This document shows positions 1 to 64,000 of a stretch of 64,000 nucleotides of DNA, piece after piece. Source of the DNA: Acidobacteriota bacterium (GTDB lineage: Bacteria > Acidobacteriota > Vicinamibacteria > Vicinamibacterales > JAKQTR01); contig JAPKZO010000040.1 of assembly GCA_026393755.1 (NCBI GenBank), positions 39,311 through 103,310 of the forward strand, read 5' to 3'. Numbering within the stretch: the stretch's first letter is position 1; the number at the start of each line of letters is the position of its first letter. Under the pieces are notes generated by a model. The model made no database searches, was not told the origin of the DNA, and saw only the letters and a program-made list of their open reading frames with translations. A program made the translations under genes and the position numbers.

Positions 1-2
1 AC

Positions 3-722
3 ATCATGATGGCCACCGGCGGCACGCAACTGGCGAAGATCTTTGACGCCAACACGATCGGCGTATGGCAGTTCCACGTCGACTGGAAGAACCCGGCGAA
101 CACCACGGTGACATCGGCCGGGAACGTGGCGGTCGCACCCTACCACTATCTGTGCGACGGGCAGCTCACCAACTGCGTACCCCAACCGGGCATCGAGCGG
201 CGCCTCGACGCGCAGGGCGACAAGATCATGTCGCGGCTGGCCTATCGCAGGATTGGCACGCGCGAGTCGATCGTCGCCGTGCACTCGGTCAACACGGCAG
301 CCGGGGGCGGTGGCGTGCGCTGGTACGAATTCAGGGTCGGCAGAAACCGCACCGTGAGCCTCTATCAGCAAGGGACCTACGCGCCCGATGGCTTCTATCG
401 CTGGATGGCGAGCCCGGCCATCGACCGGCTGGGGAACATCGGTATCGGATACTCATTTGGCGGGACGCCGAACTTCGCGGGCCAGCGGTTCGCGGCGCGG
501 CTGGCCAGCGATCCGCCCGGGCAACTGACGCTGCGCGAAGTGGTGCTCGCCGAGGGCGAGGCCGCGCAAAACGCGCTCCGTTGGGAGGACTACACCCAGA
601 CCGCCATCGATCCGTCCGACGACTGCACGATCTGGTACGTCGGCGACTATCTCAAGAAGGACGCAACCGCCTATTCGTCCCGGATTGGCGCGTTCCGGCT
701 GCCGGGGTGCGCCGGCCGGTGA
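3..722 (+). CDS. hypothetical protein, C-terminal 239 codons (5' end outside the window)
   Basis: The frame is open from the window edge to TGA 720-722. The translation (GVRWYEFRVG, CTIWYVGDYLKKD) has ordinary composition, whereas overlapping frame 65-745 is an Arg/Gly/Pro-rich shadow. A strong hairpin follows. No family recognised by eye. Confidence 0.6.
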   Translation: MMMATGGTQLAKIFDANTIGVWQFHVDWKNPANTTVTSAGNVAVAPYHYLCDGQLTNCVPQPGIERRLDAQGDKIMSRLAYRRIGTRESIVAVHSVNTAAGGGGVRWYEFRVGRNRTVSLYQQGTYAPDGFYRWMASPAIDRLGNIGIGYSFGGTPNFAGQRFAARLASDPPGQLTLREVVLAEGEAAQNALRWEDYTQTAIDPSDDCTIWYVGDYLKKDATAYSSRIGAFRLPGCAGR

Positions 723-732
723 TCAATCGAGA

Positions 733-755
733 AAATGGGGTCTGACCCCATTTTC
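733..755 (+). terminator. intrinsic-terminator-like hairpin
   Basis: AAAATGGGGTC-T-GACCCCATTTT is a perfect 11+11 inverted repeat with A-run/T-run flanks, 11 nt after the stop at 722. Confidence 0.6.
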
Positions 756-783
756 TCGTCTCACCGTCGACACGACATAATGC

Positions 784-806
784 GAAATGGGGCCTGGCCC
801 CATTTC
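784..806 (-). terminator. intrinsic-terminator-like hairpin (sibling of 733-755)
   Basis: GAAATGGGGCC-T-GGCCCCATTTC is a perfect 11+11 inverted repeat. It ends 2 nt from the stop (808-810) of the convergent minus-strand gene. Confidence 0.55.
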
Positions 807-807
807 C

Positions 808-1764
808 CTATCGCAACCGATACGTCACCAGCGTGCGGAGGTTGAAGAAGCCGTCGTTCTGCACGGGCGCAGCGAAGCCGCGCCTGACAGAAAGCGGCGA
901 GTAGAAGGCATCCAGCCCCAGCGTCAACCGGTTGGTCAGCCGGTAGCTGACGCCTCCGCTGGCGGAGACCGCCGTCCCGTGAGACAGATAGTGGGTGTGG
1001 TCGATCATCCCGAACGTCAAGGCATCCACCTGGAACCCCACGTTCATGTACGAGAGTCCAACACCCAGGTGCGGCGAGAGCCTGTTCGAGGCGTCTGGCC
1101 AGAATGCAACAGTGGCCTCGCCCCCCGCATACCGAAGTGCTGCCGCGTCGGACGAGGCTGCCTGACAGCCTTCGGGGTTGCCAGCGGAACCCGGCGCGAG
1201 CGCCGCCGTCCTGACCGGGCAGGTATACGCGCCACGCACCGTGCCGATCTGCCCGTAGACACGAAGACCGACGGCCACCGCCGAGGTCCCGAAGACCGGT
1301 CGTTCGACGGCAAGCGCCAACAGCTTCGTGGTGAGCCCGAACATCGGGATCGGCGGCACGGCCGCAATCACGATCGCCAGGCTGCCCGGCAGACCGATGG
1401 TGACGCGGGGTCTCGGGAAAAATGGCGCCTTGTTGAGATCCTGCGTCTGGGTGCCGTTGTACCCCACCGTCCGTTGGGCGTCGGAAAGCGGAGGCAGCCA
1501 ACCCGCCTCGAGCCCGACGAGCACCGATCCGGGCTTGAGGGCGCGCGGCGTCTCGATCCCGCCTGGCAGCGTGGCCGACGTGAAGTACTTGAGGGCCCAC
1601 GATTCCGGTCTGTCGAACGACAGATGGTCCACCGTGTTCATCACCATCTGGGCGCCGGCTGGCGCCGGGGCGACGAAGCCGAGTGCGGTGCACAGGGTCA
1701 GGCACACGAGTGGAGCAACGAGTCCTGGTCGAAGACGGATGCTACTGCGTGGTTCGCGGTTCAT
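808..1764 (-). CDS. putative outer-membrane beta-barrel protein (family not recognised)
   Basis: 318-aa ORF with a signal-peptide-like N-terminus (LVAPLVCLTLCTALGFVAPAPAGAQ) and a Gly/aromatic-rich alternating pattern. It overlaps the upstream yceI-like gene by 23 nt. ORFs in other frames here are Arg-rich shadows. Confidence 0.7.
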   Translation of the reverse strand: MNREPRSSIRLRPGLVAPLVCLTLCTALGFVAPAPAGAQMVMNTVDHLSFDRPESWALKYFTSATLPGGIETPRALKPGSVLVGLEAGWLPPLSDAQRTVGYNGTQTQDLNKAPFFPRPRVTIGLPGSLAIVIAAVPPIPMFGLTTKLLALAVERPVFGTSAVAVGLRVYGQIGTVRGAYTCPVRTAALAPGSAGNPEGCQAASSDAAALRYAGGEATVAFWPDASNRLSPHLGVGLSYMNVGFQVDALTFGMIDHTHYLSHGTAVSASGGVSYRLTNRLTLGLDAFYSPLSVRRGFAAPVQNDGFFNLRTLVTYRLR

Positions 1765-2425
1765 CTGAGGGCCTCGTTCTAAGGACGAATTGAATGTCGA
1801 GCTCGTCTTTGACGCGAATGGTGCCGCCCGCTGCGGTGACCGGCACCATCCCGAAATCGGTCTGCTTCAGCACGAATGATCCCCGCGCGGTGATGCGGCC
1901 GCCCGGGTCCAGCGTGATGCTCGCCCGGATGGTCATGGGCCGCGCGACTCCGTGCAGCGTCATGTCGCCTTCGATCGAGACGTCCGCGGCGCCGGCTGTT
2001 CGCGCCGTGACGGAGACACGCCGGGATGAGAAGACAATGGTCGGAAACCGCGCAACATCCAGCACCGCCTCGCCCTGCATGACCTTCTGAACGTCGGCGA
2101 TGTCGGCGGGCGGCTCGCCTCTTCCGGTTACGCGCAGAGCGGCCGCGGCGAACTCGAGCTTGACGCTGGCATGCGGCAAGTCGGCCGGATCGAGAACGAC
2201 CCGACCGCGAACGCCGGTGGCTGCCACCTCGTGCGCGTGGCCGGCAAAGCCGAACAGGCCGGCTTTCCCGACCTGGATCAGCACCTGGCTGTTGGCCGCA
2301 TCAATCGCCAGCACGATCGAGCCAACGGGGGCCTGCCCAGCGGCCAACTGGCCCGCACCCAGCGTGATCAGCCAGGCTCCGATTGAAACGTTCCGTAACG
2401 AACCACGCATCATGGCTTGCCTCAC
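1742..2425 (-). CDS. YceI-like periplasmic family protein
   Basis: 227-aa ORF with a signal peptide (IGAWLITLGAGQLAAGQ). The FAGHAHEV and C-terminal GSFVLKQTDFGM segments match my memory of YceI-family proteins. The start could be 2425 or Met codons 12-15 nt downstream. Confidence 0.75.
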   Translation of the reverse strand: MRQAMMRGSLRNVSIGAWLITLGAGQLAAGQAPVGSIVLAIDAANSQVLIQVGKAGLFGFAGHAHEVAATGVRGRVVLDPADLPHASVKLEFAAAALRVTGRGEPPADIADVQKVMQGEAVLDVARFPTIVFSSRRVSVTARTAGAADVSIEGDMTLHGVARPMTIRASITLDPGGRITARGSFVLKQTDFGMVPVTAAGGTIRVKDELDIQFVLRTRPSDEPRTTQ

Positions 2426-2460
2426 CTCTACCCGGACTCGTTGACACCCGTCTCATCCCG

Positions 2461-2478
2461 TTGCAAGAGGTATGCCCC
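2461..2478 (-). promoter_or_regulatory. sigma-54-type (-24/-12) promoter candidate for the yceI-like operon
   Basis: The minus strand reads GGGGCATACCTCTTGCAA, i.e. GGCAT-N5-TTGCA. This has the exact GG-N8-TTGC spacing of the TGGCAC-N5-TTGCA consensus. It lies about 35-40 nt upstream of the start at 2425. Confidence 0.45.
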
Positions 2479-2488
2479 ACTGATTGAA

Positions 2489-2518
2489 CGCGATTGGCGC
2501 GAGGCGTCGTCAATCGCG
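2489..2518. promoter_or_regulatory. inverted repeat, candidate enhancer (UAS) for a sigma-54 activator
   Basis: CGCGATTG-N14-CAATCGCG, with overlapping GGCGCGA/TCGCGCC symmetry. It lies between the two divergent sigma-54-type promoters, about 100-130 nt upstream of the plus-strand one. Confidence 0.3.
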
Positions 2519-2617
2519 CCGGATCCGGCGCTTACCGGCCACGTAGGCGCTTACGTCGTTGGTAAGAGTTCGACACGGAGAATCGAGGAAAACGCCCAAT
2601 CGCAGGGGGCGGGATTG

Positions 2618-2633
2618 CGGCACCACACTTGCT
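2618..2633 (+). promoter_or_regulatory. sigma-54-type (-24/-12) promoter candidate for the cupredoxin gene
   Basis: CGGCAC-CACAC-TTGCT: GG at 2619-2620 and GC at 2631-2632 with consensus spacing. The GC element is about 59 nt upstream of ATG 2691. Confidence 0.5.
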
Positions 2634-2690
2634 CAAGCGTGTGTTGTCCGACAGGACGGCGGGCCACAACGGCTCCCGAAAGGAACGAAG

Positions 2691-3146
2691 ATGAGCTCCC
2701 GAATTTCCTCCCGAATCTCAGTAGCAACGGGCAGCGTGCTCGTGGTCGCGTCGGCCCTGGTTCTTCTCGCCGCGTCGACCCTGGTTGGCTGCAACGGCAG
2801 CGGCGGCAGCTACAGCCCCATGGCACCGACCGGAACGTCGCCCTACACGCCACCGTCGGATCCAGGCTCCGGTGTGGCGGATGTGACGATTTCAATCGTC
2901 GGGATGAACGGCGCCCTCTCGTACTCGCCAAATCCGGCCACGGTGAAGATTGGCCAAACGGTGGCTTGGCGCAACGTCGATAGTGTGCCCCATACGGCGA
3001 CGGCCGACGGGGGAGCGTTCGACACAGGGACCATCGGGGTCGGCGCGAAGAGCAACCCGATCCTGATGGCGACGGCGGGAAGCTTCCCGTATCACTGCGC
3101 CATCCACGGATTCTCGATGACCGGGACGTTGGTGGTCACCCCGTAG
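2691..3146 (+). CDS. cupredoxin (type-1 copper, plastocyanin/azurin-like) lipoprotein
   Basis: ATG 2691 is preceded by purine-rich GGAACGAAG. Lipobox LVGC follows a hydrophobic segment. The C-terminal copper-ligand pattern is YHCAIHGFSM (Cys-x2-His-x3-Met) with an upstream His (VPHTA). The ORF-track start at 2559 adds an Arg-rich leader and was not used. Confidence 0.85.
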   Translation: MSSRISSRISVATGSVLVVASALVLLAASTLVGCNGSGGSYSPMAPTGTSPYTPPSDPGSGVADVTISIVGMNGALSYSPNPATVKIGQTVAWRNVDSVPHTATADGGAFDTGTIGVGAKSNPILMATAGSFPYHCAIHGFSMTGTLVVTP

Positions 3147-3185
3147 GTTCACGCCAACCGGCACAATCCTATCTACGGTTCCGTT

Positions 3186-3210
3186 GGGGCAACCGCCCGG
3201 GGGTTGCCCC
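3186..3210 (+). terminator. GC-rich hairpin after the cupredoxin gene
   Basis: GGGGCAACC-gcccggg-GGTTGCCCC, a 9-bp stem and 7-nt loop followed by TTCCGCTTTCC, between convergent genes. Confidence 0.45.
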
Positions 3211-3246
3211 TTCCGCTTTCCTACCCGGCATAACGATCTTCTGAAT

Positions 3247-3266
3247 GGGCGCGATGAATCGCGCCC
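3247..3266 (-). terminator. hairpin abutting the stop of the NtrC-family gene
   Basis: GGGCGCGAT-GA-ATCGCGCCC. On the minus strand it starts directly after the TAG at 3267-3269. Confidence 0.4.
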
Positions 3267-4655
<1,389 letters not shown>

Positions 4656-4671
4656 GTGATGTCCTTCCGCG

Positions 4672-6489
4672 TCATCCGGCGGCGGCCGCTCGTGGCCCGC
4701 CAGGCGGACTTGGGGGCAGTGCGATGCGGACTTCGGTGCCGCGCGAGATCACACTCGACACGGCGATCGTGCCGCCGAGGCCGTCGACAATGCTGCGGGC
4801 GATCGCCAGCCCAAGCCCGGTGCCCGCCCGCCGGGTCGTAAAGTACGGTTCGAACACGTGCGCCAGCATCTTCGGTTCGATGCCGACGCCCTCGTCGCTC
4901 ACCGTCACGATCACGCCGCCGCCTTCGGCAGACTGGCTGCGGCACGTGATACCCGGTTCGGTGGCCACCGTCGCCGAGTCGGCCCGCGCCGCCTTGACGG
5001 CTTGAGCCGCATTCGACAGCACGTTGACAAGCACGGTGCGCAGGCGGTCGGCGTCGGTGATCACCGGCACCACGTCGGCAGAGAGCGCCAGCGTGATGCC
5101 GATGCCCGACTCTGCCGTCTCGACCGCGCGCACCGACTCCCGGCAGATCTCATTCGGGTCGGCCGTCTGCCACGTGAACGTGATGGGCTTGGCGTAGTCG
5201 AGCACCTCGCTCACAACGCGGTTCAGCCGCGCGATTTCGCCGTCGATGTCCTGGAGCGCCTCGCCAATCGATTCGGGACTCGCGCCGGGCTGACGCAACG
5301 ATCTGACGGCGGTCTTGATGATCATCAGCGGGTTGCGAATCTCGTGGGCCACCACGCTCGACAGTCGTCCGAGCGACGACAACCGCTCGCGCTGCGACGC
5401 TTCCCGCTCGAATCGCGCGATCGACTCGGTCAGCGTATTGAACGTCGACGCCAGCAGGCGCGCATCTTCATCTTCCCATGCCCCCGGCCGAGAGGGGATC
5501 CGTCTGGTGAGATCGCCTGTCGCGGCGACCTCTCGCATCACGGTGGTAATCGCCGCCAGCGGCCTCGTCACCGTTCGCGCGACGGCATAACTCAGGATCG
5601 TGGCCAGCAGCACCGCGACGATCACCATGATTCCAATGCCGGTCTGGATGGGCCCGAGAAATCGCAATTGCTCAGTCCGCGATCGCAGCACCACGACAAA
5701 CGGTCCGCGATCCGCGGTGGCGGCCGATCCGGATCCGATCGAGGCGGGCATGCCCGTGGCCACCGGCTGCGACAGCACCACGTATTCATCGACGCCCAAC
5801 GCCGTCCGCGAGATGCCGACCTGCCGCCGCGCCGTTTCAATCGACGTCCAGACCGCCGACGGCAGCGTCGCCGCCCGGATGCGCCCGTCCAGGCCAAAGG
5901 CGATGTCACTGCCGGTCAGATCCTTGAAATCCTCGGCGCGGGCCCTATCCATCAGGAACCCGAGGCTGAACGTGCCTGCCAGTTCGACCGGATCGCGCCC
6001 AACAGTGATCGGCACGGAAAGCACCTGGAGAATCCCCGCGGGATGGGACCAGAACGACACGCCGCTGATCCCGGTCAGTGCCGTGCGCACCGACGGCAGC
6101 GCGGTGACCGCCGCCGCGTCCAGGGCGACTGGCCCGGCGTTGGCCAGCACGCGGCCCGCGCGATCGGTGACCACCACCAGGCTCGATCGCGTCAGCATCT
6201 GCTGATACTCAACCGCCAGCGGCTGCACAGTCGGGGGATCGCCGGTGGCGGTTGCGGCTTTCAGCTTCGGCAGATCGGCGGTCAGGCGCGCCAGCAGCGT
6301 GAAACTCTCGGACAGCCCCTCGCTCTGCCTGCCGACGACAGCGCCGGCCTCGACGAGCCCGCGATGCAATCCGGCCTCGGCCTCAGCCGTCACGCGCCCG
6401 CTGACAAACCACGCGGTGACTCCGATGGCGACAACCACCAGCAGCGCGGCCGCGAGGAAGATCCGATTGGTGAGTGACGCCAGCAGCAT
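4672..6489 (-). CDS. sensor histidine kinase (periplasmic sensor, HAMP, HisKA, HATPase)
   Basis: Two TM segments bracket a ~260-aa domain. H-box SSVVAHEIRNPL. N/G boxes (VLSNAAQA, DEGVGI, GTGLGLAI). It ends 16 nt upstream of the NtrC-family gene. Confidence 0.9.
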   Translation of the reverse strand: MLLASLTNRIFLAAALLVVVAIGVTAWFVSGRVTAEAEAGLHRGLVEAGAVVGRQSEGLSESFTLLARLTADLPKLKAATATGDPPTVQPLAVEYQQMLTRSSLVVVTDRAGRVLANAGPVALDAAAVTALPSVRTALTGISGVSFWSHPAGILQVLSVPITVGRDPVELAGTFSLGFLMDRARAEDFKDLTGSDIAFGLDGRIRAATLPSAVWTSIETARRQVGISRTALGVDEYVVLSQPVATGMPASIGSGSAATADRGPFVVVLRSRTEQLRFLGPIQTGIGIMVIVAVLLATILSYAVARTVTRPLAAITTVMREVAATGDLTRRIPSRPGAWEDEDARLLASTFNTLTESIARFEREASQRERLSSLGRLSSVVAHEIRNPLMIIKTAVRSLRQPGASPESIGEALQDIDGEIARLNRVVSEVLDYAKPITFTWQTADPNEICRESVRAVETAESGIGITLALSADVVPVITDADRLRTVLVNVLSNAAQAVKAARADSATVATEPGITCRSQSAEGGGVIVTVSDEGVGIEPKMLAHVFEPYFTTRRAGTGLGLAIARSIVDGLGGTIAVSSVISRGTEVRIALPPSPPGGPRAAAAG

Positions 6490-6505
6490 GGGTATCGGTC
6501 GCCGG

Positions 6506-7207
6506 TTACCGGATCACGAAATCGGCCACGACGTCGCCGCCCCGTTCGGGCACGACGACGGGGCGGGTCTCACGCACGTCACCCTCGTACCACACCGCCA
6601 GCGTGTAGGAACCCGGAGGCACGCGAGTGATGCTATAGCGTCCGGCCCCGTCGGTGACAGCGAAGAACCGATGGGCGAAGACGAGGATGAATGCGCGCAT
6701 ATGCGAGTGGATGTCGCAGAACACCTGCACGACGCCGGGCCGATCGAAACGGACGGCCTTCGACAGGCCCCGGGCATACCGGCCCAGGTCGAACGACTTG
6801 GTCTTCGACAGCGAGAACACGTTGTGGAACGTGAGGTCGGCGTTCGGAAAGTCGACGGTGGTCCCGACGGTGATCGCGAGCACGTGCGGAACAAACGTCT
6901 GGTCCAGCTGCTTCATCGTCGCCCGCACCGACTCGTCGGGTTCGAACGCGCCCCGAGGCGCGGTGTCGAGATAGAGGACCGCCGGCCTCAGTTCGGCAGG
7001 CCTGGCCGAGGCGGCGCCAAGCGAGGCCGCGTTGGGACGCTCTTCGATCGTCACGTGGCTCCGCCGCAGATCGACCCGGCCGCCAATCACACCATCCGCC
7101 GATGACACGCGCGCACCGCCCCACACGATCAGTACGGCGGCACCAGCCGCGATGACGGCGAACGCACGAACACGACGGGATGTCACCTGGCGCCACACGA
7201 CGGTCAT
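6506..7207 (-). CDS. cupredoxin-like plus carboxypeptidase-regulatory-like domain protein (often annotated methylamine-utilisation-like)
   Basis: Start moved to ATG 7207, which forms an ATGA overlap with the stop of the upstream gene and gives a TM/signal anchor (AFAVIAAGAAVLIVWGG). Motifs TVDFPNADLTFHNVFSLS and VFCDIHSHM are cupredoxin-like. C-terminal GRYSITRVPPGSYTLAVW is CarboxypepD_reg-like. Confidence 0.8.
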   Translation of the reverse strand: MTVVWRQVTSRRVRAFAVIAAGAAVLIVWGGARVSSADGVIGGRVDLRRSHVTIEERPNAASLGAASARPAELRPAVLYLDTAPRGAFEPDESVRATMKQLDQTFVPHVLAITVGTTVDFPNADLTFHNVFSLSKTKSFDLGRYARGLSKAVRFDRPGVVQVFCDIHSHMRAFILVFAHRFFAVTDGAGRYSITRVPPGSYTLAVWYEGDVRETRPVVVPERGGDVVADFVIR

Positions 7208-8454
7208 AACCAGAACGACAGTTGAACGCCGACCAGGGTGTCGCGGCGGATCTGCCCGCCGTCCCGCCAATGGCTCAACACGGACGACTTCAGCAGCAGC
7301 CCCCGGCGAATCGTGTATCCCAAGCCCAGTTCGACGCGCGAGACGTCCGCATCCCACGTCATGTCACCAGTCGACGTGCGGATCGACGAGAACCAGATGC
7401 GATCGGCGCGAGCCGCGACAAAGAGGCCTGGGCGCACGCGAACCCGCCCCTCCACGTAGCCTCCATGGGCGGCAAGCGGTTTCGTGATTGCCGGCGAGTC
7501 AATCGCCGGCACGGACCACTGGTTCACGACGAACTCACCGCGAACGAGCCACCGATCCCACGAGGTCTCGACATCGACGCCGACGGCCTGCTGGCGGCTG
7601 CTGGTGTCGCGAATGTCGGACCGCGTTGCGAGCACATCGCGGCCGAGCAGCGCGCCACGTGCGGCCGAGAGACCGACGCTCAGGGCGGGCAGGGGCCGCC
7701 AGGCGAGACGGCCTGCGAGCTGCCGACCGGCGTTGTCGTCTCTCACGACCGGATTCGAGAGCGTCCCAGCCGTGACGGCCACGGCCCCTTCGAGCGTCTG
7801 CGTACCGAATCGCGCCTGAATGCCGGTGTCCCAGCGCGACGCGGAGACAATCGGGAGCCCGCTATCCGCGTAGGCGTTTCCGACGGGATAGTGGACGGCC
7901 CATCCCCGGCCACGCATCCGGGCCAAGTCGTCGGCCGATGCAGGCACGGCATCGGCACGCATCGTCGTCAGATACTGGTAGACGAGCGGGACACCGATCA
8001 GCGGATTGTCCTGCGGATAATTGCGGCGCCCGTACGCGCCAAACACCGGAGGAATGCGGCCTGCCTGGATCGTCACCGCGCCGCTGTCGAGTGGATTGAG
8101 CCGGACGTACCACGCGTAGGGCCGTATCCCAAGACCGGTCTCGGCGCGCAGTTCCGCTAACAGGATCAGGCGGCGCGAGACCCGCGCTTCGACAGTCAGC
8201 CCGGCGTGCATCCGGCGCAGCGTGTCGGTTTCGTAATCGGCGTAGGTGAACCAGCCGGGATCGGCGCTGCCATAGGTGACCGATGCGTCACCGGCGACCA
8301 GCAGACGCCCGTCGAACAACGTCACTGGTTGCGTCGGCCAGGATTGAGCGAACGCGTCACCGGCGTGGACGCCGAGTGACGAGACGGCGACCAGCGCAGC
8401 CACTGCGAGCGGCCGAAGATAGCGCAACCGGAGCATGCGGGGTGCCTGATCCAT
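7204..8454 (-). CDS. putative outer-membrane beta-barrel/porin-like protein
   Basis: 416-aa ORF with a signal peptide (LAVAALVAVSSLGVHAGDAFAQ), alternating beta-strand-like sequence and C-terminal GVQLSFWL. It is the first gene of a 4-gene minus-strand unit with the cupredoxin-like, kinase and NtrC-family genes. Confidence 0.7.
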   Translation of the reverse strand: MDQAPRMLRLRYLRPLAVAALVAVSSLGVHAGDAFAQSWPTQPVTLFDGRLLVAGDASVTYGSADPGWFTYADYETDTLRRMHAGLTVEARVSRRLILLAELRAETGLGIRPYAWYVRLNPLDSGAVTIQAGRIPPVFGAYGRRNYPQDNPLIGVPLVYQYLTTMRADAVPASADDLARMRGRGWAVHYPVGNAYADSGLPIVSASRWDTGIQARFGTQTLEGAVAVTAGTLSNPVVRDDNAGRQLAGRLAWRPLPALSVGLSAARGALLGRDVLATRSDIRDTSSRQQAVGVDVETSWDRWLVRGEFVVNQWSVPAIDSPAITKPLAAHGGYVEGRVRVRPGLFVAARADRIWFSSIRTSTGDMTWDADVSRVELGLGYTIRRGLLLKSSVLSHWRDGGQIRRDTLVGVQLSFWL

Positions 8455-8475
8455 TCTATGTGAGAACGCGGGCGC

Positions 8476-8590
8476 GAGATAACCACTCCGGAGTGATTAC
8501 CTGGAAGCGTTTGCCTGCCTGGGCTGGCGATAATCACTCCGGGATTGATTAACTCGGGCTGGCGATAATCACTCCGGGAGAGTGATTATC
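8476..8590. repeat. palindromic repeat cluster A (3 copies)
   Basis: Copies at 8481-8499 (AACCACTCCGGAGTGATTA), 8531-8552 and 8566-8589. The last two sit in a tandem 35-bp unit (8521-8555 / 8556-8590) whose first 24 nt are identical. The stop codon (8586-8588) of the upstream gene lies inside the last copy. Confidence 0.9.
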
Positions 8591-9467
8591 TGTTGATGAC
8601 CGCGCGGAGGGCGCGGATGTGGGCGGGGGTGGTGCCGCAGCATCCGCCGATGATCTGCACGCCCGCGGCCAGCAGTTCAGATGCCCTCGACGCCACTTCG
8701 TCCGGCGTCTCGGGGTACACGGTGGCGCCGTGGCTGATGACGGGCAGGCCCGCGTTGGCCTGGATCGCGATGGGCACGCCGGCGTGTTGTTTGAACGCGC
8801 GCGCAATCTCGACCATCGTTTCGATGCCGAAGCCGCAGTTTGATCCCACGATGTCCGCGCCGGCGGCCTGCAGTCCATTGGCGGCGGCGGGAATCGAGAC
8901 GCCCATCACCGTGAAGAACCCGCGGCGCGTCTTCTCGAAAGTCATGGTGGCGAGGATCGGGACGCGTGGCGCCGCCGCGCGGATGGCCGCGACGGCCATC
9001 GTGGCTTCGTCGAGATCGGTCATCGTCTCGACGCAGAACAGGTCGACGCCCGCGCCGGCCAGCGCCGCCGCCTGTCGCTCGAACGCCGCCGCCATCTGCG
9101 CCGGGTCGGTGTTGCCGAACGGCAGCCGCAGCCGACCGGTCGGCCCCATCGAGGCCGAGACGTAGGCGCGGTCTCCCACCGCCCGGCGAACGGCCGCGAC
9201 GGCCTGGACATTAATCTCCTCAGCGCGGTCCGCGAGAGCGAATGACTCCAGCTTGAGCGGCGATCCGCCGAACGTGTTGGTGGTGATGATCTCGGCGCCC
9301 GCCTCGAGATACAGGGCGGCAATCGCTTCAATCACGTCGGGGCGGTCGAGATTGAACAGTTCCGGCGGTTCGCCGGCCCTCAGTCCGCGCTCCATCAGCA
9401 ACGTGCCCCAGGCCCCGTCGCCGAGGATCACCTCACCCCGCGCCAGCCGTTCGCGAATGTCATCCAT
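8586..9467 (-). CDS. homocysteine-binding S-methyltransferase domain protein (MetH N-terminal module-like)
   Basis: 293 aa. ILGDGAWGT, TTNTFGG and the Zn-ligand cysteines VGSNCGFG and IIGGCCGTTPAHI are typical of the Hcy-binding (S-methyl_trans) domain. Confidence 0.9.
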   Translation of the reverse strand: MDDIRERLARGEVILGDGAWGTLLMERGLRAGEPPELFNLDRPDVIEAIAALYLEAGAEIITTNTFGGSPLKLESFALADRAEEINVQAVAAVRRAVGDRAYVSASMGPTGRLRLPFGNTDPAQMAAAFERQAAALAGAGVDLFCVETMTDLDEATMAVAAIRAAAPRVPILATMTFEKTRRGFFTVMGVSIPAAANGLQAAGADIVGSNCGFGIETMVEIARAFKQHAGVPIAIQANAGLPVISHGATVYPETPDEVASRASELLAAGVQIIGGCCGTTPAHIRALRAVINR

Positions 9468-9473
9468 GCCGCG

Positions 9474-10106
9474 CTACCCCACCAGCGCGCGAGCGCGATC
9501 GACGGCGCTGGCGGCGTCGAACGCGTACGCGTCGGCGCCAATCTCCCGCGCGAAGTCGGCCGACACGGGCGCCCCGCCCACCATGATCTTCACAGACGAT
9601 CGCAGGCCGCGCGACGTGACGAGATCGACGACGTCCTTCATCACGGGCATGGTGGTGGTCAGCAGCGCGGACATGCCGATGATGGACGCACCGTTGGCGA
9701 CGGCGGCATCCACGAATGCCGGCGCGTGGACGTCGGCGCCGAGGTCAACCACCTCGAAGCCGGCTCCCTTCAGCATGATGCCGACCAGGTTCTTGCCGAT
9801 GTCGTGCAGATCGCCGTGCACCGATCCGATGACCACGGTCCCTCTGGTCGGAATGTTCGCCTTGAGCAGCAGCGGCTTTACCAGATCCATGCCGGCGTAC
9901 ATGGCCTTGGCGGCCAGCAGCACGTCGGGCAGGAAGATATCCCTCACGCGGAACTTCTCGCCGACCACGTTCATGCCGCCAATCAGTCCGCGGTCCAGGA
10001 TACGGGCGGGCGGCACGCCCGCATCAATGGCCTCGCGGGTCAGGTCGCGCACGCGCTCGTCGTTGCCCAGTTCGAGATGTTCAGCAATCTGCGCCAGAAT
10101 GTCCAT
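9474..10106 (-). CDS. corrinoid (cobalamin-binding) protein with B12-binding cap and Rossmann domains
   Basis: Start set at ATG 10106 (MDILAQIAEHL), preceded by GGAGAG 7 nt upstream. DxHxxG motif GDLHDIGKN, SALLTTT, MVGGAPV. Confidence 0.9.
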   Translation of the reverse strand: MDILAQIAEHLELGNDERVRDLTREAIDAGVPPARILDRGLIGGMNVVGEKFRVRDIFLPDVLLAAKAMYAGMDLVKPLLLKANIPTRGTVVIGSVHGDLHDIGKNLVGIMLKGAGFEVVDLGADVHAPAFVDAAVANGASIIGMSALLTTTMPVMKDVVDLVTSRGLRSSVKIMVGGAPVSADFAREIGADAYAFDAASAVDRARALVG

Positions 10107-10122
10107 CTGATCTCTCCACTCA

Positions 10123-10815
10123 TCATCGCACCGATCGCATGCGCGGCAGGCATTGCCGCGTGGTGCAGTTCGCACAAAACGAGAACTCGGGGCGGAACCG
10201 GTGAATCGGCGCGGCGCCCGCCACCAGCACGCCCGATACCGACTTGAGCGGCTGCATCAGGCAGCTCTCGTTGAGGCTGATCCCAATCTCGCCCGGCCCC
10301 AGCCGCTCAAACAGCTTGCGCTGTGCGCTGATGTGCCAGCCGCAGTAGCCGGGGCTGTATCCCAGCACGGCGGTTCCCCCGTCCGACACGCGCTCGCGGT
10401 ATCTGGCCGCCAGCCGATCGGCCAACAGATCGGAGGAGACCGACGCGACGGCATCGAGCACATAGCCGCGCGCCATGTCGTCGGCGGCAAACAACTCGGT
10501 GATCCGCGCGCTCACCCGCGCTCCCAGGGTGGCCACAAACAGCGCCAGCGAATCCGCCCGCGGGTAGATCCGCTCGAGCGGCGTCTCGTGACTGTTGCGG
10601 CCTTCGCCCGCATACACCAGGGCGAACGCCTCGGCAGTCACATCATCGACGAGGCCCGTGGGTTCGGCCAGCCGCTCGAACTCCGCGACGGCCGCCTCGA
10701 TCAGCGCATCGGTGCGCGTCGAGACGGGTGCCGGCGATCCCATCCCCATCCGATCGAGGACGTCGCCGCGCGGCGGCATCGCCTCGCCGATCGAGAATAC
10801 GACACGCTCTCTCAC
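10123..10815 (-). CDS. methionine-synthase activation (AdoMet-binding reactivation) domain-like protein
   Basis: 230 aa with a GTG start overlapping the mttB-family stop (GTGA). GYSPGYCGWHISAQ resembles the RPAPGYPACPEH segment of the MetH activation domain. ISLNESCLMQPLKSVSGV also resembles that family. Confidence 0.75.
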   Translation of the reverse strand: MRERVVFSIGEAMPPRGDVLDRMGMGSPAPVSTRTDALIEAAVAEFERLAEPTGLVDDVTAEAFALVYAGEGRNSHETPLERIYPRADSLALFVATLGARVSARITELFAADDMARGYVLDAVASVSSDLLADRLAARYRERVSDGGTAVLGYSPGYCGWHISAQRKLFERLGPGEIGISLNESCLMQPLKSVSGVLVAGAAPIHRFRPEFSFCANCTTRQCLPRMRSVR

Positions 10816-12272
10816 CGTTCGCGCGCCGGCAAGGCCGTCATGCCAAAGCGCCTGGCCTCGCGCTCCATCACCGCGGTCAGATCGCGCCGCGCCTGCTCCG
10901 ATACGCGCGACGGCGTGTAGCCGGCCAGCAGACGCGACACCTCCCGCACGGCCCGATCGCGCAGGGTCAGTCCCCCGTCTTCGAGCCAGCGCGCCTGGTT
11001 CGCCCGGTCAATCACCGGGCCAGGAAACGCGATCTGCTCGCGCAAGTGCCGGCGCGTGTGCTTCGCAATCAGCAGATGCTTCTCGCGCAGCAGTTCCTGG
11101 AACAGCGGCAGCGACGGGAAGTCCTCCCTCGGCTCGATGCCTCTCAGCAGCCGCGCGGTCATGCCGCAGATCTCGTTGTCGACCACGAGCTTCTCGAGGC
11201 TCTGGCAGCTCTCGAAATCGAGCATCCCCGGACCCGAGATGTTGTTGATCCCGGACAGCGCGGCCAGCACCGCGCCAATCCCGGTTTCGAGCCCCGCCTG
11301 CGCATCGAGTTGCTTGGCGTCACTCAGCGAGATGTAGCCCTGTGTGGGCAGGCCCAGCGACTTTCCAATCTCGCTGTTGGCGCAGTCGATCATCATCGTC
11401 TCGATCGCGCCCATCGGCGTGGTCTCGTACCGCACGTCGAAGATGGCCGGCGACCCGCCATAGAGGACCGGATGTCCGGGACTGGTCAGCTGGCTGATCA
11501 CGATCCCGCTCAACGTCTCGGCGGTCTGCTGGATGAGGCTGCCGACCAGTGTCACCGGCGCCATGAACCCGGAGAGCGGCATCGAAATGAACTCCACCGG
11601 GATCGACCACCGGGCGCAGTCGACCAGGTTCTGGCTCGTCACGTCGCTCCACTTGATGGGTGCGGTCGGGCAGCAGGAGAACACGGCCAGCGGCTTGTCC
11701 TTGAGCGCCTGCGCGCTGCCCCGAACGGCCAGCAGCAGGTCCTTCATCACCTCGAACGCCTCGATGGTGAAGGCGCCCGTGACCACGGGCTTTTCGCCGT
11801 AGAGCAGGCTGAGATAGAGACGGTAGCTGTCTGAGATCCGCTCGTGCACATCGCCGGGAATCAGGGCGGTGCTCTGTGACGCAATGTTCGGCAGGCCGCT
11901 GACCACCTTGGCGTACTTCACATAGTCGTCCGTGGTCGGCTTGCGGCTGGTGACGCCGTCCTGGTCGAGAACCTTGATGGCCGCTGATCCGGGCGTGAAA
12001 TAGACGTTGCTGCCGGCGAAATCGTGCGTCTGATTGCCGACGGCGTCATACAGCTTGAACGAGTGCGCCACGGTGCTGAGCGCACGATCGAGAATGTCAG
12101 GCGTGAGGCGCGCGTGCCACGCCTCCAGATTCACATCCGCGCCGTGGCCGGCCAGCATTTCCAGGATAGGCTTGTTGTGGATTTCGACGCCCAGCTTGCA
12201 GAGGATGTCGCGCGCCTCGCCAACGATGCGCTGGATCAACGTGTCGTCCAACAATCTCAAACTCGGTCTCAT
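10812..12272 (-). CDS. MttB-superfamily (trimethylamine methyltransferase family, non-pyrrolysine) methyltransferase
   Basis: Start set at ATG 12272 because AAGGAG lies 5 nt upstream (the ORF-track start 12347 would overlap the upstream gene's 3' end and its stop-abutting hairpin). Full-length similarity by eye to MttB/MtgB-type proteins (ISGPGMLD, VVDNEICG, YETTPMGA). No in-frame TAG. Confidence 0.9.
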   Translation of the reverse strand: MRPSLRLLDDTLIQRIVGEARDILCKLGVEIHNKPILEMLAGHGADVNLEAWHARLTPDILDRALSTVAHSFKLYDAVGNQTHDFAGSNVYFTPGSAAIKVLDQDGVTSRKPTTDDYVKYAKVVSGLPNIASQSTALIPGDVHERISDSYRLYLSLLYGEKPVVTGAFTIEAFEVMKDLLLAVRGSAQALKDKPLAVFSCCPTAPIKWSDVTSQNLVDCARWSIPVEFISMPLSGFMAPVTLVGSLIQQTAETLSGIVISQLTSPGHPVLYGGSPAIFDVRYETTPMGAIETMMIDCANSEIGKSLGLPTQGYISLSDAKQLDAQAGLETGIGAVLAALSGINNISGPGMLDFESCQSLEKLVVDNEICGMTARLLRGIEPREDFPSLPLFQELLREKHLLIAKHTRRHLREQIAFPGPVIDRANQARWLEDGGLTLRDRAVREVSRLLAGYTPSRVSEQARRDLTAVMEREARRFGMTALPARER

Positions 12273-12287
12273 GAGTCTCCTTTTCGC

Positions 12288-12307
12288 GGGCGCAATGCAT
12301 TGCGCCC
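12288..12307 (-). other. intercistronic perfect 20-nt palindrome
   Basis: GGGCGCAATGCATTGCGCCC lies directly after the TAG of the aminotransferase gene and 15 nt before the mttB-family start. Its outer arms match the hairpin at 3247-3266. Confidence 0.8.
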
Positions 12308-13441
12308 CTACAAACCCCTCTGCTGCGGGAACAGTCCCCTGTGCCACAGGAACGCCTCGACGGCGGCCAGGAATTCCGTCAGGTACTCCTCGCTGGTGGC
12401 TCTGCCGAGATGCCCCACGCGGAAGATCTTGCCAGCCAGGTCTCCAAGCCCCCCCGAGATCGCGATGTGCCGCTCATCGAGCAGCCACCCACTGAATTCC
12501 GACACCGTGAACTCGGGCCGCGCGTGAAACGCCGTGACCATCGGCGCAGAGCACGACTCGGCCACGTACGGCACAAACCCCATCCTGATCATGCCTTCGC
12601 GGACGCGGCGTCCGGCGCGGGCGTACTTCGCGAGGTGCGCCGGCATCCCGACGCGGGCAATCGCCCGCAGGCTGGTGAGGACGGCGAGCAGCGTATTCGA
12701 CGACACGGTGACCGGCGTCGGGTGCCACGCGCCCCACTCCTTCGCGTACTGGCGCCATGTCCTGAGGTTCAGGTACCACCCATGGCCGGCGCCAGGGTGG
12801 TCGTCGACCATCTCCCACGCCCGCGGGCTGACACTGATGAAACCGAGGCCGGCCGGCCCTTCGAGGCACTTGTTCGACGCCGTCACGCACACATCAATGC
12901 CCCACGCATCGACCGGAAGCTCCACGCCGCCGAGCGACGAGACCGCATCGACGACCACAACGCGTCCGGCCGCGCGTGCCGCCGCCGCCAGTTCGCGGAT
13001 CGGGTTCAAGACGGTCGTGGAGGTCTCGTGATGCGTGATGGCCACGACTCTGGCGTCCGGGTGCGCGTCGCACACCAGGCGCAACGCAGCAGGATCGAGC
13101 GGCTGGCCAATCGGCGCCTTCAGCGGCACGACATTCAGCGCATGCGCTTCGGCGATATCGGTCAGCCGGTCGCCAAAGAACCCGTTCTGGCCGACGATGA
13201 TCGACTGGCCGATGGGGAGGAGGCTGCCGATCGCCATGTCGAGCGCGGCCGAGCCTGGCCCCGGCACGATGAACAGATCGGCGCCGGTCCCGAAGATCTG
13301 CTTCAGCAGCGTCTGGGCTTCGCCATACGTTGCCTTCCACACGGGGCCGTAGTGACGCTGGACCGGCTGCCCCATCGCGGCGAGCACCTCGTCGTCCACA
13401 TCGCCCGGCCCCGGAATAAAGAGCTTTACGTGATCCGTCAT
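12308..13441 (-). CDS. class-V pyridoxal-phosphate aminotransferase (alanine-glyoxylate/serine-pyruvate family)
   Basis: 377 aa. LFIPGPGDV N-terminus, TASNKCLEGPAGLG (PLP-lysine context), DAVSSLGG. Confidence 0.85.
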   Translation of the reverse strand: MTDHVKLFIPGPGDVDDEVLAAMGQPVQRHYGPVWKATYGEAQTLLKQIFGTGADLFIVPGPGSAALDMAIGSLLPIGQSIIVGQNGFFGDRLTDIAEAHALNVVPLKAPIGQPLDPAALRLVCDAHPDARVVAITHHETSTTVLNPIRELAAAARAAGRVVVVDAVSSLGGVELPVDAWGIDVCVTASNKCLEGPAGLGFISVSPRAWEMVDDHPGAGHGWYLNLRTWRQYAKEWGAWHPTPVTVSSNTLLAVLTSLRAIARVGMPAHLAKYARAGRRVREGMIRMGFVPYVAESCSAPMVTAFHARPEFTVSEFSGWLLDERHIAISGGLGDLAGKIFRVGHLGRATSEEYLTEFLAAVEAFLWHRGLFPQQRGL

Positions 13442-14934
13442 TGGAGTATCCCGGGGGCCATTTCAGCGGGTCTTGCCACAACGGCGAGGGCGCCGCCCTC
13501 GCCAACGATGTAGAACTCGTCGGCCTTGATTGCCAGGCCCACCGGGCGATCGAGGCCGGGGATCGCATGCGCCGCCACCACGGCGTGCGTGGCGAGGTCG
13601 ATCGTCAGCAGTGTGCTGTATGCCGCACTGATCGCGTACAGGCGGCCGCCATCGACAGTGGCCCCCGTCACGTAGTACTCGTCGAGCGAACGCTTGTCGC
13701 CGCTCAACCGCAATCCGGCCTCCCCGGCCAGCGCCGGCATGAACTCCTCCGACAGGGTCAGATCGCGCCGGTCGAAGCGGGAGATCACCAGGCGCTTGAC
13801 CTTCGCATTTGGCACCGTCACAGTGTAAATCGACCTGGTCGCCGGATCGAAGGCGAGCGACATCGTGTACATCATCCGCGCGCGCACCGTCCCCAGACGG
13901 GACCGCGACACCTCGTCGAACCGGTCGAATGATTCCAGGAAGAACCGGAAGTTCTTGTCCGCGTCCGCCTGGTCGTTCTCGCGCAGCACCACGTAGCTCT
14001 TGTTCTCGCCGACCGCCATTACGATCTTGCGCTCGAGGAACGCGGCTCCTGCGAATCGACCCAGGTCGATAGAGAACCCCGGGTCGACCACTGTGTACCG
14101 CGCGATCCGTCCGAGCGAGCCATCAGTAATGTAGACCCCTGATTGCGTGGTCACGAGGAATCGATTGGTGGCCTGCTCGTACGCCAGATCAGTGACCGAG
14201 CCCCGCAGGGGCAGGGCCAGCGTGCGCTGCTCGCGAATCGGCAGCACAGGGAGGCTGGCAAGCGGACCGGCTGCCGGATCGGCCGGCAGGCCCGCCACGC
14301 CCGGCTTCTCAATTGCCCATCGACCGCGCAGCGACGCGGGTGCGGGCGACCACTCCTCGAGCGACCACACCCAGTGCCTCGGGGCGAAGGAGAAGCGGAT
14401 CGGATCGCTCTGGCCCATGTACGGCGGCGGCCCGGTGCTGGCGAACGCCTGAACGATGTTGCCTGCCACGACCACGAGAAAGACGCTGAAGGCGAGCGAT
14501 TCGAGTGGGCGCAGCGTGCGCGGTTCGGCTGGCGTCTCCCCTTCTCTCAGCAGCATCAGCAGCAGGCCCATGGTGACCGTGCAGACCCAGAAGATAAAGA
14601 GCGCCCAGGTGTAGGTGTGGGCGCCGAGGATTTCCAGGCTGAAGCCCTGTCCCACGTCGCGCGCCGCGTGCATCCCCGTGTGCCGCAGCCCCATGAAGAT
14701 GCCCCACGCGCCGAGCAGCACCGACAGTCCGAGGTACTTCGGCCGCGGTCCGTAGCGGAGTACGAACAGCCCCGTCAGCGCGACCAGCACCATGCCCGTG
14801 CGCTGTTCCCAGCACATCACGCACGGCGAGTCGCCGTACACGAACCCGAACAGGAAGACCGCCGCGCCGATCGGGATGAGCGACAGCACGAGGACGGCCA
14901 GCGCCAGCATCGAGTAGATCGCGTTGCGTCTCAC
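13438..14934 (-). CDS. DsbB-like membrane domain fused to a large periplasmic beta-rich domain
   Basis: GTG start with GGGAGGA 7 nt upstream. N-terminal TM bundle with SPCVMCWEQRTG (DsbB/BdbC-type CxxC). A fifth TM is followed by ~320 aa of Cys-free repetitive beta-strand-like sequence. ATGA overlap with the downstream aminotransferase gene. Confidence 0.8.
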   Translation of the reverse strand: MRRNAIYSMLALAVLVLSLIPIGAAVFLFGFVYGDSPCVMCWEQRTGMVLVALTGLFVLRYGPRPKYLGLSVLLGAWGIFMGLRHTGMHAARDVGQGFSLEILGAHTYTWALFIFWVCTVTMGLLLMLLREGETPAEPRTLRPLESLAFSVFLVVVAGNIVQAFASTGPPPYMGQSDPIRFSFAPRHWVWSLEEWSPAPASLRGRWAIEKPGVAGLPADPAAGPLASLPVLPIREQRTLALPLRGSVTDLAYEQATNRFLVTTQSGVYITDGSLGRIARYTVVDPGFSIDLGRFAGAAFLERKIVMAVGENKSYVVLRENDQADADKNFRFFLESFDRFDEVSRSRLGTVRARMMYTMSLAFDPATRSIYTVTVPNAKVKRLVISRFDRRDLTLSEEFMPALAGEAGLRLSGDKRSLDEYYVTGATVDGGRLYAISAAYSTLLTIDLATHAVVAAHAIPGLDRPVGLAIKADEFYIVGEGGALAVVARPAEMAPGILQ

Positions 14935-14952
14935 GCCGGATCCTCCCGCGTT

Positions 14953-15120
14953 CTAATAATTCACACCGGGCAGCATCCCGGTCCGGGTGGCCATCGAAAA
15001 GAGTCCCACCATCAGCAGCACGCTCAACACGAGGAGCCGGAAGGCGAGGCGCTCCTTCTCGGGCTTCCGGAAAATCAGGCGGGCCGTGATGAAGATGAGG
15101 ACGAAATTCAGAAATTCCAC
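14953..15120 (-). CDS. small hydrophobic protein (55 aa), first gene of the corrinoid operon
   Basis: GTG 15120 is preceded by AGGAGG with a 5-nt spacer. Product MEFLNFVLIFITARLIFRKPEKERLAFRLLVLSVLLMVGLFSM has two TM-like segments. The stop is 18 nt before the next gene. The rest of ORF 14953-15264 is an Arg-rich leader. Confidence 0.5.
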   Translation of the reverse strand: MEFLNFVLIFITARLIFRKPEKERLAFRLLVLSVLLMVGLFSMATRTGMLPGVNY

Positions 15121-15257
15121 GCGATCCTCCTGTGGCCTGGCGTCCCGGGGGGCTCGGGGCTCGCGTCTGGCGGGACGGCCGAGTCTATCAGCGGACGGCC
15201 CCGATCGGCAACGCGACGCGCTTGCCACCCCGCCGGGCGCGTGATACAAACGGCCCC

Positions 15258-15367
15258 TAATCACTCCCGGAGTGATTACAGGCGGGCTAATTACTCCCGG
15301 AGTGATTACGGTTTTGTAATTACTCCCGGAGTGATTGCAGGCGGGCTAATTACTCCGGGAGTGATTA
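15258..15367. repeat. palindromic repeat cluster B (4 copies, ~30-bp period)
   Basis: TAATCACTCCCGGAGTGATTA at 15258-15278. TAATTACTCCCGGAGTGATTA at 15288-15308. 15317-15336. 15347-15367 has the central base inverted. A 59-bp higher-order repeat is present (CAGGCGGGCTAATTACTCC occurs twice). The cluster lies in the divergent intergenic region. Confidence 0.95.
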
Positions 15368-15467
15368 TTCGGCCGACTCGCGTTGGGCGGGGACGCGGAG
15401 GAACCGTCGTCCGGCGGCCCGGAGCGTCTGCAGAAAGCAACAGCGAGGGATTCAGGAGAGAACAGAC

Positions 15468-17228
15468 ATGACACTGAAGAGGAAGTTGCTCGTTGTCGGG
15501 ATGACACTGGCAATGGCCGGCATGGCCGTCGCAGCCGCCGTCTCGGTTCGCGCCGCCGGAGAGTCCATCAACTACGGCGATCTCGCCAAGATCAAGGCCG
15601 AGGGCCTCCAGCGATCGCAGGTGATGGAGCTCTGCAGCTGGCTGTCGGATGTCTACGCGCCGCGCCTGACCGGTTCGCCGATGGCGCAGAAGGGCGCCGA
15701 CTGGACCGTCGCGAAGATGAAGGAGTTCGGCCTCACCAACGTGAAGATCGAGCCGTGGGTCAACCGGAACGGGTTTGAACGGGGATGGACCAACGACAAG
15801 TTCTACCTGGCATTCTCCTCGGCCGACGGGAAGTTCCCCATTCCCGGAACGCCAACCGCCTGGACGCCGGGCACCAAAGGACTGGTGACAGGCGGTGTCG
15901 TACTGGTCAGCGCCCCGAGGGAAGAGGAGTGGCTGGCATTCAAGGGCAAACTGCGTGGCAAGTGGATCCTGACCCAGGATGTGCCGGACGTCGCCGCCTA
16001 CTGGGATCCGATTGCGAAGCGGTATACGACCGAACAATTGCAGACCATGGAATTGCAGGCGGCGCCGGGGCCGGAGTTCGGCGTGACGCCTCCGGGCGGG
16101 GGCCGGGGAGGCCAGGTTGGCGCACCGGCGGCGGCGCAGCGCGGTGCGGCAGCCGCTCCCGCAGGCGCGCCAGCTAATGCCGCGCAGCCGGGGCCGATGC
16201 CTCGCAGCGGTCAGGCTGCAGCCGCAGCCCGCAACGCATTCTTCTTTGCCGAAGGTGCCCTCGGCACGATCTCGACGGCACCGCGCGGCCACGGCATCTA
16301 CACGATCGGCGGCAACCGCGCGGCCGATCCCGCGACCACGCTGCCGGCAATCGCGATCGATGCTGAGCACTACAACCGCATCGCCCGCATGCTGGCCAAG
16401 AATGTTGCGGTGACCATTGAGGCCGACATCACAAACACCTTCTATCCCAATCCGGCGGTCTTCAACATCGTCGGCGAGCTTCCGGGCACTGACAAGGCCG
16501 ACGAAATCGTGATGCTCGGGGGCCACTTCGACACGTGGCATGCGGCCACCGGCGCCACCGACGACAACGTGGGCGTGGCTGCGATGATGGAAGCGATGCG
16601 CATCCTGAAGGCCACCGGCGTCAAGCTGCGCCGCACGGTCCGCATCGGACTGTGGGAAGGCGAAGAGCAGGGCTTGCTCGGGTCGCGCGAGTACGTGTCG
16701 GCGCACTTCGCGAGCCGCGGAGCCGCACCGGCGGTCGCGGGCGCTCCTGCGGCCGGCGCCGCGCCAGCCGGCGGCGGGCGGGGCGGCCCGCTGGGCCCGC
16801 TCGAGTTCAAACCCGAGTACGACAAGTTCTCCGTCTACTTCAACATCGACAACGGCACCGGCGCCTTGCGCGGCGTGTATCTGCAGGGCAACGACGCGGT
16901 GGCGCCCATTTTCCGCGAGTGGATGGAGCCGTTCCGCGGGCTCGGCATGACGACGATCACGATTCGGAACACCGGCGGCACCGATCATCAGTCGTTTGAT
17001 GGCGTAGGGCTGCCAGGGTTCCAGTTCATCCAGGACGAGATCGAGTACAGCGCGATGACGCATCACACCAACCTGGATACGTACGAGCGGCTGCAGCCGA
17101 ACGATGTGACGAGGATGGCGACCATCGCCGCGGGCTTCGCGTATCTGGCAGCGAATCGCGACGAGAAGCTCCCGCGCAAGCCGATGCCGGCTCCGGGCCA
17201 GGGCGGCCGAGGACGGGGAGGACTGTAG
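15468..17228 (+). CDS. M28-family metallopeptidase (aminopeptidase), secreted
   Basis: AGGAGAG RBS and a signal peptide (VVGMTLAMAGMAVAAAVSVRA). Zn-ligand contexts LGGHFDTWHAATGATDDNVGVAAMMEA and GLWEGEEQGLLGS. Contains Ala/Gly/Pro-rich insertions. Confidence 0.9.
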   Translation: MTLKRKLLVVGMTLAMAGMAVAAAVSVRAAGESINYGDLAKIKAEGLQRSQVMELCSWLSDVYAPRLTGSPMAQKGADWTVAKMKEFGLTNVKIEPWVNRNGFERGWTNDKFYLAFSSADGKFPIPGTPTAWTPGTKGLVTGGVVLVSAPREEEWLAFKGKLRGKWILTQDVPDVAAYWDPIAKRYTTEQLQTMELQAAPGPEFGVTPPGGGRGGQVGAPAAAQRGAAAAPAGAPANAAQPGPMPRSGQAAAAARNAFFFAEGALGTISTAPRGHGIYTIGGNRAADPATTLPAIAIDAEHYNRIARMLAKNVAVTIEADITNTFYPNPAVFNIVGELPGTDKADEIVMLGGHFDTWHAATGATDDNVGVAAMMEAMRILKATGVKLRRTVRIGLWEGEEQGLLGSREYVSAHFASRGAAPAVAGAPAAGAAPAGGGRGGPLGPLEFKPEYDKFSVYFNIDNGTGALRGVYLQGNDAVAPIFREWMEPFRGLGMTTITIRNTGGTDHQSFDGVGLPGFQFIQDEIEYSAMTHHTNLDTYERLQPNDVTRMATIAAGFAYLAANRDEKLPRKPMPAPGQGGRGRGGL

Positions 17229-17256
17229 GGGCGGCCCCTTGTGGCCGCTCGCTCTC

Positions 17257-17278
17257 GGGTAACCACGGGGGGTTGCCC
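17257..17278. terminator. hairpin between convergent genes
   Basis: GGGTAACC-acgggg-GGTTGCCC (8 bp with one G-U pair). It shares the GGGGGTTGCCCCT arm with the hairpin at 3186-3210. Confidence 0.4.
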
Positions 17279-17587
17279 CTACGGCACCGACTCGACCGGC
17301 GCCGTTGTGCCAGGCGCGGACGTGGTGGCAAGGAACAACGGTTCGACCGAACGCAATTCGCTTCTCGTGATGTGGGCGTCGTCATCCCACAACGCCCCGC
17401 CGCGCCACGCCGGCTGGTAGGCCGCCAGCGTCGCGATGAGCAGCACCGCCAGGAGCAGCCATGCGCGCCAGCGGCGCGTCTTACGCTCGCCGGTCGCGCG
17501 ATGCGGTGTCGCGCGATCCTGTGTGTCGCGCCGAACGCGCGTGTTCGCCGTGCGGTTGAGAGGTGCCGAGCGTCTGCGGGCAACCAT
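17279..17587 (-). pseudogene. N-terminal fragment of a TMTC-like/TPR GT-C glycosyltransferase (truncated remnant)
   Basis: From Met at 17587: a basic leader, a TM helix (WLLLAVLLIATLAAY), then QPAWRGGALWDDDAHITRSE. This is the same N-terminal architecture as the full-length gene at 28816 (VYAPVRHFDFVLLDDPAYVTENP). The frame stops after 102 codons and the peptidase gene follows. Confidence 0.35.
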
Positions 17588-17841
17588 GAGGCGCGAGTCT
17601 ACCTGTTCTCGGTGGCCGAGTCGACGGCCGCGGAACACATCAAGGGCCGACTCTCCAATATTTCGTGCCGGGTTTTCTGACGCTCTCCAGAACTTGGTGT
17701 GACACCGTTGGCCGCTGGCACAGCCGCGAACACTCGCGGGGTCGGCTGCGCACACAAACGGCGTCGGGACACTGGACGGGCCATCATCGTAACCATCATG
17801 TTATCAGTTGGTTAGCCGAACGTGGCCCAAGCGATCTGCTA

Positions 17842-17857
17842 TGGCCTCTCACTTGCA
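17842..17857 (+). promoter_or_regulatory. sigma-54-type promoter candidate for the PAS hybrid kinase
   Basis: TGGCCT-CTCAC-TTGCA has exact -24/-12 spacing. It lies 34 nt (GTG 17891) or 67 nt (ATG 17924) upstream of the possible starts. Confidence 0.4.
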
Positions 17858-17890
17858 ATCAGACTGTGAGTAGCGTCGGGATCCATCAAC

Positions 17891-19492
17891 GTGATCTCAG
17901 TACCATCCGGAGTCCAGATTCTCATGCCCCTTCCAGATGTGCGCCGCCAGTCCCCGCCCGATGACACCGATCGGGACGAGGCCACGCGAGCATTGCGCGA
18001 TTCAGTTGAGCAATTCAAGTCGCTGGTCCAGCATGCGGCGTTCGGAATCTTCCGCACGACCCAGGACGGACGCATCCTCGACGCCAATCCGGCCCTGGTC
18101 CGCATGCTCGGGTACGAGTCAGTCGACGAGGTGATTCGGCTGAACATCGCGACCGATGTGTGGATGGATCCGCCGGAGCGCGCCGGGTTGCTCCCGGATA
18201 CGTCCGGCGGGATCAGAGAAGTCGAAGTGCAGTGGAAGCGGAAGGATGGCTCGCCGATTACCGTCCGGCTGCGCGGCCGCGCCGTCGGCGGCGATCCGAT
18301 GGTGTACGAGGCGTTTGCAGAGGACGTGACGCAGCATCGGCTTCTCGAAGAGCAGTTTCGGCAGATGCAGAAGATGGAAGCGCTCGGCCGGCTGGCGGGC
18401 GGCATTGCGCACGACTTCAACAACCTGCTCAGCTCGATCCTTGGCTATGCCGAGTTGCTGAGCGAGCAGATTGCGGCTGGCGACCCGCGGCTCGATGATG
18501 TGAAGGAAATCCGGAAGGCGGGAGAGCGGGCCGCGGCGTTGACGCGCCAGTTGCTGGCCTGCAGCCGCAGGCAGGTGCTGCGTTCTCGCCAGATCGACCT
18601 GAATCACGTGTTGGCCGGCCTCGACGGCCTGTTGCGCAGCGCCGTCGGACGCGACATCGACGTGCAGTTTCACCTGGCGAACGGGCTTCCGGACATCACC
18701 GCCGATCCATCCCAGATCGAACAGATGGTGACCAACCTGGTCGTCAACGCCCGCGACGCGATGCCGAACGGCGGGAAGCTCGTCATCGAAACGGCAACGG
18801 GCACGCTGGACGCCTCGTGGGCCAGCCATGGGGACACGGTCGTACCCGGACAGTACGTGATGCTGGTGGTCAGCGATACGGGCAGAGGGATGGATGCCGA
18901 CACCAAAACCAAACTGTTCGAGCCGTTCTTCACGACCAAGGATCGGGGACAAGGCGCGGGGCTTGGGCTCGCGACGGTCTACGGCATCGTGAGGCAGAGC
19001 GGTGGACATATCTGGGTCTATACCCAGCAAGGCGTGGGCACGACGTTCAAGATCTTCCTGCCGACGGCCGCGTCGCCCGAACTTCCCGCGCCCCCGGCTC
19101 CGGTGGCTGGGGCTCAGGACGGGAGTGAGACCGTGCTGCTGGTAGACGACGACGAACCCGTGCGCGAGTTGGCTGGCCGGGTGCTCCGCCGGTATGGTTA
19201 CCAGGTGCTCACAGCCGGAAACGCCGCGGAAGCTGAGAAGGTATTCGATCGGCACGCGAATCAGATTCAACTGCTTCTGACCGACATCATCATGCCGCGG
19301 ACGAGCGGGCTCGAGCTGGCGAGTCGTCTCAAGGCGATCAAGCCCGGTCTGCAAGTGGTGTACATGTCGGGCTTCACCGAGGACGCGTTTGCGAATCGGG
19401 ATCCGTTCGATCCCAAGGTGACGCTCATCAACAAGCCGTTCACACCGGACCTGCTGGCGACCCGGGTGCGTCAGGCGCTTGATCGGGTGTGA
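17891..19492 (+). CDS. hybrid sensor histidine kinase/response regulator with PAS domain
   Basis: PAS-like segment (FKSLVQHAAFGIFRTTQDGRILDAN). H-box IAHDFNNLL. HATPase boxes (NLVVNARDAM, DTGRGM, GAGLGLA). C-terminal REC (VLLVDDDEP, LLLTDIIMP). The start may be GTG 17891 or ATG 17924. Confidence 0.9.
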   Translation: MISVPSGVQILMPLPDVRRQSPPDDTDRDEATRALRDSVEQFKSLVQHAAFGIFRTTQDGRILDANPALVRMLGYESVDEVIRLNIATDVWMDPPERAGLLPDTSGGIREVEVQWKRKDGSPITVRLRGRAVGGDPMVYEAFAEDVTQHRLLEEQFRQMQKMEALGRLAGGIAHDFNNLLSSILGYAELLSEQIAAGDPRLDDVKEIRKAGERAAALTRQLLACSRRQVLRSRQIDLNHVLAGLDGLLRSAVGRDIDVQFHLANGLPDITADPSQIEQMVTNLVVNARDAMPNGGKLVIETATGTLDASWASHGDTVVPGQYVMLVVSDTGRGMDADTKTKLFEPFFTTKDRGQGAGLGLATVYGIVRQSGGHIWVYTQQGVGTTFKIFLPTAASPELPAPPAPVAGAQDGSETVLLVDDDEPVRELAGRVLRRYGYQVLTAGNAAEAEKVFDRHANQIQLLLTDIIMPRTSGLELASRLKAIKPGLQVVYMSGFTEDAFANRDPFDPKVTLINKPFTPDLLATRVRQALDRV

Positions 19493-19565
19493 CGTCTCGC
19501 GCGACGTTCTGTCATTTCTCTGATCTGCTGCTCGCGGGTAGTGGCCCAGTTTGTACTCGGTAGAA

Positions 19566-19593
19566 TTGACCTGAATCAGGTTGGGCGTATACT
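19566..19593 (+). promoter_or_regulatory. sigma-70-type promoter candidate
   Basis: TTGACC-N16-TATACT lies 35 nt upstream of ATG 19628, with GGGGGT just before the start. Confidence 0.45.
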
Positions 19594-19627
19594 TGCACCA
19601 GACCCCTGATGGTTCCTGGGGGTAGAA

Positions 19628-19873
19628 ATGCCAGATGTGGATAAGGAATTAGCCGCCTACTCCAGGCTACAGCCCGGCCTCGAGGCCGATCACATGGGTA
19701 AGTGGGTACTGATTCATGACGAGACGCTGATCGGCTTATTCGATTCGTTCGAGGCGGCGGCTGATGACGGGGTCGGACGCTTTGGGCGAGGCCCGTACTT
19801 GATCCGCCAGGTAGGGGCGCCGCCGATTACGCTTCCGGCGTCCGTTGTATTCTTTCCTCTCGTGCATGCCTGA
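19628..19873 (+). CDS. small DUF5678-like protein
   Basis: 81 aa. The HMGKWVLIHDETLIGLFDSFEAA core resembles DUF5678-type small proteins (from memory). Hydrophobic C-terminal tail ITLPASVVFFPLVHA. The 3' end overlaps the next gene by 8 nt. Confidence 0.75.
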   Translation: MPDVDKELAAYSRLQPGLEADHMGKWVLIHDETLIGLFDSFEAAADDGVGRFGRGPYLIRQVGAPPITLPASVVFFPLVHA

Positions 19874-20327
19874 CGTTCAATGCGGTTTCCCAGACGTTGA
19901 GGGCGGCGCTTCCGGTACAGACCTGCTTGTCGCCTACGGACCCACCATAGCGGTTGATATTGGGTTTGATTCGAACTATCGACCGCAGCAAGGCGGAGTG
20001 CCAGTTGCCGGAATCAGCGGGATTCTGGCACTTGTGGACACCGGGGCCACCGAGAGTTGTATCGACAGTCTCTTGGCGGCGCAGCTGAACCTGCCGATCG
20101 TCGATAGGCGAGTCACGTCTGGCGCGCACGGCAGCCGCGAGGTCAATGTTCACCTTGCGCAAATCCACGTTCCAGCGATCCCGTTCACGATCTGGGGCCA
20201 ATTCGCCGCCGTCGATTTGGCGGCTGGTGGCCAACCGCACAAGACGCTTCTCGGGCGGACATTCCTCCGATCGTTCGTGATGCTCTACGTTGGTACCAGT
20301 GGAACCGTGACCATCCGTCGCCCCTAG
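19866..20327 (+). CDS. retropepsin-like (clan AA) aspartic protease
   Basis: Start set at ATG 19866 (MPDVQCG). Catalytic ALVDTGATESCI (D-T-G-A) and the downstream LLGRTFL motif are typical of retropepsin-like proteases. 153 aa implies a homodimeric single-lobe enzyme. Confidence 0.8.
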   Translation: MPDVQCGFPDVEGGASGTDLLVAYGPTIAVDIGFDSNYRPQQGGVPVAGISGILALVDTGATESCIDSLLAAQLNLPIVDRRVTSGAHGSREVNVHLAQIHVPAIPFTIWGQFAAVDLAAGGQPHKTLLGRTFLRSFVMLYVGTSGTVTIRRP

Positions 20328-20345
20328 TCGACGGGGCTGTTTTTC
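20320..20345 (+). terminator. intrinsic terminator candidate
   Basis: GCCCC-tagtcgac-GGGGC followed by TGTTTTTC. The stem includes the last codons and stop of the protease gene. Confidence 0.45.
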
Positions 20346-20376
20346 AAACTGACCCACTATCTGCTCGCGGATGTTC

Positions 20377-20406
20377 TTGTCGACGGGCGCGTGCGTTCGG
20401 TATAAT
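20377..20406 (+). promoter_or_regulatory. sigma-70-type promoter candidate for tRNA-Lys
   Basis: TTGTCG-N18-TATAAT (perfect -10). The -10 ends 66 nt upstream of the tRNA 5' end. Confidence 0.4.
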
Positions 20407-20472
20407 GAAGAATCCCGGTGGTCGAGACGGGGCCGCCGACACGACCTGCAGTCGGCGAGTGCGCATCAGAGT

Positions 20473-20548
20473 GGGCCGCTAGCTCAATTGGTAGAGCAGC
20501 AGACTCTTAATCTGCGGGTTCACGGTTCGATTCCGTGGCGGCTCACCA
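20473..20548 (+). tRNA. tRNA-Lys (anticodon CUU), CCA encoded
   Basis: The cloverleaf folds by hand. Acceptor GGGCCGC/GCGGCTC, D-stem GCTC/GAGC, anticodon stem GCAGA/TCTGC with loop CT-CTT-AA, T-arm CACGG-TTCGATT-CCGTG, discriminator A, CCA at 20546-20548. Confidence 0.95.
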
Positions 20549-20554
20549 GCCTTC

Positions 20555-20724
20555 GCTCTCCCTCCATCACACGGTCGAGCTTCGGCTGGCTACGCCAGCG
20601 GTGACACGCGAAGGCTGCGCGCCGAAGCAGCGGGAGGAGAGGTTCGGACCGCACCGTTGCGAAGGCGGGCCGCTTGCTCTCCCTCCATCACACGGTCGAG
20701 CTTCGGCTGGCTACGCCAGCGGTG
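20555..20724. repeat. 49-bp perfect direct repeat (2 copies, 121-bp period)
   Basis: GCTCTCCCTCCATCACACGGTCGAGCTTCGGCTGGCTACGCCAGCGGTG occurs at 20555-20603 and 20676-20724. Each copy contains the hairpin GCTGGC-TAC-GCCAGC. Copy 1 starts 7 nt after the tRNA. Copy 2 ends 11 nt before the stop of the DUF2442 gene. Confidence 0.95.
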
Positions 20725-20734
20725 GGGCGCTCGG

Positions 20735-20992
20735 TCAGGCGGCCGACTCTGGCACACCTTCCTCAACAACCTGCCATCGTGCTTCAATCGTGTCGGCCGA
20801 CAGATCGGGACCACAATCCCATTCAACGAAGTACCCGCCGTTGAAAACCTTGACGAATTCGCCAGGGTCACGAAGGCCTTCGAATGCCTCATCTCCCAGA
20901 TAGGGACGCACATCAAAGATGCCCACGCGACCGTCGTCCGCAATGACGGACAACGTCCAACCAGACTGTGGACGAAGTTCTTTGATTCTCAT
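20735..20992 (-). CDS. DUF2442 domain protein
   Basis: 85 aa. Sequence (LSVIADDGRVGIFDVRPYL, FVEWDCGPDLSADTI) matches my memory of DUF2442. ATGA overlap with the upstream DUF4160 gene. Confidence 0.8.
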   Translation of the reverse strand: MRIKELRPQSGWTLSVIADDGRVGIFDVRPYLGDEAFEGLRDPGEFVKVFNGGYFVEWDCGPDLSADTIEARWQVVEEGVPESAA

Positions 20993-21261
20993 TGATCGAG
21001 CCCCTTGATTGGAAATGGTGTCTTGCCGTTCGCCGCCAAGTTCCAGTCGGCCAGCAGATCCTCTCGGTGAATCTCAATCCAAGCGACAATCAACTTGTGC
21101 TTGTGGGGTGGCAGTTCGCCGGCCAGAGTCGTTCCATCGAGAATCGAGTACACCGCGATGTCGCCTTGGTAATCAGCGTGTATATGGGGCACGTGATGTT
21201 TCTCACTGTCGCGAAAGAACATTCGAATGAGAATCCCGTAGAACATGGAAATCGTCGGCAT
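20989..21261 (-). CDS. DUF4160 domain protein
   Basis: 90 aa. N-terminus MPTISMFYGILIRMFFRDSEKHHVPHIHADYQG is the characteristic DUF4160 signature. AAGAGG RBS upstream. Confidence 0.85.
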   Translation of the reverse strand: MPTISMFYGILIRMFFRDSEKHHVPHIHADYQGDIAVYSILDGTTLAGELPPHKHKLIVAWIEIHREDLLADWNLAANGKTPFPIKGLDQ

Positions 21262-21298
21262 GTCTCGCCTCTTACGCCATCGGCCGAGTGCGAACTCG

Positions 21299-21327
21299 AT
21301 TCTACGTCACCCAACGACGTGCACCAA
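21299..21327 (-). promoter_or_regulatory. sigma-70-type promoter candidate for the DUF4160/DUF2442 pair
   Basis: The minus strand reads TTGGTG-N17-TAGAAT, 37 nt upstream of ATG 21261. Confidence 0.35.
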
Positions 21328-21517
21328 GGGGATGGGCTTGGTCCGCCTTGGACGACATCTGACGAAAGCCGGATAGGCATTCACATGGACTCGAGTGATG
21401 AGCCCAGGTCGCGGTTGCGCCCGGGTTGCGTCGCCCTGCGTCGCGTTGCCGCATTCTGCAAACCGCGGGCGCGGAATCCTTAGAAACTGGCGCTATTTCG
21501 ATCCTCTGGAGCGGCTT

Positions 21518-21931
21518 TTAATCGTCGAACAACTCCGGCCGCGCGGACCGCAGGGCTGCCCGGACGGAACGGCCCGCAGTCACCGCTGCCCGGCACTCGT
21601 CCTCGAGGTACGAGGGGCCCCCGGGATACCGCGCGATCGTGCCGCCATCGGTCAGTTGCTGACGAAGGCGTGGCGTCAGGATATTCGCCAGGGCCTCGCG
21701 GATGTCGCTCTCCTGGGTCTCCAGGAGACGATCGAAGTTGTGCGTGTACACGAACGCCTGGTTCGCCGACGTCAAGACCGCTTTCAGAAGGCGCTCGGTC
21801 GCACCAGCGGACAACGCGACGGCCTCGTTCCACATCCGGCGCTCGAACGCCGTCTCCGCCAGCTCCAGCTGCCGGTCGGCAGCTGCCACCCACTCCCTCG
21901 CGAGCGTGCGAGCGCGATCGTCAGGCGGCAT
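21518..21931 (-). CDS. HEPN domain protein (putative toxin partner of the MNT gene)
   Basis: 137 aa. LLKAVL, THNFDRLLE and IARYPGG segments fit HEPN (PF05168-type) from memory. Its 5' end overlaps the upstream nucleotidyltransferase gene by 11 nt. Confidence 0.75.
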   Translation of the reverse strand: MPPDDRARTLAREWVAAADRQLELAETAFERRMWNEAVALSAGATERLLKAVLTSANQAFVYTHNFDRLLETQESDIREALANILTPRLRQQLTDGGTIARYPGGPSYLEDECRAAVTAGRSVRAALRSARPELFDD

Positions 21932-22481
21932 ACAACTCGATGCCTTCGCGGCTGGCGGGATGCTCGATCGCCCCCACGCAGTCGCGGCGCCACTCGTACT
22001 CGGAGTGCGTCGTGATCAGAAGGTCGTAGTCGATCGGCACCGATCCGATCGCGACACGCATGTCAATGACCGCGGCTCGGGTGGCGGGTTGCCCGTCGGG
22101 CAGCACGACGAGGATGTCGAGGTCACTGTCCGGACCAGCATCGCCGCGCGCATGTGACCCGAAGAGGACAATCCGTTCCGGATCCCACCGGCGCAGTTCC
22201 GTCACGATACGCTTCAGCGTGGCCGCATCAGCACCGGCCAAGCCCGCCTTGCGCCGGACCTCCTCGTAGGGCACGCGGCCGCGGTCGCGGCGCCCCTTCC
22301 GGGCAGCCTGCGCGTCATCCTGATCTTCGAGGGCTTCCAGACGAGCGAGGTCGGCAACCGAGACGAGCGCCGCGACGGCCTTGCCGTGGCGTTCGAGCAC
22401 GATCCGCTCGCCGCCATAGGCAACGCGGTTGAGGGTGTCACCGAACGTGTCGCGCACGGCCGTGGCAGCCAATCTAGCCAT
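21921..22481 (-). CDS. Phd/YefM-like antitoxin domain fused to a minimal nucleotidyltransferase (MNT) domain
   Basis: The N-terminal ~55 aa (AVRDTFGDTLNRVAYGGERIVLERHGKAVAALVSVADLARLEALED) look like Phd/YefM. A basic linker follows. The C-terminal part carries LFGSHARGDAGPDSDLDILVV, the GS-x9-12-D-x-D nucleotidyltransferase signature. Confidence 0.8.
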   Translation of the reverse strand: MARLAATAVRDTFGDTLNRVAYGGERIVLERHGKAVAALVSVADLARLEALEDQDDAQAARKGRRDRGRVPYEEVRRKAGLAGADAATLKRIVTELRRWDPERIVLFGSHARGDAGPDSDLDILVVLPDGQPATRAAVIDMRVAIGSVPIDYDLLITTHSEYEWRRDCVGAIEHPASREGIELYAA

Positions 22482-22483
22482 AG

Positions 22484-22516
22484 GTGTATATTACACGTTT
22501 CGTACGTTTTGGGCAA
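22484..22516 (-). promoter_or_regulatory. promoter candidate giving a leaderless transcript, with a palindromic operator
   Basis: The minus strand reads TTGCCC-N17-TAATAT-acacct-ATG, so the -10 ends 6 nt before the start codon. Palindrome GTGTA-TAT-TACAC (22484-22496) overlaps the -10. Confidence 0.4.
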
Positions 22517-22654
22517 TTATGTCGCTGGGCTGAGACGAACAGTTCCGATCGGCCGGATAATGGCGAGACCCGGCGTGACCATCACGGTCACGAAACCGTC
22601 GCCACGATCCCCGAAACTGCGTCAAAACGGGCCGCGAGTGGGGTATTGGCTCTC

Positions 22655-23635
22655 CTACCGGCCGGCCGACCATCCGACGAACGCGCCGGCGTCAAACCAG
22701 TCGCGCGTGAACCGGTTGTTTGAGCCGTACGGCCACGTGTGCACGTAGTTGGCCGCGACACCCATCGCCACGGCTCCGCGCGTGACGGTGAGTCGCAGTG
22801 AGGGCACAACGCTCAGGCCCTTTGCGATGAATACGATGTCCTGGCCCGGGTACTTGTCCGGCAGGCTCGTGGTCAGGCGAGCGAGCGTGAGGGGCGAGAC
22901 GTCGATACCAGCAGCCAGGCGCCAACGGCTGGCACCGGCCAAGGTCCGCGCGAGGCCGAACTGCGCCTCCTGGACAGCCGAGATTGTAATTTCCCGATCT
23001 GTGTTGAAGAACCGGCTCTCGGACGGAGGTGTTGAGTGGCGCGTGATGGAATCGCTCGGCCTGAACGCTGACCGGTCCCGCCGGTACACATATCCGACCC
23101 GGCCGGTGAAACCGTGAATCGCCCCCAGGTCCATGTGCTGACCGACGCGAAATCCGCTCACGGAGGTGACGGCGGTCGTGCCATACACGACGGTGTCGCC
23201 ATCGGGCTGAAAGAACGTGTCGTAGTCGTCGCCGACGCCGGTGCCCCGGGGCGCGAATCCCGCGTCAGTTTCCAGCCATCGGCCGAACACATAGTAGCGT
23301 GCCCGCGCGACGATCCAGTGATTACCGGCGTCATACTTCTGCTCGAAGAAGTGCGGCACCAGAGCGGGTGTACTAAAGCTCGAGGGGTGTTCGAAGCGGT
23401 ACCGATGCGTGTCGTCGCGAAACTCCCATCCGAACGTCACGGTCGCGATGTCGGGCGCCACCGACGACGGCGCCGGGGTGGCGGAACTGGCCGGCTGGGC
23501 AGCCGGACGCTGCCCGGCGACGGGCGTGGCGCCGATGGCCATCAACACGGCGCACAAGACAAATAACCGAATGCCGATTGGTTCCCGATTCCAGTCGCAT
23601 CGCGTCCGTCGCTCATCAAACGACGGTTTCACCAC
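22655..23635 (-). CDS. putative outer-membrane beta-barrel protein
   Basis: 326 aa. Signal peptide (LFVLCAVLMAIGATPVAGQ), an Ala/Pro/Ser linker, then aromatic/Gly-rich beta-strand pattern. It is the last gene of the minus-strand glycosyltransferase operon, with a 7-nt overlap with the small upstream ORF. Confidence 0.7.
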   Translation of the reverse strand: MVKPSFDERRTRCDWNREPIGIRLFVLCAVLMAIGATPVAGQRPAAQPASSATPAPSSVAPDIATVTFGWEFRDDTHRYRFEHPSSFSTPALVPHFFEQKYDAGNHWIVARARYYVFGRWLETDAGFAPRGTGVGDDYDTFFQPDGDTVVYGTTAVTSVSGFRVGQHMDLGAIHGFTGRVGYVYRRDRSAFRPSDSITRHSTPPSESRFFNTDREITISAVQEAQFGLARTLAGASRWRLAAGIDVSPLTLARLTTSLPDKYPGQDIVFIAKGLSVVPSLRLTVTRGAVAMGVAANYVHTWPYGSNNRFTRDWFDAGAFVGWSAGR

Positions 23636-23844
23636 CCGCCTCCCGGAAACGGACAGGCGGCCATCAACAGCGCGGCCGCTGCAACACCCACGATCACGAG
23701 CACCAGGCCGGCCTTCTCTCGGTAGGGGTCAAACGGAGGTTCCCCCCATTCCGATCCCCAGCGGCTTCGTAGCTTGGAACCGATCCGGCGTTCAAATTCG
23801 CGACCGACGAAGAACACGACGACTGCCAGAATGACGTATCGCAT
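23629..23844 (-). CDS. small two-TM membrane protein (71 aa)
   Basis: ATG 23844 lies 8 nt after the GT39 stop. Product MRYVILAVVVFFVG...AGLVLVIVGVAAAALLMAA has two hydrophobic helices. The rest of ORF 23629-24066 overlaps the GT39 gene and was rejected. Confidence 0.4.
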   Translation of the reverse strand: MRYVILAVVVFFVGREFERRIGSKLRSRWGSEWGEPPFDPYREKAGLVLVIVGVAAAALLMAACPFPGGGW

Positions 23845-23852
23845 CTCTCGGC

Positions 23853-25547
23853 TCACGCGCTCTTCCTTCTGAGCACCCACACGGAATTCGGACCAGGGGC
23901 TCGGCGCCTCGCCTCGGCGTCCCAGAAATACTCGGACGGCACCCCGGCAGAGCCGATCTCGATGATGCCAACGATGTCGTAGTGTGCCGGGGCATAGCGA
24001 TTGAACCACTCCCGGATGTCGGTCGGCGACTGGGGTGTGGCCAGCCACGACATCGAGACGTTGCAATACAACAGGTACTTGGGCCGTGCCGCCTCAATCT
24101 CGCTCATCATCTCGCGCTGCATCCGCACGTTGTCGGCCTGGGGTTCAACGAGCGGATAGACGTAGAGGTATCCTGTCGCCGATTGCCTTCCTGCGTACAC
24201 GAGAATCTCCGGCTCCGACCCGAGAATGGCGATGGTGTCTGCCGCCGTGGTGTCGCTGGCGATACGCGCCCCAATCGCTTTCGCCTCGACAAACGGGTTG
24301 CCCGCATAGATCTTCCTGCTCACCTCGTCTGGCGGGTCATCAACGTAATAGGCGCGGTCGTTGGCCATCGCGAAGATGCCCATCGCCGCAACCGCAACAA
24401 ACGGCAGCGCCCGGACGACCGAACCGCCACGAACCGACGGAACGAGCCGCGTGAAGAAGTCGAGCGCGATCGCGGCCAGAACGCCGACCGCAGGCAGCAG
24501 CAGAACGAAGTAGTGCTCCCTGAAGTTGAGGCCCGGCAGCACGGCGGCAACCGAGAAGACGGCGAGCGAGGTCACGAGGATCTTCTGGTGCAGCTCGTAC
24601 CTGGCCACCCACACGGCGGCGAGACCCGCCAGCGCCAGCAGCCACACGACCGGGTACTCCCTGAAGATCGGACCGAACGACAGGCGGAACAGCGCTGCCC
24701 CCACGTCCCACGGGGTTTCGGCCGATGCGTAGCTGGTGGCATAGGTGACGGTCCAGAACCAGAACCTGCCGAACGCGCCGTTGGCGGCCATCACGAGGAC
24801 AACGATGCCGTACGGAATCGCCGCGGCGACGACGTACGCCATCACGGCCATGAACATCTTCTTCCAGAGCCACGGGCGGACGGATGCGACGCGCACGAGC
24901 ACCATCAAGCCGCCGAACGCCACGAGGAACACCGCATGCTGCTTCATCAGGAACGCCAGACCGAACATCAACCCGGTAAGCGCGCCTTGCAGCCACGGCC
25001 TGCGCTCATTCCACCGCGAGTAGAACAGCAATCCAAGCAGCGCAAAGAAGTTGACGAAATGGGTCGCGTGGGCCGCGAAACCCAGCAGCGGGCTGCTCAC
25101 CGACAGCAGACCGTACACCGTGGCGGCCACCAGCGCGACCATCGGCGAGAACAGGCGCTTGAAGACGACGAACATCAGCGCGATCGTCGCCAGCGACAGC
25201 AGCATGAAACCCGCATGGACGCCCGCAGGCGAACTGCCAAAGACGGCCATGATCGCGGAGTACATCCCGTAGGTGCCGGGCAGCTTCATGTTGTACGCGT
25301 CGCGGTAGGGCAATCCGCCGTGCAGAATCAGGTTGCCCATGTACGCGTACTCGCCTTCGTCGCGCTCGAACGGCACCGCCAGGAGGCGCAGCCGAATCAC
25401 CGCGATGAGCACCAGCACGGCGGCGAGCGCCACGGTGTGGTAGTCGAATCGCGGAGTCGGGGCTGGCGTCGTGCCCTCGGCGGAAGGACGCGTGCCGTGT
25501 TTGCGATGGTGCGGCTTATGAATCGAGTTGGTCATCTGTTGCCGCAA
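23853..25547 (-). CDS. GT-C fold glycosyltransferase, family 39 / ArnT-PMT_2-like
   Basis: About 12 predicted TM helices. The first periplasmic loop carries PFERDEGEYAYMG, the acidic motif typical of ArnT/PMT-type enzymes. C-terminal soluble domain. The start is TTG 25547 or ATG 25535. Confidence 0.85.
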   Translation of the reverse strand: MRQQMTNSIHKPHHRKHGTRPSAEGTTPAPTPRFDYHTVALAAVLVLIAVIRLRLLAVPFERDEGEYAYMGNLILHGGLPYRDAYNMKLPGTYGMYSAIMAVFGSSPAGVHAGFMLLSLATIALMFVVFKRLFSPMVALVAATVYGLLSVSSPLLGFAAHATHFVNFFALLGLLFYSRWNERRPWLQGALTGLMFGLAFLMKQHAVFLVAFGGLMVLVRVASVRPWLWKKMFMAVMAYVVAAAIPYGIVVLVMAANGAFGRFWFWTVTYATSYASAETPWDVGAALFRLSFGPIFREYPVVWLLALAGLAAVWVARYELHQKILVTSLAVFSVAAVLPGLNFREHYFVLLLPAVGVLAAIALDFFTRLVPSVRGGSVVRALPFVAVAAMGIFAMANDRAYYVDDPPDEVSRKIYAGNPFVEAKAIGARIASDTTAADTIAILGSEPEILVYAGRQSATGYLYVYPLVEPQADNVRMQREMMSEIEAARPKYLLYCNVSMSWLATPQSPTDIREWFNRYAPAHYDIVGIIEIGSAGVPSEYFWDAEARRRAPGPNSVWVLRRKSA

Positions 25548-25618
25548 TCAGGAATCGCGACGCTAGCCATCTTCGAGCTCCATCTTACCGAATGAGCCAA
25601 GGATAAGGCGGAGCTTGA

Positions 25619-27367
25619 CTAGCGCCAGCCGGTCACGACGACGACCGGCAGATTTTCGAACGGGTTCACGCCGGACGGCGACGGCTTCATGACGACTCCC
25701 CCGCCCGTCGCGTGACTCGTAATGAAGTGCCCCGCGCGCATTCCCCAGACAATCGAATAAGGTTCGTCGAACCAGCCCCAGGGATTGTCTGGCGCAGGCC
25801 GGATCTCGGGCGGCGGCGTGCCGTCCAGCGGGATCCCGCCAACCAGCCAGACTCGATTGCCCCGCTGAAGAGTGGTCGCGATGCGCTGCAAGACGACATC
25901 AATCGGTCGCTCCTTCTGAATCTCCACCTTCAGCAAGTCGTACCGATGCAGAAAGTGATCCTCAAGTGGCGGAAGCGTGGTCCATGGAGCCGCACCGGTG
26001 TAGTAACGCGCGAAGGTCGCACCGCAGTACCACGGGTGGACAATGACGTAGTCGCCGAGCGATACCTCGCCGTTGAGCCGCGCGGCAATCATGTCGACAT
26101 TCGTCTGCCGCGTCTCGAGGGCAGGCAGCCCCCACACCAGCGCCGCTATGCCCGCCCAGGCGGCCAGCGCGGTCAGAGCCACCCGCGCCCATCGATGGGT
26201 CGTTGACAAGACCGCATCAAGGCAGACGGCCATAAATGCCATCAGCGTCGTGTAGTACCACGCCTGCGTGGGCAGGTCGGCCGTTTTGAGAAACCCGGCG
26301 AACATCCCCACGGCAACCACCATCGCGACGCCAGCAAACACGCTGAGGTCGCTGCTCTCCTTTTCCGCATATCCGAACGCGCGCCTGTACAGGCTCACAG
26401 TGGCCACGCCGACGGCAGCCGCCGACAGCGCCACCCACACCCAGTTGAACGCCGGCACCGGATAGCCTGTCGCCGATGACAGGTTCAGCCAGCCCCCGGC
26501 CCACTGAAACCCGGCCTTCTCGAGGGCATACCATTCCTGGGCGCGCCGGACGATGTCGAGGTAGGGAAGCAGCGACGCGGCCGCGAGCGCTCCGACACCA
26601 AGGGGCCAGAGCGTCTGGGCCCAGCGCCGACGGAGCAGGAATACGCTCGCGGCTCCGCAGCACGCGGCGAGCACGAAGATGGCATTCTGGTAGAGGCACT
26701 GCACGCTCAGGACCGCGACAGCCGCAGCCACGACGGCACTGGCTCGGGTCGGGCGCTCGACCAGACGCCACATGGCGGCCACGACCAGAATTGCCGACGT
26801 GGCGCCCAGCCCATACCCCCGAAATGAGTCGCCGACGGTAATGATGGTGGCGTTAATGCCCACGAGCGCGAGCAAGAGTACCGGCGGGCGCCGCCGCATC
26901 GCACCCGTGGCGACCCACAATGCCGCAAGTTGCAGCAGCCCGATCAGGAGCCCGAGCACGCGCAGGTGAAGATCCGAATACGCGAGTCCAAGCGACCACC
27001 ACGCCCGGATCGCCAGATGCACCATCGGCGTGCAGTGATCATACGGAAGCCAGCGCCAGACGTCGGAAAGTGACGGCCGCGTCGCGAGCCAGACGGTGCT
27101 GGCCTCATCTCTCCACAGCGCCCCGGCGTGCGTGAGAAAGAGGCCGTGCAAGGCGACCGCGAGGGCGGTCAACAGGCACGCCACCGTCCATTCGACAACG
27201 ACCAGGCGGCGTTCGCCGGCGGGATCCCCGGCGGCGTCTGCATTCATGACGCCGGTCGCCTGCCTCGCCTCTGGGGCCCGCCGGTTCCGAGGACTCCGCC
27301 GCGTCCGCAGCTCGTCGCGACTCGCGGAGGTCTGTCGATCGGCGCGTCCTCGGGTCTTCTTTGCCAT
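25619..27367 (-). CDS. polytopic membrane protein, probable GT-C glycosyltransferase
   Basis: Start set at ATG 27367, 8 nt after the GT9 stop (the ORF-track N-terminal 196 codons overlap the GT9 gene). Basic N-terminus, then many TM helices with LWRDEASTVW in the first loop. C-terminal soluble domain. The alternative start is 27247. Confidence 0.7.
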   Translation of the reverse strand: MAKKTRGRADRQTSASRDELRTRRSPRNRRAPEARQATGVMNADAAGDPAGERRLVVVEWTVACLLTALAVALHGLFLTHAGALWRDEASTVWLATRPSLSDVWRWLPYDHCTPMVHLAIRAWWSLGLAYSDLHLRVLGLLIGLLQLAALWVATGAMRRRPPVLLLALVGINATIITVGDSFRGYGLGATSAILVVAAMWRLVERPTRASAVVAAAVAVLSVQCLYQNAIFVLAACCGAASVFLLRRRWAQTLWPLGVGALAAASLLPYLDIVRRAQEWYALEKAGFQWAGGWLNLSSATGYPVPAFNWVWVALSAAAVGVATVSLYRRAFGYAEKESSDLSVFAGVAMVVAVGMFAGFLKTADLPTQAWYYTTLMAFMAVCLDAVLSTTHRWARVALTALAAWAGIAALVWGLPALETRQTNVDMIAARLNGEVSLGDYVIVHPWYCGATFARYYTGAAPWTTLPPLEDHFLHRYDLLKVEIQKERPIDVVLQRIATTLQRGNRVWLVGGIPLDGTPPPEIRPAPDNPWGWFDEPYSIVWGMRAGHFITSHATGGGVVMKPSPSGVNPFENLPVVVVTGWR

Positions 27368-27375
27368 CCTGTCGC

Positions 27376-28638
27376 TTACCCCTGGTCTGGTTCGGCCACA
27401 ACGGTGTCCCCGCCGGAGACTCGTGCCAGGTAGGCTGCCAGCGTCGCCTCGAACACCTCGTCCACGCTGATGCGCTGCATGCAGATGTTGTCGCGACATC
27501 GGGAGACGCGGTTGTTGAACGCGCTGACGCACGGGCTGCACACGGTTCCAGCCCACAGCACGTGGTTGCGGGGCGTGCGGGCCGCGAAGAGGGCTGGCGT
27601 CTCCGGGCCGAACAGCGTGACAACCTCGATCGAGGTCAGCGCCGCGAAGTGCGCCGGGCCGCTGTCGTTGGTCACCAGCACGCGCGACAGCGAGTAGAGA
27701 GCCAGCAGTTGGGGCAACGTGGTCTTGCCAGCCACCGACACGCAGCGTGGCGAGGCCACCGCCGCCGCCAATGCCTCCACGTCGTGCCTCTCCCCGGGCC
27801 CGCCGGTCAGAAGCACGTGAATCTCGGGAAGTGCGGCAAGCAGTCGTCTCGCCAGTTCGACGTAGCGTCCCGTATCCCATCGACGCAGCGGAAGCAGATC
27901 CCCGGTGTTCGCGTTGAGGAGGATGAGCGGCGGCTCCGCGGCCCCCCTCGTACACTCGCCCACCATGCGCCGCATCATCTCAACGTCAGCGTGTGAGATC
28001 CGGCGCGCTGGCGGCAGGAGTCGCGCCTCCGGGCGCGGCATGCTGCACGCGGGAAAGCGATCGGCCGGATGTGCGAGCGCCTCGACCATCACGAGGAAGA
28101 GGTCGCTCGTGTGGAGATACGGGTTGCACACGAGGCGGTGAGTCATCAGGTCACCCCGCCACGGCCCTTCACCGGCGAAGGAATGGAGTCCAACCCGAAC
28201 ACGGGCACCGCTCAGAAACGTGAGGATCGCTGACGCGCGGGCGAAGAACTCAAGATCGATCGCCGCGTCGATGTGGAGTGCCCGGAGCCGAGCGACGACA
28301 CGCCACACCGAGCGCGCGGCGCTGGGCAGGGAGTCCACATCGAGCGTGAGGACATTCCCGGCGGGGACGAGTTCCATCGCGTCGAGGATGAAGCGGTTCT
28401 CCTGGAACGCAAGGAAGAAGACATTCTCACGGCCAACCTGCTCGATGGCGCGGAGCAGCGCGCCGGCAGCCAGTACGGTCGATCCCTGTTCCGCGAGTTT
28501 GACGAACAGGATTCGTCGAATCGTGGCAATCGGTTCGGAACGCCGGAACACGAGCCTGTACAAGGTCAGGAACCCGCAGCCCGGCACGCCGATCCACCGA
28601 TCTACGGCTCTGAGCGTCGAAACCCGCATCAGGCACAC
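27376..28638 (-). CDS. glycosyltransferase family 9 (heptosyltransferase-like, GT-B)
   Basis: 420 aa. ILFVKLAEQGSTVL N-terminal pattern. C-terminal LVTNDSGPAHFAAL and GTVCSPCV are typical of GT9/ADP-heptose transferases. Confidence 0.85.
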   Translation of the reverse strand: MCLMRVSTLRAVDRWIGVPGCGFLTLYRLVFRRSEPIATIRRILFVKLAEQGSTVLAAGALLRAIEQVGRENVFFLAFQENRFILDAMELVPAGNVLTLDVDSLPSAARSVWRVVARLRALHIDAAIDLEFFARASAILTFLSGARVRVGLHSFAGEGPWRGDLMTHRLVCNPYLHTSDLFLVMVEALAHPADRFPACSMPRPEARLLPPARRISHADVEMMRRMVGECTRGAAEPPLILLNANTGDLLPLRRWDTGRYVELARRLLAALPEIHVLLTGGPGERHDVEALAAAVASPRCVSVAGKTTLPQLLALYSLSRVLVTNDSGPAHFAALTSIEVVTLFGPETPALFAARTPRNHVLWAGTVCSPCVSAFNNRVSRCRDNICMQRISVDEVFEATLAAYLARVSGGDTVVAEPDQG

Positions 28639-28815
28639 GCGCCTTTCTGTAATCGTCGTCAGCCACGCGGCAGGAGCCCGATAAGGCCAGCCGCACCCGC
28701 CATTCTAGTGCAATGAAGGAGACCCACAGCACGTGTGCCGGGCTCCGGCGTGACTGCCCAGCGCGCCGTGGTATTCTCTCAGGCCCGGGATGAAACCGCG
28801 TCACGCGCCATCGCC

Positions 28816-30513
28816 ATGAATCCTGTGTCGAAGGCTCTGTCGGTACTATCAGGGCCCACTCTGTGGCTGCTGCTGACGCTGGCGGCGCTGACGGCCTTCG
28901 TCTACGCACCGGTCCGCCACTTCGACTTCGTGCTCCTTGACGATCCCGCGTACGTCACCGAGAACCCTCACGTGGCGCGCGGGCTGACGCGGGAGGGAAT
29001 CGCCTGGGCGTTCACTACGGGCGACGCGGCCAACTGGCACCCGGTGACGTGGCTGTCGCACATGCTCGACGTCCAGTTGTTCGGCGTCGCCGCGGGGCCG
29101 CATCACCTCACCAACGTGGTCCTGCACATCGCAAACACCCTGCTGCTGTTCGGCGTGCTTCTCACGCTGACCGGCGCCATGTGGCGGAGCGCGTTTGTCG
29201 CGGCCCTGTTCGCCGTCCATCCATTGCATGTCGAATCGGTCGCATGGATTGCCGAGCGCAAGGACGTGCTGAGTACGCTCTTCTGGATGCTCACGCTGTG
29301 GGCCTACGTCCGGTACGTGCGCGCGCCGGGTTCCCCGGCGGGAACGGCAGGCCCTTCCGCCGCCAGTCGCTCCCGGCGCGGGTTCTACCTGCTCATGCTC
29401 GCCTTCTTCGCCCTGGGCCTGATGGCGAAGCCGATGCTGGTGACGCTCCCGTTCGTGCTGCTGCTGCTCGACGTCTGGCCGCTTGAGCGGCTGGCCGTGA
29501 CGGCATCGGACGCCGGGCGGGCGAAGGCGGGCGGCCACGCGTCGGGGCGCGCGGCCGCCGGGTCCTCCAGGGCGGGTGCCGCGAAGGGCCGCGCGAACCG
29601 CCGATTGGCAGGGGCCAGAACGCCCCGGAGATCCGGCCGGCTGCGGGCCGCATGGCCGCTCGTCCGGGAGAAACTCCCGCTGTTCGTCATGGCGGTCGCG
29701 TCGAGCGCCGTCACCTTCGTCGTCCAGCAGCGCGGCGGAGCGGTCAGCACGCTCGAGACGTATCCCTTCGGCTTGCGGCTGCAGAACGCGCTGGTGTCGA
29801 TGGTTGCCTACCTCCGCGATACGCTGTGGCCCGAGGGCTTGACCGTGCTGTATGCGTTCCCCGACGCTATCCCTGGATGGCAGTTGGCCGGCGCGCTCGT
29901 GGTTCTGGGCGGCATCTCCTGGCTGGTGTACGCCCTGGCCCGCCAGCATCCGTACCTGCCGGTGGGATGGCTCTGGTACCTGGGGACATTGATGCCGGTC
30001 GTGGGTCTGGTACAGGTCGGTGTGCAGGCGAGGGCAGATCGCTACACGTACGTGCCGCTCATCGGGATCTTTGTCATGGTCGCCTGGGGTTCCGCCGCGA
30101 TGCTCGAACGCCTGCGTGGCGGACGCCGTGTCGCGATTGTCGCGGCAGTGGTGGTGATTGCCGGCTGTTCGGTGACGACGCGGGCACAAGTCGCGTACTG
30201 GAAGGACAACGTCACGCTCTTCACGCGGGCAACGATGCTCAGCTTGCACATGGACGAATTCGAGGCGCACATGTGGGTGGGGACGGCGGTCGGTGGCCAG
30301 GGGCGGTTGGACGAAGCGATGCGTCACTTCGAGGCGGCCGCGCGCCTGCGGCCGCAGTCCGACGCGGCGCATTGCAGCCTGGGCGTTTCGTTGGCAAAGT
30401 CGGGACGCGCAGCAGACGCGATGCGCGAATTCAACGAGGCGCTGCGTCTGAATCCTGACAATCAGATCGCGCGCCGTGCCGTCGACGGACTGAACCGCCG
30501 CAATCAATTCTGA
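28816..30513 (+). CDS. TMTC-like GT-C glycosyltransferase with C-terminal TPR repeats
   Basis: Start set at ATG 28816 (MNPVSKAL). LLDDPAYVTENP in the first loop. AVHPLHVESVAWIAERKDVLSTLFWML is the DUF1736-type motif of TMTC/PMT_2 proteins. About 10 TM helices and a basic Ala/Gly/Arg-rich insertion. TPR units at the C-terminus. Confidence 0.85.
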   Translation: MNPVSKALSVLSGPTLWLLLTLAALTAFVYAPVRHFDFVLLDDPAYVTENPHVARGLTREGIAWAFTTGDAANWHPVTWLSHMLDVQLFGVAAGPHHLTNVVLHIANTLLLFGVLLTLTGAMWRSAFVAALFAVHPLHVESVAWIAERKDVLSTLFWMLTLWAYVRYVRAPGSPAGTAGPSAASRSRRGFYLLMLAFFALGLMAKPMLVTLPFVLLLLDVWPLERLAVTASDAGRAKAGGHASGRAAAGSSRAGAAKGRANRRLAGARTPRRSGRLRAAWPLVREKLPLFVMAVASSAVTFVVQQRGGAVSTLETYPFGLRLQNALVSMVAYLRDTLWPEGLTVLYAFPDAIPGWQLAGALVVLGGISWLVYALARQHPYLPVGWLWYLGTLMPVVGLVQVGVQARADRYTYVPLIGIFVMVAWGSAAMLERLRGGRRVAIVAAVVVIAGCSVTTRAQVAYWKDNVTLFTRATMLSLHMDEFEAHMWVGTAVGGQGRLDEAMRHFEAAARLRPQSDAAHCSLGVSLAKSGRAADAMREFNEALRLNPDNQIARRAVDGLNRRNQF

Positions 30514-30525
30514 CCGGGCTACGCG

Positions 30526-31290
30526 ATGATTAGGGAAAAGAAGCTGGTCGTCGTGATGCCCGCCTACAACGCGGCGCTCACGATTGAAAAGACCTGGCGA
30601 GAGGTGATCGCCCAGGAGATCGTCGATCTGGTGATCGTCGTGGACGACGCGAGTGGCGACGGCACGTTGTCGCTCGCACGCACCCTCGACAAGGTGCTGA
30701 CCCATGCGCACCCCAGCAATCGCGGCTACGGCGCCAATCAGAAGACCTGCTACCGCCTCGCCCTGGCTCAGGGAGCCGACATCGTCGTCATGGTGCATCC
30801 CGACTACCAGTACTCGCCCAAGCTGATTCCCGCGATGGCGAATCTGGTGGCCAGCGGCCTGTACTCGTGCGTGCTCGGCTCGCGCATCCTCGGCGGTGGA
30901 GCGCTCACCGGGGGCATGCCCGCGTGGCGCTATGTCGCGAACCGGCTGCTCACCTTGGCCGGCAACCTGCTGCTCGGCACCAAGGTGTCGGAGTTTCACA
31001 CGGGCTACCGCGCGTTCTCGCGGGAGTTTCTGGAGCACCTGCCGCTGGACGCCAACTCGGATGATTTCGTGTTCGACAACGAGGTGCTGGCCGAGGCGGC
31101 GTGGCTCGGGTACGCCATCGGCGAGGTCTCGTGTCCAACCCGCTACGCCCCGGACGCTTCGTCCATCACCTTCTGGCGCAGTGTGCGATACGGGTTTGGC
31201 TGTCTGGCGACCGCGTGTGTGTTCCGACTGGCCAAGTGGGGCCTGGTGCGGTCGGCGAGGTTTCCTTCGGCAGTCCACACCGGCGCCTGA
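30526..31290 (+). CDS. glycosyltransferase family 2 (polyprenyl-phosphate sugar synthase-like)
   Basis: VVVMPAYNAALTIEKT, VVVDDASGDGT, NRGYGANQK and VMVHPDYQY match the GT2 Dpm1/ArnC/GtrB-type layout. Confidence 0.85.
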   Translation: MIREKKLVVVMPAYNAALTIEKTWREVIAQEIVDLVIVVDDASGDGTLSLARTLDKVLTHAHPSNRGYGANQKTCYRLALAQGADIVVMVHPDYQYSPKLIPAMANLVASGLYSCVLGSRILGGGALTGGMPAWRYVANRLLTLAGNLLLGTKVSEFHTGYRAFSREFLEHLPLDANSDDFVFDNEVLAEAAWLGYAIGEVSCPTRYAPDASSITFWRSVRYGFGCLATACVFRLAKWGLVRSARFPSAVHTGA

Positions 31291-31359
31291 GAACCGCGCC
31301 TTTTACGCTTGCTGAGCACTGATGACCGATCCGATGAAGATCAGGGGCCGACGTCGGAG

Positions 31360-31875
31360 CTACTTCGCGGCTGACACCTGGATCGGCACGTTGAGGTCGG
31401 CCACCTGCGGCCGGATGCAGAGAACGCCGTTGCAGGCCTGCCAGGTCGCCCTGATGTGCGCGACATGCCTGCCCGGAGCGGTCGTCGCCGCCGCCGCCTT
31501 GAGAGGCACCTTGAAGCTGACGCTCTCGGTGTAGTACTCCGTCTCGGAGTCCTGTGCCTTGTCGAACCCTGTCTCCGGGGCCGGCGCCTCGATCTTGCCG
31601 CCGAGGGTGAACGGCTGGCCGTCTGGCACGGTGATGCGCGTGGGATCGGGCGGGGCCTGCTGGGTCAGCGAGTAGAGATGCCACCCGTCTTCGATGCGGG
31701 CCGTGATCTCGACGCGAACGCTCGCGCCAGCCTTCACCGACGCGTTGACCGACGTAACCGACCAGGTGATCGGCGCCTTCTGCCGGGCCATCACAGCCGG
31801 CTCGCCTGCCAGAGCCATCGCCGCCACTGTCAAGACCAGGACCAACATCCGCCGGGCGCGCATCGGGATCATCAT
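31360..31875 (-). CDS. DsbD N-terminal (alpha) domain-like periplasmic protein
   Basis: Signal peptide. GWHLYS and the C-terminal WQACNGVLCIRP cysteine pair resemble the thiol:disulfide interchange protein DsbD N-terminal domain family. Confidence 0.65.
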   Translation of the reverse strand: MMIPMRARRMLVLVLTVAAMALAGEPAVMARQKAPITWSVTSVNASVKAGASVRVEITARIEDGWHLYSLTQQAPPDPTRITVPDGQPFTLGGKIEAPAPETGFDKAQDSETEYYTESVSFKVPLKAAAATTAPGRHVAHIRATWQACNGVLCIRPQVADLNVPIQVSAAK

Positions 31876-31937
31876 AGGTTCTCCGACTCTATCCGCCAGC
31901 GGCGGGCCCTGTCAAAAGGGCGACAGCCCGGATGGGC

Positions 31938-31994
31938 AATTACTCCCGGAGTAATTGTTCCCGAACGTTCGGTAACAATCACTCCGGGAGTGAT
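31938..31994. repeat. palindromic repeat cluster C (composite 57-bp palindrome)
   Basis: AATTACTCC-C-GGAGTAATT (31938-31956, perfect). Inner perfect palindrome CCGAACGTTCGG (31961-31972). AATCACTCC-G-GGAGTGAT (31977-31994) is in inverted orientation. The cluster ends 5 nt before the stop of the gene at 32000. Confidence 0.95.
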
Positions 31995-31999
31995 CATTT

Positions 32000-34321
32000 T
32001 CACGGGGCCCGGCGCGGCATCAGCGCTCTGGTCTGTCGGATGGCCTCGTTGATTTGGCCGACCATGTCTGTTCGGCCGGTCGCGGTCGCGATGCCGAGCG
32101 CCTTCTCCAGGCTCGCAACCGCTTCCCCAATACGACCCGCCTTCGCATAGGCCTGGGCGGCGAGGTACGGCGCATCGACGGAATCCGGCGACAAACGTCC
32201 CGCTTCCTCGTACTGCCCGATCCCCTCGGCGATTCGGCCGGCCTCACAAAGTGCGTTGCCAAGATTGATGCGGAGACCATAGTTGCCCGGCTGGAGCCGA
32301 ACCGCCTCGCGGAAGTGCCTGAACGCCGCCTCGAAATCCCGGACAGAGGCCAGCGCGAACGCCAGATTGCCGTGTGCCTCGACGTCGTCCGGCTTGAGCG
32401 CCAACGCCTTCTGATACTCGGCAATCGCCTCCTGAACGGCACCCGTCTGCTGAAGCGCCACGGCGAGGTTGTTGTGAGGGCTGGGAGTATCTGGCGCCAG
32501 CGCCATGGCGCGCCGATGCTCGATAATCGCGTCGTTCGACAGGCCCGCCTCCATCAGGGCTAGTCCCAGATTCGAGTGTGCCTCGACCGAACGCGGCAGC
32601 AGCCGCGCCGCTTCCTTGAGGTGCGGAAGGGCCTCAGCCGGCCTGCCCAGGCCCCGCAACAACACTCCGAGCGCGCTGTGCGCTTCGGCGTAATCCGGGC
32701 GCAGGGCGATGGCCCTCGTCAGTTCTTCAAGGGCGGCCTGCGGCTCTCCGGTCTGCCGGTAGGCCTGCCCCAGGCTGAAGTGCGGTTCGGCGAAGGTTTC
32801 GTCCACCGCTGCGGCCTTCAGCAGCACGGAAATCGCGTCGGCGGCTCGCCCGTCCTGTACGAGGAACGCGCCGAGGTTGATGTACGTCTGGTCGTGAACC
32901 ACCTTCATCGGAAGATGCGTGACAACCGCCAACACTCCAGCGGCGGCGAGTCCGGGGATCCATTGTCGCTTCCAGTCCGGGCGCGTCACCGGTCGGCGAT
33001 CGGCCGGCAGTTTTCGCGCATGCCCGCGCTCGCGCCGCCCGGCCGCTGGCTTCGGCGCACTCACCCGCCGGAGGTCAAACACGGCGCCCAACCCGGCCGC
33101 CGAGAAGAGGAGCACGATCGGAACCAGGGGATGCCGATACCGAGCGACGACGAAGAACACGGCCACCGACAGCGCCAGGCCGACGAACATCCCGTACAGG
33201 ACCAGTAACGGTCGCCATCTCCCGCGATGGATCCAGACACCGAGAGCGGCGATCGGCAGCACGACGCCGAAACTGAACCACATCAGCGCACCGAGCATCC
33301 GGGAGGAATCGGCGTATGCCTCAATCGATTCGGTATCCGGGATCTCGGCCGCGTTGAACGTCAGAAGCAGCTTCTTCCCCAGCAGCGCGAGCCACTGAAC
33401 CGGTTGGGCGCGGATGTAGTCAAACGACTGGCGAAGCCAGTAGTCGGACACCTCGCCAGGCGACAGCGGCCGGCCGGCCGCTGTCGACGCGAGTGCGGTG
33501 GCGTCGGCGCGTTCGTAGACCGCGTCACCACGGCCAGGCACCAGGGAGTCGTAACTGCCCGAGGCGTGGGCGTTGTTGCCGATGAAGAAATTCGGCCCGA
33601 GCTGAGAGGTTGACAGGAGGAACTCGCCGCCAACCCGGTAGTTGCGAATGCCTACGGGCAGCAAGACGACCAGCGTGGCGCAGAGGAACGCGGCGGCCCA
33701 CCCGACCCGGCGACGGACGGGGACGTCGCGAAACTGAAACAGCAGCCAAGCCCCGATGACCGGGTAGATGATCCGGGCATTCTCGCGGTTCAGCGTGAGT
33801 GCCGCGGTGGCAGCACCGAGCGCGATCAGCCACCGCCAGCGAGGCTGGTGCTGGAACTCCGCGACGAAGACGATGACCAGTGTGATCAGGAAGATATCCA
33901 GTGACGACTTCTGGATCAGTCCATCGAAGAAGATCGCAGGAGGATAGAACGCCAGCAGCAGCGCGGCAATCACGCCGACCCGGTCGCTGAAGAACCGGCG
34001 GCCCGCCAGGCCGATCAACGCGCAGGATGCTGCACCGAGGATGGCCTGGACAACCCGCACCAGGCCCAGGTTGTGGCCTGCGATCTTGAAGATGGCGGCA
34101 AGACAATACGGATAAAGAGGTGTCTGGTAGAAGATCTCGGTGCCGATCCACTGCCCACCCGCGATCTGTCGCGCCCACTGGTCGTACTGGCGGCTGTCGC
34201 CCATCAGGACGGACAGGAGCGGATTCCCGCTGAGTTCGGCCAGGTAGACAAGCCGGACGGCCAGGGCGACCAGCGCAATCCCTAGCAGGGTGACAGACGG
34301 GCGCAGGTGACGGAGGTTCAT
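32000..34321 (-). CDS. GT-C (PMT_2/ArnT-like) glycosyltransferase with C-terminal TPR array
   Basis: 773 aa. N-terminal polytopic domain with LMGDSRQYDQWA in the first loop. A further TM cluster, then about 8 TPR units (YRQTGEPQAALEELTRAIALRPDYAEAH and similar). Confidence 0.85.
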   Translation of the reverse strand: MNLRHLRPSVTLLGIALVALAVRLVYLAELSGNPLLSVLMGDSRQYDQWARQIAGGQWIGTEIFYQTPLYPYCLAAIFKIAGHNLGLVRVVQAILGAASCALIGLAGRRFFSDRVGVIAALLLAFYPPAIFFDGLIQKSSLDIFLITLVIVFVAEFQHQPRWRWLIALGAATAALTLNRENARIIYPVIGAWLLFQFRDVPVRRRVGWAAAFLCATLVVLLPVGIRNYRVGGEFLLSTSQLGPNFFIGNNAHASGSYDSLVPGRGDAVYERADATALASTAAGRPLSPGEVSDYWLRQSFDYIRAQPVQWLALLGKKLLLTFNAAEIPDTESIEAYADSSRMLGALMWFSFGVVLPIAALGVWIHRGRWRPLLVLYGMFVGLALSVAVFFVVARYRHPLVPIVLLFSAAGLGAVFDLRRVSAPKPAAGRRERGHARKLPADRRPVTRPDWKRQWIPGLAAAGVLAVVTHLPMKVVHDQTYINLGAFLVQDGRAADAISVLLKAAAVDETFAEPHFSLGQAYRQTGEPQAALEELTRAIALRPDYAEAHSALGVLLRGLGRPAEALPHLKEAARLLPRSVEAHSNLGLALMEAGLSNDAIIEHRRAMALAPDTPSPHNNLAVALQQTGAVQEAIAEYQKALALKPDDVEAHGNLAFALASVRDFEAAFRHFREAVRLQPGNYGLRINLGNALCEAGRIAEGIGQYEEAGRLSPDSVDAPYLAAQAYAKAGRIGEAVASLEKALGIATATGRTDMVGQINEAIRQTRALMPRRAP

Positions 34322-34534
34322 GGGGTTCGGCGGACCTATTCTGCCATCAAGTCGCGCAGAGAGAGAGGGCCACGGCCCCGAAATCGAGGCTCCAAGCCAA
34401 TCTATGCGATAATACTCGGAGCATACACGCGTGAAGGGTGGTCGCGAAGCCCGTCGATTGAACCCCTCTGTTGACCGACCTGCCGTCCGGTTTCCCTCGG
34501 ATCAACACCCTGCACGCCTGATACATTCGAGGAA

Positions 34535-35794
34535 TTGACCACATTGACCCCATCGACCTCCCACGAGCAATCGCGACGTCCGCGCCGGCCCGGCGGCCGA
34601 TCCGGCGCGCATCGGCCGGCCCCGACGACCAAACCGCCTGTCACCCTCCCATTTGAGACGCTCGCCCACGACCCGACCCCCATCGATTTCTCGGCATTGA
34701 CGCTGGATCCGCGCATCCGAGTCGGCATCGAGGATCGCGGGTTTACCCGCACGACGCCGATTCAGAGTGCCGTGTTCCCCGTCGTGTTCGCAGGCGCGGA
34801 TTTGATCGCCTGCGCGGAGACCGGGACGGGCAAGACGGCGGCCTTTCTGCTGCCCATCATGCAGCGGCTGCTCGAACAGCCCGTCAGCCAGCCGTGCACG
34901 CGGGTGCTCGTGCTGGCGCCGACGCGCGAACTCGCGGTCCAGATCGAGGACGACTTCCAGGGATTTGCGTATCACACCACGCTCACCAGCGTCGCGGTGT
35001 ACGGGGGCGTCGATGCGGACATGCAGACGCGGGGCCTGAAGTCGGGTGCCGACATCGTTGTCGCCACGCCTGGGCGCCTGCAGGACCTGATGAACTGCGG
35101 TGCGGCGGATTTCACGCGGCTCGAAGTGCTGGTCCTGGACGAGGCGGACCGCATGATGGACATGGGCTTCTGGCCTGATGTGAGCCGCATCGTCGCGACA
35201 CTGCCCAAGGCGCGGCAGACGCTGCTGTTTTCGGCGACCACATCGAGCGACGTCGTCCGGATGGCCGACGAGATCATGCACGCGCCGAAACACGTGCAGA
35301 TCGGCCGTGCCGGTGGACCGGCCACCACGATCACGCACGTGGCGTTCGAGGTGCCGTCGCGGGAGAAGACAGACTGGCTGGCCCAGTTTCTGCGGCGCCA
35401 TCGCGAACCCGCGCTGGTCTTCGTGCGCACGAAGCGATTTGCCGACACGCTGGCCTCCGCGCTGTCGGGCCGCGGCATCAAGTGTGTGGCGCTGCACGCG
35501 GACCGGACGCAGCGGGAACGGACCGCGGCGGTCGAGGGGTTCCGGAGCGGCCGGCACACGGTTCTGGTGGCCACCGACATCGCCGCACGCGGCCTCGACA
35601 TCGACGGCATCTCGCACGTGATCAACTACGAGGTCCCGCACTCGCCGGATGCCTACGTGCATCGCGTCGGCCGCACGGGACGCGCCGAAGCCACCGGAAC
35701 GGCGGTGACGCTGGTGGCTGCCGACGAACTGCCCTACCTGCACGCGATCGAGAAGTCGATCAACATCCGGATGGGCGACGGCCGCGCGGCGTAG
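34535..35794 (+). CDS. DEAD-box ATP-dependent RNA helicase
   Basis: Q-motif region (GFTRTTPIQ), AETGTGKT, VLDEADRMMDMGF, SAT, HRVGRTGRA. The start is uncertain (TTG 34535 or TTG 34544 after GAGGAA). It is preceded by a ~210-nt untranslated region. Confidence 0.9.
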   Translation: MTTLTPSTSHEQSRRPRRPGGRSGAHRPAPTTKPPVTLPFETLAHDPTPIDFSALTLDPRIRVGIEDRGFTRTTPIQSAVFPVVFAGADLIACAETGTGKTAAFLLPIMQRLLEQPVSQPCTRVLVLAPTRELAVQIEDDFQGFAYHTTLTSVAVYGGVDADMQTRGLKSGADIVVATPGRLQDLMNCGAADFTRLEVLVLDEADRMMDMGFWPDVSRIVATLPKARQTLLFSATTSSDVVRMADEIMHAPKHVQIGRAGGPATTITHVAFEVPSREKTDWLAQFLRRHREPALVFVRTKRFADTLASALSGRGIKCVALHADRTQRERTAAVEGFRSGRHTVLVATDIAARGLDIDGISHVINYEVPHSPDAYVHRVGRTGRAEATGTAVTLVAADELPYLHAIEKSINIRMGDGRAA

Positions 35795-35817
35795 GGGATG
35801 TCTGGCTCGCCGTCCAG

Positions 35818-35846
35818 TTGACATCTCCCCCGCCCGGGCGTATCAA
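35818..35846 (+). promoter_or_regulatory. sigma-70-type promoter candidate
   Basis: TTGACA-N17-TATCAA. The -10 ends 44 nt upstream of ATG 35891. Confidence 0.45.
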
Positions 35847-35890
35847 TGCGGCTCGGGAACGATCACGCCCCTCCACTGGAGACGCCTGCG

Positions 35891-36367
35891 ATGCGAACGG
35901 TAGCTTTCACGCTGAATGGCAAGCCCACGCGGCTGACGGTCGACGAGAACCGCATGCTGTTGTGGGTTCTGCGCGACGACCTCGGCCTGACTGGAACCAA
36001 GTTCGGCTGCGGCGCCGCCCTCTGCGGCGCCTGCACGGTGCTGGTCAACAACGAGGCCGTGCGCTCGTGCGCCACGCCGATGCGGGAGGTCGATGGCAAG
36101 AAGGTTCTGACCATCGAAGGCCTCGCCACTGACGGCACCCTCCATCCGCTGCAGGAGGCCTTCGTGAAGCACCTGGCGTTCCAGTGCGGCTTCTGCACGC
36201 CCGGGATGATCCTCGGCGCCTACGCATTCCTGCTGAAGAACCCGAAGCCCACCCACGCCCAGATCATTGAGCACTTGGACGACCACCTGTGCCGCTGTGG
36301 CGCGCACGTCCGGATTGTGGCAGCTGTCGAGACCGCGGCGGCATCGATGAAAGGGGGCGCGCGATGA
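35891..36367 (+). CDS. [2Fe-2S]-binding small subunit of a molybdenum hydroxylase (xanthine dehydrogenase/aldehyde oxidase family)
   Basis: Start at ATG 35891 (GGAGAC upstream). Plant-type ferredoxin cysteines GCGAALCGAC...SC, and the second cluster motif QCGFCTPG...CRCG. Confidence 0.9.
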   Translation: MRTVAFTLNGKPTRLTVDENRMLLWVLRDDLGLTGTKFGCGAALCGACTVLVNNEAVRSCATPMREVDGKKVLTIEGLATDGTLHPLQEAFVKHLAFQCGFCTPGMILGAYAFLLKNPKPTHAQIIEHLDDHLCRCGAHVRIVAAVETAAASMKGGAR

Positions 36368-38529
36368 GCTGGGACGATGACAACGAACTGGTCGTGGACG
36401 GCCCAACCACGTTCCCGGTCGATCGGCGCGACTTCCTGAAGCTCACGAGCACGGGCCTGCTCGTGTTGATGGCGGTCGATCCGGCGCAGGGTCTGCAGGA
36501 AGGGGCGAGGCCGCAGGCAGGCCGGCAGGGCCCTCCGACGGACGTCAATGCGTACCTGCACATCGGCACCGACAACCGCGTCACCTGCTTCGTCGGTAAG
36601 GTCGAGCTTGGCCAGGGGTCGATGACGTCGCTCCCGCAGTTGCTCGCCGAAGAGCTCGACGTGCCGCTCGCATCGGTGGACGTCGTCATGGGCGACACGG
36701 ACGTGTGTCCGTGGGACATGGGCACGTTCGGATCGCTCAGCATCCGCACGTTCGGCCCGATCCTGCGGAACGCAGGGGCCGAGGCGCGCGCGGTGCTGCT
36801 GCTGCTTGCGTCGGAACGTCTGCAGGTGCCCATCGACACCCTGGTCGTCAAGGCGGGCGTCGTGTCGGTCGCGACGGATGCAAACAAGAAGGTGACCTAC
36901 GGCCAGCTCACCGAGGGCAAGCGCATCGAGCGCAAGCTCGAGCAGAAAGCCACCGTCAAGCCCGTCAAGGCGTTCAGGATTGTCGGAATGCCGGCACCCC
37001 GGCGAGATGCGATCGAGAAGGTGACCGGCAAGGCAAAGTACGCGGGCGACATCGTGCCGCCGGGCGGGGCGCTGCACGCCCGCATCCTCCGGCCTCCGGC
37101 TCACGGCGCCACGATGACGCAGGTCGACACGTCGGCTGCCGAGCAGGTGCCGGGCGTTCGCGTGATCCGGGACGGCGACATGGTGGCGGTGCTTCACGAA
37201 CACCGCGACGAGGCGGACAGGGCGCTCGCGCTCATCAAGGCGCAGTTCACGCGGAACGACCCGCCCGTCGACAACCAGACGATCTTCGATCACCTCGTGA
37301 AGAACGCGCCGCAGGGTCAGCGCGCGGCGGCGGGTGGCGATGTCGCGACGTTTGCCGGCGCCACGGCGCAGAAGTTCGACGCGACATATCTGGACAGCTA
37401 TATGGCGCACGCGCCGATGGAGACGCACTCGGCGGTCGCGGCGGTCGAAAACGGAAAGGTGACCGTCTGGGCGGGCACGCAGACGCCGTTTCCCGTCAAG
37501 AGTCAGATTATGGCCGCGCTGAGGCTGCCGGCCGACAAGGTGCGGGTGATCACGCCGTTTGTCGGTGGAGGCTTCGGCGGCAAGTCCGCGTCGCGGCAGG
37601 CCGTCGAGGCGGCGCGGCTCGCCGTGCTCACCGGCAAACCCGTGCGCGTGGTGTTCGGGCGCGATGAGGAGTTCTTCTACGACACGTTCCGTCCCGCCGC
37701 GGTGATGAAGATCAAGTCGGCCATCGACGCCTCGGGCGCGATTGTGCTCTGGGACTATCACGTGTATGCCGCCGGGGAACGGGGCGCGGCGCATTTCTAT
37801 AACATCGCCAACCACCAGACGATGGTCTATGGCAGTTGGGGCGGCGGAGGAGCGGCTGGCTACCATCCGTTTGCGATTGGCCCGTGGCGCGCGCCCGGGG
37901 CGAGTACCAACGCCTTTGCGCGCGAGTCGCACATCGACGTCATGGCGGCCAGGGCCGGCATGGACCCGGTGGCCTTCAGACTGAAGAATCTGACCGACCC
38001 GCGGATGATCCGCGCGCTGGAGGCGGCTGCCAAGCGGTTCGGCTGGACTCCGAAGGCGGCGCCAAGCGGCCGCGGCGTCGGCGTCGCCTGCGGCATCGAC
38101 GCGGGCACCTATGTCACGTTGATGACCGAGGTGGCGGTCGACAAGGCGACCGGCCGGGTGCAGGTCAAGCGGGTGGTATGCGCGCAGGATCAGGGCGTCA
38201 TCGTGAACCGGGAGGGATCGGTGCAGCAAGTCGAAGGCTGCATCACGATGGGTCTCGGCTACACGTTCAGCGAGGAGATTCACTTCAAGGGCGGCGAGGT
38301 GCTCGACAAGAACTTCGACACGTACGGGCTGCCTCTCTTCTCGTGGGTGCCGCGGATCGAGACCGTCTTGATTGACGCGCCAGAGATCCCCGCGGCCGGC
38401 TGCGGGGAGCCGGCCATCGTCCCGGTGGGGGCGGCCGTCGCCAACGCGATCTTCGACGCGGTCGGCGCGCGGCTCAATCAGCTGCCGATGACGCCGGCGC
38501 GCGTCAAGCAGGCCATCGGCCGGAGCTGA
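36364..38529 (+). CDS. molybdopterin-binding large subunit (IorB/aldehyde oxidoreductase-like) with Tat signal
   Basis: ATGA overlap with the small-subunit stop. Twin-arginine motif DRRDFLKLTSTG. GQGSMTSLPQLLAEEL, GGGFGGKS and other xanthine-dehydrogenase-family segments. No FAD-subunit gene is adjacent. Confidence 0.9.
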   Translation: MSWDDDNELVVDGPTTFPVDRRDFLKLTSTGLLVLMAVDPAQGLQEGARPQAGRQGPPTDVNAYLHIGTDNRVTCFVGKVELGQGSMTSLPQLLAEELDVPLASVDVVMGDTDVCPWDMGTFGSLSIRTFGPILRNAGAEARAVLLLLASERLQVPIDTLVVKAGVVSVATDANKKVTYGQLTEGKRIERKLEQKATVKPVKAFRIVGMPAPRRDAIEKVTGKAKYAGDIVPPGGALHARILRPPAHGATMTQVDTSAAEQVPGVRVIRDGDMVAVLHEHRDEADRALALIKAQFTRNDPPVDNQTIFDHLVKNAPQGQRAAAGGDVATFAGATAQKFDATYLDSYMAHAPMETHSAVAAVENGKVTVWAGTQTPFPVKSQIMAALRLPADKVRVITPFVGGGFGGKSASRQAVEAARLAVLTGKPVRVVFGRDEEFFYDTFRPAAVMKIKSAIDASGAIVLWDYHVYAAGERGAAHFYNIANHQTMVYGSWGGGGAAGYHPFAIGPWRAPGASTNAFARESHIDVMAARAGMDPVAFRLKNLTDPRMIRALEAAAKRFGWTPKAAPSGRGVGVACGIDAGTYVTLMTEVAVDKATGRVQVKRVVCAQDQGVIVNREGSVQQVEGCITMGLGYTFSEEIHFKGGEVLDKNFDTYGLPLFSWVPRIETVLIDAPEIPAAGCGEPAIVPVGAAVANAIFDAVGARLNQLPMTPARVKQAIGRS

Positions 38530-38566
38530 CGCGCGCCGTACGCCGGGGAGTTCGACGGCGATCTCT

Positions 38567-38956
38567 CTACAGTCTTCCGGGCCTCGGAACCTCGATCTCG
38601 GGATCCAGGACGGTGACGCCGTTGAACCGCACGTCGTACTTGTAGATACCGGGCAGTAACCCGCGGAGCTTGCAGGCGTGTCCGGTCGGCGTCTTCTTGA
38701 TCTTCTTCTCGGGGAAATTCTGCGCGACCATACGCACGGCGCCCCGGCGAACGCGCACGCGTGTCAAGCCGCTGACCTGTTCAAAATTCCCGACCGTCAC
38801 GTCGACGCCTGCAGGCGCGCCCTGAATGTTCCAGGCCACCGTGTCGCCAGGCAAGGCCGTCGCGTAGTCGGGCACGACGTCGAGCGTGTACGGACCCTTC
38901 GGGAGCGACCGCTGGATGAGGATGGTGATGATGCGAGTAACCCCTTTGTACTTCAT
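38567..38956 (-). CDS. hypothetical small beta-rich protein (129 aa)
   Basis: ATG 38956 with GGAGGAA 5 nt upstream. It lies 55 nt downstream of the kinase gene stop on the same strand. No family recognised. The longer ORF-track version (to 39307) overlaps the kinase 3' end. Confidence 0.7.
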   Translation of the reverse strand: MKYKGVTRIITILIQRSLPKGPYTLDVVPDYATALPGDTVAWNIQGAPAGVDVTVGNFEQVSGLTRVRVRRGAVRMVAQNFPEKKIKKTPTGHACKLRGLLPGIYKYDVRFNGVTVLDPEIEVPRPGRL

Positions 38957-39011
38957 TGCGATTCCTCCATTGGTGAGTGTGACCTCCGCCGTTGGGTGCC
39001 CGGCTGCGCGT

Positions 39012-41618
39012 CTACCGATCTCCGCGCAGCATCTCAGCGACTTTCGGGAGCGTCTTGATCGGATCGAGATCCGCGTCGCCACGCGCGTCTCGCACCGGGT
39101 AATCCTTCTGTAGCGCGCGCTCGAGCCAGATGACCGCGTCGACTGGCTGGCCGAGAAGGCAGTGAACCACGGCGCGTCGGTACAGGACGTACGGGTCGTC
39201 TCGAGCAAGTTCCACGGCCTGACTGGCATGTCGAAGTGCTTCCTCGCGGCGGCCGAGCTTCGCATCATAGAACGCGTGCCGGGCCAGCACCCTCGGTTGA
39301 TGGGCATTGACCCTGATCATGCCCTGCGTGAGCGTCGCGGCCTGTTCGAATTCCCTGAGGGCGCTTGTTCGATCGCCGATCGCCGCGTACGCGTCGGCGA
39401 GGTTGCGGCGCTTGATGTCGTTGCCCGGATCCAACTCCACCGCCTTGGCGCACACGGTTGCCGCTTCACGAAACCGGCCGAGCGCAAAGTAGATCACACC
39501 GATATTTGTGAGGTTGGTAGCGTCTGAGGGCAGCGCCTGGTAACACGCGAGCGCCTGCTCGTAGGCACCAAGATACGCGTGAGCGGAACACCGGTTCGTC
39601 AACGCCCAGGCATTGTCGGGCTGGATCGCCAGAACGCGCCCGAACGTGTCGACTGCGTCCTTGTAGCGCTGGGCCTCCAGCAACATCGCGCCCTGGACCA
39701 GGTGATTGAGGACGTTGTTGGGCCGAAGCCTGATGGCCTGCTGAATCTCCGCATCCGCTTCCTGCTTCCGGCCTTCCGTGTCCAGCGCGTCTGAGAGTAC
39801 GCGATGCGGCTCGTCGTCGAACGGCCGCTTCTCGATCACCTGCCGGATGGCGTTCTCGGCTTGTTCGTTCTTGCCGGTGCTGAGATAGAAACGCGCCAGC
39901 GAGATCCGGATGGCCGGGCTGTCGGGATCCGCGGCGCTGGCATTCACGATCAAGGATCTGGCCTGTTCGATCCATGACGGATCTCTGGTCTCGCCGTACT
40001 GGGCGAGGCACGCGTCGGCCAGGCCGGCCATCGCCGGCGCGCAGGAGGGATCCCGTGCGACGGCAGACCGGAACGCCTTCTCGGCCCTGGCCACATTGCC
40101 GGCGACATCACGGCGGTCGAGCAGCAGGCGTCCAGCCGCGTAATCGGCGTACGAGGCGGCCTGGCACGCGGGCGTCCGGCTCAGCCGGCCTCGATCCGCC
40201 GCCGTCAGGCTGACGTTCAGCGCCGCGACGATATCGGAGGTGGCCTGCGCTTGAGTCCCGGACGTCCCGGTGGTCCAACCGTGATAGGTCTTCTCGGAGA
40301 CGACCTTGCCGCTCGGGTCCTCCACCGCCACAACGAAGCGCGGCACCCCGCTAACCCGGCGCAGACTGCCGCTCACCAGCATGGTCACGCCGTGCTCGCG
40401 GGCGGCCTTTCGCGCATCCCCGGAGTTCGGGGAGATCGCCGGGTCGGCTGGCCGCGAGAGCACGTTCACCGCCGACAGGCCCTCGAGCGCGGAGACAATC
40501 GCCTCTGAAAAGCCAGCGGCGACCGCGTCCTGGGCCGGATCGCCGGTCTGGTTGGCGAACGGCAGGACGGCCACGAACTGCGAGGCAACAGGCGGGACGG
40601 GGAACATTCGCTCCTGAAGAAGGAATCCCGCCGGCACCAACACCGCCGCCACGAGCGCGGCGCCGGCCAGCCCCGCCGTCCACCGGCGGCGCGACGTGAT
40701 CGCCGCCAGACTCGCAGCCAGGCCGACCGTCGATCCGCGCGATCCGGATCGGTCTGGCGTGGCCGCGCACTTGAGCGCCGCCTGCTGAAGATCGTCGGCC
40801 ATCTCCGCCGCCGACCGGTACCGTTCCGCCGGATCCTTGGCCATCGCTTTCGCGACGATCGCGTCCACGACTGGCGGCACGGATCCGTTGACGGCACTGA
40901 CCAGGGGCGTAGGCTTCGCCAGAACCTGGTAGATCACATCGCGCGTGGTCGGCGCGTCGAAGGGCTTCCGCCCGGTGAGCAGTTCGAACAGCGTGGCACC
41001 GAGGCTGTAGATGTCGCTCGAGGGGCTCGCCGGATGCCCACCCAGTTGCTCGGGAGCCATGTAGGCCGGCGTGCCGGCCATGACGCCCGCTCGCGACAGC
41101 GTCACTTCGCACGTGGATGCATCGGCGGATGCCAGATCCTGTTCGAGGTCGCTGACGCGGGCAAGGCCGAAGTCGAGGACCTTGGCCGCGCCGTCCGGTG
41201 TCAGCACGACATTCGACGGCTTGAGATCCCTGTGCACGACGCCCGCCGCGTGCGCGTGCGCCAGTGCGCCCGCCAGCTGCGAGGCGATAGTGAGGACCTG
41301 GTGGCACGGCAGAGGCCCGCGGCTCGCGATGCGAGCGAGCGTCTCGCCCTGCGCGTACTCCATCACGATGCAGGGATGCGCCTCGGTGTCGAGGATGTCA
41401 TAGATCGCCGCGATGTTCGGATGCGTGATCTGGGCGGCGGCGCGCGCCTCACGCAGCAGCCGGCTTCGCGCGTGCGGGGCATCGAGCGACGGATCGGTGA
41501 GGGACTTGAGCGCGACCTTCCGATTCAGACGGGTGTCCACCGCCAGGTAGACCTCACCCATCCCACCGGCTCCCAGCCGTTCGATGATACGGTACGGGCC
41601 GACAGACGAGGGTTCCAT
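39012..41618 (-). CDS. Ser/Thr protein kinase with TM segment, periplasmic domain and TPR array
   Basis: GAGGMGEVY...VALK, HRDLKPSNVVL, DFGLA, APE. A TM helix (AALVAAVLVPAGFLL). A VAVLPFANQTGDP TolB-N-like module. A long TPR region. Confidence 0.9.
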   Translation of the reverse strand: MEPSSVGPYRIIERLGAGGMGEVYLAVDTRLNRKVALKSLTDPSLDAPHARSRLLREARAAAQITHPNIAAIYDILDTEAHPCIVMEYAQGETLARIASRGPLPCHQVLTIASQLAGALAHAHAAGVVHRDLKPSNVVLTPDGAAKVLDFGLARVSDLEQDLASADASTCEVTLSRAGVMAGTPAYMAPEQLGGHPASPSSDIYSLGATLFELLTGRKPFDAPTTRDVIYQVLAKPTPLVSAVNGSVPPVVDAIVAKAMAKDPAERYRSAAEMADDLQQAALKCAATPDRSGSRGSTVGLAASLAAITSRRRWTAGLAGAALVAAVLVPAGFLLQERMFPVPPVASQFVAVLPFANQTGDPAQDAVAAGFSEAIVSALEGLSAVNVLSRPADPAISPNSGDARKAAREHGVTMLVSGSLRRVSGVPRFVVAVEDPSGKVVSEKTYHGWTTGTSGTQAQATSDIVAALNVSLTAADRGRLSRTPACQAASYADYAAGRLLLDRRDVAGNVARAEKAFRSAVARDPSCAPAMAGLADACLAQYGETRDPSWIEQARSLIVNASAADPDSPAIRISLARFYLSTGKNEQAENAIRQVIEKRPFDDEPHRVLSDALDTEGRKQEADAEIQQAIRLRPNNVLNHLVQGAMLLEAQRYKDAVDTFGRVLAIQPDNAWALTNRCSAHAYLGAYEQALACYQALPSDATNLTNIGVIYFALGRFREAATVCAKAVELDPGNDIKRRNLADAYAAIGDRTSALREFEQAATLTQGMIRVNAHQPRVLARHAFYDAKLGRREEALRHASQAVELARDDPYVLYRRAVVHCLLGQPVDAVIWLERALQKDYPVRDARGDADLDPIKTLPKVAEMLRGDR

Positions 41619-42244
41619 GTCGCCTCAGGGCCTGTCAGGAACGGTCGCGCGGTGAATTCGTGCAGAGAATAGCACAAAGGCACCGGGGCGAATTCAATCA
41701 CTCCCGGAGTGATTACAATTCCGTAATTACTCCGGGATGATTGGACACTCAGCCGGGCGATCTGCTTCATGTGGTGGCGGGTGTGGACGAAGTGGAATCG
41801 GCGCCACTGCCCGGCGTCGAGCGGCCCGAGGATCGGATGATTGGCGAGTTTCGTCCGGCGTCCGAACCGCGCTTCGGCCGCCGCCGCCGCACCGTCCAGC
41901 TGCGCCAGGGCCGCCAGGGCATCGTCTCTGACGGTCGGGGCCGGGCTGGGTGACGGGAGGGCCACGGCAGGGGCCTGGGAGCCGGTCGGAAAGTGGCCGA
42001 GATCGACGACCACCCACGCGGCCACTCGCTCCCGCAGCGTAGGTCGCCTGCCCTTCGGCTTGTTCTGCCCCACGCATCGATTGAGGATATACGCCGTGCT
42101 GGTATACGTCCGAAGCAGATGGTCGAGAATCTGGGCGACGGACCAGCGGTCCGGCTGGCGACGACGCCCGATGTCGTCGGGCGCCAGATCAACGGTTGCA
42201 GCGCGCAGCGCGTCTGCGGTGGCCTGCAGGATGGGATGCAGCAC
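41525..42244 (-). CDS. DinB/DUF1569-like protein with an apparent 3' read-through extension
   Basis: Residues 1-165 look like a DinB-fold/DUF1569 protein (WSVAQILDHL, GQWRRFHFVHTRHHMKQI). The last ~75 codons run through repeat cluster D and 94 nt into the kinase gene. The biological C-terminus was probably near 41740. Confidence 0.65.
   Translation of the reverse strand: MLHPILQATADALRAATVDLAPDDIGRRRQPDRWSVAQILDHLLRTYTSTAYILNRCVGQNKPKGRRPTLRERVAAWVVVDLGHFPTGSQAPAVALPSPSPAPTVRDDALAALAQLDGAAAAAEARFGRRTKLANHPILGPLDAGQWRRFHFVHTRHHMKQIARLSVQSSRSNYGIVITPGVIEFAPVPLCYSLHEFTARPFLTGPEATWNPRLSARTVSSNGWEPVGWVRSTWRWTPV
41696..41742. repeat. palindromic repeat cluster D (2 copies)
   Basis: AATCACTCCCGGAGTGATTA at 41696-41715. 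TAATTACTCCGGGA-TGATT at 41724-41742, where one G is missing relative to the other 12 copies. Confidence 0.9.
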
Positions 42245-42253
42245 TTCGAAACC

Positions 42254-43372
42254 TCAGAGCGCCTTGTAGAAGCAGCGCCGGCGCCGATGCTGGCGGTTGG
42301 CGAAATGCTTCCACTGCGACTGCACCTTCTCGTTGGTTTCGAGTTCCGGCCCGGTCTCGGCGTACTTGCTGCCGTTCTTGACGGCCGACTTCCACACCTC
42401 GTTGATCAGCACCGCGTTGACGCCCTTGTTCTGCAAGTCCTGCCGCACCGCCGTCAATAGAAGGTCAAGGCGGTCGTTCTTCTTGAGCGCGCGCAGAATG
42501 CCCACGAATCCAAATGGAAACAACCGCCCGCGGCATCGCTGGAGCGCCTTCGACAGCGACGGCATCGCGACCCCGAAGGCGGCGACCTTCCCCTGCTGGT
42601 CGAGGATGATCTTGACGTACTGGTGATCGAGAAAGCCGAAGAACGCCTTCGTGTAGTACTTGATCTGCGGCTCCGACAGCAGGACGACGCTGTAGAGATC
42701 CTTGTAGGTGTCGTTGATCAGCGCGAAGATCCCATCGATGTACGGCAGCAAATCGCGCTTGCCTTTTGTCTCCAGGAGACGGAGCTTGCAGCGGTCGAGC
42801 ACGATTCGGGCGATGCGGTCGACGTTGTCAGGCATCTCCGCGGGCGTCTCGACCAGGTACTCCACCCAGTCCACGTCCTTGGCGTAGCCGAGCCGCTCGA
42901 GATGAACCGGGTAGTACGGGTGGTTGTAGATCGTGATGAGCATGTCCAGTTCATCGAAGCCGTCGATGAGCATGCCCTCCCGGTCCATGTCGCAGAATCC
43001 CAGCGGTCCGTGCACGCCATCGAGCGACTGCTCTCTCGCCCACTGTTCGACCGCGCCGAGCAGCGCCGCCGACACGTCCGGATCGTCGACAAAATCAATC
43101 CACCCAAACCGGGCCCGGCGCGACTTCCACGTCTCGATGTACCGGCGGCTGATGATGCCGGCGATACGGCCCACCGCCTTGCCGTCCTTGAACGCCATCC
43201 AGTAACGGGCCTCGCAGTACTCGAACGCGGGATTCCGATCCCGGCGGAGCGTGCTCAGCTCGTCATCCACGAGCTTGGGCACGTACTGCGGGTGCCCCCG
43301 ATACATCTTCTCGGAGAACGTCACGAACTGCTTGAGCTCAGATCGCGACTGGACTTCCCTCACCTCAACCAT
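42254..43372 (-). CDS. GNAT-family acyltransferase-like protein (372 aa)
   Basis: Clean 372-aa ORF with a Lys/Tyr/Asp-rich ordinary composition. The central and C-terminal parts (QDLQNKGVNAVLINEVW) look like an acetyltransferase fold. The family assignment is from memory of similar ~370-aa GNAT annotations. Confidence 0.65.
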   Translation of the reverse strand: MVEVREVQSRSELKQFVTFSEKMYRGHPQYVPKLVDDELSTLRRDRNPAFEYCEARYWMAFKDGKAVGRIAGIISRRYIETWKSRRARFGWIDFVDDPDVSAALLGAVEQWAREQSLDGVHGPLGFCDMDREGMLIDGFDELDMLITIYNHPYYPVHLERLGYAKDVDWVEYLVETPAEMPDNVDRIARIVLDRCKLRLLETKGKRDLLPYIDGIFALINDTYKDLYSVVLLSEPQIKYYTKAFFGFLDHQYVKIILDQQGKVAAFGVAMPSLSKALQRCRGRLFPFGFVGILRALKKNDRLDLLLTAVRQDLQNKGVNAVLINEVWKSAVKNGSKYAETGPELETNEKVQSQWKHFANRQHRRRRCFYKAL

Positions 43373-43404
43373 CAGTCACCTCGTGCTGTCGGATTGAGCG
43401 GCGG

Positions 43405-44478
43405 CTACTTCTCCGTGGCTTTGAGCAGACCGGCCAGATGGTCCTTCCACAACGCCGCGATGGTGTGGCTTCCGTGGCCTCGGGTCTTGTCGCCCAGTGG
43501 AATGACGAACGCGGACCCCTTCGCCACGCGTGTGATCTCCCGCTCGAGGATGCGCAGTTCGGGCGGGTTGATGAGGTCGTCCGCTGAGTTCACCGCCACC
43601 AGCGGCGCCTTGATCTTCTCGAGTGCCGGACCCGGATCGTAATCCCAGGACGCCTGAAGCGCGTACAGCACGTTGTTCGCGTCGGCGGTCTTCATGTAGT
43701 TGTTGACGTACGTGTCGAAGGCCTTGTCGGCGGCTTCGAATGTCGGCGCCGCCGCCTGGTGCAGCGCCGGGTTGCTGCTCATCAAGTCCAGCATCCCGGC
43801 CGCCGTGCGCAGCCCCCTCGGCTGAGCCGTGTAGTTTCCGCCCTGCCACTCGGGGTCGCTGCGAATGGCATCGATGGCGATCCTGCGCCACATGCGGTTG
43901 CGCCCCGCGATTTGCGTGGGCAGGCTGGCGAGCGGCATCAGGGCATCCATGAAATCGGGGTACATCTCGCCCCACAGCCAGGAGTGCATCCCGCCCATCG
44001 ATGTGCCCATCACCAGACGCAGGTGGTTGACGCCCAGCCCTTCGGTGAGCAGCCGGTACTGGGCGGTCACCATGTCGCGGTAGCCATACTTCGGAAACGC
44101 CGCGCGCAGGCCGTCGCTCGGCCGGCTCGATCCGCCGTGGCCGATGTTGTCCACCAGGATGAGAAAGTACTTCGACGCGTCCAGCAGCTGGCCCGAGCCA
44201 AACAGCTCACCTGCGAACGACGCCGCGAGGAACTGCGCACCGCTGCCCGTCGTTCCGTGCAGCACGAGCACGGCGTTGCGGACCAGACCCGCGGCGTCTT
44301 TTCGCGGCTGACCGATGGTCCGGTAGTGCATGCGCAACTCGGGCAGACTCCCGCCGCTCGCGAAGGCGAAATTCTTCAGGACGTAGTCGCCCTGCACCGG
44401 CGCGGGATACTCAGCGGCAGCACCGCTCGGCGCGGTGGCAAGCAGCAAGGCAGCGGCTATACAAATCGTCCGTTTCAC
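43405..44478 (-). CDS. secreted alpha/beta hydrolase (MetX/homoserine-acetyltransferase-like fold)
   Basis: Signal peptide (ICIAAALLLATAPSGAAA). Nucleophile elbow GTSMGG. HGTTGSG oxyanion region. C-terminal GHGSH. Confidence 0.8.
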   Translation of the reverse strand: MKRTICIAAALLLATAPSGAAAEYPAPVQGDYVLKNFAFASGGSLPELRMHYRTIGQPRKDAAGLVRNAVLVLHGTTGSGAQFLAASFAGELFGSGQLLDASKYFLILVDNIGHGGSSRPSDGLRAAFPKYGYRDMVTAQYRLLTEGLGVNHLRLVMGTSMGGMHSWLWGEMYPDFMDALMPLASLPTQIAGRNRMWRRIAIDAIRSDPEWQGGNYTAQPRGLRTAAGMLDLMSSNPALHQAAAPTFEAADKAFDTYVNNYMKTADANNVLYALQASWDYDPGPALEKIKAPLVAVNSADDLINPPELRILEREITRVAKGSAFVIPLGDKTRGHGSHTIAALWKDHLAGLLKATEK

Positions 44479-44711
44479 GACAGTGTCCTCCGGAACGGGC
44501 CAGCAGGCATGTGTGCGATGGTGTGTGCACCAGTATATCGACGGCGGCTGCCATCCGTGACGAAGGAAACGCCACGGAGGAGACGGGGCGCGAGCGCCTC
44601 ACCCGCCAGGCCGACTGGAGGCTGCAGAGGAATTCTCCGTGCAATCCGGCAGACTGCGGTCCCTCGGCCTTCGTACAATCCGCATCCATCTGACACTCCG
44701 GGGAGGATGCG

Positions 44712-45827
44712 ATGAGCCCGAGGGCGCAACCGGCGATCGTGATGACCTGTGCGGCGCTCCTGCTGACCAGCGTGCATGCCGGCGCGCAACCGCCGGTCCC
44801 GATTTCAGACGCCGCGAACCAGCAAGAGACCCTGAATGCCGCCGAGCGGCGCAGCGCCGTCAACGGCGCGCTGGCCCGGCTGGCCGATCCGACGCGGCGG
44901 TCGGTCGGCAGCGGACCAGCGCCCACGTTCATCCTCGAAGCGAGTTCCACGACGAAGATTGCCGGCGCACGCATCGGCTTTCAGTACCGGGATTGGCTGC
45001 TCGACATAAAGCTTCAGGGCGTGGTCGACGGCACCTCACGGCAGGCGGTGTTCGCCGATCTCGATGGACTTCGCTACAAGTCGACCGTGGAGTTTGGCCT
45101 GCTCTGGACCAGCTACCCGTCCGCCGTCGCGCGCGAGAAGCTCGATGCCGCGTGCCGTCAGTACGAGCAGGCACAGCAGATCACTCTGCCGAGGCGGCCG
45201 TGCTCGATTCGCGATCTGCGGCATGAAGGTCCGAACGGGGCGCTCGCCGCGGCGGAGACACCGCAGCTGCACGCGGCTGAGGAGGTGGCGCGATGGCTCG
45301 CTCCGCGGCGCCTGTTCCTGGCCGGCGTCAGTTACACGTTCGGCCCGGAGCGGTTCAGCTTCGTCCCCACCCCAACCGCGTCGAGCGAAACCGAAACCCG
45401 CGTCAATTGGGCGCTGACGGCCAGGGCCGGGCTCGTCGCCAGCGAAGCGCTCTCGTACGGAGCGGAGTATGCGCGGGTGGTGGAATACCACGCGGGGAAC
45501 AGCCGCCAGATCTGCGTCCCCCTCGGCGACACGGGCGTGCTTGAATGCGTCAACCGGGCGGTCGGTGGTGTGACGATGGCCCGGACCCACGTCCTGACAC
45601 TGGAAGTTCGCCGGCTCTTCGGCCCGACCGTCGCCGTCAATCCCCGCCTGTCGGTCAATCCGTCATCAGGCGGCGTCCGATTCGACCTGCCGGTGTACTT
45701 CCTGCACAACGCCAAGGGCGGCCTCGCCGGCGGTGTGACGATGAGCTGGCGCCACTTTCGAACGACGGGCTCCACCATCGAATTGACCGCGTTTGTGGGA
45801 CAGGTGTTCGGCCTCATCCTCAGGTAA
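44712..45827 (+). CDS. hypothetical secreted/outer-membrane protein
   Basis: Signal peptide (VMTCAALLLTSVHAGAQ), beta-rich sequence, ends FVGQVFGLILR. No family recognised. Confidence 0.65.
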   Translation: MSPRAQPAIVMTCAALLLTSVHAGAQPPVPISDAANQQETLNAAERRSAVNGALARLADPTRRSVGSGPAPTFILEASSTTKIAGARIGFQYRDWLLDIKLQGVVDGTSRQAVFADLDGLRYKSTVEFGLLWTSYPSAVAREKLDAACRQYEQAQQITLPRRPCSIRDLRHEGPNGALAAAETPQLHAAEEVARWLAPRRLFLAGVSYTFGPERFSFVPTPTASSETETRVNWALTARAGLVASEALSYGAEYARVVEYHAGNSRQICVPLGDTGVLECVNRAVGGVTMARTHVLTLEVRRLFGPTVAVNPRLSVNPSSGGVRFDLPVYFLHNAKGGLAGGVTMSWRHFRTTGSTIELTAFVGQVFGLILR

Positions 45828-45836
45828 GATTCCTAC

Positions 45837-46991
45837 GTGGCGACCGTCACCATTCTGGCCGACGAGAACATCCCGTTCGCTCGGGAGGCGTTCGGCACGC
45901 TCGGCGAGGTGCGCCTGCTGCAGGGGCGCCGGATCACTCGTGATCATCTCCGTGACGTCGATCTGCTCGTCGTCCGGGCGATCACGCGCGTGGACGAGGC
46001 GATGCTGGCGGGCACGCGGGTTCGATTCGTCGGCACCGCCACGTCCGGTTCGGATCACGTGGCGATCGACGATCTAGCGCGGATGGGGATCGCGAGTCAT
46101 GCCGCGCTCGGGTGCAACGCCAACGCCGTCGCCGAATACATCGCTGCCGCGTGGCTCACGCTGGCTCGCCGTCACGGATGCGCGCTCGCCGGAAAGCACG
46201 TCGGCATCATCGGCGTCGGGCACGTCGGTTCGCTGGTTGTCGAAAAGGCGACAGCGCTCGGCATGGTGCCGGTCCTCAACGATCCGCCGAAATCACTCGC
46301 CACCGGGAGCGACATCTATCGCCCGATCGACGAGCTGCTCGACTGCGACATCATCACGTGCCACACGCCGTTGACGTACGACGGGCTCTTTCCCACGTAT
46401 CGGCTCATCGGCGAGCGGTTCTTCTCGCGTCTTAAACCGGGCGCGTGGTTCTGCAACGCCGGGAGGGGCGAGGCCGTCGACGAGAGGGGGCTCGGCCGCG
46501 CCCTCGGAGACGGTCGGCTCGATGCGACAGTCCTCGATGTCTGGGATCACGAGCCGGCCATTGACGGGCAGCTCCTCGCCGACGTCGACATCGGCACACC
46601 TCATGTGGCGGGCTATTCGCTCGAAGGCAAGTTGAACGGCACGGCGATGGTGTACGACGCCGCCTGCCGCTTCCTCGGCGTCGAGCCGGCGTGGCACGCC
46701 GGGGCGACTGCGCTGCCGCCCTCTCTCCCGCCACCCACCGTCAACGCCGCAGGACGAAACGAGGTGGAGGTGCTGGCGGACGTCGTCGCGGCGGTGTGTC
46801 CGATCGCACGCGACCACGAGGCGCTCCGCCGAACGGCGCCGATGACGCCTGGCGAGCGGGCTCTGGTGTTTGACGAGTTGCGCAGCACTTATCAGATGCG
46901 CCGGGAATTCCGCCAGACCACGGTGACCGTCACCGGCGGATCGCCCGAGTTGATCAGCACGCTCCGCGCGCTGCAGTTCCACGTGACCTGA
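45837..46991 (+). CDS. pdxB: 4-phosphoerythronate dehydrogenase
   Basis: GTG start. The N-terminus ILADENIPFAREAFGTLGEV is characteristic of PdxB. NAD-binding GIIGVGHVGS. 384 aa with the C-terminal dimerisation domain. Confidence 0.85.
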   Translation: MATVTILADENIPFAREAFGTLGEVRLLQGRRITRDHLRDVDLLVVRAITRVDEAMLAGTRVRFVGTATSGSDHVAIDDLARMGIASHAALGCNANAVAEYIAAAWLTLARRHGCALAGKHVGIIGVGHVGSLVVEKATALGMVPVLNDPPKSLATGSDIYRPIDELLDCDIITCHTPLTYDGLFPTYRLIGERFFSRLKPGAWFCNAGRGEAVDERGLGRALGDGRLDATVLDVWDHEPAIDGQLLADVDIGTPHVAGYSLEGKLNGTAMVYDAACRFLGVEPAWHAGATALPPSLPPPTVNAAGRNEVEVLADVVAAVCPIARDHEALRRTAPMTPGERALVFDELRSTYQMRREFRQTTVTVTGGSPELISTLRALQFHVT

Positions 46992-47014
46992 CCGGTCGGC
47001 TGCCGGGTCCGGAC

Positions 47015-47069
47015 GATCACTCCCGGAGTGATTGCGTCCGCCGGACAACCAATCACTCCGGGAGTGATC
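47015..47069. repeat. palindromic repeat cluster E (composite 55-bp palindrome)
   Basis: GATCACTCCCGGAGTGATTG (47015-47034) and its exact reverse complement CAATCACTCCGGGAGTGATC (47050-47069) flank an inner palindrome GTCCG-C-CGGAC (47036-47046). The element lies between convergent stops (46991 and 47074). Confidence 0.95.
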
Positions 47070-47073
47070 GTCT

Positions 47074-50000
47074 CTATGTTGCGGAACTGTCGAGTTGCTC
47101 CCGTACCTTGCTGGCCAGGGATGCGGGCGTGAACGGTTTGGCAAGAAACGCGAACGACCCGGTCCCGACTTCCTGGCGGAACATCTGGTCGTCGGTGTAG
47201 CCGGACATGAACAGCACCTTCATGTCGGGGCGCCGGGGCTTCAGACGGCTCGCCAGCTCGGTCCCCCGCATCTGCGGCATCACGATGTCGGTCACCAGTA
47301 TGTCGATCGGTCCCTCATGCCCGGCCTCGAACCCCAGAGCCTCCGGACCGTTTGCCGCTTCGAACACGTCATAGCCGCGCTGGCGGAGGATCGAGGCGGC
47401 CAGCCGGCGCACCTGCACCTCGTCTTCGACCAGCAGTACGACCTCGGATCCTCTCGGCAACTCGACACGCTCCTCGGGCGTTTCTTCGACCTGCGCCGGC
47501 GACGTAGCCACCGGCAGGTCGACGTGGAACGCGGTGCCGCGACCTCGTGCCGTGTCGATCGTGATCTGTCCCCGCAACTGTTTTACGATGCCGTAACAGG
47601 TCGCCAGACCGAGCCCGGTTCCCTTACCGGCTGCCTTGGTCGTGAAGAACGGATCAAAGACGTGAGCGGCCGTCCGTCCGTCCATGCCGGTACCGGTATC
47701 GACCACTGACAGCCTGACGTACGCACCCGGAGGCGTATCAGGTTCACGCGTCGGGTCGCCCTCGGCCATCTCGACGTTCGCGGTGCGGAGTGTCAGCGTG
47801 CCACCGTCCAGCATCGCGTCTCGCGCGTTGACGGCCAGGTTGAGCAGCACCTGTTCGATCTGGGCGGGGTCGACGTGCACGGCCATGGCATCGGGCGCCA
47901 GGATCGTGACCAGCTCGACGTGCTCGCCAATAAGACGCCTCAACATGCGATCGGTCCTCAAGACCAGATCGTTCAGATTCACGGTCCGCGGCTCGACAAT
48001 CTGTTTGCGGGCGAACGCCAGCAGTTGGCGAGTGAGCTTCTCCGCGCGCTCGGCCGCCACCTGGATCTGCCCGACCTCGCCGTGCCGCTCGTCTCCCGGC
48101 TCCAGCGCGTCATCGAGCAGCGACGCATTGCCCATGATGATAGTCAGGAGATTGTTGAAGTCGTGCGCGATGCCTCCCGCCAGACGCCCGACGCTTTCCA
48201 TCTTGTGAGCCTGCTGAAGCTGCGCTTCGAGACGCCGCTGCGCGGTGACATCGAGAATCTGCCAGACCAACGAGGGCTTTCCGCCAATCTCGATCCGCGC
48301 CGGGTAGAGGACGACGTCGGCTACCTCGCCCGACTTGCAGCGCAACTGCGTCTCAATCCGGTGACTTCCATCAGGGTCGTCGAGTGCTGACACTACCGCA
48401 GCGCGATCCTCTGGCCGAATCCAGAAACCGATGTCGGTCACCGTCCTGCCGATCACCTCGTCGTGGGTGTATCCAAAGCGCCGGGCAAACTCCTCGTTGA
48501 TATCGACGATGCGACCCTCTTCGGGCGACGAGATTCCGGTGGCCAGAGGACTGGAATGGAAGATCTGGCTGAATCTCTGCTCTCGCTCCTGGAGTTCGCG
48601 GTGATGCCGCCGGCGGCGAATGCCGAGATTGACGACCAGACCGAGGCTGATGATGCCGAGCGTCGCCATCGGCACGTAGAAAGCCGGGCGCAGGTAGAAC
48701 GGCCGGGCGATGGACACGGGAATCGTCGCCACCGGTCCAGGATGCCCAAGCAGGCCTTTCGCCTGGATACGAACGACATGGTCGCCTGAAGCGAGCGAGC
48801 CGAACCTCCGTGTTCGTTCGGTCGACCACATGGCCCAGGGGCCTTCGTCGATCCGGACACGGGTCGGGACATCGTCTGACGCCAGTTCACCCCACCACGC
48901 AAACGCCCGCCAGCTCACCTGGACCGCGTCGGCTTCGGTCACAGGGGGCTCATTGATCACGATTGGGGGCGGCGATGGATTCCCGACGTCCAGCACGGCC
49001 AGCCCTCCACCGTTGGTTCCGATGTACGCGTAGTCAGCCGCTGGCCGCACGGGCCACACCCTCGTGCTGCGCAGCCCGGCGCGCGTATCGAACGTCGTCC
49101 AATTGCCGTCCTCGAGGACCGACAAGCCTCCGAGGCACGAGACCCACACACGGCCCCGCGCGTCTGGCTGGACCGACCACACGTCATCGCTCGCCAGCCC
49201 ATCGCGGCTGGTGAAGTAGCGAATCGTGTCGCCCTGCAGCCGGCCCAGGCCCCCTTTCGTCTGGTGCCCGAACCACACGGCACCCGACAAGTCCACAGCG
49301 AGGCTGAATATCCTGTCGAACGCAAGTCCCTCCGCGAGCGTCCAATGACGCCACTGGCCGTGGAAAAAGCGGCTCAGACCTCCGCTGGTACCAAACCAGA
49401 ACGCGCCGTCCGGCGCCTCCGCGAAGGCGTAGACCCGGCCGCTCTTCAGTCCTTCGGCCACGCTCCAGCGCGTGATGCGGCCGTCGGGACCAAGCTGGAA
49501 GGCGCCAGGACCATCGATCGGCCGCGTTTCTCCTGCTCCTGCCGTCGACGCGAGACCCAGGAACCACACGCCGCCGCCTGAATCGGAGGCCACGTGATGC
49601 ACGTAAGTACGATCCAGCAGGGGGTCGTCGGTCAACCGGTGCCAGCCCTTCCGGTCAAGCCACCGCACGCCGGTAAAGCTGCCCCCGCTCGAGATCCAGA
49701 GGCGACCCCGGGAGTCCCGCATCACGCCTGTCACGGTGCCGAGGGCTTCCCGACCGATTCGCTGAATGTGTTCGGAGACCTCACCGTTGCGCTGCACCCG
49801 AACAAGCCCATTGGCTGTCGCCAGCCACATGCCGTCGTGGCCTCGATAGATGTCGTTGACACCATTGCGGCCGTCGGCCGACGGGAACGACAGAAATGTC
49901 CATCGGGTGACCGAACGGCTGGCGAGGAACAGGCCGTGGTCCGACGTCACCCACACGTCGCCGTTGGCCCGAACTCCTATCCCATGTGCGTCCGTCATCT

Positions 50001-50916
50001 CGGCGAAGCGTGTGGTCAGCGGGCCCCACGACTGATTGCGGAGGACCGTCAGTTCGCCGGTCTGGTGCGCGGCCAATATATTTCCATCCAGCGTGACGGC
50101 CAGCGACACCGTCTGGCTGAGAATCGGCTGGCGCGTGCCCCGCGGAGCGGTCGAGTTCGAGGTGTCCCACCGCCACAATCCGCGGGCCGACTGTGGGCTC
50201 TCGATGTACGCATACGCCCCCTCGTCAGGCCGCTCAATGACTGTGGAGAGGAGGTACGGATCGGTGCCAGGCGGCATCCGCGAACGCCAGGTCGTCCCGT
50301 CCCAACAGTACAACCCCTGATCGGCACTGATCCATGCTGCTGCCGAGCCCGCCTGGTACAGATTGAGCACGCGGCCAAATCGCGCCCCGGCCTCGTGGGG
50401 TCTGAATGTCTTGCCGTCCCATTCGAACAGCATGCCAGCGTCGTCGAGCAGCAGCAGAGGACCGTTGCGCGCGCCGGCGATGGCCCGCCACCGGCGACTC
50501 GTCCCGTCCGCGGCTGCCTCGGCCACTCGGAAACCGTGGCGATCCCCGACCAGGAGTTGGCTCGGAGCGAGCACGGCCAGCCCGCTGCCTGAGAGGGCCG
50601 CAACGTGGAACGCCCGCTGCTCGAACCCGGCCGGAAGCGGCACTTCTCTCCAGCGGAACCCGTCGAAGTACGCGATGTCCCCGCCGGCGAGCACCCACAT
50701 GGTGCCGTCGTAGGCCTCGACCGCGTCGACGACCCTGTCGGACGGCAGTCCATCGAGGGTCGTGAATCTGGACCAGCGCCAGAGGTCGCCTGGCGCGGTG
50801 GGCTGAGCCTCCGCAGAGGTGGCCAGAACGGCGCCAAGCAGCAGCGCGGCTAGCAACGTCGACAGGCGACATCCGCAGGGATAGAGCGAACGAACGTACA
50901 TCGGCGTGTGTATCAT
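47074..50916 (-). CDS. hybrid sensor histidine kinase/response regulator with periplasmic beta-propeller (two-component regulator propeller-type) sensor
   Basis: Signal peptide. About 700 aa of repeated W/GL-containing propeller-like units. TM, PAS, H-box IAHDFNNLL, HATPase boxes, C-terminal REC (VLLVEDE, ILVTDIVMPQMRG). The start is 50916 or 50901. Confidence 0.9.
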   Translation of the reverse strand: MIHTPMYVRSLYPCGCRLSTLLAALLLGAVLATSAEAQPTAPGDLWRWSRFTTLDGLPSDRVVDAVEAYDGTMWVLAGGDIAYFDGFRWREVPLPAGFEQRAFHVAALSGSGLAVLAPSQLLVGDRHGFRVAEAAADGTSRRWRAIAGARNGPLLLLDDAGMLFEWDGKTFRPHEAGARFGRVLNLYQAGSAAAWISADQGLYCWDGTTWRSRMPPGTDPYLLSTVIERPDEGAYAYIESPQSARGLWRWDTSNSTAPRGTRQPILSQTVSLAVTLDGNILAAHQTGELTVLRNQSWGPLTTRFAEMTDAHGIGVRANGDVWVTSDHGLFLASRSVTRWTFLSFPSADGRNGVNDIYRGHDGMWLATANGLVRVQRNGEVSEHIQRIGREALGTVTGVMRDSRGRLWISSGGSFTGVRWLDRKGWHRLTDDPLLDRTYVHHVASDSGGGVWFLGLASTAGAGETRPIDGPGAFQLGPDGRITRWSVAEGLKSGRVYAFAEAPDGAFWFGTSGGLSRFFHGQWRHWTLAEGLAFDRIFSLAVDLSGAVWFGHQTKGGLGRLQGDTIRYFTSRDGLASDDVWSVQPDARGRVWVSCLGGLSVLEDGNWTTFDTRAGLRSTRVWPVRPAADYAYIGTNGGGLAVLDVGNPSPPPIVINEPPVTEADAVQVSWRAFAWWGELASDDVPTRVRIDEGPWAMWSTERTRRFGSLASGDHVVRIQAKGLLGHPGPVATIPVSIARPFYLRPAFYVPMATLGIISLGLVVNLGIRRRRHHRELQEREQRFSQIFHSSPLATGISSPEEGRIVDINEEFARRFGYTHDEVIGRTVTDIGFWIRPEDRAAVVSALDDPDGSHRIETQLRCKSGEVADVVLYPARIEIGGKPSLVWQILDVTAQRRLEAQLQQAHKMESVGRLAGGIAHDFNNLLTIIMGNASLLDDALEPGDERHGEVGQIQVAAERAEKLTRQLLAFARKQIVEPRTVNLNDLVLRTDRMLRRLIGEHVELVTILAPDAMAVHVDPAQIEQVLLNLAVNARDAMLDGGTLTLRTANVEMAEGDPTREPDTPPGAYVRLSVVDTGTGMDGRTAAHVFDPFFTTKAAGKGTGLGLATCYGIVKQLRGQITIDTARGRGTAFHVDLPVATSPAQVEETPEERVELPRGSEVVLLVEDEVQVRRLAASILRQRGYDVFEAANGPEALGFEAGHEGPIDILVTDIVMPQMRGTELASRLKPRRPDMKVLFMSGYTDDQMFRQEVGTGSFAFLAKPFTPASLASKVREQLDSSAT

Positions 50917-51481
50917 GCCACAGAATCAGGTGCCTCTCTCAGAGCCGTCAGGCTCCACCGGTGTGCCGGAGGCAGGCGGCCTCGAAGCCCCGCCGTCGTC
51001 GCCACGCCCGCGTCGAAGCGAAGACTGGTTGCGCCGGTGGGCCTCTCTCTGGTCCAATACGCCCGTGGGAGTCATTTCCGACGGTCAGCGCGACTTGCTG
51101 CTCGTGCTTGCGGCGCGTCTTGTGCCGGAGGCCGCGCAACTCCCGCATGCCGGTCAGCTGGCCATGCTCGCGCTCATCGACGAGGCGCTCGCCGGCCGGC
51201 CTCCCGGGATGCAGCGCCAGTTCGGTCTGTTTCTCCGCGTTTTGCGGTGGGCGCCAGTCGCGCGCTATGGACGCCGGCTCGACCGCCTCACGCCACAGCA
51301 GCAGGATTCGGCGCTGCGCTGGTTTCAGGACTGCCCTGTCCAGATCATTCGAAGCGGCTTCTGGGGTGTTCGAACGCTCGTGATGATGGGTTACTACGGG
51401 CGGCCCGAGGCGGGCGCATCGATCGGCTACCATCCGTCGGCTGACGGCAACGCGGTGCTCCATGCTCGATCGCGACGCTGA
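50906..51481 (+). CDS. gluconate 2-dehydrogenase subunit 3-like small protein (GMC oxidoreductase partner)
   Basis: The C-terminal two-thirds (FGLFLRVLRW, LTPQQQDSALRWF, FWGVRTLVMMGYYG) resemble the small subunit found upstream of GMC flavoenzymes. The start is uncertain because it overlaps the divergent kinase start. Confidence 0.6.
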   Translation: MCIMPQNQVPLSEPSGSTGVPEAGGLEAPPSSPRPRRSEDWLRRWASLWSNTPVGVISDGQRDLLLVLAARLVPEAAQLPHAGQLAMLALIDEALAGRPPGMQRQFGLFLRVLRWAPVARYGRRLDRLTPQQQDSALRWFQDCPVQIIRSGFWGVRTLVMMGYYGRPEAGASIGYHPSADGNAVLHARSRR

Positions 51482-52970
51482 CATCATCATCATCGGCTCG
51501 GGTGCGGGCGGCGGCACGATCGCCAGCGAACTGGCTTCCCTCTGCCGTGACGGCGCGCGCGTCGTCGTCCTCGAGGCAGGTCCCAAGCTGCGTGACTCGG
51601 AGTTCACCGGCCGCGAGGTCGAGATGGCCCGGCGGCTCTATGTGGACGATGGCGGGTTCCTGACCGAGGACCGATCGATGACGCTGGCGCTCGGCCGAGC
51701 GTATGGCGGATCAACCGTCGTCTACACCGGCACCTCACTCACGATCACCGAACCGACGCTGGCACGATGGGCCGTGCCCGGGTTGACGCACAGCGATGTG
51801 ATCCGTCGATCTCAGAAGTACCTGGCCGCCAACGCCGTCCACCTGCTCGCCGAAGACGATCTCAACGACAACAACCGGCTGTTCGCTGAAGGTTGCCGCG
51901 CGCTGGGCTATCGCGTCGAGCAGTTCCCGTTGAATCTGAAGGGCTGCACCGGATCGAGCCTGTGCAATCTCGGCTGCCCGAGCGGCGCGAAGATGGGCAC
52001 GCATCGCGTGCAGCTGCCTGAAGCCGAACGGCAGGGTGTCTCTGTGGTCACCAACTGCTCCGTCGACCGGATCGACGATCGCGCAGTTGTCGCGACCGTC
52101 CGTGAGCGATCGTACGGCGAGCCGTCCGCCTGGGCTCCCGGTGAGTACCGGGTCCGCGCCAAGGCAGTGGTGGTCGCAGCCGGCGCCGTCGGATCGCCCG
52201 CGCTGTTGCTGCGGTCCCGGTTGCCAGCGCCGCTTCCGGCTCTGGGCCGGTACTTCACGTGTCATCCCGCGCTGATTCTTGTCGGGCAGCACGACCGCCC
52301 CATCACCAACTTCGCCGGACACCCGAAGAGCTTCTACTGCGATCACTTCGCCGATTCGGACGGGTTCCTGCTGGAAACGTGCATGTACTTTCCGTTCACC
52401 ACCGCCAAGAGCCTGACCGGGTTCGGCGCTGAACACAGCCGCCTGATGGGGGCCATGGACCTGCTGCAGATGATTCTGGTGCTGGCCATCGATCCGCCAG
52501 AATCCGACAACCGCGTGATCGTCGATCGCGAGGGCCGGACGGTCGTGCGGTACACGTTCACCGATCGCGTCAAGCGATCGCTCGTGCTCGCCATGCGGGC
52601 ATCGGCGCGCATCTTCTTTGCGGCAGGGGCGGCCCGCATCCACGCGCCGGCGTCGCCGCAGTTCTTCATTGACGCCGCCGACGCGGATCGCGTCGATGAC
52701 TTGATCCCGCTGGATGGGTTCGTGCCGGGCAAGATCGCCATCGCAAGCGCACACCCGATGGGAGGGTGCCGCATGGGCTCGAGCCCGGCCGAGTCGGTCA
52801 CCGACAGCTGGGGCCAGGTCCACGGTGTGCCGTGGCTGTTCGTGGCGGATGGGAGCCTGTTTCCCCGCTGCGCCGAGATCAACCCGTACGTGACCATCAT
52901 GGCACTGGCCGATCGCGTCGCCGAAGGCGTCGGCCGGCAACTGCCGGAACTGCGAGCGCTGCCGTCATGA
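51462..52970 (+). CDS. GMC-family FAD-dependent oxidoreductase
   Basis: N-terminal dinucleotide fold DIIIIGSGAGGGTIASELA. C-terminal ASAHPMGGCRMG and LFVADGSLFP are typical GMC signatures. Confidence 0.9.
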   Translation: MLDRDADIIIIGSGAGGGTIASELASLCRDGARVVVLEAGPKLRDSEFTGREVEMARRLYVDDGGFLTEDRSMTLALGRAYGGSTVVYTGTSLTITEPTLARWAVPGLTHSDVIRRSQKYLAANAVHLLAEDDLNDNNRLFAEGCRALGYRVEQFPLNLKGCTGSSLCNLGCPSGAKMGTHRVQLPEAERQGVSVVTNCSVDRIDDRAVVATVRERSYGEPSAWAPGEYRVRAKAVVVAAGAVGSPALLLRSRLPAPLPALGRYFTCHPALILVGQHDRPITNFAGHPKSFYCDHFADSDGFLLETCMYFPFTTAKSLTGFGAEHSRLMGAMDLLQMILVLAIDPPESDNRVIVDREGRTVVRYTFTDRVKRSLVLAMRASARIFFAAGAARIHAPASPQFFIDAADADRVDDLIPLDGFVPGKIAIASAHPMGGCRMGSSPAESVTDSWGQVHGVPWLFVADGSLFPRCAEINPYVTIMALADRVAEGVGRQLPELRALPS

Positions 52971-54691
52971 AGACGCGGGGATCGGAACTGGTCGTGCGGG
53001 CGCTGGAAGATGCGGGAGCGCGATTCGCGTTCGGGATCCCCGGCACCCACAACATCGAGCTGTACGACGCGCTGCATCGGTCAGAGCAGGTGTTCGCGGT
53101 CCTCGTCACAGACGAACAGAGCGCCGGGTTCATGGCCGATGGCGTCTCGCGCACTTCGACGTCGGTGGGCGTCGTCAACGTCGTGCCCGGAGCCGGCATC
53201 ACGCATAGCCTCTCAGGCATCGCCGAAGCGTACCTGGATGGCATCCCGCTGGTGGTTCTGGCGTGTGGCATCCGCAATGACACGGGCCGCGCGTATCAGC
53301 TGCACGACATCGATCAGCTCGCCCTGCTCAGGCCAGTGACCAAGGCCTGTCTCACGCCGGCGACGCCGGATGACCTCTACCAGGTCGTGCGCCAGGCGTT
53401 CGATCTGGCCCGGGCCGGGACGCCGGGACCAGTGGCTGTCGAGATCCCCGCGAATTTCTATCTCTTGACGCACGAGGTGGCGGCCCACGAGACCTACAGT
53501 CCGGCGACCACCGTGGCCATTGTCGCGTCAGATGCGATCGCCGAGGCCGCGCGCCTGCTGGATGGCGCGACCCGGGTGCTGCTGTATCTCGGATACGGCG
53601 CCCGCAACGCCGGGGCCGCACTGGTCGCGATCGCCGAGGCGCTTGGTTCACCCGTCGCGACGACGATCCAGGGCAAGGGCGTGTTTCCAGAGCATCATCC
53701 GTTGTGGCTGTGGAACGGTCTCGGCCGCTCCGCGCCGCCGTTTGTGCGGACGGTGGCGGGCGAATGCGACGTCATGCTGGCCGTCGGCTGCCGGTTCGGC
53801 GAGGTCGGAACCGGCAGCTGGGGTTTTACCCCTCCGGCCACGCTCATCCACGTCGATATCAACCGCGACGTGTTTCATCGCAACTTCCCGGCGACATTGG
53901 CCATCGAAGCCGATGCGTCGGCGTTCGCGGCGGCGCTGCTGCCGCTCATCACGCCCCGCGGCGAATGGGGCGACGCCACTGAACATATGGCCGTCGGCCA
54001 TCGCGATCTGCGAGAACTGGTCATGCGGGAGCGCAGCGAAACGGGCGTGACGCCGGCGGTCCTGTTCGACGGGCTCCAGCAGCGTTCGCCCGATGCGATC
54101 TATGCCACCGACAGCGGGAACGGGACGTTTCTCGGAATGGAACATCTCAGACTGGACGCGCCGGGCCGGTTTCTCGCGCCGGTGGATTTTTCCTGCATGG
54201 GATATGCGGTGCCGGCGGCCATCGGCGCCAAGCTGGCCAACCCGACTCGTGACGTGGTCGCCCTCCCGGGGGATGGGGCGCTGCTGATGACGGGGCTGGA
54301 GCTGGCGACGGCCGCTTCGTACAGCCTCGGTGTCGTGGTCTGCGTGCTGCGCGACGGCGAACTCGCGCAGATCGCCCAGTTCCAGAGGACCGCGCTTGGC
54401 CGGGAGGAGAACAGCGTGCTCCCGCCGTTCAGCGTGGAGTCGCTTGCAGCCACGGTCGGCGCCGAGTACGTGGCGTGCCGGCAGGACGCCCACGTCCCTG
54501 CCGCGCTCGACCGGGCGTTTGAGGTGGCGCGCGGCGGAAGGCCGGTGATGGTCGAAGTCGCCATCGACTATTCGCGAAAGACATTCTTCACGAGCGGGGT
54601 CGTGGCGAGCACGTTCTGGCGGCTGCCGTGGAGTGATCGCGTGCGGATGCTGGGCCGCGCCGTGTCGCGTAACCTGCAGCGGCTGGATTGA
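52967..54691 (+). CDS. thiamine-diphosphate-dependent enzyme (acetolactate synthase large-subunit-like)
   Basis: Start at ATG 52967 (ATGA overlap with the GMC stop). GSELVVRALEDAGARFAFGIPG N-terminus. TPP-binding GDGALLMTGLEL motif. Confidence 0.9.
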   Translation: MKTRGSELVVRALEDAGARFAFGIPGTHNIELYDALHRSEQVFAVLVTDEQSAGFMADGVSRTSTSVGVVNVVPGAGITHSLSGIAEAYLDGIPLVVLACGIRNDTGRAYQLHDIDQLALLRPVTKACLTPATPDDLYQVVRQAFDLARAGTPGPVAVEIPANFYLLTHEVAAHETYSPATTVAIVASDAIAEAARLLDGATRVLLYLGYGARNAGAALVAIAEALGSPVATTIQGKGVFPEHHPLWLWNGLGRSAPPFVRTVAGECDVMLAVGCRFGEVGTGSWGFTPPATLIHVDINRDVFHRNFPATLAIEADASAFAAALLPLITPRGEWGDATEHMAVGHRDLRELVMRERSETGVTPAVLFDGLQQRSPDAIYATDSGNGTFLGMEHLRLDAPGRFLAPVDFSCMGYAVPAAIGAKLANPTRDVVALPGDGALLMTGLELATAASYSLGVVVCVLRDGELAQIAQFQRTALGREENSVLPPFSVESLAATVGAEYVACRQDAHVPAALDRAFEVARGGRPVMVEVAIDYSRKTFFTSGVVASTFWRLPWSDRVRMLGRAVSRNLQRLD

Positions 54692-54696
54692 CGCGC

Positions 54697-55641
54697 GTGC
54701 ACATCCCTGATGGCTTTCTGAGCGTCGGCGTCGCGACGGCCACCTGGACGGCGGCGGCCATCGGCGTGGCCTCGGCGCTTCGGGCGGAGAAGGCCGACAG
54801 CCATCCCATGCCTGCCGGCATCCTCGGCGCGACCGCGGCGTTTCTGTTCGCGGCGCAGATGATCAACGTGCCGATTGCTCCCGGCGTGAGCGGCCACCTG
54901 GTGGGAAGCGCGCTGGCGGCCGCGCTGGTCGGCCCCTGGCGCGCCTTGATCGCCATGGCAGTGGTGCTGGCCATTCAGGCCGTGCTCTTTCAGGACGGCG
55001 GCATCAGCGCGCTCGGGGCCAACATCTTCGACATGGGTGTGGCGGGCGTCGCGGTCGCCTATGCCGTGGCGGCGCTTGCCGCCCGCTGGTCGCGAAGCCC
55101 ACGCGGCTTTGCGATCGGGGTTGTCATCGGTGCATTCGCGGCCACCACGGCGGCATCGGTGCTGACTGGCATCTGGCTCGGTCTGTCGGGTCTCTATCCG
55201 CTCGGCGCCATCGTTCAGATCATGCTGGTCACCCATGTGGCCGTCGGCGTGCTCGAAGCCGCACTGACCGGAGCCATTGTCGTGACGGTCCTGCGCTGGA
55301 GACCGGACCTGGTGCGCGGACTGAACGCCACTCACACCGTGAGTCACCCGGCCGCTGCGCTGGTCGGCATCCTTGGTGTGGCGATCGTCGTCGCGGCGTT
55401 TGTCTCGCCATTCGCGTCTGCGCTGCCAGACGGTCTCGAACAGGCGGCCGCGCGACTGGGCTTTGCGGGGCGCGCTTACGCCGCGTGGCCGGCGCCGCTG
55501 GCCGGGTACTCGCTGCCATTGGCGGCCTCCGGCCGGGCGGCAACGGCAATCGCCGGAACGCTCGGCACGATTGCGGTGGCCGTGCTCGCCTGGGTCATCA
55601 GCCGCAGCCTTCGATCACACACAGATGCCGTACACCGGTAA
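54697..55641 (+). CDS. cbiM: ECF-type Ni/Co transporter substrate component (CbiM/NikM) fused to a PDGLE domain
   Basis: GTG 54697 gives the N-terminus M-H-I-P-D-G-F-L, the metal-binding N-terminus of the CbiM/NikM family. About 6 TM helices. The C-terminal extension contains ALPDGLE (PDGLE domain, CbiN/NikN substitute) plus a final TM. Confidence 0.85.
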   Translation: MHIPDGFLSVGVATATWTAAAIGVASALRAEKADSHPMPAGILGATAAFLFAAQMINVPIAPGVSGHLVGSALAAALVGPWRALIAMAVVLAIQAVLFQDGGISALGANIFDMGVAGVAVAYAVAALAARWSRSPRGFAIGVVIGAFAATTAASVLTGIWLGLSGLYPLGAIVQIMLVTHVAVGVLEAALTGAIVVTVLRWRPDLVRGLNATHTVSHPAAALVGILGVAIVVAAFVSPFASALPDGLEQAAARLGFAGRAYAAWPAPLAGYSLPLAASGRAATAIAGTLGTIAVAVLAWVISRSLRSHTDAVHR

Positions 55642-56260
55642 GCGCCACGGCGGCGTTCTCGCTTGCGGGCTGGCCGTCATCTCGGCCGCGGCCCTTGCAC
55701 CGGCGGGCTTACAAGGAGATCCCGTGCCCGTCTGGGCGTGGGGTCTGTGGACGCTCAGCTTCGCGACGGCGCTGTGGGCGTTTCACAAGGCCGGCCTGCC
55801 AGGCGCCGAGGCTGTGCGCCGGATCGCGTGGCTGATGCCACTGGTCGCGGCCTTCGCGCTGCCCGCGGCGCTGCTGGCACCAACGCGTGCCCGCTGGTTG
55901 GTGGCGCTCACGCTGTCGGTGCGGGCGCTGGCAGCGGCGGCAGGGGGCGCCGGCATCGCCACATGGCTCGGGCCCAGCGGCATCGTCAACGGCGCGGGCC
56001 AGTTGGGTGCGCCGCAACGATTGGTGGATGTGCTCGAGGCAACGCTGGCCAGCCTCGCGACTGTGCTGCGACAGATCAGAGCGATGCTCCAGGCACGCGA
56101 GGCCAGACGCACGACGTTCGGCGCGTGGAGTGATCTGGCCGCGGAACCGGCAGACACGATCCGCGGATTCGGCAGGGTGGTGGCGGCGCTGCTCCTCCAT
56201 TCGCTCGAACGGGCCGAGGCGCTCGAGCGAGCACGCCGCGCAAGAGGATTCGAGCCATGA
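55625..56260 (+). CDS. cbiQ: ECF transporter transmembrane (T) component, CbiQ-like, short
   Basis: ATG 55625 overlaps cbiM by 17 nt. The hydrophobic protein ends with the ARG-type motif region (ALERARRARGF). The position between M and ATPase genes supports the call. It is shorter (211 aa) than typical CbiQ. Confidence 0.6.
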   Translation: MPYTGKRHGGVLACGLAVISAAALAPAGLQGDPVPVWAWGLWTLSFATALWAFHKAGLPGAEAVRRIAWLMPLVAAFALPAALLAPTRARWLVALTLSVRALAAAAGGAGIATWLGPSGIVNGAGQLGAPQRLVDVLEATLASLATVLRQIRAMLQAREARRTTFGAWSDLAAEPADTIRGFGRVVAALLLHSLERAEALERARRARGFEP

Positions 56261-57036
56261 GCGACGAGGGGGCAACGGCTGTCGGTTTTGAGGTCTCGGG
56301 CCTCACGTACCACTACCCGGACGGGTCGCCCGCGCTCAACGGCATCAGTGTGCGCGTGGCCGCCGGAGAACGCGTCGCGCTGCTGGGCCCCAACGGCGCC
56401 GGCAAGTCCACGCTGCTCCTGCACGTGGCTGGCCTCCTCCCGGAGCGGCGTCGCTACCTGCACGTCCACGAGCACGGGGGCACGGCGCACCGCCACGGCC
56501 GGGTCGGACGCATTGTCGTGGACGGAACGGAACTGACGCCCGGCAGCATCCGACAGATCCGGGCTCTTGCGGGCATCGTGTTTCAGGATCCCGACGATCA
56601 GTTGTTCGGCCTGACGGTCGGCGAAGATGTCGCGTACGGCCCGCGGGCCCGCCGCTGGTCAGCCGTCGCGACCACGCAGGCCGTCGAGGAGAGCCTGGCT
56701 GCCGTGGGATTGTCCGGATTCGAACATCGCTCGCCGCATCATCTCTCGGCCGGCGAGAAGCGACGCGTGTGCCTGGCCGGTGTGCTGGCGTGCCATCCTG
56801 GACTGCTCCTGCTCGATGAGCCGTCGTCCGGGCTCGATCCTCGAGGCCGGCGGGGGCTGGCGGACGTGCTGCGCGGGCTGACAGCGACGATTGTCGTGGC
56901 GAGCCATGACCTGGAATTTGTCACCGCACTCTGCTCGCGCGCCATCGTCGTCGATCACGGAGGCATCGTGGCAGATGGGCCAGTCGTCACGATCCTCGGC
57001 GATCACGATCTGCTGATGAGGCACGGGCTCGCCTGA
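56257..57036 (+). CDS. cbiO: ECF transporter ATPase (CbiO-like ABC ATP-binding protein)
   Basis: Walker A GPNGAGKST, Q-loop FQDPDDQLF, signature LSAGEKRR, Walker B LLLLDEPSSGLD. Carries a His-rich insertion after Walker A. Confidence 0.9.
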   Translation: MSDEGATAVGFEVSGLTYHYPDGSPALNGISVRVAAGERVALLGPNGAGKSTLLLHVAGLLPERRRYLHVHEHGGTAHRHGRVGRIVVDGTELTPGSIRQIRALAGIVFQDPDDQLFGLTVGEDVAYGPRARRWSAVATTQAVEESLAAVGLSGFEHRSPHHLSAGEKRRVCLAGVLACHPGLLLLDEPSSGLDPRGRRGLADVLRGLTATIVVASHDLEFVTALCSRAIVVDHGGIVADGPVVTILGDHDLLMRHGLA

Positions 57037-57080
57037 CGCGTTTTGCCTGAGCTGCGGCGTCATGACACAATCTGGCCGCC

Positions 57081-58088
57081 ATGACTGATGCACTCGTTAC
57101 CATTGACGCGATTCGCGAGGCGGCCGCACGCATCCGCGCGCTGGCCCGAGTGACGCCGCTGCTCGAAGTGACCGATGTCACCGGCGATGCCGAGCCTCCG
57201 GGCCGGCTGTTTCTGAAGTGCGAGAATCTCCAACGCAGCGGGGCGTTCAAGATTCGCGGGGCCGTCAACATGATGCTCAGGCTCACCGAATCGGATCGGG
57301 CCCGCGGCGTCATCACGTTCTCATCCGGCAACCACGGCATCGCGATGTCGCTGGCTGCGAAACTGCTGGGCGTGCCTGCCGTCGTCGTCATGCCGACCAC
57401 GGCGCCGAACGTCAAGGTCGAATCGGCTCGCCGGCTGGGCGCAGAGATCGTGTTCGAGGGCACGACGACGATTGAGCGAAAACGCAGAACGGAGACACTG
57501 GCGGCCGAACGTGGGCTCACCATCGTGCCGCCGTTCGATCACGAGTGGATCGTCGCAGGCCAGGGCACGATGGGCCTCGAGATTCTCGAACAGTGCCCCC
57601 AGGTGTCGGCCGTGTACGTGCCGGCCAGCGGTGGCGGCATGATCGCGGGCGTCGCGACGGCAATCAAGAGCCTGAAGCCGGACGTGCGGATTGTCGGCGT
57701 CGAGCCGTCCGGGTCGAACAGGATGACGCAGTCGCTGCGGGCCGGCCGGCCGGTCACGCTGGCGTCGGCAAGCGGCATCGCGGACGGCCTGCTCGCGGTG
57801 CGGCCCGGCGACATCACGTTCCGGCACGTGCAGGCCTACGTCGATCACATCATCACCGTGGACGACGAGGCCATTGCGCGTGCGGTCCGGTGGGTGTTCG
57901 AGCACGCGAAGCTCGTCGTCGAACCGAGCGGCGCGGCCACAGTCGCCGCTGTACTCGGCCGCCAGGACGCGTCATGGTCGCGCGATGGGTCGGCGCGCGT
58001 GAGCGTCCCGGCAGGAAGCCTGATGGTCGCCGTGCTGAGCGGCGGCAGCGTGGACGCCGCCGCGTACGGACGGTACATCACCGGTTAG
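57081..58088 (+). CDS. PLP-dependent threonine/serine dehydratase family protein (fold-type II, no ACT domain)
   Basis: SGAFKIRGA (PLP lysine), SSGNHG, GGGMIAG glycine loop. 335 aa. Confidence 0.85.
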   Translation: MTDALVTIDAIREAAARIRALARVTPLLEVTDVTGDAEPPGRLFLKCENLQRSGAFKIRGAVNMMLRLTESDRARGVITFSSGNHGIAMSLAAKLLGVPAVVVMPTTAPNVKVESARRLGAEIVFEGTTTIERKRRTETLAAERGLTIVPPFDHEWIVAGQGTMGLEILEQCPQVSAVYVPASGGGMIAGVATAIKSLKPDVRIVGVEPSGSNRMTQSLRAGRPVTLASASGIADGLLAVRPGDITFRHVQAYVDHIITVDDEAIARAVRWVFEHAKLVVEPSGAATVAAVLGRQDASWSRDGSARVSVPAGSLMVAVLSGGSVDAAAYGRYITG

Positions 58089-58123
58089 TACGGAATGACG
58101 GTCGGGAAAGGACGCGGGGGGAC

Positions 58124-59382
<1,259 letters not shown>

Positions 59383-59386
<4 letters not shown>

Positions 59387-60693
59387 TGTTTCAGCCCGAG
59401 CGCCATCGACCGACGGATCTGTTCGGCCATCTTGTTGAGCTTCACGTCAGACCTGAAGCCGACCGACTGTGCCGCGCCAATCATGATTGAGTAGGCCAGC
59501 TTGATCGGCACGTCGATCTGTTTGGCGATGTCGAGGATCACGGCGCTCTCCGAATCGATCAGCGCGCCGTCCGCCAGTGCGATATCGGTGAGGCGCGAAA
59601 GCACGAAGCTCTTGTCGTCGAGCTGGGCCTCGGCGCGAATCTCGGCAATCGCGGCCGGCAACTGGGCGGCGATGACCTCGGGATCCGTCACAATCTCCGC
59701 CTCCGGTTCATCCGTGAACCAGTGATGCAGAATCTGCACAAGGATCTTGACCTCGTCGTCGCCGACCTCGCCATCAGCGGCCAGCAGTCGCGCTCCGGCC
59801 AGCGCAATCACGCGCATGATGGCGCGGTGCCCGGGCTGGAACGGATAGCGGCGAGTCAGTTTTACCAGTTCGTCGACGGCGTCCTCGAGTTCGCCATCGC
59901 CGATCGGCGTTGCCTCGACGGGATATCCGGCGCGCTGCGCCTTGGCCGAGCGCGAGAACAGCTCCGCCGCCCTCAGGCGAATCGGCAGCAGCGGATGCGA
60001 CGCGAACGCCTCCTCGATCAGTTCCGGCCGGCCGCGGATTTCGTCCACCTGGCTCACCAGCGCCTGGATGTCCAGATTCAGGTTGCGCTCGCTCAGGCCG
60101 AACGTCGCTTTCAGCAGCGAGGTGGCCGTGGCCTTGAGATCCCGGCTTGCCAGGACGCTCACGCGGTCGGCGCTGATCTCGGCCTTCTTGCGCCAGCGGA
60201 GAAACAGGCTCTCGCCCAGTGCCGGGAGTACGGTCACCGAGGGATTCGCCGCGTCGGTGGAAATGAGCGCGGCGAGCCGGTTGTTGCCGAACAGGATGTG
60301 GCCAAGCTCGTGGCCGAGAATCGAGGCGAGTTCGGCATCCTCGAGCCGCTCGAGTGCCATGGCGGTGACGCCGACGAGCGAGTAGGTGGTGTCCTTGCGC
60401 ACGTCGAGCAGGGCGAACGCGTTGACCTCCGGCGACGGGAGGCAGAAGACCTCGGCCTGGGCGTCGAGTTCGAGCGCTTTGCAGACGTTTCGGAAGATCG
60501 TATAGATGCGGGGCGACAGGCGCTCGCTCAGACGGATGCCTTCCTTCAGCAGCCGTTCCCGCACGCCGTGGTCCAGCTGCCGGCGGTTCTCTTCGTACGT
60601 CGCGAGGTAGTCGGCCACCCGATATGTTGTCATCAGGTCTTCGACGTCCTTCGCGTCCCCGCGGTAGCGCACGTCGTTCCAATCAATTGCCAT
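59383..60693 (-). CDS. M48-family zinc metalloprotease with a C-terminal TerB-like domain
   Basis: HExxH as ILGHELGHILF. The C-terminal half with repeated acidic helices (DGEVGDDEVKIL, LADGALIDSESAVIL) is TerB-like by inference. Confidence 0.8.
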
Positions 60694-60893
60694 CAGCCCT
60701 CTCCGTATTCATTGCGCCTTCCCGGACGGGGTTTCGGTGCCGCTTCGGGAGTGTCACCACGTCACCCGCGCGACTCTGACGTCCCCATGCACGTCGTGGT
60801 CGATGGAAGATGTAGTCCGCGAGGCGTCAATTGTCAATGAATTACCGACGCGCTGGTTCGGCGCACCCGTGGCGGCTGGCATAGAATAGGGCC

Positions 60894-61823
60894 TTGTCTG
60901 GAGGGCTCTTGAGTGACCTGATCCGACGATCGTTGCTGCCACTGTGCCTGTGCGCGCTGGGGCTTGCGCAGACCGGCTGCTCGATCAGGATGATGGCGAT
61001 CAACACCCTCGGTAACGCTCTGGCTGGCGGTAGTTCCGGCTACGCCAAAGACGATGACCCGGAACTGGTCCGGGATGCGGTGCCATTCGCGCTGAAGACC
61101 ATCGAGGGTCTGATCGACGAATCTCCGAGGCACAAGGGTCTGCTGACGGCCGCCTGCAGCGGTTTCACGCAGTACAGCTATGCGTTTATCCAGCAGGAAG
61201 CCGACTTCGTCGAAGCGCAGGATCTGGACCGCGCAACGGCGATGCGCGTGCGCGCCAAGAAGCTGTACCTGAGAGGTCGCGACTACGGCATCCGGGCCTT
61301 CGAGGTGGAATTTCCACGCTTTGGCGATCGCCTCCGCACGAACACGGATGGTGTGCTGGCCAGACTGAGCAAGAAACACGTCCCCCTGCTCTACTACACC
61401 GCGGCGGCCTGGGCGGCGGCATTTGCGCTGGACATCGCCGACTCGCGCCTTTCCGTCGAGCAGACGCTGTTCGAAAAGATGATGCGCCGGGCGCTGGTGC
61501 TGGACGAAGGCTACGAACTCGGATCGCTGCACGACTTCTTCATCTCGTGGGACGCCGCGCACGCCACCACCGGAAGCTCGATCGAGAGCGCCCGGGAGCA
61601 TTTCGAGCGCGCGAAGGCGCTCGCCCGCGGCCAGCGTGCCTCACTGTTTGTGAGCCTGGCTGAATCCGTGTCGGTCAGCGAGCAGAACAAGAAGGAATTC
61701 GAGCAACTCCTGAACGAGGCGCTGGCGGTCGACATCACACTGGCGCCGGAACAGAAGCTGGCGAACGTCATCTCCCAGCGGCGCGCAAAGTGGTTGCTGT
61801 CGAGGATCGATGAACTTTTCTAG
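60894..61823 (+). CDS. tatT: TRAP-transporter TatT component family lipoprotein (TPR-like)
   Basis: Lipoprotein-type signal (LCLCALGLAQTGC). The body matches my memory of TatT (DPELVRDAVPFALKTIEGL, LYYTAAAWAAAF, SLHDFFISW). The start is TTG 60894 or TTG 60909 (GGAGGG upstream). Confidence 0.8.
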   Translation: MSGGLLSDLIRRSLLPLCLCALGLAQTGCSIRMMAINTLGNALAGGSSGYAKDDDPELVRDAVPFALKTIEGLIDESPRHKGLLTAACSGFTQYSYAFIQQEADFVEAQDLDRATAMRVRAKKLYLRGRDYGIRAFEVEFPRFGDRLRTNTDGVLARLSKKHVPLLYYTAAAWAAAFALDIADSRLSVEQTLFEKMMRRALVLDEGYELGSLHDFFISWDAAHATTGSSIESAREHFERAKALARGQRASLFVSLAESVSVSEQNKKEFEQLLNEALAVDITLAPEQKLANVISQRRAKWLLSRIDELF

Positions 61824-61835
61824 AGAGACAGGATC

Positions 61836-62903
61836 ATGACTGCAGACACACATGGACGCCGTCGTCGCCTGATATCGGCCGCCCTCGCGGGCGCGCTGGT
61901 GGCGGCCGTGCTCGGGTTCACGCCGGCGGCGGCCCCGGCCCAGACCATTACGATCAAGATGGCCACGCTGGTTCCGGAGAACTCGTCGTGGTTCCTGGTG
62001 CTCAAGGACGTGGCCGACAAGTGGGCCAAGATCTCGGGCGGCAAGGTCAAGGTCATCCTCTACCCGGGCGGCCGCAGGGGCGACGACCCCGACGTGGTCC
62101 GCGACATGCGGCTTGGCGGCCTGCAGGGCGCGGTCCTGACGTCGGTGGGTCTGGCCGAAATCGACAAGACGGTGTTCGCGTTGAGCATCCCGATGGCGTA
62201 CGACTCCTACGAGGAGGTGTACGCGGTGCTCGAGAAGATGCGACCGCGCCTCGAAGCGTCGATGGAAGCCAGGGGCTTCGTGGTCGTCAACTGGGCTGAT
62301 GGCGGATGGATGCATTTCTTCACGAAGTCGCCCGTCACCACGCCGGACGACCTCAAGAAGCTGAAGTTCTTCCAATGGGCCGGCGACGCGAAGTCGCTGG
62401 AAATCTGGAAGGCGGCCGGTTTCAACCCGCGGCCGGCACCTTCGACCGAACTGGTCACCGGACTGCAGACGGGATTGTTCGAGGCGTTTGCCGCACCGCC
62501 GCAGGTCTGCGTCATCGCCCGCTACTACGAGCATGCCAGGTACATGACCGACATGAACTGGGGATTGATGATGGCGGCGACGGTCATTGACAAGGGCACC
62601 TGGGCAAGGATTCCGGCCGATCTCAAGCCGGCGCTGCTGCAGGCTGCGCGCGACTCGGGAGCGAAGCTCCAGGCCGAGATTCGCCGGAGCGGTGAGAGGG
62701 ACGTCGAGGCCATGAAGAACTCGCCCTCGAAGCTGGTCGTCGTGCCCGTGGACGCGAAAACGAAGGAGCTCTGGCGCAAACTGGCTGAGAGCACCTATCC
62801 GCGCATTCGGGGAGACTTGTTGTCAGCCGACGCGTTTGACGAAGCTATCAGGTATCGCGACGAGTACCGGAAGGCGCATCCGGCTCAACCGGTCAAGAAG
62901 TAG
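61836..62903 (+). CDS. dctP: TRAP transporter substrate-binding protein (DctP family)
   Basis: Tat/Sec-type signal (RRRRLISAALAGALVAAVL). ITIKMATLVPENSSW and later segments are typical DctP-family. Confidence 0.85.
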   Translation: MTADTHGRRRRLISAALAGALVAAVLGFTPAAAPAQTITIKMATLVPENSSWFLVLKDVADKWAKISGGKVKVILYPGGRRGDDPDVVRDMRLGGLQGAVLTSVGLAEIDKTVFALSIPMAYDSYEEVYAVLEKMRPRLEASMEARGFVVVNWADGGWMHFFTKSPVTTPDDLKKLKFFQWAGDAKSLEIWKAAGFNPRPAPSTELVTGLQTGLFEAFAAPPQVCVIARYYEHARYMTDMNWGLMMAATVIDKGTWARIPADLKPALLQAARDSGAKLQAEIRRSGERDVEAMKNSPSKLVVVPVDAKTKELWRKLAESTYPRIRGDLLSADAFDEAIRYRDEYRKAHPAQPVKK

Positions 62904-62905
62904 CT

Positions 62906-64000
62906 ATGCTGACCGCCTTCTTCAAGCGGACCGAACAGGGCGTCCTGGTGTCGGCGCTCGGCCTGGCCTGCGTCCTCCCGCTCATCGACATTGTCGGCCG
63001 GTTGTTCGGCGGCGGGTTGCATATTCCCGGCAAGGACGCCTACGTCTCTCACCTCACGCTGTGGCTCGCCTTTGTGGGCGGCCTTGCCGCCACGACCCAG
63101 GCCAAGCACCTGACGCTCTCGACGTCGGAGTTCTTCGGAGAGGGGCTGGCGCGCAACCTGTCGCGGTTGTTTGCCTTCTCGGTGGCGGCCGCTGTCGTGG
63201 GCATTCTCGCCTTCTCCAGCTGGGACGTCGTGATGGCCACGCGCGGCGCCGAAGACAAGGTCCTGCCGATTGGTCTGCCCGAGTGGATCAGCCTGCTGGT
63301 GATGCCGACCGCGCTCGCGCTGGCCGCGCTGGTGTTCGCCTGGAAGGCGTCCGACCAGTGGTGGGGCCGGGCGGTGGCGTTTACCACCATCCCGGCTGCC
63401 TTCGCCATCGGCCTTCTGCCGCCGGCGGCGGCCACCTATGTCTGGCCGCTGGTGTTCGTGGTGTTGCTCGCGACGCTGCTCGGAGCGCCCGTGTTCGTGG
63501 CGATGGGCGGGATCGCGCTGGTGCTCTTCTTCCGGGAAGGCGTGCCGGTGTCGCTGGTGTCGTCCAAGGTCTACCAGCTCATTTCGTCGCCGACGCTTCC
63601 CGCCATCCCGCTGTTGACGGCCGCCGGATACGTCCTGGCCGAAAGCACGGCCGCCGAACGGCTCGTCCGCTTCTTCCGCGCCATCTTCGGGTGGATGCCG
63701 GGCGGGATTGCGGTGATGGTGGCGGCTGTCTGCGCGCTGTTCACGACGTTTACCGGCGGCTCCGGCGTCACGATCATCGCGCTCGGGGGCCTGGTCTACC
63801 CGATCCTGCGCAAGGACGGCTATTCCGAGGGCTTCTCACTCGGCCTGGTGACGGCATCCGGCTCGCTCGGCCTGCTGTTTCCGCCGAGCCTCCCTGTGAT
63901 CCTCTACAGCGTCGTCGCGAGCACCCGTGACCAACCCGTGCCGGCCGACCAGCTTTACCTCGCGGGCCTGCTGCCGGGGCTCCTGCTCGTCGTGATCACT
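62906..64000 (+). CDS. TRAP transporter fused small/large permease (DctQ-DctM), 3' end outside the window
   Basis: Not in the ORF track because no stop occurs before the window end. My own translation from ATG 62906 (3 nt after the dctP stop) gives MLTAFFKRTEQGVLVSALGL (DctQ-like 4 TM). It then gives FTTFTGGSGVTIIALGGLVYPIL and GLVTASGSLGLLFPPSLPVILY, typical of DctM. Confidence 0.85.
   Translation, partial: MLTAFFKRTEQGVLVSALGLACVLPLIDIVGRLFGGGLHIPGKDAYVSHLTLWLAFVGGLAATTQAKHLTLSTSEFFGEGLARNLSRLFAFSVAAAVVGILAFSSWDVVMATRGAEDKVLPIGLPEWISLLVMPTALALAALVFAWKASDQWWGRAVAFTTIPAAFAIGLLPPAAATYVWPLVFVVLLATLLGAPVFVAMGGIALVLFFREGVPVSLVSSKVYQLISSPTLPAIPLLTAAGYVLAESTAAERLVRFFRAIFGWMPGGIAVMVAAVCALFTTFTGGSGVTIIALGGLVYPILRKDGYSEGFSLGLVTASGSLGLLFPPSLPVILYSVVASTRDQPVPADQLYLAGLLPGLLLVVIT

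Follow-up and report, generated by a model that had tools for sequence, protein, structure and literature searches.

Inspection of the open reading frames of the 64-kb window, i.e., the whole stretch of DNA from an Acidobacteria MAG that was analysed here, resolved seven co-oriented genes on the minus strand at 8586-15120 (Table 1). The Dba gene starts from GTG at 15120 with caGGAGGa ahead of it, and the DsbI gene starts from GTG 18 nt past the Dba stop codon, with GGGAGGA ahead. The ATG of the aminotransferase gene overlaps the DsbI stop codon in the shared sequence ATGA. After a 35-nt gap, the MttB homologue most likely starts from ATG 12272, preceded by AAAGGAG; its gene overlaps that of the activation protein by 4 nt (GTGA), and a 16-nt gap leads to the corrinoid protein gene, most likely started from ATG 10106 with GGAGAG ahead. 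Only 6 nt separate this gene from that of the homocysteine methyltransferase. A preliminary description of this DNA had reported seven packed minus-strand genes with Shine-Dalgarno sites, and the open reading frames, junctions and Shine-Dalgarno sequences were all borne out, as were the motifs it had listed (GYSPGYCGWH, GDLHDIGKN, GSNCGFG and GGCCGT). Its domain assignments also held in profile searches, with matches to PF06253, PF02607/PF02310 and PF02574, and to PF02965, which matched weakly and was then confirmed by fold. The four genes from the MttB homologue to the homocysteine methyltransferase (8586-12272) are supported as one functional unit, referred to here as the cassette.

Table 1. 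Minus-strand genes of the window at 8586-15120, in the order of transcription.
Product	Coordinates	Strand	Profile or fold	Remark
Putative Dba, 55-aa membrane partner of DsbI	14953-15120	-	NF050061	Outside conserved cassette
Putative DsbI, DsbB-like membrane oxidoreductase fused to beta-propeller	13438-14934	-	NF050065, PF02600	Outside conserved cassette
Class-V (AGXT/PhnW-like) aminotransferase	12308-13441	-	PF00266	Outside conserved cassette
Non-pyrrolysine MttB-superfamily methyltransferase, 486 aa	10812-12272	-	PF06253	Proposed MT1
Stand-alone TM0269/MetH-type activation (reactivation) protein, 230 aa	10123-10815	-	PF02965 and fold	
Corrinoid (B12-binding) protein, 210 aa	9474-10106	-	PF02607, PF02310	
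Zinc-dependent homocysteine S-methyltransferase, 293 aa	8586-9467	-	PF02574	Proposed MT2

Modules of the cassette

The homocysteine methyltransferase matches PF02574 over its full length (E 2e-64). In the alignment, residues C211, C276 and C277 fall on C247, C310 and C311, which bind zinc in E. coli MetH; they are at least 95% conserved, and the DGxxGT, ETM, GSNCG and GGCCGT motifs are conserved to the same degree (at least 95%) among 63 cassette homologues. Matches to MtaA-type profiles were marginal. The protein is thus a true zinc/homocysteine domain of the PF02574 family, as the preliminary description had it, and the alternative of a methylcorrinoid:tetrahydrofolate/CoM methyltransferase finds no support.

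The corrinoid protein combines a cap domain (PF02607, E 8.5e-19) with a Rossmann domain (PF02310, E 1e-27) that carries DxHxxG; D99 and H101 align with D757 and H759 of E. coli MetH, so that the cobalamin ligand is kept. Its top NCBIfam matches are of the MtgC, pyl_corrinoid and MtbC types (213, 200 and 186 bits), and MetH scores 132 bits. The locus had been described as a MetH-like modular operon. The cassette indeed has homologues of three parts of MetH, namely the zinc domain for homocysteine, the His-on cobalamin domain and the AdoMet activation module, and an MttB-family TIM barrel takes the place of the pterin/methyl-THF module of MetH; but the operon is only half MetH-like, because the corrinoid protein scores as MtgC/MtbC-type (213, 200 bits) above MetH, i.e., nearer to methylamine-type cognate corrinoid proteins.

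The match of the activation protein to PF02965 is weak (E 1.8e-8). An AlphaFold2 model of it (pLDDT 88.8) was compared with the PDB by Foldseek, and the top match was 1J6R, i.e., TM0269 (E 7.8e-13, TM 0.82), followed by MetH reactivation domains; 1MSK, 6BM5 and 8SSD were matched as well. The invariant SPGY segment aligns with APGY of the E. coli MetH activation domain, a segment that we take to be part of the AdoMet site of that domain. By its modelled MetH/TM0269 fold and the invariant SPGY, the protein is a putative AdoMet reactivation module. Across all 83 activation proteins compared, YSPGYCGW and CX2CX4C occur without exception, and C158, C214, C217 and C222 make up a four-cysteine motif. 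At the position of C158, TM0269 has a glycine, and the C-terminal tail is missing from it. This additional invariant motif, absent from TM0269 and MetH, is a new point of the present analysis. Judging by its conservation, the four-cysteine site may hold a metal or an iron-sulfur centre, which is the most speculative part of our proposal. A separate activation protein is also found in the split TM0268/TM0269 pair of T. maritima (Huang et al., 2007, as cited in PMC7857596), of which TM0269 is the best fold match here.

The MttB homologue (PF06253, E 5e-66) is 27% identical to D. hafniense MtgB and 28.5% identical to M. barkeri MttB, which are themselves 30% identical to each other. It was rejected as a pyrrolysine-dependent trimethylamine MttB: the pyrrolysine position is Leu316 (CTG at 11327-11325), no in-frame UAG is present, and TIGR02369 scores 324 bits, under its 525-bit cut-off. 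Leucine occupies this position in 69 of 71 cassette MttB homologues. Glycine betaine is bound in MtgB by Y97, R312, H348 and F356 (PMC13080624), and these correspond to S96, Q311, S346 and E354 in the present protein. Across the cassette MttB homologues, S96 and Q311 are found in 71/71, S346 in 69/71 and E354 in 68/71; the Arg at R312 is kept in all characterised acidic-quaternary-amine enzymes, whereas the cassette proteins have Gln. Because all four betaine-binding residues are replaced, and (near-)invariantly so, betaine is an unlikely donor, contrary to what had been suggested for this locus, and the protein was likewise rejected as a glycine betaine:corrinoid methyltransferase of the MtgB kind. 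These substitutions are a further new point of this analysis. Glycine betaine is probably not the donor, and a quaternary amine that lacks a carboxylate is the most likely candidate. Cassette MttB homologues from different phyla are 58-78% identical to the one described here; since orphan homologues that are 76-78% identical have no cassette partners within 10 kb, the MttB homologue is not strictly bound to the cassette.

Recurrence and neighbourhood of the cassette

In a collection of species-representative genomes, the activation protein is encoded in at least 580 matching stretches. We analysed the best 80 of these: 55 of the 80 loci, from more than 15 phyla, carry the complete set of genes for the MttB homologue, activation protein, corrinoid protein and homocysteine methyltransferase in the same order and on the same strand, and most of the incomplete loci are broken off at contig ends. 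The median gaps between successive genes are -4, 32 and 7 nt, with the 4-nt overlap of the MttB and activation genes being typical across cassette loci. The flanking genes are not conserved, the best neighbour family being present at 9 of 83 loci. Recurrence of the four-gene core is far beyond chance. In three loci (L024, L058 and L065), a URO-D-family corrinoid methyltransferase occupies the MttB slot ahead of the remaining trio. This replacement, also a new point of the present analysis, would be expected of a methyl-corrinoid:homocysteine core, formed by the trio, to which different donor modules can be joined.

The preliminary description had noted that pterin-, RamA- and MtgA-type genes are absent. 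A Pfam scan of 47 open reading frames, i.e., nearly every long, coding-like frame of the 64-kb window, found no pterin-binding (PF00809), RamA/DUF4445, DUF1638 or MTHFR gene, in agreement with that statement. When the pterin domain of E. coli MetH was used in tblastn, a match within 10 kb of the cassette was found in 1 of the best 80 loci (L070), where the pterin-binding gene lies 1 kb upstream, together with a second MttB-like gene. The precomputed Pfam annotation of five metagenome contexts showed no pterin-binding domain, and no recurrent neighbour of the MtgD or RamA/DUF1638 kind was found across 83 loci. Orthologous clusters combine an MttB homologue with a stand-alone homocysteine domain, and do not, as a rule, contain an MtgA-type gene.

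A proposed folate-independent route to methionine and its alternatives

The analysis shows directly which domains, catalytic motifs and fold are present, how the genes are ordered and translationally coupled, and how widely they are conserved. We consider it reasonably probable that the four genes at 8586-12272 make up a self-contained cassette that would methylate homocysteine in a corrinoid-dependent, folate-independent way. The MttB homologue would move a methyl group from an N-methyl compound to Co(I) of the adjacent corrinoid protein. The PF02574 zinc enzyme would then activate homocysteine as the thiolate and take the methyl group from methyl-Co(III), which would yield methionine and regenerate Co(I). 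Cofactor in the Co(II) state would be restored by the TM0269-like protein through reductive methylation with AdoMet, as in MetH; most speculatively, a metal or iron-sulfur centre at the four cysteines could be the entry point for electrons. Direct transfer from corrinoid to homocysteine, as put forward in the preliminary description, is a hypothesis that comparative genomics supports well.

The idea of a folate-free cassette has a precedent. Williams et al. (2022; PMC9324843) arrived at it independently and published it as a hypothesis, having found the same four-gene cluster in Ca. Electryoneota and 'diverse bacteria', in which a non-Pyl MttB/MtgB homologue is encoded together with a corrinoid protein, an AdoMet activation protein and a homocysteine S-methyltransferase; they proposed corrinoid-dependent methionine synthesis and left the methyl donor open. 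Their MttB homologue falls into a clade apart from MtgB and MttB, and the pairwise identities given above place the present protein outside both as well. Their evidence is at the level of annotation; what the present work contributes, with an instance from Acidobacteria, is an analysis of the active site, the motif of four cysteines, the URO-D swaps and a quantified neighbourhood survey. In D. hafniense MtgB/MtgC/MtgA and Eubacterium limosum MtcB, MtpB and MtyB, a non-Pyl MttB-superfamily enzyme also loads a cognate corrinoid protein, as proposed here, but those systems pass the methyl group to tetrahydrofolate (via MtgA/MtqA) or CoM, use ATP-dependent RamA for activation, and bind acidic quaternary amines through the conserved Arg that is Gln in the cassette. 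Methionine is made from homocysteine without methyl-folate by the core-MetE synthases MesA-MesD, for MesA to MesC probably with methyl-corrinoid proteins as donors (Price et al., 2021; PMC7857596). Those enzymes have a MetE-like catalytic domain in place of PF02574, and neither an MttB-family donor enzyme nor a MetH-type activation protein accompanies them.

A bolder version of the cassette reading is offered tentatively: the activation protein, the corrinoid protein and the homocysteine methyltransferase could together be the constant part of a widespread autonomous methionine-synthase platform with swappable MttB and URO-D donors, the activation protein a new corrinoid reactivator that joins a MetH/TM0269-type AdoMet module to a Cys4 iron-sulfur electron entry, and the MttB clade a group of enzymes demethylating a common non-acidic quaternary amine. 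If so, reactivation would need neither flavodoxin docking nor ATP-dependent RamA, and the MttB substrate would be a non-acidic quaternary amine not yet known as a methionine precursor.

The most serious alternative, which we regard as rather unlikely, is a network of the MtgBCDE type, in which the corrinoid protein would also serve a pterin-binding methyltransferase or MetH-like module encoded elsewhere, methyl groups would pass mainly into tetrahydrofolate catabolism, and the PF02574 protein would be the homocysteine module of a split, methyl-THF-fed methionine synthase; split MetH enzymes have been described (Price et al., 2018, as cited in PMC12478193). MtgBCDE is a characterised system related to the cassette, and genetics in Ruegeria pomeroyi and Phaeobacter inhibens, which also speak for the cassette reading, show that separate MttB-type, corrinoid and PF02574 modules operate around one corrinoid protein, which joins amine demethylation to methionine synthesis as proposed here (Mausz et al., 2025; PMC12478193). 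[quoted passage not shown] The L070 locus fits such a network, as does the 64-kb view of the source genome, outside which a pterin-binding partner or MetH may be encoded; a full MetH is reported from the MAGs of Williams et al. MtgBCDE passes methyl groups via tetrahydrofolate and MtgD, has its reactivation assigned to RamA and DUF1638 instead of a PF02965 protein, and uses glycine betaine, the binding residues for which are missing from the cassette MttB. Against such a network, proteobacterial mtgE is typically not found near mtgBCD; the cassette shows the opposite pattern, in which the MttB and homocysteine methyltransferase genes share an operon and translational coupling with a single corrinoid protein in 55/80 loci, and a pterin gene is nearby in just one. 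In addition, because Williams et al. found a complete MetH as well as the cassette in their MAGs (PMC9324843), there would be no need for another split enzyme that depends on folate.

It is improbable that the PF02574 protein bypasses the corrinoid, i.e., that it is MmuM/BHMT-like and takes methyl groups from S-methylmethionine, AdoMet or betaine, or methylates another thiol, with adjacency reflecting shared regulation of methyl metabolism. The family does include the cobalamin-independent MmuM and BHMT, a bioRxiv preprint has MtgE working either way, and the NCBIfam model named betaine-homocysteine S-methyltransferase (NF005718) scores 201 bits, albeit under its 338-bit cut-off. Yet the best score is for the YitJ N-terminal type (259 bits), and MetH (170 bits) is well above MmuM (86 bits). 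According to Mausz et al. (PMC12478193), what is called 'BHMT' in alphaproteobacteria is in reality the corrinoid-dependent MtgE, and the bacterial homologues of this model are devoid of betaine-binding residues. The 7-nt median gap to the corrinoid gene and the gene order fixed across phyla also argue for the corrinoid-dependent reading.

Dba, DsbI and the aminotransferase

The DsbI protein matches NF050065 over residues 5-477 (E 1.7e-94; 317 bits against an equivalog cut-off of 800), and Dba matches positions 2-54 of the 55 in NF050061 (E 3.6e-12; 46 bits against a cut-off of 90); every NCBIfam match of the aminotransferase is likewise under its cut-off. Among 85 cassette-bearing comparison loci, a single one has these three genes next to the cassette, namely that of the closest relative (L005; 90% MttB identity). 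That all seven genes form one pathway, with the aminotransferase handling the demethylated amine and DsbI/Dba in support, is very improbable: the packing is tight, DsbI stop and aminotransferase start overlap and L005 has the identical seven-gene order, but local synteny with L005, a close relative, is complete and extends to a histidine kinase and a sigma-54 regulator, the three genes are already gone from L006 (88% identity), and DsbI/Dba, known for disulfide-bond formation in the periplasm, is not known to be linked to methyl transfer. The conserved unit is therefore smaller than the seven genes originally grouped together, and because the link of the aminotransferase to the cassette is confined to L005, nothing hints at the processing of the demethylated product that had been considered possible for it. 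The three genes are neighbours of the cassette in this lineage only, with the aminotransferase co-transcribed here.

Gene layout and the extent of the functional unit

Seven adjacent ORFs, all on the minus strand and coding-like (GC3 0.79-0.86), were read directly from the sequence at 8586-15120 (Table). Pfam placed the homocysteine methyltransferase in PF02574 (E 2e-64), the corrinoid protein in PF02607 and PF02310, the MttB homologue in PF06253 (E 5e-66) and the aminotransferase in PF00266; the activation protein matched PF02965 weakly (E 1.8e-8, residues 153-200 only). The seven co-oriented genes and the domain assignments of the preliminary description were thereby borne out, and its small TM protein and DsbB-like fusion are real genes that can be named more closely: because they match NCBIfam models NF050061 and NF050065 (E 1.7e-94), respectively, they are probably a Dba/DsbI pair. 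The pair (13438-15120, minus strand) would be of the Campylobacter type, with a DsbB domain and a beta-propeller, and is found here in an Acidobacteria MAG. The ATGA overlap of the DsbI stop with the aminotransferase start is an arrangement common to L005 only, the locus most closely related to the window.

Table. Genes of the block and copies of the intergenic repeat in the window
Feature	Position	Strand	Start and upstream motif	Context
Dba	14953-15120	-	GTG; GGAGGA	first gene of block
DsbI	13438-14934	-	GTG; GGGAGGA	18-nt gap after Dba
Class-V aminotransferase	12308-13441	-	ATG	ATGA overlap with DsbI
MttB homologue	10812-12272	-	likely ATG; AAAGGAG	35-nt gap after aminotransferase
Activation-like protein	10123-10815	-	GTG	GTGA overlap with MttB
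Corrinoid protein	9474-10106	-	likely ATG; GGAGAG	16-nt gap after activation gene
Homocysteine methyltransferase	8586-9467	-	ATG	6-nt gap after corrinoid gene
AATCACTCCSGGAGTRATTA copies	8531-8551; 15258-15367 (four copies); 31937-31996; 41695-41715; 47014-47070			intergenic

Rfam at the gathering threshold, run on the window and 13 related loci, brought up no riboswitch of the SAM, B12 or any other class; apart from one tRNA, its matches were all to PYLIS_3 inside the MttB coding sequence. A promoter and terminator scan of 8300-15600 gave nothing in excess of shuffled expectation. The 20-nt palindrome AATCACTCCSGGAGTRATTA occupies 10 intergenic sites in the window, against none expected by chance, and its copies are concentrated at the two ends of the seven-gene block. 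An operon-specific operator was considered and rejected, since the repeat is dispersed among intergenic sites; it looks like a REP-like genome repeat.

The order MttB, PF02965 protein, B12-binding protein, PF02574 protein recurs in five metagenome contigs (L005-L009, precomputed Pfam). L005, with an MttB 90% identical to that of the window, is syntenic over all seven genes and further; L006 (MttB 88% identical) shares the four cassette genes only, as do L007, L008 and L009, in which the activation proteins are 51-58% identical to the window's and the surroundings are unrelated. We then used an alignment of the activation protein to scan one genome per GTDB species, which gave at least 580 confirmed stretches, and took the best 80, all from MAGs or SAGs, as loci. 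These come from Acidobacteriota, Gemmatimonadota, Phycisphaerae/Planctomycetota, Fidelibacterota/Neomarinimicrobiota, WOR-3, Cloacimonadota, Fermentibacteria, Ignavibacteria, Calditrichia, Eisenbacteria, Dehalococcoidia, Acidimicrobiia, Armatimonadota, Zixibacteria, TA06, Aminicenantes and others. By tblastn with the window proteins, a complete one-strand array was present in 55 of these 80, most others being truncated by contig ends, with median identities of 69% (MttB), 62% (corrinoid protein), 55% (homocysteine methyltransferase) and 46% (activation protein). Median intergenic distances were -4 nt from MttB to the activation gene, 32 nt from there to the corrinoid gene and 7 nt from the corrinoid to the methyltransferase gene.

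The aminotransferase and DsbI, on the other hand, flank the cassette in L005 only, among 85 cassette-bearing comparison loci. The proposal that all seven genes act as one unit is thus not sustained, and the role given to the aminotransferase, processing of the demethylated product, finds no support. Because the four-gene array recurs and the other three genes accompany it in L005 only, we take the functional unit to be the four-gene cassette (8586-12272), the three upstream genes being lineage-specific neighbours, and the cassette appears autonomous across more than 15 phyla among the best 80 of at least 580 stretches. Clustering of 534 flanking ORFs from 83 loci yielded no conserved partner gene pointing to a substrate: the commonest family, an ABC exporter, occurred in only 9 loci, followed by a CBS protein (5), MFS transporters (3) and amino-acid permeases (3).

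Individual loci carry further genes of related kinds. In L006, an amino-acid permease and a DDAH/arginine-deiminase-family gene follow the cassette (14767-17035), and a second PF02574 gene (103-1083) lies 9 kb upstream of it; at this one locus, the neighbours may hint at methylated-arginine or amine metabolism. L007 (1846-3703) and L011 (3850-4473) hold, on the opposite strand a few kb upstream of the cassette, a second corrinoid protein paired with a URO-D-family methyltransferase, which suggests that some Acidobacteriota have several corrinoid methyltransferase systems per genome.

The predicted homocysteine domain, the corrinoid protein and the search for a folate module

The product of 8586-9467 was compared with both homocysteine-binding domains and THF/CoM methyltransferases. 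Its C211, C276 and C277 correspond in the alignment to C247, C310 and C311, the zinc ligands of E. coli MetH, and the motifs DGxxGT, ETM, GSNCG and GGCCGT are at least 95% conserved in 63 cassette homologues; in MetH and BHMT, DGxxGT and ETM contact homocysteine. NCBIfam scores were highest for the YitJ N-terminal type (259 bits), followed by an alphaproteobacterial ‘BHMT’ (201), MetH (170) and MmuM (86), whereas matches to MtaA-type models were marginal (25 bits over 48 residues). The zinc ligands, motifs and scores uphold the earlier assignment: by its sequence, the protein is a true homocysteine domain and not an MT2 (the enzyme that moves methyl from corrinoid to acceptor) of the CoM or THF type. 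The corrinoid protein has D99 and H101 where MetH has D757 and H759, and the MtgC (213 bits), pyl_corrinoid (200) and MtbC (186) models all score above MetH (132). Because of this ranking, the cassette is best described, at the level of sequence, as a chimera of MetH-like homocysteine and activation modules with methylamine-system-like MttB and corrinoid modules.

In Pfam searches of 47 window ORFs, which take in nearly every long, coding-like one, no gene for a pterin-binding methyltransferase, MTHFR, RamA/DUF4445 or DUF1638 came up; a 1280-aa ORF at 47074-50916, considered as a possible MetH, is a hybrid sensor kinase. The cluster holds no pterin gene, as had been noted from the sequence, and orthologous clusters do not always contain an MtgA-type gene: when the pterin domain of E. 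coli MetH served as tblastn query, L070 was the sole match among the related loci (best 80 of at least 580), and there it adjoins a second, distant MttB-like gene.

In three loci (L024, Dehalococcoidia; L058, Vicinamibacterales; L065, Acidobacteria), the slot held elsewhere by MttB, directly upstream of the activation, corrinoid and homocysteine methyltransferase genes, is occupied, in the same orientation, by a member of the URO-D family (PF01208), to which MtaA, MtbA and CmuA-type corrinoid methyltransferases belong. Such swaps are the pattern that would be expected if the other three genes formed a methyl-corrinoid:homocysteine core with exchangeable donor enzymes.

The MttB homologue and its candidate methyl donor

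In a comparison that took in MtgB and MttB only, with sequences rebuilt from PDB alignments, the MttB homologue shared 27% identity with D. hafniense MtgB and 28.5% with M. barkeri MttB, and the latter two were 30% identical to each other. Because these identities are nearly equal, the homologue appears to be a third deep branch beside MtgB and MttB, in agreement with Williams et al. Leu316 (CTG, 11327-11325) stands at the pyrrolysine position. A match to PYLIS_3, the pyrrolysine insertion sequence of mttB, covers 11228-11327 (minus strand) at or just above the gathering score, beginning exactly at this Leu codon, which replaces UAG, and PYLIS_3 matches likewise in 7 of 13 related loci (L018, L021, L039, L053, L055, L068 and L080). 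Rather than a functional element, the match most likely reflects coding-sequence homology to true mttB.

The preliminary description had allowed for a betaine as donor. In MtgB, glycine betaine is bound by Y97, R312, H348 and F356, as established by mutagenesis and a ligand-bound structure, and R312 is kept in all characterised family members acting on acidic quaternary amines (PMC13080624). The window homologue has S96, Q311, S346 and E354 at these positions, and these replacements are near-invariant among 71 cassette MttBs (71, 71, 69 and 68, respectively), as is D352 (70/71). That Gln invariantly stands in for R312, with two acidic residues close by, speaks against glycine betaine, carnitine, proline betaine and γ-butyrobetaine; a betaine donor is unlikely. 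A reasonable guess would be a carboxylate-free quaternary amine, for instance choline. Orphan MttBs 76-78% identical to the window's occur in Terriglobia-type contigs (L001, 10001-11461; L002-L004) with no corrinoid, activation or homocysteine methyltransferase gene found within 10 kb; therefore, the donor enzyme can be encoded apart from its presumed partners.

Proposed reactivation and methyl route, and known systems

An AlphaFold2 model of the activation protein (29 homologues, pLDDT 88.8) was closest in the PDB to TM0269, an activation protein that T. maritima makes as a separate polypeptide (1J6R; E 7.8e-13, TM 0.82); next came the MetH reactivation domains of E. coli, Thermus and human. 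The motif YSPGYCGW, invariant in 83/83 sequences, falls in the alignment on APGY of the activation domain of E. coli MetH, a segment that is part of the AdoMet site there. An unexpected feature was a set of four cysteines, C158, C214, C217 and C222, likewise invariant (83/83), the last three forming CX2CX4C; H205 (82/83) and R225 (83/83) are also kept. In TM0269 the C158 position is Gly and the chain stops short of the Cys-rich tail, which is also absent from MetH. The conservation of the cysteines points to a metal or iron-sulfur site; as a lead only, the spacing recalls the [4Fe-4S] motif of the CFeSP large subunit. Clustered at 50% identity, the activation family has 267 representative clusters for E <= 1e-30 and, with the cut-off relaxed to E <= 1e-10, 2709. 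In T. maritima, the MetH protein TM0268 needs TM0269 for reactivation (Huang et al., 2007, as cited in PMC7857596).

In the route we propose, MttB would take a methyl group from a donor X-N(CH3) and load it onto the Co(I) form of the corrinoid protein, and a zinc-activated homocysteine thiolate on the PF02574 protein would accept it from methyl-Co(III), giving methionine and Co(I). Should the cobalt be oxidised adventitiously to Co(II), the activation protein would rebind the corrinoid domain and, by homology with MetH and TM0269, remethylate it with AdoMet and one electron, which the four-cysteine site may supply. No folate intermediate would be required. The cassette may serve in the cell to provide methionine, to demethylate the substrate, or for both. 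This folate-independent transfer from corrinoid to homocysteine, the core of the preliminary description, survives every computational test applied, while the seven-gene unit and the aminotransferase role are not supported and a betaine donor is unlikely.

The exact four-gene cluster, a non-Pyl MtgB/MttB homologue with homocysteine S-methyltransferase, corrinoid and activation proteins, was already described by Williams et al. (2022; Environ Microbiol; PMC9324843), who, in the part of their account dealing with Ca. Electryoneota MAGs, state that it is ‘found in diverse bacteria’ and that a normal MetH is also present. No experimental follow-up was found in the searchable literature. The window cassette is therefore a further case, in Acidobacteria, of a described but uncharacterised kind, and since the core idea dates from 2022, the value here lies in sharpening rather than discovery. 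The present analysis adds an invariant active site that is apparently not of the betaine-binding kind, the exchange of MttB for URO-D proteins, a cassette that stands on its own in more than 15 phyla, and four invariant cysteines on an activator resembling TM0269. The nearest characterised system, MtgBCDE of Ruegeria and Phaeobacter, has separate modules of the same kinds (PMC12478193; bioRxiv 10.64898/2025.12.19.695462). Unlike the cassette, it acts on glycine betaine, sends methyl groups through the pterin-binding MtgD, is reactivated by RamA and DUF1638, and keeps mtgE apart from mtgBCD (PMC12478193). The MetE-like MesA to MesC are an established case of methionine synthesis without folate, probably from methyl-corrinoid proteins (PMC7857596), and their catalytic domain is unrelated to PF02574.

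If the proposed route is correct, many uncultured bacteria, among them soil Acidobacteriota and Gemmatimonadota, marine Marinimicrobia, sediment WOR-3, Cloacimonadota and others, would make methionine straight from an environmental methylated amine via B12, bypassing the folate C1 pool. Genome-based inference of methionine and B12 dependence would change, quaternary amines would have a further, unrecognised sink, and the cassette would offer a simple four-protein system for the exchange and reactivation of corrinoid methyltransferase modules. The added details make it a sharper experimental target, the donor and the role of the four cysteines being directly testable.

Elsewhere in the window, CbiM (fused to a PDGLE domain), CbiQ and an ABC ATPase at 54688-57036 (plus strand) make up an ECF-type cobalt uptake system, which fits a B12-using or B12-making organism. 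A single ORF at 21921-22481 (minus strand) joins a Phd/YefM antitoxin domain to a nucleotidyltransferase domain, an unusual toxin-antitoxin-type fusion.

What the first reader, a model, noticed from the sequence alone, without database searches (positions are those of the whole stretch)
13438..14934. DsbB-like domain lacking the second cysteine pair, fused to a Cys-free periplasmic domain inside a cytoplasmic methyl-transfer operon
Seen: the N-terminal four-helix region carries a DsbB/BdbC-type SPCVMCWEQR motif. The second periplasmic loop (HTGMHAARDVGQGFSLEILGAHT) has no cysteines. A fifth TM helix places a ~320-aa beta-rich C-terminal domain in the periplasm, and that domain contains no cysteine at all. 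The gene is translationally coupled (ATGA at 13438-13441) to a cytoplasmic aminotransferase and preceded by a 55-aa TM peptide. A quinone-linked thiol oxidase scaffold with only one redox pair and no obvious thiol substrate is unexpected here. It could be a quinone/redox-coupled sensor, a substrate-capture module for the unknown methyl donor, or an electron route for corrinoid reactivation.
Basis: partly seen in the sequence, partly recalled or inferred. Interest (0 to 1): 0.55.

Follow-up and report, generated by a model that had tools for sequence, protein, structure and literature searches.

The report
DsbI–Dba membrane redox pair
The gene is an acidobacterial copy of DsbI, a known atypical disulfide-bond membrane protein with one cysteine pair and a periplasmic propeller, sitting beside its known small partner Dba; its place next to the methyl-transfer genes is confined to one genus and probably has no functional meaning.

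Summary
Window 13438-14934 (minus strand) encodes a 498-aa protein with five TM helices, a PCVMCWEQR motif, no cysteine in the second periplasmic loop, and a Cys-free beta-rich periplasmic domain. A 55-aa membrane peptide precedes it, and it overlaps a class-V aminotransferase gene by ATGA.

The architecture is not unexpected. It is the published definition of the DsbI family (Raczko 2005; PMC4460558), and the peptide is its accessory protein Dba (PMC3167755). NCBIfam models for both match. The protein is 39% identical over 463 aa to H. pylori DsbI.

Of 73 related loci, 68 keep dba, none has MttB or corrinoid genes, and only one has the aminotransferase. The four-gene methyl-transfer cassette stands elsewhere, without dsbI, in five other genera.

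New here:
- The propeller is closest in fold to five-bladed type-I glutaminyl cyclases and YjiK (Z 21-22, against 15 or less for other propellers), but no sequence homology could be shown.
- A complex model supports Dba packing against TM2/3/5 next to the CXXC (score 0.74, best control 0.00).
- The genome also has a VKOR-thioredoxin fusion, so DsbI is probably a separate, specialised redox branch.

What DsbI acts on is unknown in any organism. Verdict: a new member of a known kind, of modest interest.

The parts
14953..15120 (-). dba: 55-aa accessory peptide with two short TM helices. Termini MEFLN... and ...LPGxNY are invariant across relatives.
   Evidence: NCBIfam NF050061 Dba, E 3.6e-12, profile positions 2-54 of 55, below the equivalog cut-off. 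Directly upstream of dsbI in 68 of 73 related loci. Alignment A2. Complex model with DsbI: ipSAE 0.74, best control 0.00.
13438..14934 (-). dsbI: 498-aa DsbI-family protein
   Evidence: NCBIfam NF050065 DsbI, E 1.7e-94, residues 5-477 on profile 6-488 of 498 (317 bits, equivalog cut-off 800). 39% identity over 463 aa to the H. pylori DsbI cluster representative P0133, E 3e-106.
14434..14934 (-). N-terminal DsbB-like five-helix membrane domain (residues 1-167)
   Evidence: Pfam PF02600 DsbB, E 2.5e-12, residues 9-90. AF2 helices at 3-32, 39-61, 65-90, 107-128 and 143-167.
14812..14823 (-). CVMC redox motif (C38-C41); the conserved Arg45 follows
   Evidence: Sequence. C38 is invariant; C41 and R45 are kept in at least 90% of 31 family representatives. 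PCxxCxxxR is present in 71 of 74 locus-encoded copies.
14251..14433 (-). Conserved post-TM5 linker (residues 168-228; GPPP, PxR, W190). Residues 199-204 are modelled with low confidence.
   Evidence: Alignment A1. pLDDT. Residues 167-174 and 194-206 touch Dba in the complex model.
13465..14250 (-). Periplasmic Cys-free beta-propeller (residues 229-490), five-bladed by its best structural matches
   Evidence: AF2 pLDDT is mostly above 90. VIA-align: type-I glutaminyl cyclases 3mbr, 2iwa, 3nol, 2faw, 3nok and YjiK 3qqz give Z 20.7-22.0, rmsd 2.7-3.2 over 213-223 residues; the next propellers give Z 15.4 or less.
13438..13441 (-). ATGA stop/start overlap between dsbI and the class-V aminotransferase gene
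   Evidence: ORF coordinates and sequence. The same 4-nt overlap is in the nearest relative, L001.
12308..13441 (-). Context only: class-V aminotransferase. It lies downstream of dsbI in this genus only.
   Evidence: Pfam PF00266. Found next to dsbI in L001 and L082 (same genus) and in none of the other 72 of the 73 loci.
8586..12272 (-). Context only, not part of the DsbI system: four-gene methyl-transfer cassette (MttB-family, MetH-activation-like, corrinoid protein, homocysteine S-methyltransferase).
   Evidence: Pfam and NCBIfam. The same four genes occur in the same order, without dsbI, dba or the aminotransferase, in five other genera (L083-L087). MttB was not found in the same-genus genome G001, where the aminotransferase is followed directly by the 416-aa gene.

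Best explanation
dba and dsbI encode a two-subunit inner-membrane thiol-disulfide oxidoreductase of the DsbI family. The five-helix DsbB-like domain holds one redox-active pair (C38-C41) next to Arg45 at the periplasmic membrane face. In DsbB this is the pair that exchanges electrons with membrane quinone. No second, shuttle cysteine pair exists, so the client must reach the CXXC directly. The Cys-free five-bladed propeller above the membrane most likely acts as the docking platform that selects this client, probably a periplasmic thioredoxin-fold protein or a small set of proteins. Dba, a helical hairpin, packs against TM2, TM3, TM5 and the post-TM5 linker beside the CXXC, and stabilises or completes the site. 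This genome has a VKOR-thioredoxin fusion that can do general disulfide formation, so DsbI-Dba is probably a separate, specialised branch, as it is in Campylobacter, which also keeps DsbB. Its position upstream of the aminotransferase and the MttB/corrinoid cassette is a genus-specific juxtaposition of independent modules. Co-transcription is likely; a shared function is not. Shown: family membership, architecture, dba linkage, and lack of conserved linkage to corrinoid genes. Inferred: quinone coupling, the direction of electron flow, the docking role of the propeller, and the identity of the client.
For: Family: NF050065 and NF050061 match. 39% identity over 463 aa to H. pylori DsbI. The published DsbI definition is matched point by point: 5 TM, CXXC plus Arg, no second Cys pair, periplasmic beta-propeller, dba upstream with translational coupling. 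Conservation: C38 is invariant; C41, R45 and H85 are nearly invariant; no loop-2 Cys in 31 of 31 representatives. Structure: AF2 pLDDT 88.3, pTM 0.85. Dba: upstream in 68 of 73 loci. The complex model supports binding but does not show it: ipSAE 0.74, best of 3 controls 0.00, a mark reached by 58 of 80 solved complexes and 2 of 110 mismatched pairs (counts hold only roughly, own alignments used); runs agree in at least 97% of contacts; partner pLDDT at least 89. No solved DsbI structure was found by sequence search, so this pass is unlikely to come from memory. Separate branch: this is the only DsbB-family gene in a 100%-complete genome, but a VKOR-Trx fusion and two DsbA-like proteins are present. 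Independence from the methyl-transfer genes. Experiments in the literature: loss of H. pylori DsbI partly reduces HP0231/DsbK (PMC4460558); Dba is needed for DsbI translation and stability (PMC3167755).
Against: No DsbI has a demonstrated substrate or direction of electron flow. C. jejuni DsbI does not appear to serve DsbA1 or DsbA2, its mutant is the most peroxide-sensitive dsb mutant, and recent papers place it in a reductive or stress pathway (PMC7089426, PMC12428200). The score against the Campylobacter DsbI model is far below its equivalog cut-off (317 against 800 bits), so identical function cannot be assumed. No partner gene is conserved next to dba-dsbI. Neither DsbA-like gene of this genome tracks DsbI across relatives. 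Three divergent family members have CxxS or CxxG, so some chemistry in the family may need only Cys38. The 4-nt overlap with the aminotransferase means expression in this genome really is tied to the downstream operon.
Confidence: 0.6

Rival explanations
1. One reading: the protein works with the methyl-transfer operon as a quinone/redox-coupled sensor, a periplasmic capture module for the unknown methyl donor, or an electron route for corrinoid reactivation.
For: dsbI overlaps the aminotransferase start by 4 nt. No terminator-like site lies between dsbI and the cassette; there is only a 20-nt palindrome without a T run between the aminotransferase and mttB. The same order is kept in a second species of the genus (L082).
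Against: MttB, corrinoid and Hcy-methyltransferase genes were found in none of the 73 loci, the same-genus L001 included. DsbI occurs in 21 of 21 genomes of the same taxonomic family, and MttB orthologues in only 10 of 21; where both exist outside this genus they are on other contigs or about 1 Mb apart. The cassette is complete and in the same order without dsbI, dba or the aminotransferase in five genera. It carries its own MetH-type activation-domain protein for corrinoid reactivation. DsbI homologues occur in H. pylori, Aggregatibacter and Photobacterium.
Confidence: 0.04
2. DsbI-Dba works in the reductive direction or in oxidative-stress defence. It would use the quinol pool, or a single reactive Cys38, to reduce sulfenylated or otherwise peroxide-damaged periplasmic clients held by the propeller, rather than generate disulfides.
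For: The C. jejuni dsbI mutant is the most peroxide-sensitive dsb mutant and is not copper-sensitive; the authors assign it to a separate reductive pathway (PMC7089426; PMC12428200). The genome already has VKOR-Trx for oxidation. C38 is invariant while C41 is replaced by Ser or Gly in three divergent members.
Against: The DsbB-type features (CXXC followed by Arg) are those of a quinone-reducing disulfide generator; this rests on established knowledge of DsbB. Loss of H. pylori DsbI shifts DsbK towards the reduced form, which means DsbI acts as an oxidant there (PMC4460558). No biochemical data exist for either direction.
Confidence: 0.25
3. The propeller is itself an enzyme related to five-bladed glutaminyl cyclases or YjiK-type proteins, and the DsbB-like domain only anchors or regulates it.
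For: Type-I glutaminyl cyclases and YjiK are the best structural matches, 5-7 Z units above all other propellers. The propeller carries invariant polar residues: K312, T349, D391 and E397, with R344, R351 and D284 nearly invariant.
Against: Profile-profile comparison with a glutaminyl cyclase alignment gives probability 19% over one out-of-register blade. Pfam Glu_cyclase_2 appears in 1 of 31 members at E 0.083. The cyclase motifs conserved in A3 (GEGWG, SDG, NELE, NGIA) have no counterpart in A1. The CXXC and Arg are conserved as strongly as the propeller.
Confidence: 0.08

Closest known systems
DsbI of Helicobacter pylori (HP0595) and Campylobacter jejuni (Cj0017c), with Dba (Cj0018c); NCBIfam NF050065 and NF050061; Raczko et al. 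2005, doi 10.1099/mic.0.27483-0
   Same: Full-length homology: 39% identity over 463 aa to the H. pylori protein. Five TM helices, CXXC plus Arg in loop 1, no Cys pair in loop 2, a C-terminal periplasmic beta-propeller, and a 55-aa Dba gene directly upstream.
   Different: The host is a free-living Acidobacteriota lineage. The score is below the equivalog cut-off (317 against 800 bits). The genome has a VKOR-Trx fusion rather than DsbB or a DsbK-type dimer, and no DsbC_N domain was found. In this genus the pair is fused into an operon with cytoplasmic genes.
Classical DsbB (E. coli), Pfam PF02600
   Same: Helices 1-3 match the family model. CVMCWEQR corresponds to E. coli CVLCIYER with the quinone-linked Arg48 (E. 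coli motif from my own knowledge).
   Different: It lacks the Cys104-Cys130 shuttle pair that takes electrons from DsbA, and it has a fifth helix and a roughly 330-aa periplasmic extension. It is not a classical DsbB.
DsbI of uropathogenic E. coli and Salmonella (partner of DsbL, for arylsulfate sulfotransferase)
   Same: The name, and the DsbB-family membrane domain.
   Different: By my own knowledge of Grimshaw et al. 2008 (cited in PMC4460558), that DsbI is an ordinary DsbB paralogue without a propeller. It is a different protein with the same name.
Type-I (plant/bacterial) glutaminyl cyclases, five-bladed propellers (PDB 3mbr, 2iwa, 3nol, 3nok), and the YjiK C-terminal domain (3qqz)
   Same: Closest fold for residues 225-497: Z 20.7-22.0, rmsd 2.7-3.2 A over 213-223 residues.
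   Different: Identity is 12-19%, no significant profile match was found, and the cyclase signature motifs are not present. The shared fold shows no shared function.
VKOR-thioredoxin fusions
   Same: A membrane quinone-linked CXXC enzyme fused through an extra TM helix to its periplasmic partner domain. One is encoded elsewhere in this genome.
   Different: In VKOR-Trx the fused domain carries its own CXXC and is the electron donor. In DsbI the fused domain has no cysteine.

Membership tests
DsbI family (Campylobacterota-type DsbI) | N-terminal DsbB-like membrane domain | tested here: met
   Pfam PF02600, 47.8 bits against a cut-off of 22.1, residues 9-90.
DsbI family (Campylobacterota-type DsbI) | CXXC and conserved Arg in the first periplasmic loop | tested here: met
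   C38-V-M-C41 and R45. Conserved in the family alignment.
DsbI family (Campylobacterota-type DsbI) | No second cysteine pair in the second periplasmic loop | tested here: met
   No Cys in residues 91-106. The same holds in 31 of 31 representatives.
DsbI family (Campylobacterota-type DsbI) | Fifth TM helix followed by a periplasmic beta-propeller | tested here: met
   AF2 model with helix 143-167 and an all-beta domain at 229-490. All top structural matches are propellers. The periplasmic location is inferred from topology and was not measured.
DsbI family (Campylobacterota-type DsbI) | Full-length sequence homology to an experimentally studied DsbI | tested here: met
   39% identity over 463 aa, E 3e-106, to the H. 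pylori cluster representative. NF050065 E 1.7e-94 over the full length, but 317 bits is below the 800-bit equivalog cut-off. This makes it a family member, not a certified equivalog.
DsbI family (Campylobacterota-type DsbI) | dba accessory gene immediately upstream | tested here: met
   NF050061 E 3.6e-12. The gene ends 18 nt before the dsbI start. Conserved in 68 of 73 loci.
DsbI family (Campylobacterota-type DsbI) | Thiol-disulfide oxidoreductase activity linked to quinone | not testable with these tools
   Needs biochemistry. It has not been shown for any DsbI in the papers read.
Classical DsbB | Second periplasmic Cys pair (E. coli C104/C130) that oxidises DsbA | tested here: not met
   No Cys in loop 2.
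Type-I glutaminyl cyclase (Pfam PF05096) | Five-bladed propeller fold | tested here: met
   Z 20.7-22.0 to 3mbr, 2iwa, 3nol, 2faw and 3nok.
Type-I glutaminyl cyclase (Pfam PF05096) | Sequence or profile homology and the family's conserved motifs | tested here: not met
   hhalign probability 19%, 70 columns, out of register. PF05096 matched in 1 of 31 members at E 0.083.
   0 of 73 loci. The cassette is found without dsbI in five genera. Adjacency is limited to two species of one genus.

The most novel reading that the evidence does not exclude
Dba-DsbI is not a back-up DsbB. It would be a distinct, ancient two-subunit quinone-linked redox machine, kept in every sampled genome of this acidobacterial family alongside VKOR-Trx. 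Its glutaminyl-cyclase-like five-bladed propeller would present a non-DsbA client, for example peroxide-damaged (sulfenylated) envelope proteins, directly to a single essential Cys38. The environmental homologues, 65-75% identical across Acidobacteriota and Gemmatimonadota, would then give a tractable route to the still unknown function of the Helicobacter and Campylobacter colonisation factor.
Probability: 0.2. Interest if true: 0.55.

Novelty: new member of a known kind. Interest (0 to 1): 0.25.

Why it matters
Mostly it removes a false lead. The odd "one-pair DsbB plus Cys-free domain" is a described family, and its place in a methyl-transfer operon is limited to one genus. Three smaller points have some value.

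- DsbI-Dba is widespread and strongly conserved in soil Acidobacteriota and Gemmatimonadota, where public records call it plain DsbB. The literature I read treats it as a Campylobacterota speciality.
- The propeller is most like five-bladed glutaminyl cyclases and YjiK.
- A confident model places Dba against TM2/3/5 beside the CXXC, which gives a concrete hypothesis for why DsbI is unstable without Dba.

The function of DsbI, a colonisation factor in H. pylori and C. jejuni, is still open.

Tried and rejected
- Conserved-neighbour search. ORFs were called by GC3 in 73 loci and clustered. No family other than Dba recurs in more than 15 loci. The recurrent ones are unrelated housekeeping genes that reflect synteny within clades: MacAB-type transporter parts, heme A synthase CtaA, MscS, EF-P, SDR, FabH.
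- Phyletic test for a redox partner. Orthologues of the genome's two DsbA-like proteins (CPYC on contig 7, CSHC on contig 34) do not follow DsbI presence or absence in 41 relatives. Paralogues blur the picture, so this is inconclusive. In one genus the CPYC orthologue lies 19-29 kb from dsbI, which I take as synteny only.
- DsbC_N (PF10411): no match in the genome.
- Solved structures by sequence: no DsbI, only weak single-blade matches.
- Foldseek on the whole model: a flat list of generic WD40/G-beta hits. Only re-alignment with VIA-align separated the five-bladed group.
- Homology to glutaminyl cyclase by hhalign: not supported.
- ESM Atlas features for residues 205-498: only scores of 0.88 or less to assorted small propellers, which are leads at best.
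- Promoter and terminator scan of 8300-15500: no sigma-70-like site, and one terminator-like hit inside dsbI, fewer than in shuffles. A sigma-54-like TGGCA...TTGC upstream of dba has the wrong spacing (by eye).
- I could not get model coordinates, so I could not check whether the invariant propeller residues face the CXXC.
Full report
**What is there.** The finding lies on the minus strand. The ORF 13438-14934 starts at GTG behind a GGGAGGA ribosome-binding site and encodes 498 aa. Residues 37-45 read PCVMCWEQR. The only cysteines are C38, C41 and C118, and C118 lies within the fourth helix. The stop codon overlaps the ATG of a class-V aminotransferase gene (12308-13441) as ATGA. A 55-aa ORF (14953-15120) with its own AGGAGG ends 18 nt before the start.

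**What it is.** Pfam finds only a DsbB domain on residues 9-90. NCBIfam matches the whole protein to NF050065, 'disulfide bond formation protein DsbI' (E 1.7e-94, residues 5-477 on profile 6-488 of 498). It matches the small ORF to NF050061, 'disulfide bond formation protein Dba' (E 3.6e-12, profile 2-54 of 55). Both scores are below the strict equivalog cut-offs.

A search of 1.8 billion cluster representatives returns a compact family: 75 clusters at E 1e-30 or better. One representative is the H. pylori protein, which is 39% identical over 463 aa, E 3e-106. Others come from Aggregatibacter, Photobacterium, Salmonella/E. coli and Sutterella.

[quoted passage not shown] 2005). Dba is the known accessory protein. 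Its translation is required for dsbI translation, and DsbI is degraded without it (PMC3167755). The scaffold is therefore known, and the missing cysteines are a family trait. None of 31 diverse members has a Cys in loop 2, and the propeller is Cys-free in most.

**Structure.** An AF2 model built on a 31-sequence alignment is confident (pLDDT 88.3, pTM 0.85). It shows helices at 3-32, 39-61, 65-90, 107-128 and 143-167, a partly uncertain linker, and an all-beta domain at 229-490. Foldseek gives an undifferentiated list of propellers. Re-alignment with VIA-align separates one group clearly. The five-bladed type-I glutaminyl cyclases (3mbr, 2iwa, 3nol, 2faw, 3nok) and the YjiK C-terminal domain (3qqz) score Z 20.7-22.0, with rmsd 2.7-3.2 A over 213-223 residues. 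Every other propeller scores 15.4 or less.

This is a fold resemblance only. A profile-profile comparison with glutaminyl cyclases from related genomes gives 19% probability over one out-of-register blade. Pfam Glu_cyclase_2 appears in one of 31 members at E 0.083. The papers I read call the domain a beta-propeller and say no more about it, so the five-bladed, cyclase-like assignment may be new. I did not read Raczko et al. 2005 itself.

**Dba.** In 26 relatives Dba is a two-helix hairpin with invariant termini (MEF.N... and ...LP..NY) and a basic RKPEKER turn. A complex prediction with controls supports binding but does not show it:
- ipSAE 0.74 (three runs: 0.74-0.76), against 0.00 for the best of three controls.
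- This mark was reached by 58 of 80 solved complexes and 2 of 110 mismatched pairs. The counts hold only roughly because my own alignments were used.
- The runs agree in at least 97% of contacts, and the partner's pLDDT is at least 89.

Dba touches DsbI residues 39-61 (TM2, starting right at the CXXC), 66-91 (TM3), 149-167 (TM5), and 167-174 and 194-206 of the linker. No solved DsbI structure turned up in the sequence search, so the pass is unlikely to be recalled from a known complex.

**The link to the methyl-transfer operon.** Downstream of dsbI lie these genes:
- the aminotransferase;
- an MttB-family methyltransferase;
- a protein with a MetH activation-domain match;
- an MtgC-like corrinoid protein;
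- a homocysteine S-methyltransferase.

I fetched 73 loci encoding relatives (51-84% identical) from Acidobacteriota, Vicinamibacterales and Gemmatimonadota genomes, with up to 10 kb on each side. Dba is directly upstream in 68 of them. MttB, the activation-domain protein and the corrinoid protein are found in none, and the only homocysteine-methyltransferase hit is a weak partial one (34% over 149 aa) about 9 kb away in L001. The aminotransferase appears only in L001, the nearest relative.

In L001 the aminotransferase is followed directly by the 416-aa gene, the 283-aa gene, the histidine kinase and the sigma-54 regulator. In the window these come after the cassette. Relative to each other, the two genomes therefore differ by presence or absence of the four-gene cassette.

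Across 41 related genomes, DsbI is present in 21 of 21 of the same family and in 2 of 19 genomes from the order's other families. MttB orthologues are present in 10 of 21 of the same family. The two are adjacent only in the window's genome and one congener. In five other genera the cassette occurs in the same gene order with no dsbI, dba or aminotransferase next to it.

The wider neighbourhood of dba-dsbI is variable. In about half of the loci the next called ORF is on the opposite strand, and no family other than Dba recurs in more than 15 loci. Co-transcription in this genus remains likely, given the ATGA overlap and the absence of a terminator-like site between the genes.

**Place in the cell's redox system.** The genome (100% complete by marker genes) has this single DsbB-family gene. 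It also has a VKOR domain followed in the same open frame by a thioredoxin-like domain, two DsbA-like proteins with CPYC and CSHC motifs, and no DsbC_N domain. General disulfide formation can thus be covered by VKOR-Trx, and DsbI looks like an additional branch, as in C. jejuni, which keeps DsbB as well. I could not identify its partner. The two DsbA-like genes do not track DsbI across relatives.

**How it probably works.**
- Shown: family membership, architecture and the Dba association.
- Inferred from established DsbB mechanism: the C38-C41 pair next to R45, and the nearly invariant H85 at the periplasmic end of TM3, exchange electrons with membrane quinone.
- Inferred from anatomy: without a shuttle pair, a client must reach the CXXC directly, and the Cys-free propeller is the obvious selector.
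- Open: the direction of electron flow. The H. pylori data point to oxidation of DsbK (PMC4460558). The C. jejuni data (peroxide sensitivity, no interplay with DsbA1/2) led its investigators to a reductive or stress role (PMC7089426, PMC12428200).

I put 0.6 on the specialised quinone-linked thiol-disulfide oxidoreductase reading as a whole, with the oxidase direction favoured only slightly. Three divergent members with CxxS or CxxG but an invariant first Cys show that chemistry needing a single Cys is possible in this family.

**Verdict.** The operon-based functional ideas are not supported. It is a new, environmentally widespread member of a known kind whose biochemical function is unsolved everywhere.

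Noticed in passing
window 8586-12272 (minus); L083-L087: The four genes MttB-family, MetH-activation-like, corrinoid protein and homocysteine S-methyltransferase form a self-contained cassette. It is conserved in order in five other genera (MttB 66-73% identical), which fits a corrinoid-dependent route from an unknown methyl donor to methionine. MttB was not found in the congener G001 (99% complete).
   Followed up: partly
window 15258-15367 and 8497-8590: Clusters of a 21-nt palindrome (TAATCACTCCCGGAGTGATTA and variants) lie upstream of dba (4 copies) and just after the homocysteine methyltransferase stop (3 copies), so they bracket the whole dba-to-HcyMT gene string.
   Followed up: partly
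window 12288-12307: A perfect 20-nt palindrome, GGGCGCAATGCATTGCGCCC, lies between the aminotransferase stop and the mttB ribosome-binding site, with no T run. This is the junction between the dsbI-aminotransferase unit and the cassette.
   Followed up: no
P0212, P0214, P0217 (family representatives; a Sutterella record is in the P0212 cluster): A divergent DsbI-like subgroup keeps the first Cys but has Ser or Gly in place of the second (PCTMSG, PCVMSG, PCEMGG). One member also lacks the Arg.
   Followed up: no
G000 contig C4:30966-32057 (L077, L081): A VKOR domain and a thioredoxin-like domain share one 426-aa open frame. This is the likely main disulfide-generating enzyme of the genome.
   Followed up: partly
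G029:C19:49903-51360: The DsbI homologue of one genome from another family of the order (57% identical) lies in a 1703-aa open frame. This could be a fusion, or only a long open frame in GC-rich DNA.
   Followed up: no
window 15468-17228 (plus): A 586-aa M28-family peptidase is transcribed divergently from dba. The equally long minus-strand ORF 15306-17066 is a shadow frame with no family match.
   Followed up: partly
L011, L012, L014, L016, L031, L032 and others: In about ten related loci a heme A synthase (COX15/CtaA) gene sits just upstream of dba-dsbI. I read this as clade-specific synteny.
   Followed up: no

Follow-up and report, generated by a model that had tools for sequence, protein, structure and literature searches.

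A dispersed family of short, perfectly symmetric palindromes in Acidobacteriota has REP-like features and is associated in related genomes with a putative TIRYT-class transposase

The window analysed here, a 64-kb stretch of Acidobacteriota DNA taken at its full length, has a GC content of 66%, and its genes were called by third-position GC content (GC3). On its minus strand, the genes at 8586-12347 encode proteins with homocysteine S-methyltransferase, B12-binding, Met_synt_B12 and MttB domains in Pfam, the MttB protein being NCBI MCX6546170.1. Further along, a DsbB-like gene (13438-14934, minus strand) and an M28 peptidase gene (15468-17228, plus strand) diverge from a 533-bp region, and it is in this region that four copies of a short palindrome stand in a row (15258-15367), with the pattern TAAT[C/T]ACTCC-[C/G]-GGAGTGATT[A/G]. 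A prediction made from the letters alone had placed this array between a corrinoid operon (B12-binding/MttB) and an M28 peptidase gene, and Pfam confirmed both the corrinoid and the M28 peptidase genes. It had also assigned the array to a dispersed repeat family with 13 copies in five clusters, and all 13 were found where they had been predicted (Table 1).

The copies in the window conform to the consensus (T)AAT[C/T]ACTCC-[C/G]-GGAGT[G/A]ATT(A). Ten of them match the degenerate core ATYACTCCSGGAGTRAT with at most one mismatch, and no match was obtained in 100 dinucleotide-preserving shuffles. The other three, which were missed by the fuzzy-regex search, are degenerate and were recovered by a half-site scan in which an altered centre was allowed (half-site coordinates 8482-8497, with the centre deleted; 8568-8586, with a 2-nt insertion; and 41726-41741, with a 1-nt deletion); the same scan gave none in 20 shuffles. 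As predicted, both centre forms occur, with C in seven and G in five of the 12 copies that retain a centre base. The palindrome is thus real, but its conserved unit is not the 8-1-8 repeat originally described: a comparison of 105 copies shows a 9-1-9 palindrome, AATCACTCC-S-GGAGTGATT (S = C/G), a 19-nt core bordered by one or two more base pairs of variable sequence.

Table 1. Palindrome copies in the window, by cluster (coordinates are those of the window)
Feature	Position	Strand	Sequence and remarks
Cluster A, copy 1	8480..8499	.	TAACCACTCC-GGAGTGATTA; centre deleted, one arm mismatch
Cluster A, copy 2	8531..8551	-	TAATCACTCCGGGATTGATTA; G centre, one mismatch
Cluster A, copy 3	8566..8588	-	TAATCACTCCGGGAGAGTGATTA; 2-nt insertion at centre
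Cluster B, copy 1	15258..15278	+	TAATCACTCCCGGAGTGATTA; C centre
Cluster B, copy 2	15288..15308	+	TAATTACTCCCGGAGTGATTA; C centre
Cluster B, copy 3	15317..15337	+	TAATTACTCCCGGAGTGATTG; C centre
Cluster B, copy 4	15347..15367	-	TAATTACTCCGGGAGTGATTA; G centre
Cluster C	31937..31996	.	Inverted doublet: C centre 31937-31957, G centre 31976-31996
Cluster D	41695..41743	.	Doublet: C centre 41695-41715; 41724-41743 with 1-nt deletion
Cluster E	47014..47070	.	Inverted doublet: C centre 47014-47034, G centre 47050-47070

The short reading frames ITPGVI and NHSGSD in the ORF track turned out to be the translated repeat, as had been suspected, the codons ATC ACT CCC GGA GTG ATT giving ITPGVI. An origin of the copies as assembly artefacts is refuted by an independent short-read contig (Logan SRR20698638_8577), which is 100% identical to window positions 29526-31966, extends into cluster C and stops 11 nt past the first copy there. 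The copies are therefore supported by reads, and a contig end inside a doublet is what would be expected where a repeat breaks an assembly.

The gene context differs from cluster to cluster. Cluster A lies between two co-directional genes: its first copy is 25 nt upstream of the start of the gene at 7204-8454 (minus strand), and the homocysteine S-methyltransferase gene at 8586-9467 (minus strand) takes its TAA stop from the terminal TTA of the third copy, so that the last copy provides the stop codon of the upstream gene. Cluster B stands between two gene starts, an unusual location for a REP. Its copies follow one another at 30, 29 and 30 bp from start to start, in agreement with the predicted spacing of about 30 bp, and the presence of the spacer caggcgggc twice indicates that the array arose by tandem duplication of a 59-bp doublet, copies 3-4 repeating copies 1-2. 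Cluster C, whose spacer ccgaacgttcgg is itself palindromic, ends 3 nt from the stop of the gene at 32000-34321 (minus strand) and is upstream of a promoter-like site for the gene at 31360-31875 (minus strand). Cluster D is located 76 nt upstream of the start of a Ser/Thr kinase gene (41618) and directly past the DinB_2 domain of an ORF (41525-42244, minus strand) that reads through both copies, since the second copy has lost 1 nt and with it the TAA that an intact repeat would place in that frame. Cluster E is found between convergent genes at 45837-46991 (plus strand) and 47074-50916 (minus strand), with their stops 22 nt and 3 nt away. The claim that all clusters are intergenic thus holds with a caveat for cluster D, which the DinB_2 ORF traverses, and the claimed proximity to stop codons holds for clusters A, C and E only and fails for B. 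The neighbouring genes are functionally mixed, comprising methyltransferase, DsbB-like, DsbD_N, TPR glycosyltransferase, kinase, DinB, dehydrogenase and histidine kinase genes.

With a unit of 19-23 bp and a stem of 9-10 bp, the palindrome has the size and the hairpin potential of a REP (a palindrome of 20-40 bp), and a single copy folds as DNA at -6.6 kcal/mol (z -3.4). A doublet forms one long hairpin whether it is folded as DNA or as RNA, and the z-scores lie between -6 and -10. Cluster C forms such a hairpin (DNA -19.7 kcal/mol, z -6.4; RNA -38.4 kcal/mol, z -8.9), and so does cluster E (DNA -29.8 kcal/mol, z -8.8; RNA about -51 kcal/mol, z -8.5 to -9.8). C/G inverted doublets, the kind that characterizes REPINs, are found in cluster C, in cluster E and in the last two copies of cluster B. 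About half of the clusters in the window and in the related loci described below are doublets. Among 40 adjacent pairs, 18 were in the order CG, eight in the order GC and 14 direct, and the inverted "C then G" arrangement was over-represented (p = 0.014), a modest bias in which the orientation signal is one central base. In these respects the doublets behave like REPINs.

The repeat family is not confined to the window. A 17-mer was scanned over 185,579 species-representative genomes (596 Gb), which gave at least 120 eight-kb blocks with matches; by our own estimate, which assumes uniform base composition, about 280 17-mer matches are expected by chance in 596 Gb. Among the matches listed, 52 blocks came from Acidobacteriota/Vicinamibacterales MAGs, of which several bear the label Vicinamibacterales and which contributed many blocks apiece, and the remaining blocks were single matches in unrelated phyla. 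The core AATCACTCC-S-GGAGTGATT recurs many times in several MAGs of this group. The coding regions of the window share only 66-72% nucleotide identity with these MAGs; the 19-nt core is 94-100% conserved across the 105 copies. Outside the 9-bp arms, the first variable pair is complementary in 48% of cases against 30% expected and the second in 40% against 37%, and the flanks beyond are unconstrained. We had also considered long compensatory extensions of the stem, and this proved to be an overstatement, the excess of pairing being limited to the first outer pair, where it could partly be explained by sub-families related by descent.

The copies lie mostly outside genes. In the window and the related loci together, 46 of the 53 classifiable clusters lie outside GC3-called ORFs, which make up 79% of the sequence. 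Two species with 87% identity (L053 and L103) carry one doublet at the same position, which indicates that copies persist through speciation. Among all the loci compared we found no orthologous site without the repeat, and no target-site signature either. When the 105 copies were oriented by their centre base, the position-frequency table contained no one-sided tag, be it GTAG, CGTC or another, and the flanks were symmetric. The family consequently falls outside the two classical REP superfamilies, which are defined by a GTAG or CGTC terminal tetranucleotide (Di Nocera et al., 2013, PMC3733652).

The original prediction was right that the window holds no REP-associated tyrosine transposase (RAYT): tblastn detected none, and an HMM derived from 81 members of the transposase clade described below gave no match either. 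None of the homologues that we examined (cluster accessions and three found in Logan only) came from SRR20698638, the sample of the window. The link to a transposase, as far as the genome of the window is concerned, thus rests on its relatives. In one related locus (L046), two copies of the palindrome bracket a gene at 4862-5518 (minus strand) for a 219-aa Y1/HUH protein. This protein matches Pfam Y1_Tnp (PF01797) with 33.3 bits against a cut-off of 23, and its best and only NCBIfam match is REP_Tyr_transpos (NF047646), with 62.3 bits, which is below the cut-off of 80. Its only PDB match is 4ER8, the E. coli TnpA-REP. In the alignment with 4ER8, its NHWH motif coincides with the HMH motif and its Y122 with chain residue Y115, which we take to be catalytic, so that both the HUH motif and the tyrosine are in place. 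No DnaA-like or HTH domain was detected in the C-terminal half: the Pfam search spanned the entire 219 aa and gave only Y1_Tnp (E up to 0.001).

The association of this gene with the palindrome is recurrent. Nine independent loci encode a protein with at least 58-60% identity, and at each of them the palindrome or a co-varying variant is present on both sides of the gene, in its exact form at L046, L121, L122, L201 and L208 and as a variant at L123, L202, L206 and L207. A metagenome scan with the L046 protein yielded 80 loci. The three closest (90%, 82% and 60% identical) carry the palindrome or the variant ACCAGTCC-G-GGAGTGGT on both flanks, and none of the 77 homologues with 41-51% identity carries this motif. 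A protein search gave more than 7,400 transposase homologues, and five more loci with close homologues were read, all of which have flanking copies. One of these (L201) comes from the repeat-rich MAG CAVOHU, which also gave many of the motif-selected blocks; it has perfect copies 45 nt upstream of the gene and across its stop codon, and eight copies in 8.7 kb. Perfect flanking copies were also found in L208 (Logan SRR11714509). In L202 (NCBI assembly GCA_936415675.1) the flanks read ACCACTCC..GGAGTGGT, in which two symmetric changes leave the palindrome intact, and further palindrome variants occur in L206 and L207 (Logan runs). In several loci the TGA stop of the transposase gene lies inside the downstream repeat.

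More distant members of the clade have repeats of their own, namely other odd palindromes or inverted repeats. For 74 of these loci the sequence on either side of the gene was available, and in 60 of them a word of at least 12 nt occurs both upstream and downstream, for which the chance is about 2% per locus by our own estimate, again assuming uniform base composition. Perfect odd palindromes that differ in sequence but have this same design make up 17 of these 60 shared repeats, AAAGGGTCC-A-GGACCCTTT and AAAGGGGAC-A-GTCCCCTTT among them. The motif GGGGWSAS is found beside some distant clade members, as GGGGACAG in L156, L171, L178 and L180. The repeat co-varies with the transposase across the whole clade, and in the nine related loci the arrangement is that of a REPtron, a RAYT gene flanked by its repeats.

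To place the transposase, we compared it with the TIRYT sequences of supplement 5 in PMC3733652. It is 38% identical over its full length to R. baltica RB2408 (rba_2408; E = 3e-60), 37-39% identical to G. bemidjiensis gbm_2474 and D. audaxviator dau_2153, and 25% identical to E. coli RayT. Scores with the clade HMM were 316 bits for rba_2408, 274 for dau_2153 and 266 for gbm_2474. The signatures of the clade, namely NHWH, YQGR[FY]K, YVERNA, a W-S-S tail and a C-terminal RPRGRPR, are the same as those of the TIRYTs (Di Nocera et al., 2013, PMC3733652). Judged by full-length similarity and the W-S-S motif, the transposase belongs to the TIRYT group. TIRYTs in turn equal TnpA-REP subclass 2.1 and Group 1 of Bertels (Quentin et al., 2018, PMC6006769), and the protein would by this transitivity, rather than by the HMMs of that study, correspond to subclass 2.1.

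Short dispersed palindromes that are mostly extragenic, frequently paired and shared by many genomes of one lineage, with a transposase flanked by the palindrome in relatives, bear out the REP/BIME-type element of the original prediction; the density in the window, 13 copies in five clusters within 64 kb, fits the many dispersed, mainly extragenic copies by which REPs are recognized. We propose that the 13 palindromes are members of a REP-type family found in Acidobacteriota, at least partly in Vicinamibacterales, that is cognate to a TIRYT-class RAYT lineage, and we put the probability of this at about 85%.

Could the transposase gene and its flanking palindromes instead form an autonomous IS200/IS605-like or "TIRtron" unit, of which the solo palindromes are footprints or MITE-like derivatives rather than a population that a domesticated single-copy gene sustains in trans? 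The bracketing of the gene would suit such a unit, and so would locus L121, where an identical 56-nt doublet stands as a direct repeat on both sides and where a neighbouring gene is shared with L048 while the transposase is present in L121 only. Group 1 has moreover been described as the most IS-like of the RAYT groups (Bertels et al., 2017, PMC5581495). However, the Y motif is YVERNA instead of the Y---Q of IS200, and no TnpB-sized partner lies beside the transposase in the nine loci whose flanks were read. Solo copies also greatly outnumber the genes, with one gene in the 52 motif-selected blocks and none in the 64-kb window, and the homologues differ among genomes, no identical multi-copy sets having appeared. 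With solo repeats so much more numerous than genes and with TnpB absent, we consider the autonomous unit less likely than a REP-type family, and on the whole improbable.

Still less probable, in our opinion, is that the palindromes are hairpins of the host RNA, which would stabilize or terminate mRNA at its 3' end and be kept by selection, with the transposase as an incidental companion. In its favour are the stop codons that directly adjoin three of the five clusters, the high stability of the RNA hairpins (-38 to -54 kcal/mol) and a promoter-like site directly after doublet C. Yet the terminator scan reported an intrinsic terminator at none of the 13 copies, as none has a T-run after the stem, and clusters B and D are upstream of gene starts. 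A structural role alone would not keep 19 nt at 94-100% where genes are about 70% identical, and the association with the transposase recurs at nine independent loci. Rfam gave no match at gathering score over any cluster, and no cobalamin riboswitch at the focal array; the sole Rfam match at that array was mir-559, at chance level (E = 0.19). An RNA function could nevertheless coexist with the REP explanation.

The least credible proposal is that a dimeric DNA-binding protein, be it an HTH regulator or a nucleoid-associated protein, uses the palindromes as operators and binds cooperatively along arrays, for although the perfect dyad of conserved sequence, the 29-30-bp period of the focal array and the binding of IHF and gyrase by E. 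coli REPs would agree with it, the spacing from start to start ranges from 22 to 73 bp over the 40 adjacent pairs, with spacers unrelated in sequence, the neighbouring genes have no common functional theme, most sites are at gene 3' ends or between convergent genes and no regulator gene recurs beside them, all of which speaks against the dimeric HTH protein, bound cooperatively at intervals of three helical turns, that the original prediction had entertained.

If the palindromes are REPs of a TIRYT-class RAYT lineage, their spread can be pictured by analogy with E. coli TnpA-REP and IS200/IS605, and we infer catalysis and mobilization by the transposase on that basis. The repeat would form a hairpin in single-stranded DNA, and the transposase, usually encoded by one gene per genome, would act in trans to recognize, cut and rejoin this hairpin. 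Single copies and doublets would thereby spread into intergenic spaces, and they would be tolerated chiefly just past stop codons; the repeat carries TAA and TGA and is thus able to supply a stop codon itself. Doublets and short tandem arrays would arise locally. It is tempting to speculate that stable hairpins, where transcribed, may secondarily stabilize 3' ends or insulate transcription units.

The palindromes share much with the classical REPs, BIMEs and REPINs of E. coli and Pseudomonas, which depend on Group 2 and 3 RAYTs: both are intergenic hairpin palindromes that occur as singles, inverted doublets and small tandem arrays, both have the REPtron layout and the co-variation of repeat and transposase, and some copies of both persist across species. 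They differ in that classical REPs have a 5' GT[AG]G guide and a bulge or mismatch in the stem, neither of which is present here, where the only asymmetry is the central C or G. The enzymes differ as well, the E. coli RAYT having 165 aa and a Y---NP motif compared with 219 aa and Y---NA here. Since the palindrome is untagged and perfectly symmetric, the enzyme would have to find and cleave it with no 5' guide tetranucleotide of the kind on which E. coli TnpA-REP and IS608 rely; what it reads, on either strand, may be the CCSGG apex together with the conserved stem.

A closer precedent is offered by the TIRYTs themselves. Repeat families linked to TIRYTs have been described as moderately abundant, and some of them are self-complementary and occur in dimers or clusters (Di Nocera et al., 2013, PMC3733652); S. 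maltophilia ORF 1152 is likewise flanked by inverted or self-complementary repeats that are found elsewhere in the genome as dimers or clusters. Most of the published TIRs, however, carry GGGGWSAS, which is missing from the ..ACTCCSGGAGT.. flanks of the Acidobacteriota gene, and the published repeats are of moderate or low copy number or absent, in contrast to the short perfect odd palindrome found 13 times in 64 kb here. The repeat sequence is new, and the host lineage, Vicinamibacterales-like Acidobacteriota, has not been described. Within the same phylum, Solibacter usitatus has a class 3 TnpA-Y1 transposase that is also flanked by abundant hairpin repeats, about 600 "atypical secondary structures" (Quentin et al., 2018, PMC6006769). 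That protein has the motifs YV[VI]xEQ (Y----Q) and NHVH and its hairpins a CnGA foot, as opposed to YVERNA, NHWH and repeats free of a foot motif in our case. Our literature search returned nothing on REP elements in Vicinamibacter. The kind of element is thus already known, and the repeat sequence, the host lineage and the density are not described in the literature searched.

What, then, would be the particular place of this family among RAYT systems? Subclass 2.1 is listed with "no" REP (Quentin et al., 2018, PMC6006769), and abundant flanking 16-mers have been reported only for RAYT Groups 2 and 3, with about 12 occurrences for Group 1 (Bertels et al., 2017, PMC5581495). We tentatively suggest, at slightly less than even odds, that the TIRYT/Group 1 (subclass 2.1) RAYT lineage sustains a dense, vertically inherited REPIN-like population in Vicinamibacterales-type Acidobacteriota, and does so without a 5' guide. 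Such a population, if it exists, would contrast with a transposase class reported to have no or only low-copy REPs. If the window is typical, its density of about one copy per 5 kb would amount to roughly 1,000 copies in a whole genome.

For the annotation of these genomes, the repeat family accounts for the spurious ITPGVI and NHSGSD ORFs, for some stop codons, for one apparent C-terminal read-through and for breaks in the short-read contigs of these soil bacteria. The interest of the finding is modest and mainly for those who study REP/RAYT systems and Acidobacteriota genomes. The motif could serve as a lineage marker and provide anchor points for comparing Vicinamibacterales MAGs. The 219-aa transposase and the 19-nt perfect palindrome without a guide tag make up a concrete protein-DNA pair, and with it REP/RAYT biology would be extended from the well-studied Gammaproteobacteria to the Acidobacteriota and to the largest and least understood group of RAYTs.

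The repeat, a REP-type palindrome with a central C or G, donates stop codons to adjoining genes. In the window, the homocysteine S-methyltransferase gene is terminated by the TAA of a repeat copy, and in other loci the TGA within GGAGTGAT serves as the stop of several transposase genes. Cluster D is a pair of adjacent copies overlapping a DinB_2/DUF1569 ORF. The domain is complete and ends immediately before the doublet, and past it the ORF continues across both copies (..QIARLSVQSSRSNYGIVITPGVIEF..) for about 75 additional residues, overlapping the start of a Ser/Thr kinase gene. An intact repeat would supply a TAA in this frame, which is lost to a 1-nt deletion in the copy at 41724-41743. 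The additional residues are either a genuine C-terminal extension or the product of a sequencing error.

Short-read assemblies of the source organism of the window are broken up by these repeats. The Logan contig SRR20698638_8577 is identical to window 29526-31966, and stops 11 nt beyond the first copy of doublet C, the pair of copies at 31937-31996. The best sigma-70-like match of this region lies between doublet C and a DsbD_N gene (31360-31875), and doublet C thus divides two transcription units. Two Acidobacteriota MAG blocks, L053 and L103, are 87% identical across 5.8 kb and carry a doublet at the matching position (2217-2273 and 5936-5992, respectively); their alignment terminates exactly there, with unrelated sequence beyond. 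Either synteny breaks at this doublet or an indel has its edge there. The metagenomic locus L121 and the locus L048 share a neighbouring gene (1177-2426 and 5669-6921, respectively; 83% identical). In L121 this gene is followed by a doublet and the transposase gene; in L048 only one repeat copy comes after it, and the next gene is unrelated. Therefore, the transposase is present at that position in L121 and absent in L048.

The MttB-family methyltransferase encoded in the corrinoid operon is of the non-pyrrolysine type, since no in-frame stop was found in its ORF. Despite this, the Rfam model PYLIS_3 scores marginally above its gathering score in the window, a match that probably stems from coding-sequence homology. 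A tRNA gene is located in the part of the window with the lowest GC content (62% GC at 18-22 kb).

Coordinates of the features discussed, in the window unless a locus is named
Feature	Position	Strand	Details
Repeat-borne stop codon	8586-8588		
Repeat-borne stop codon	L201 (MAG CAVOHU locus) 4682-4684		
Repeat-borne stop codon	L208 (Logan contig) 788-790		
Repeat-borne stop codon	L207 (Logan contig) near 1300		
Repeat-borne stop codon	L046 (Acidobacteriota MAG block) 4859-4861		
Corrinoid operon	8586-12347	minus	homocysteine S-methyltransferase, B12-binding protein, Met_synt_B12 activation domain, MttB-family methyltransferase
PYLIS_3 match	11228-11327	minus	38.3 bits; gathering score 38
tRNA gene	20473-20545	plus	Rfam RF00005, 67 bits
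Sigma-70-like promoter match	31886-31915	minus	TTGACA, 18 nt, TAGAGT; 10/12 positions
DinB_2/DUF1569 ORF	41525-42244	minus	overlapped by cluster D at 41695-41743

Around the transposase gene (L046 5626-6321; L201 1413-3955), repeats are abundant and accompanied by toxin-antitoxin-like genes: repeat copies stand on both sides of a HepT/MNT-like pair in L046, and PIN and DUF4143/AAA_14 genes lie near the transposase in L201. In the latter locus, the spacer cccctgccggaacccgg is identical in two doublets 1.36 kb apart, which points to local duplication.

Perfect odd palindromes flank 17 members of the transposase clade (metagenomic loci L126-L180), all built from A/T-rich outer arms, G/C-rich inner arms and a single central base, for example AAAAGGGTCC-A-GGACCCTTTT, AAAAGGTGCC-A-GGCACCTTTT and GAAAAGGGGAC-A-GTCCCCTTTTC. 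Some of the remaining members in this set have non-palindromic inverted repeats. The common palindrome design suggests that the mode of recognition is shared.
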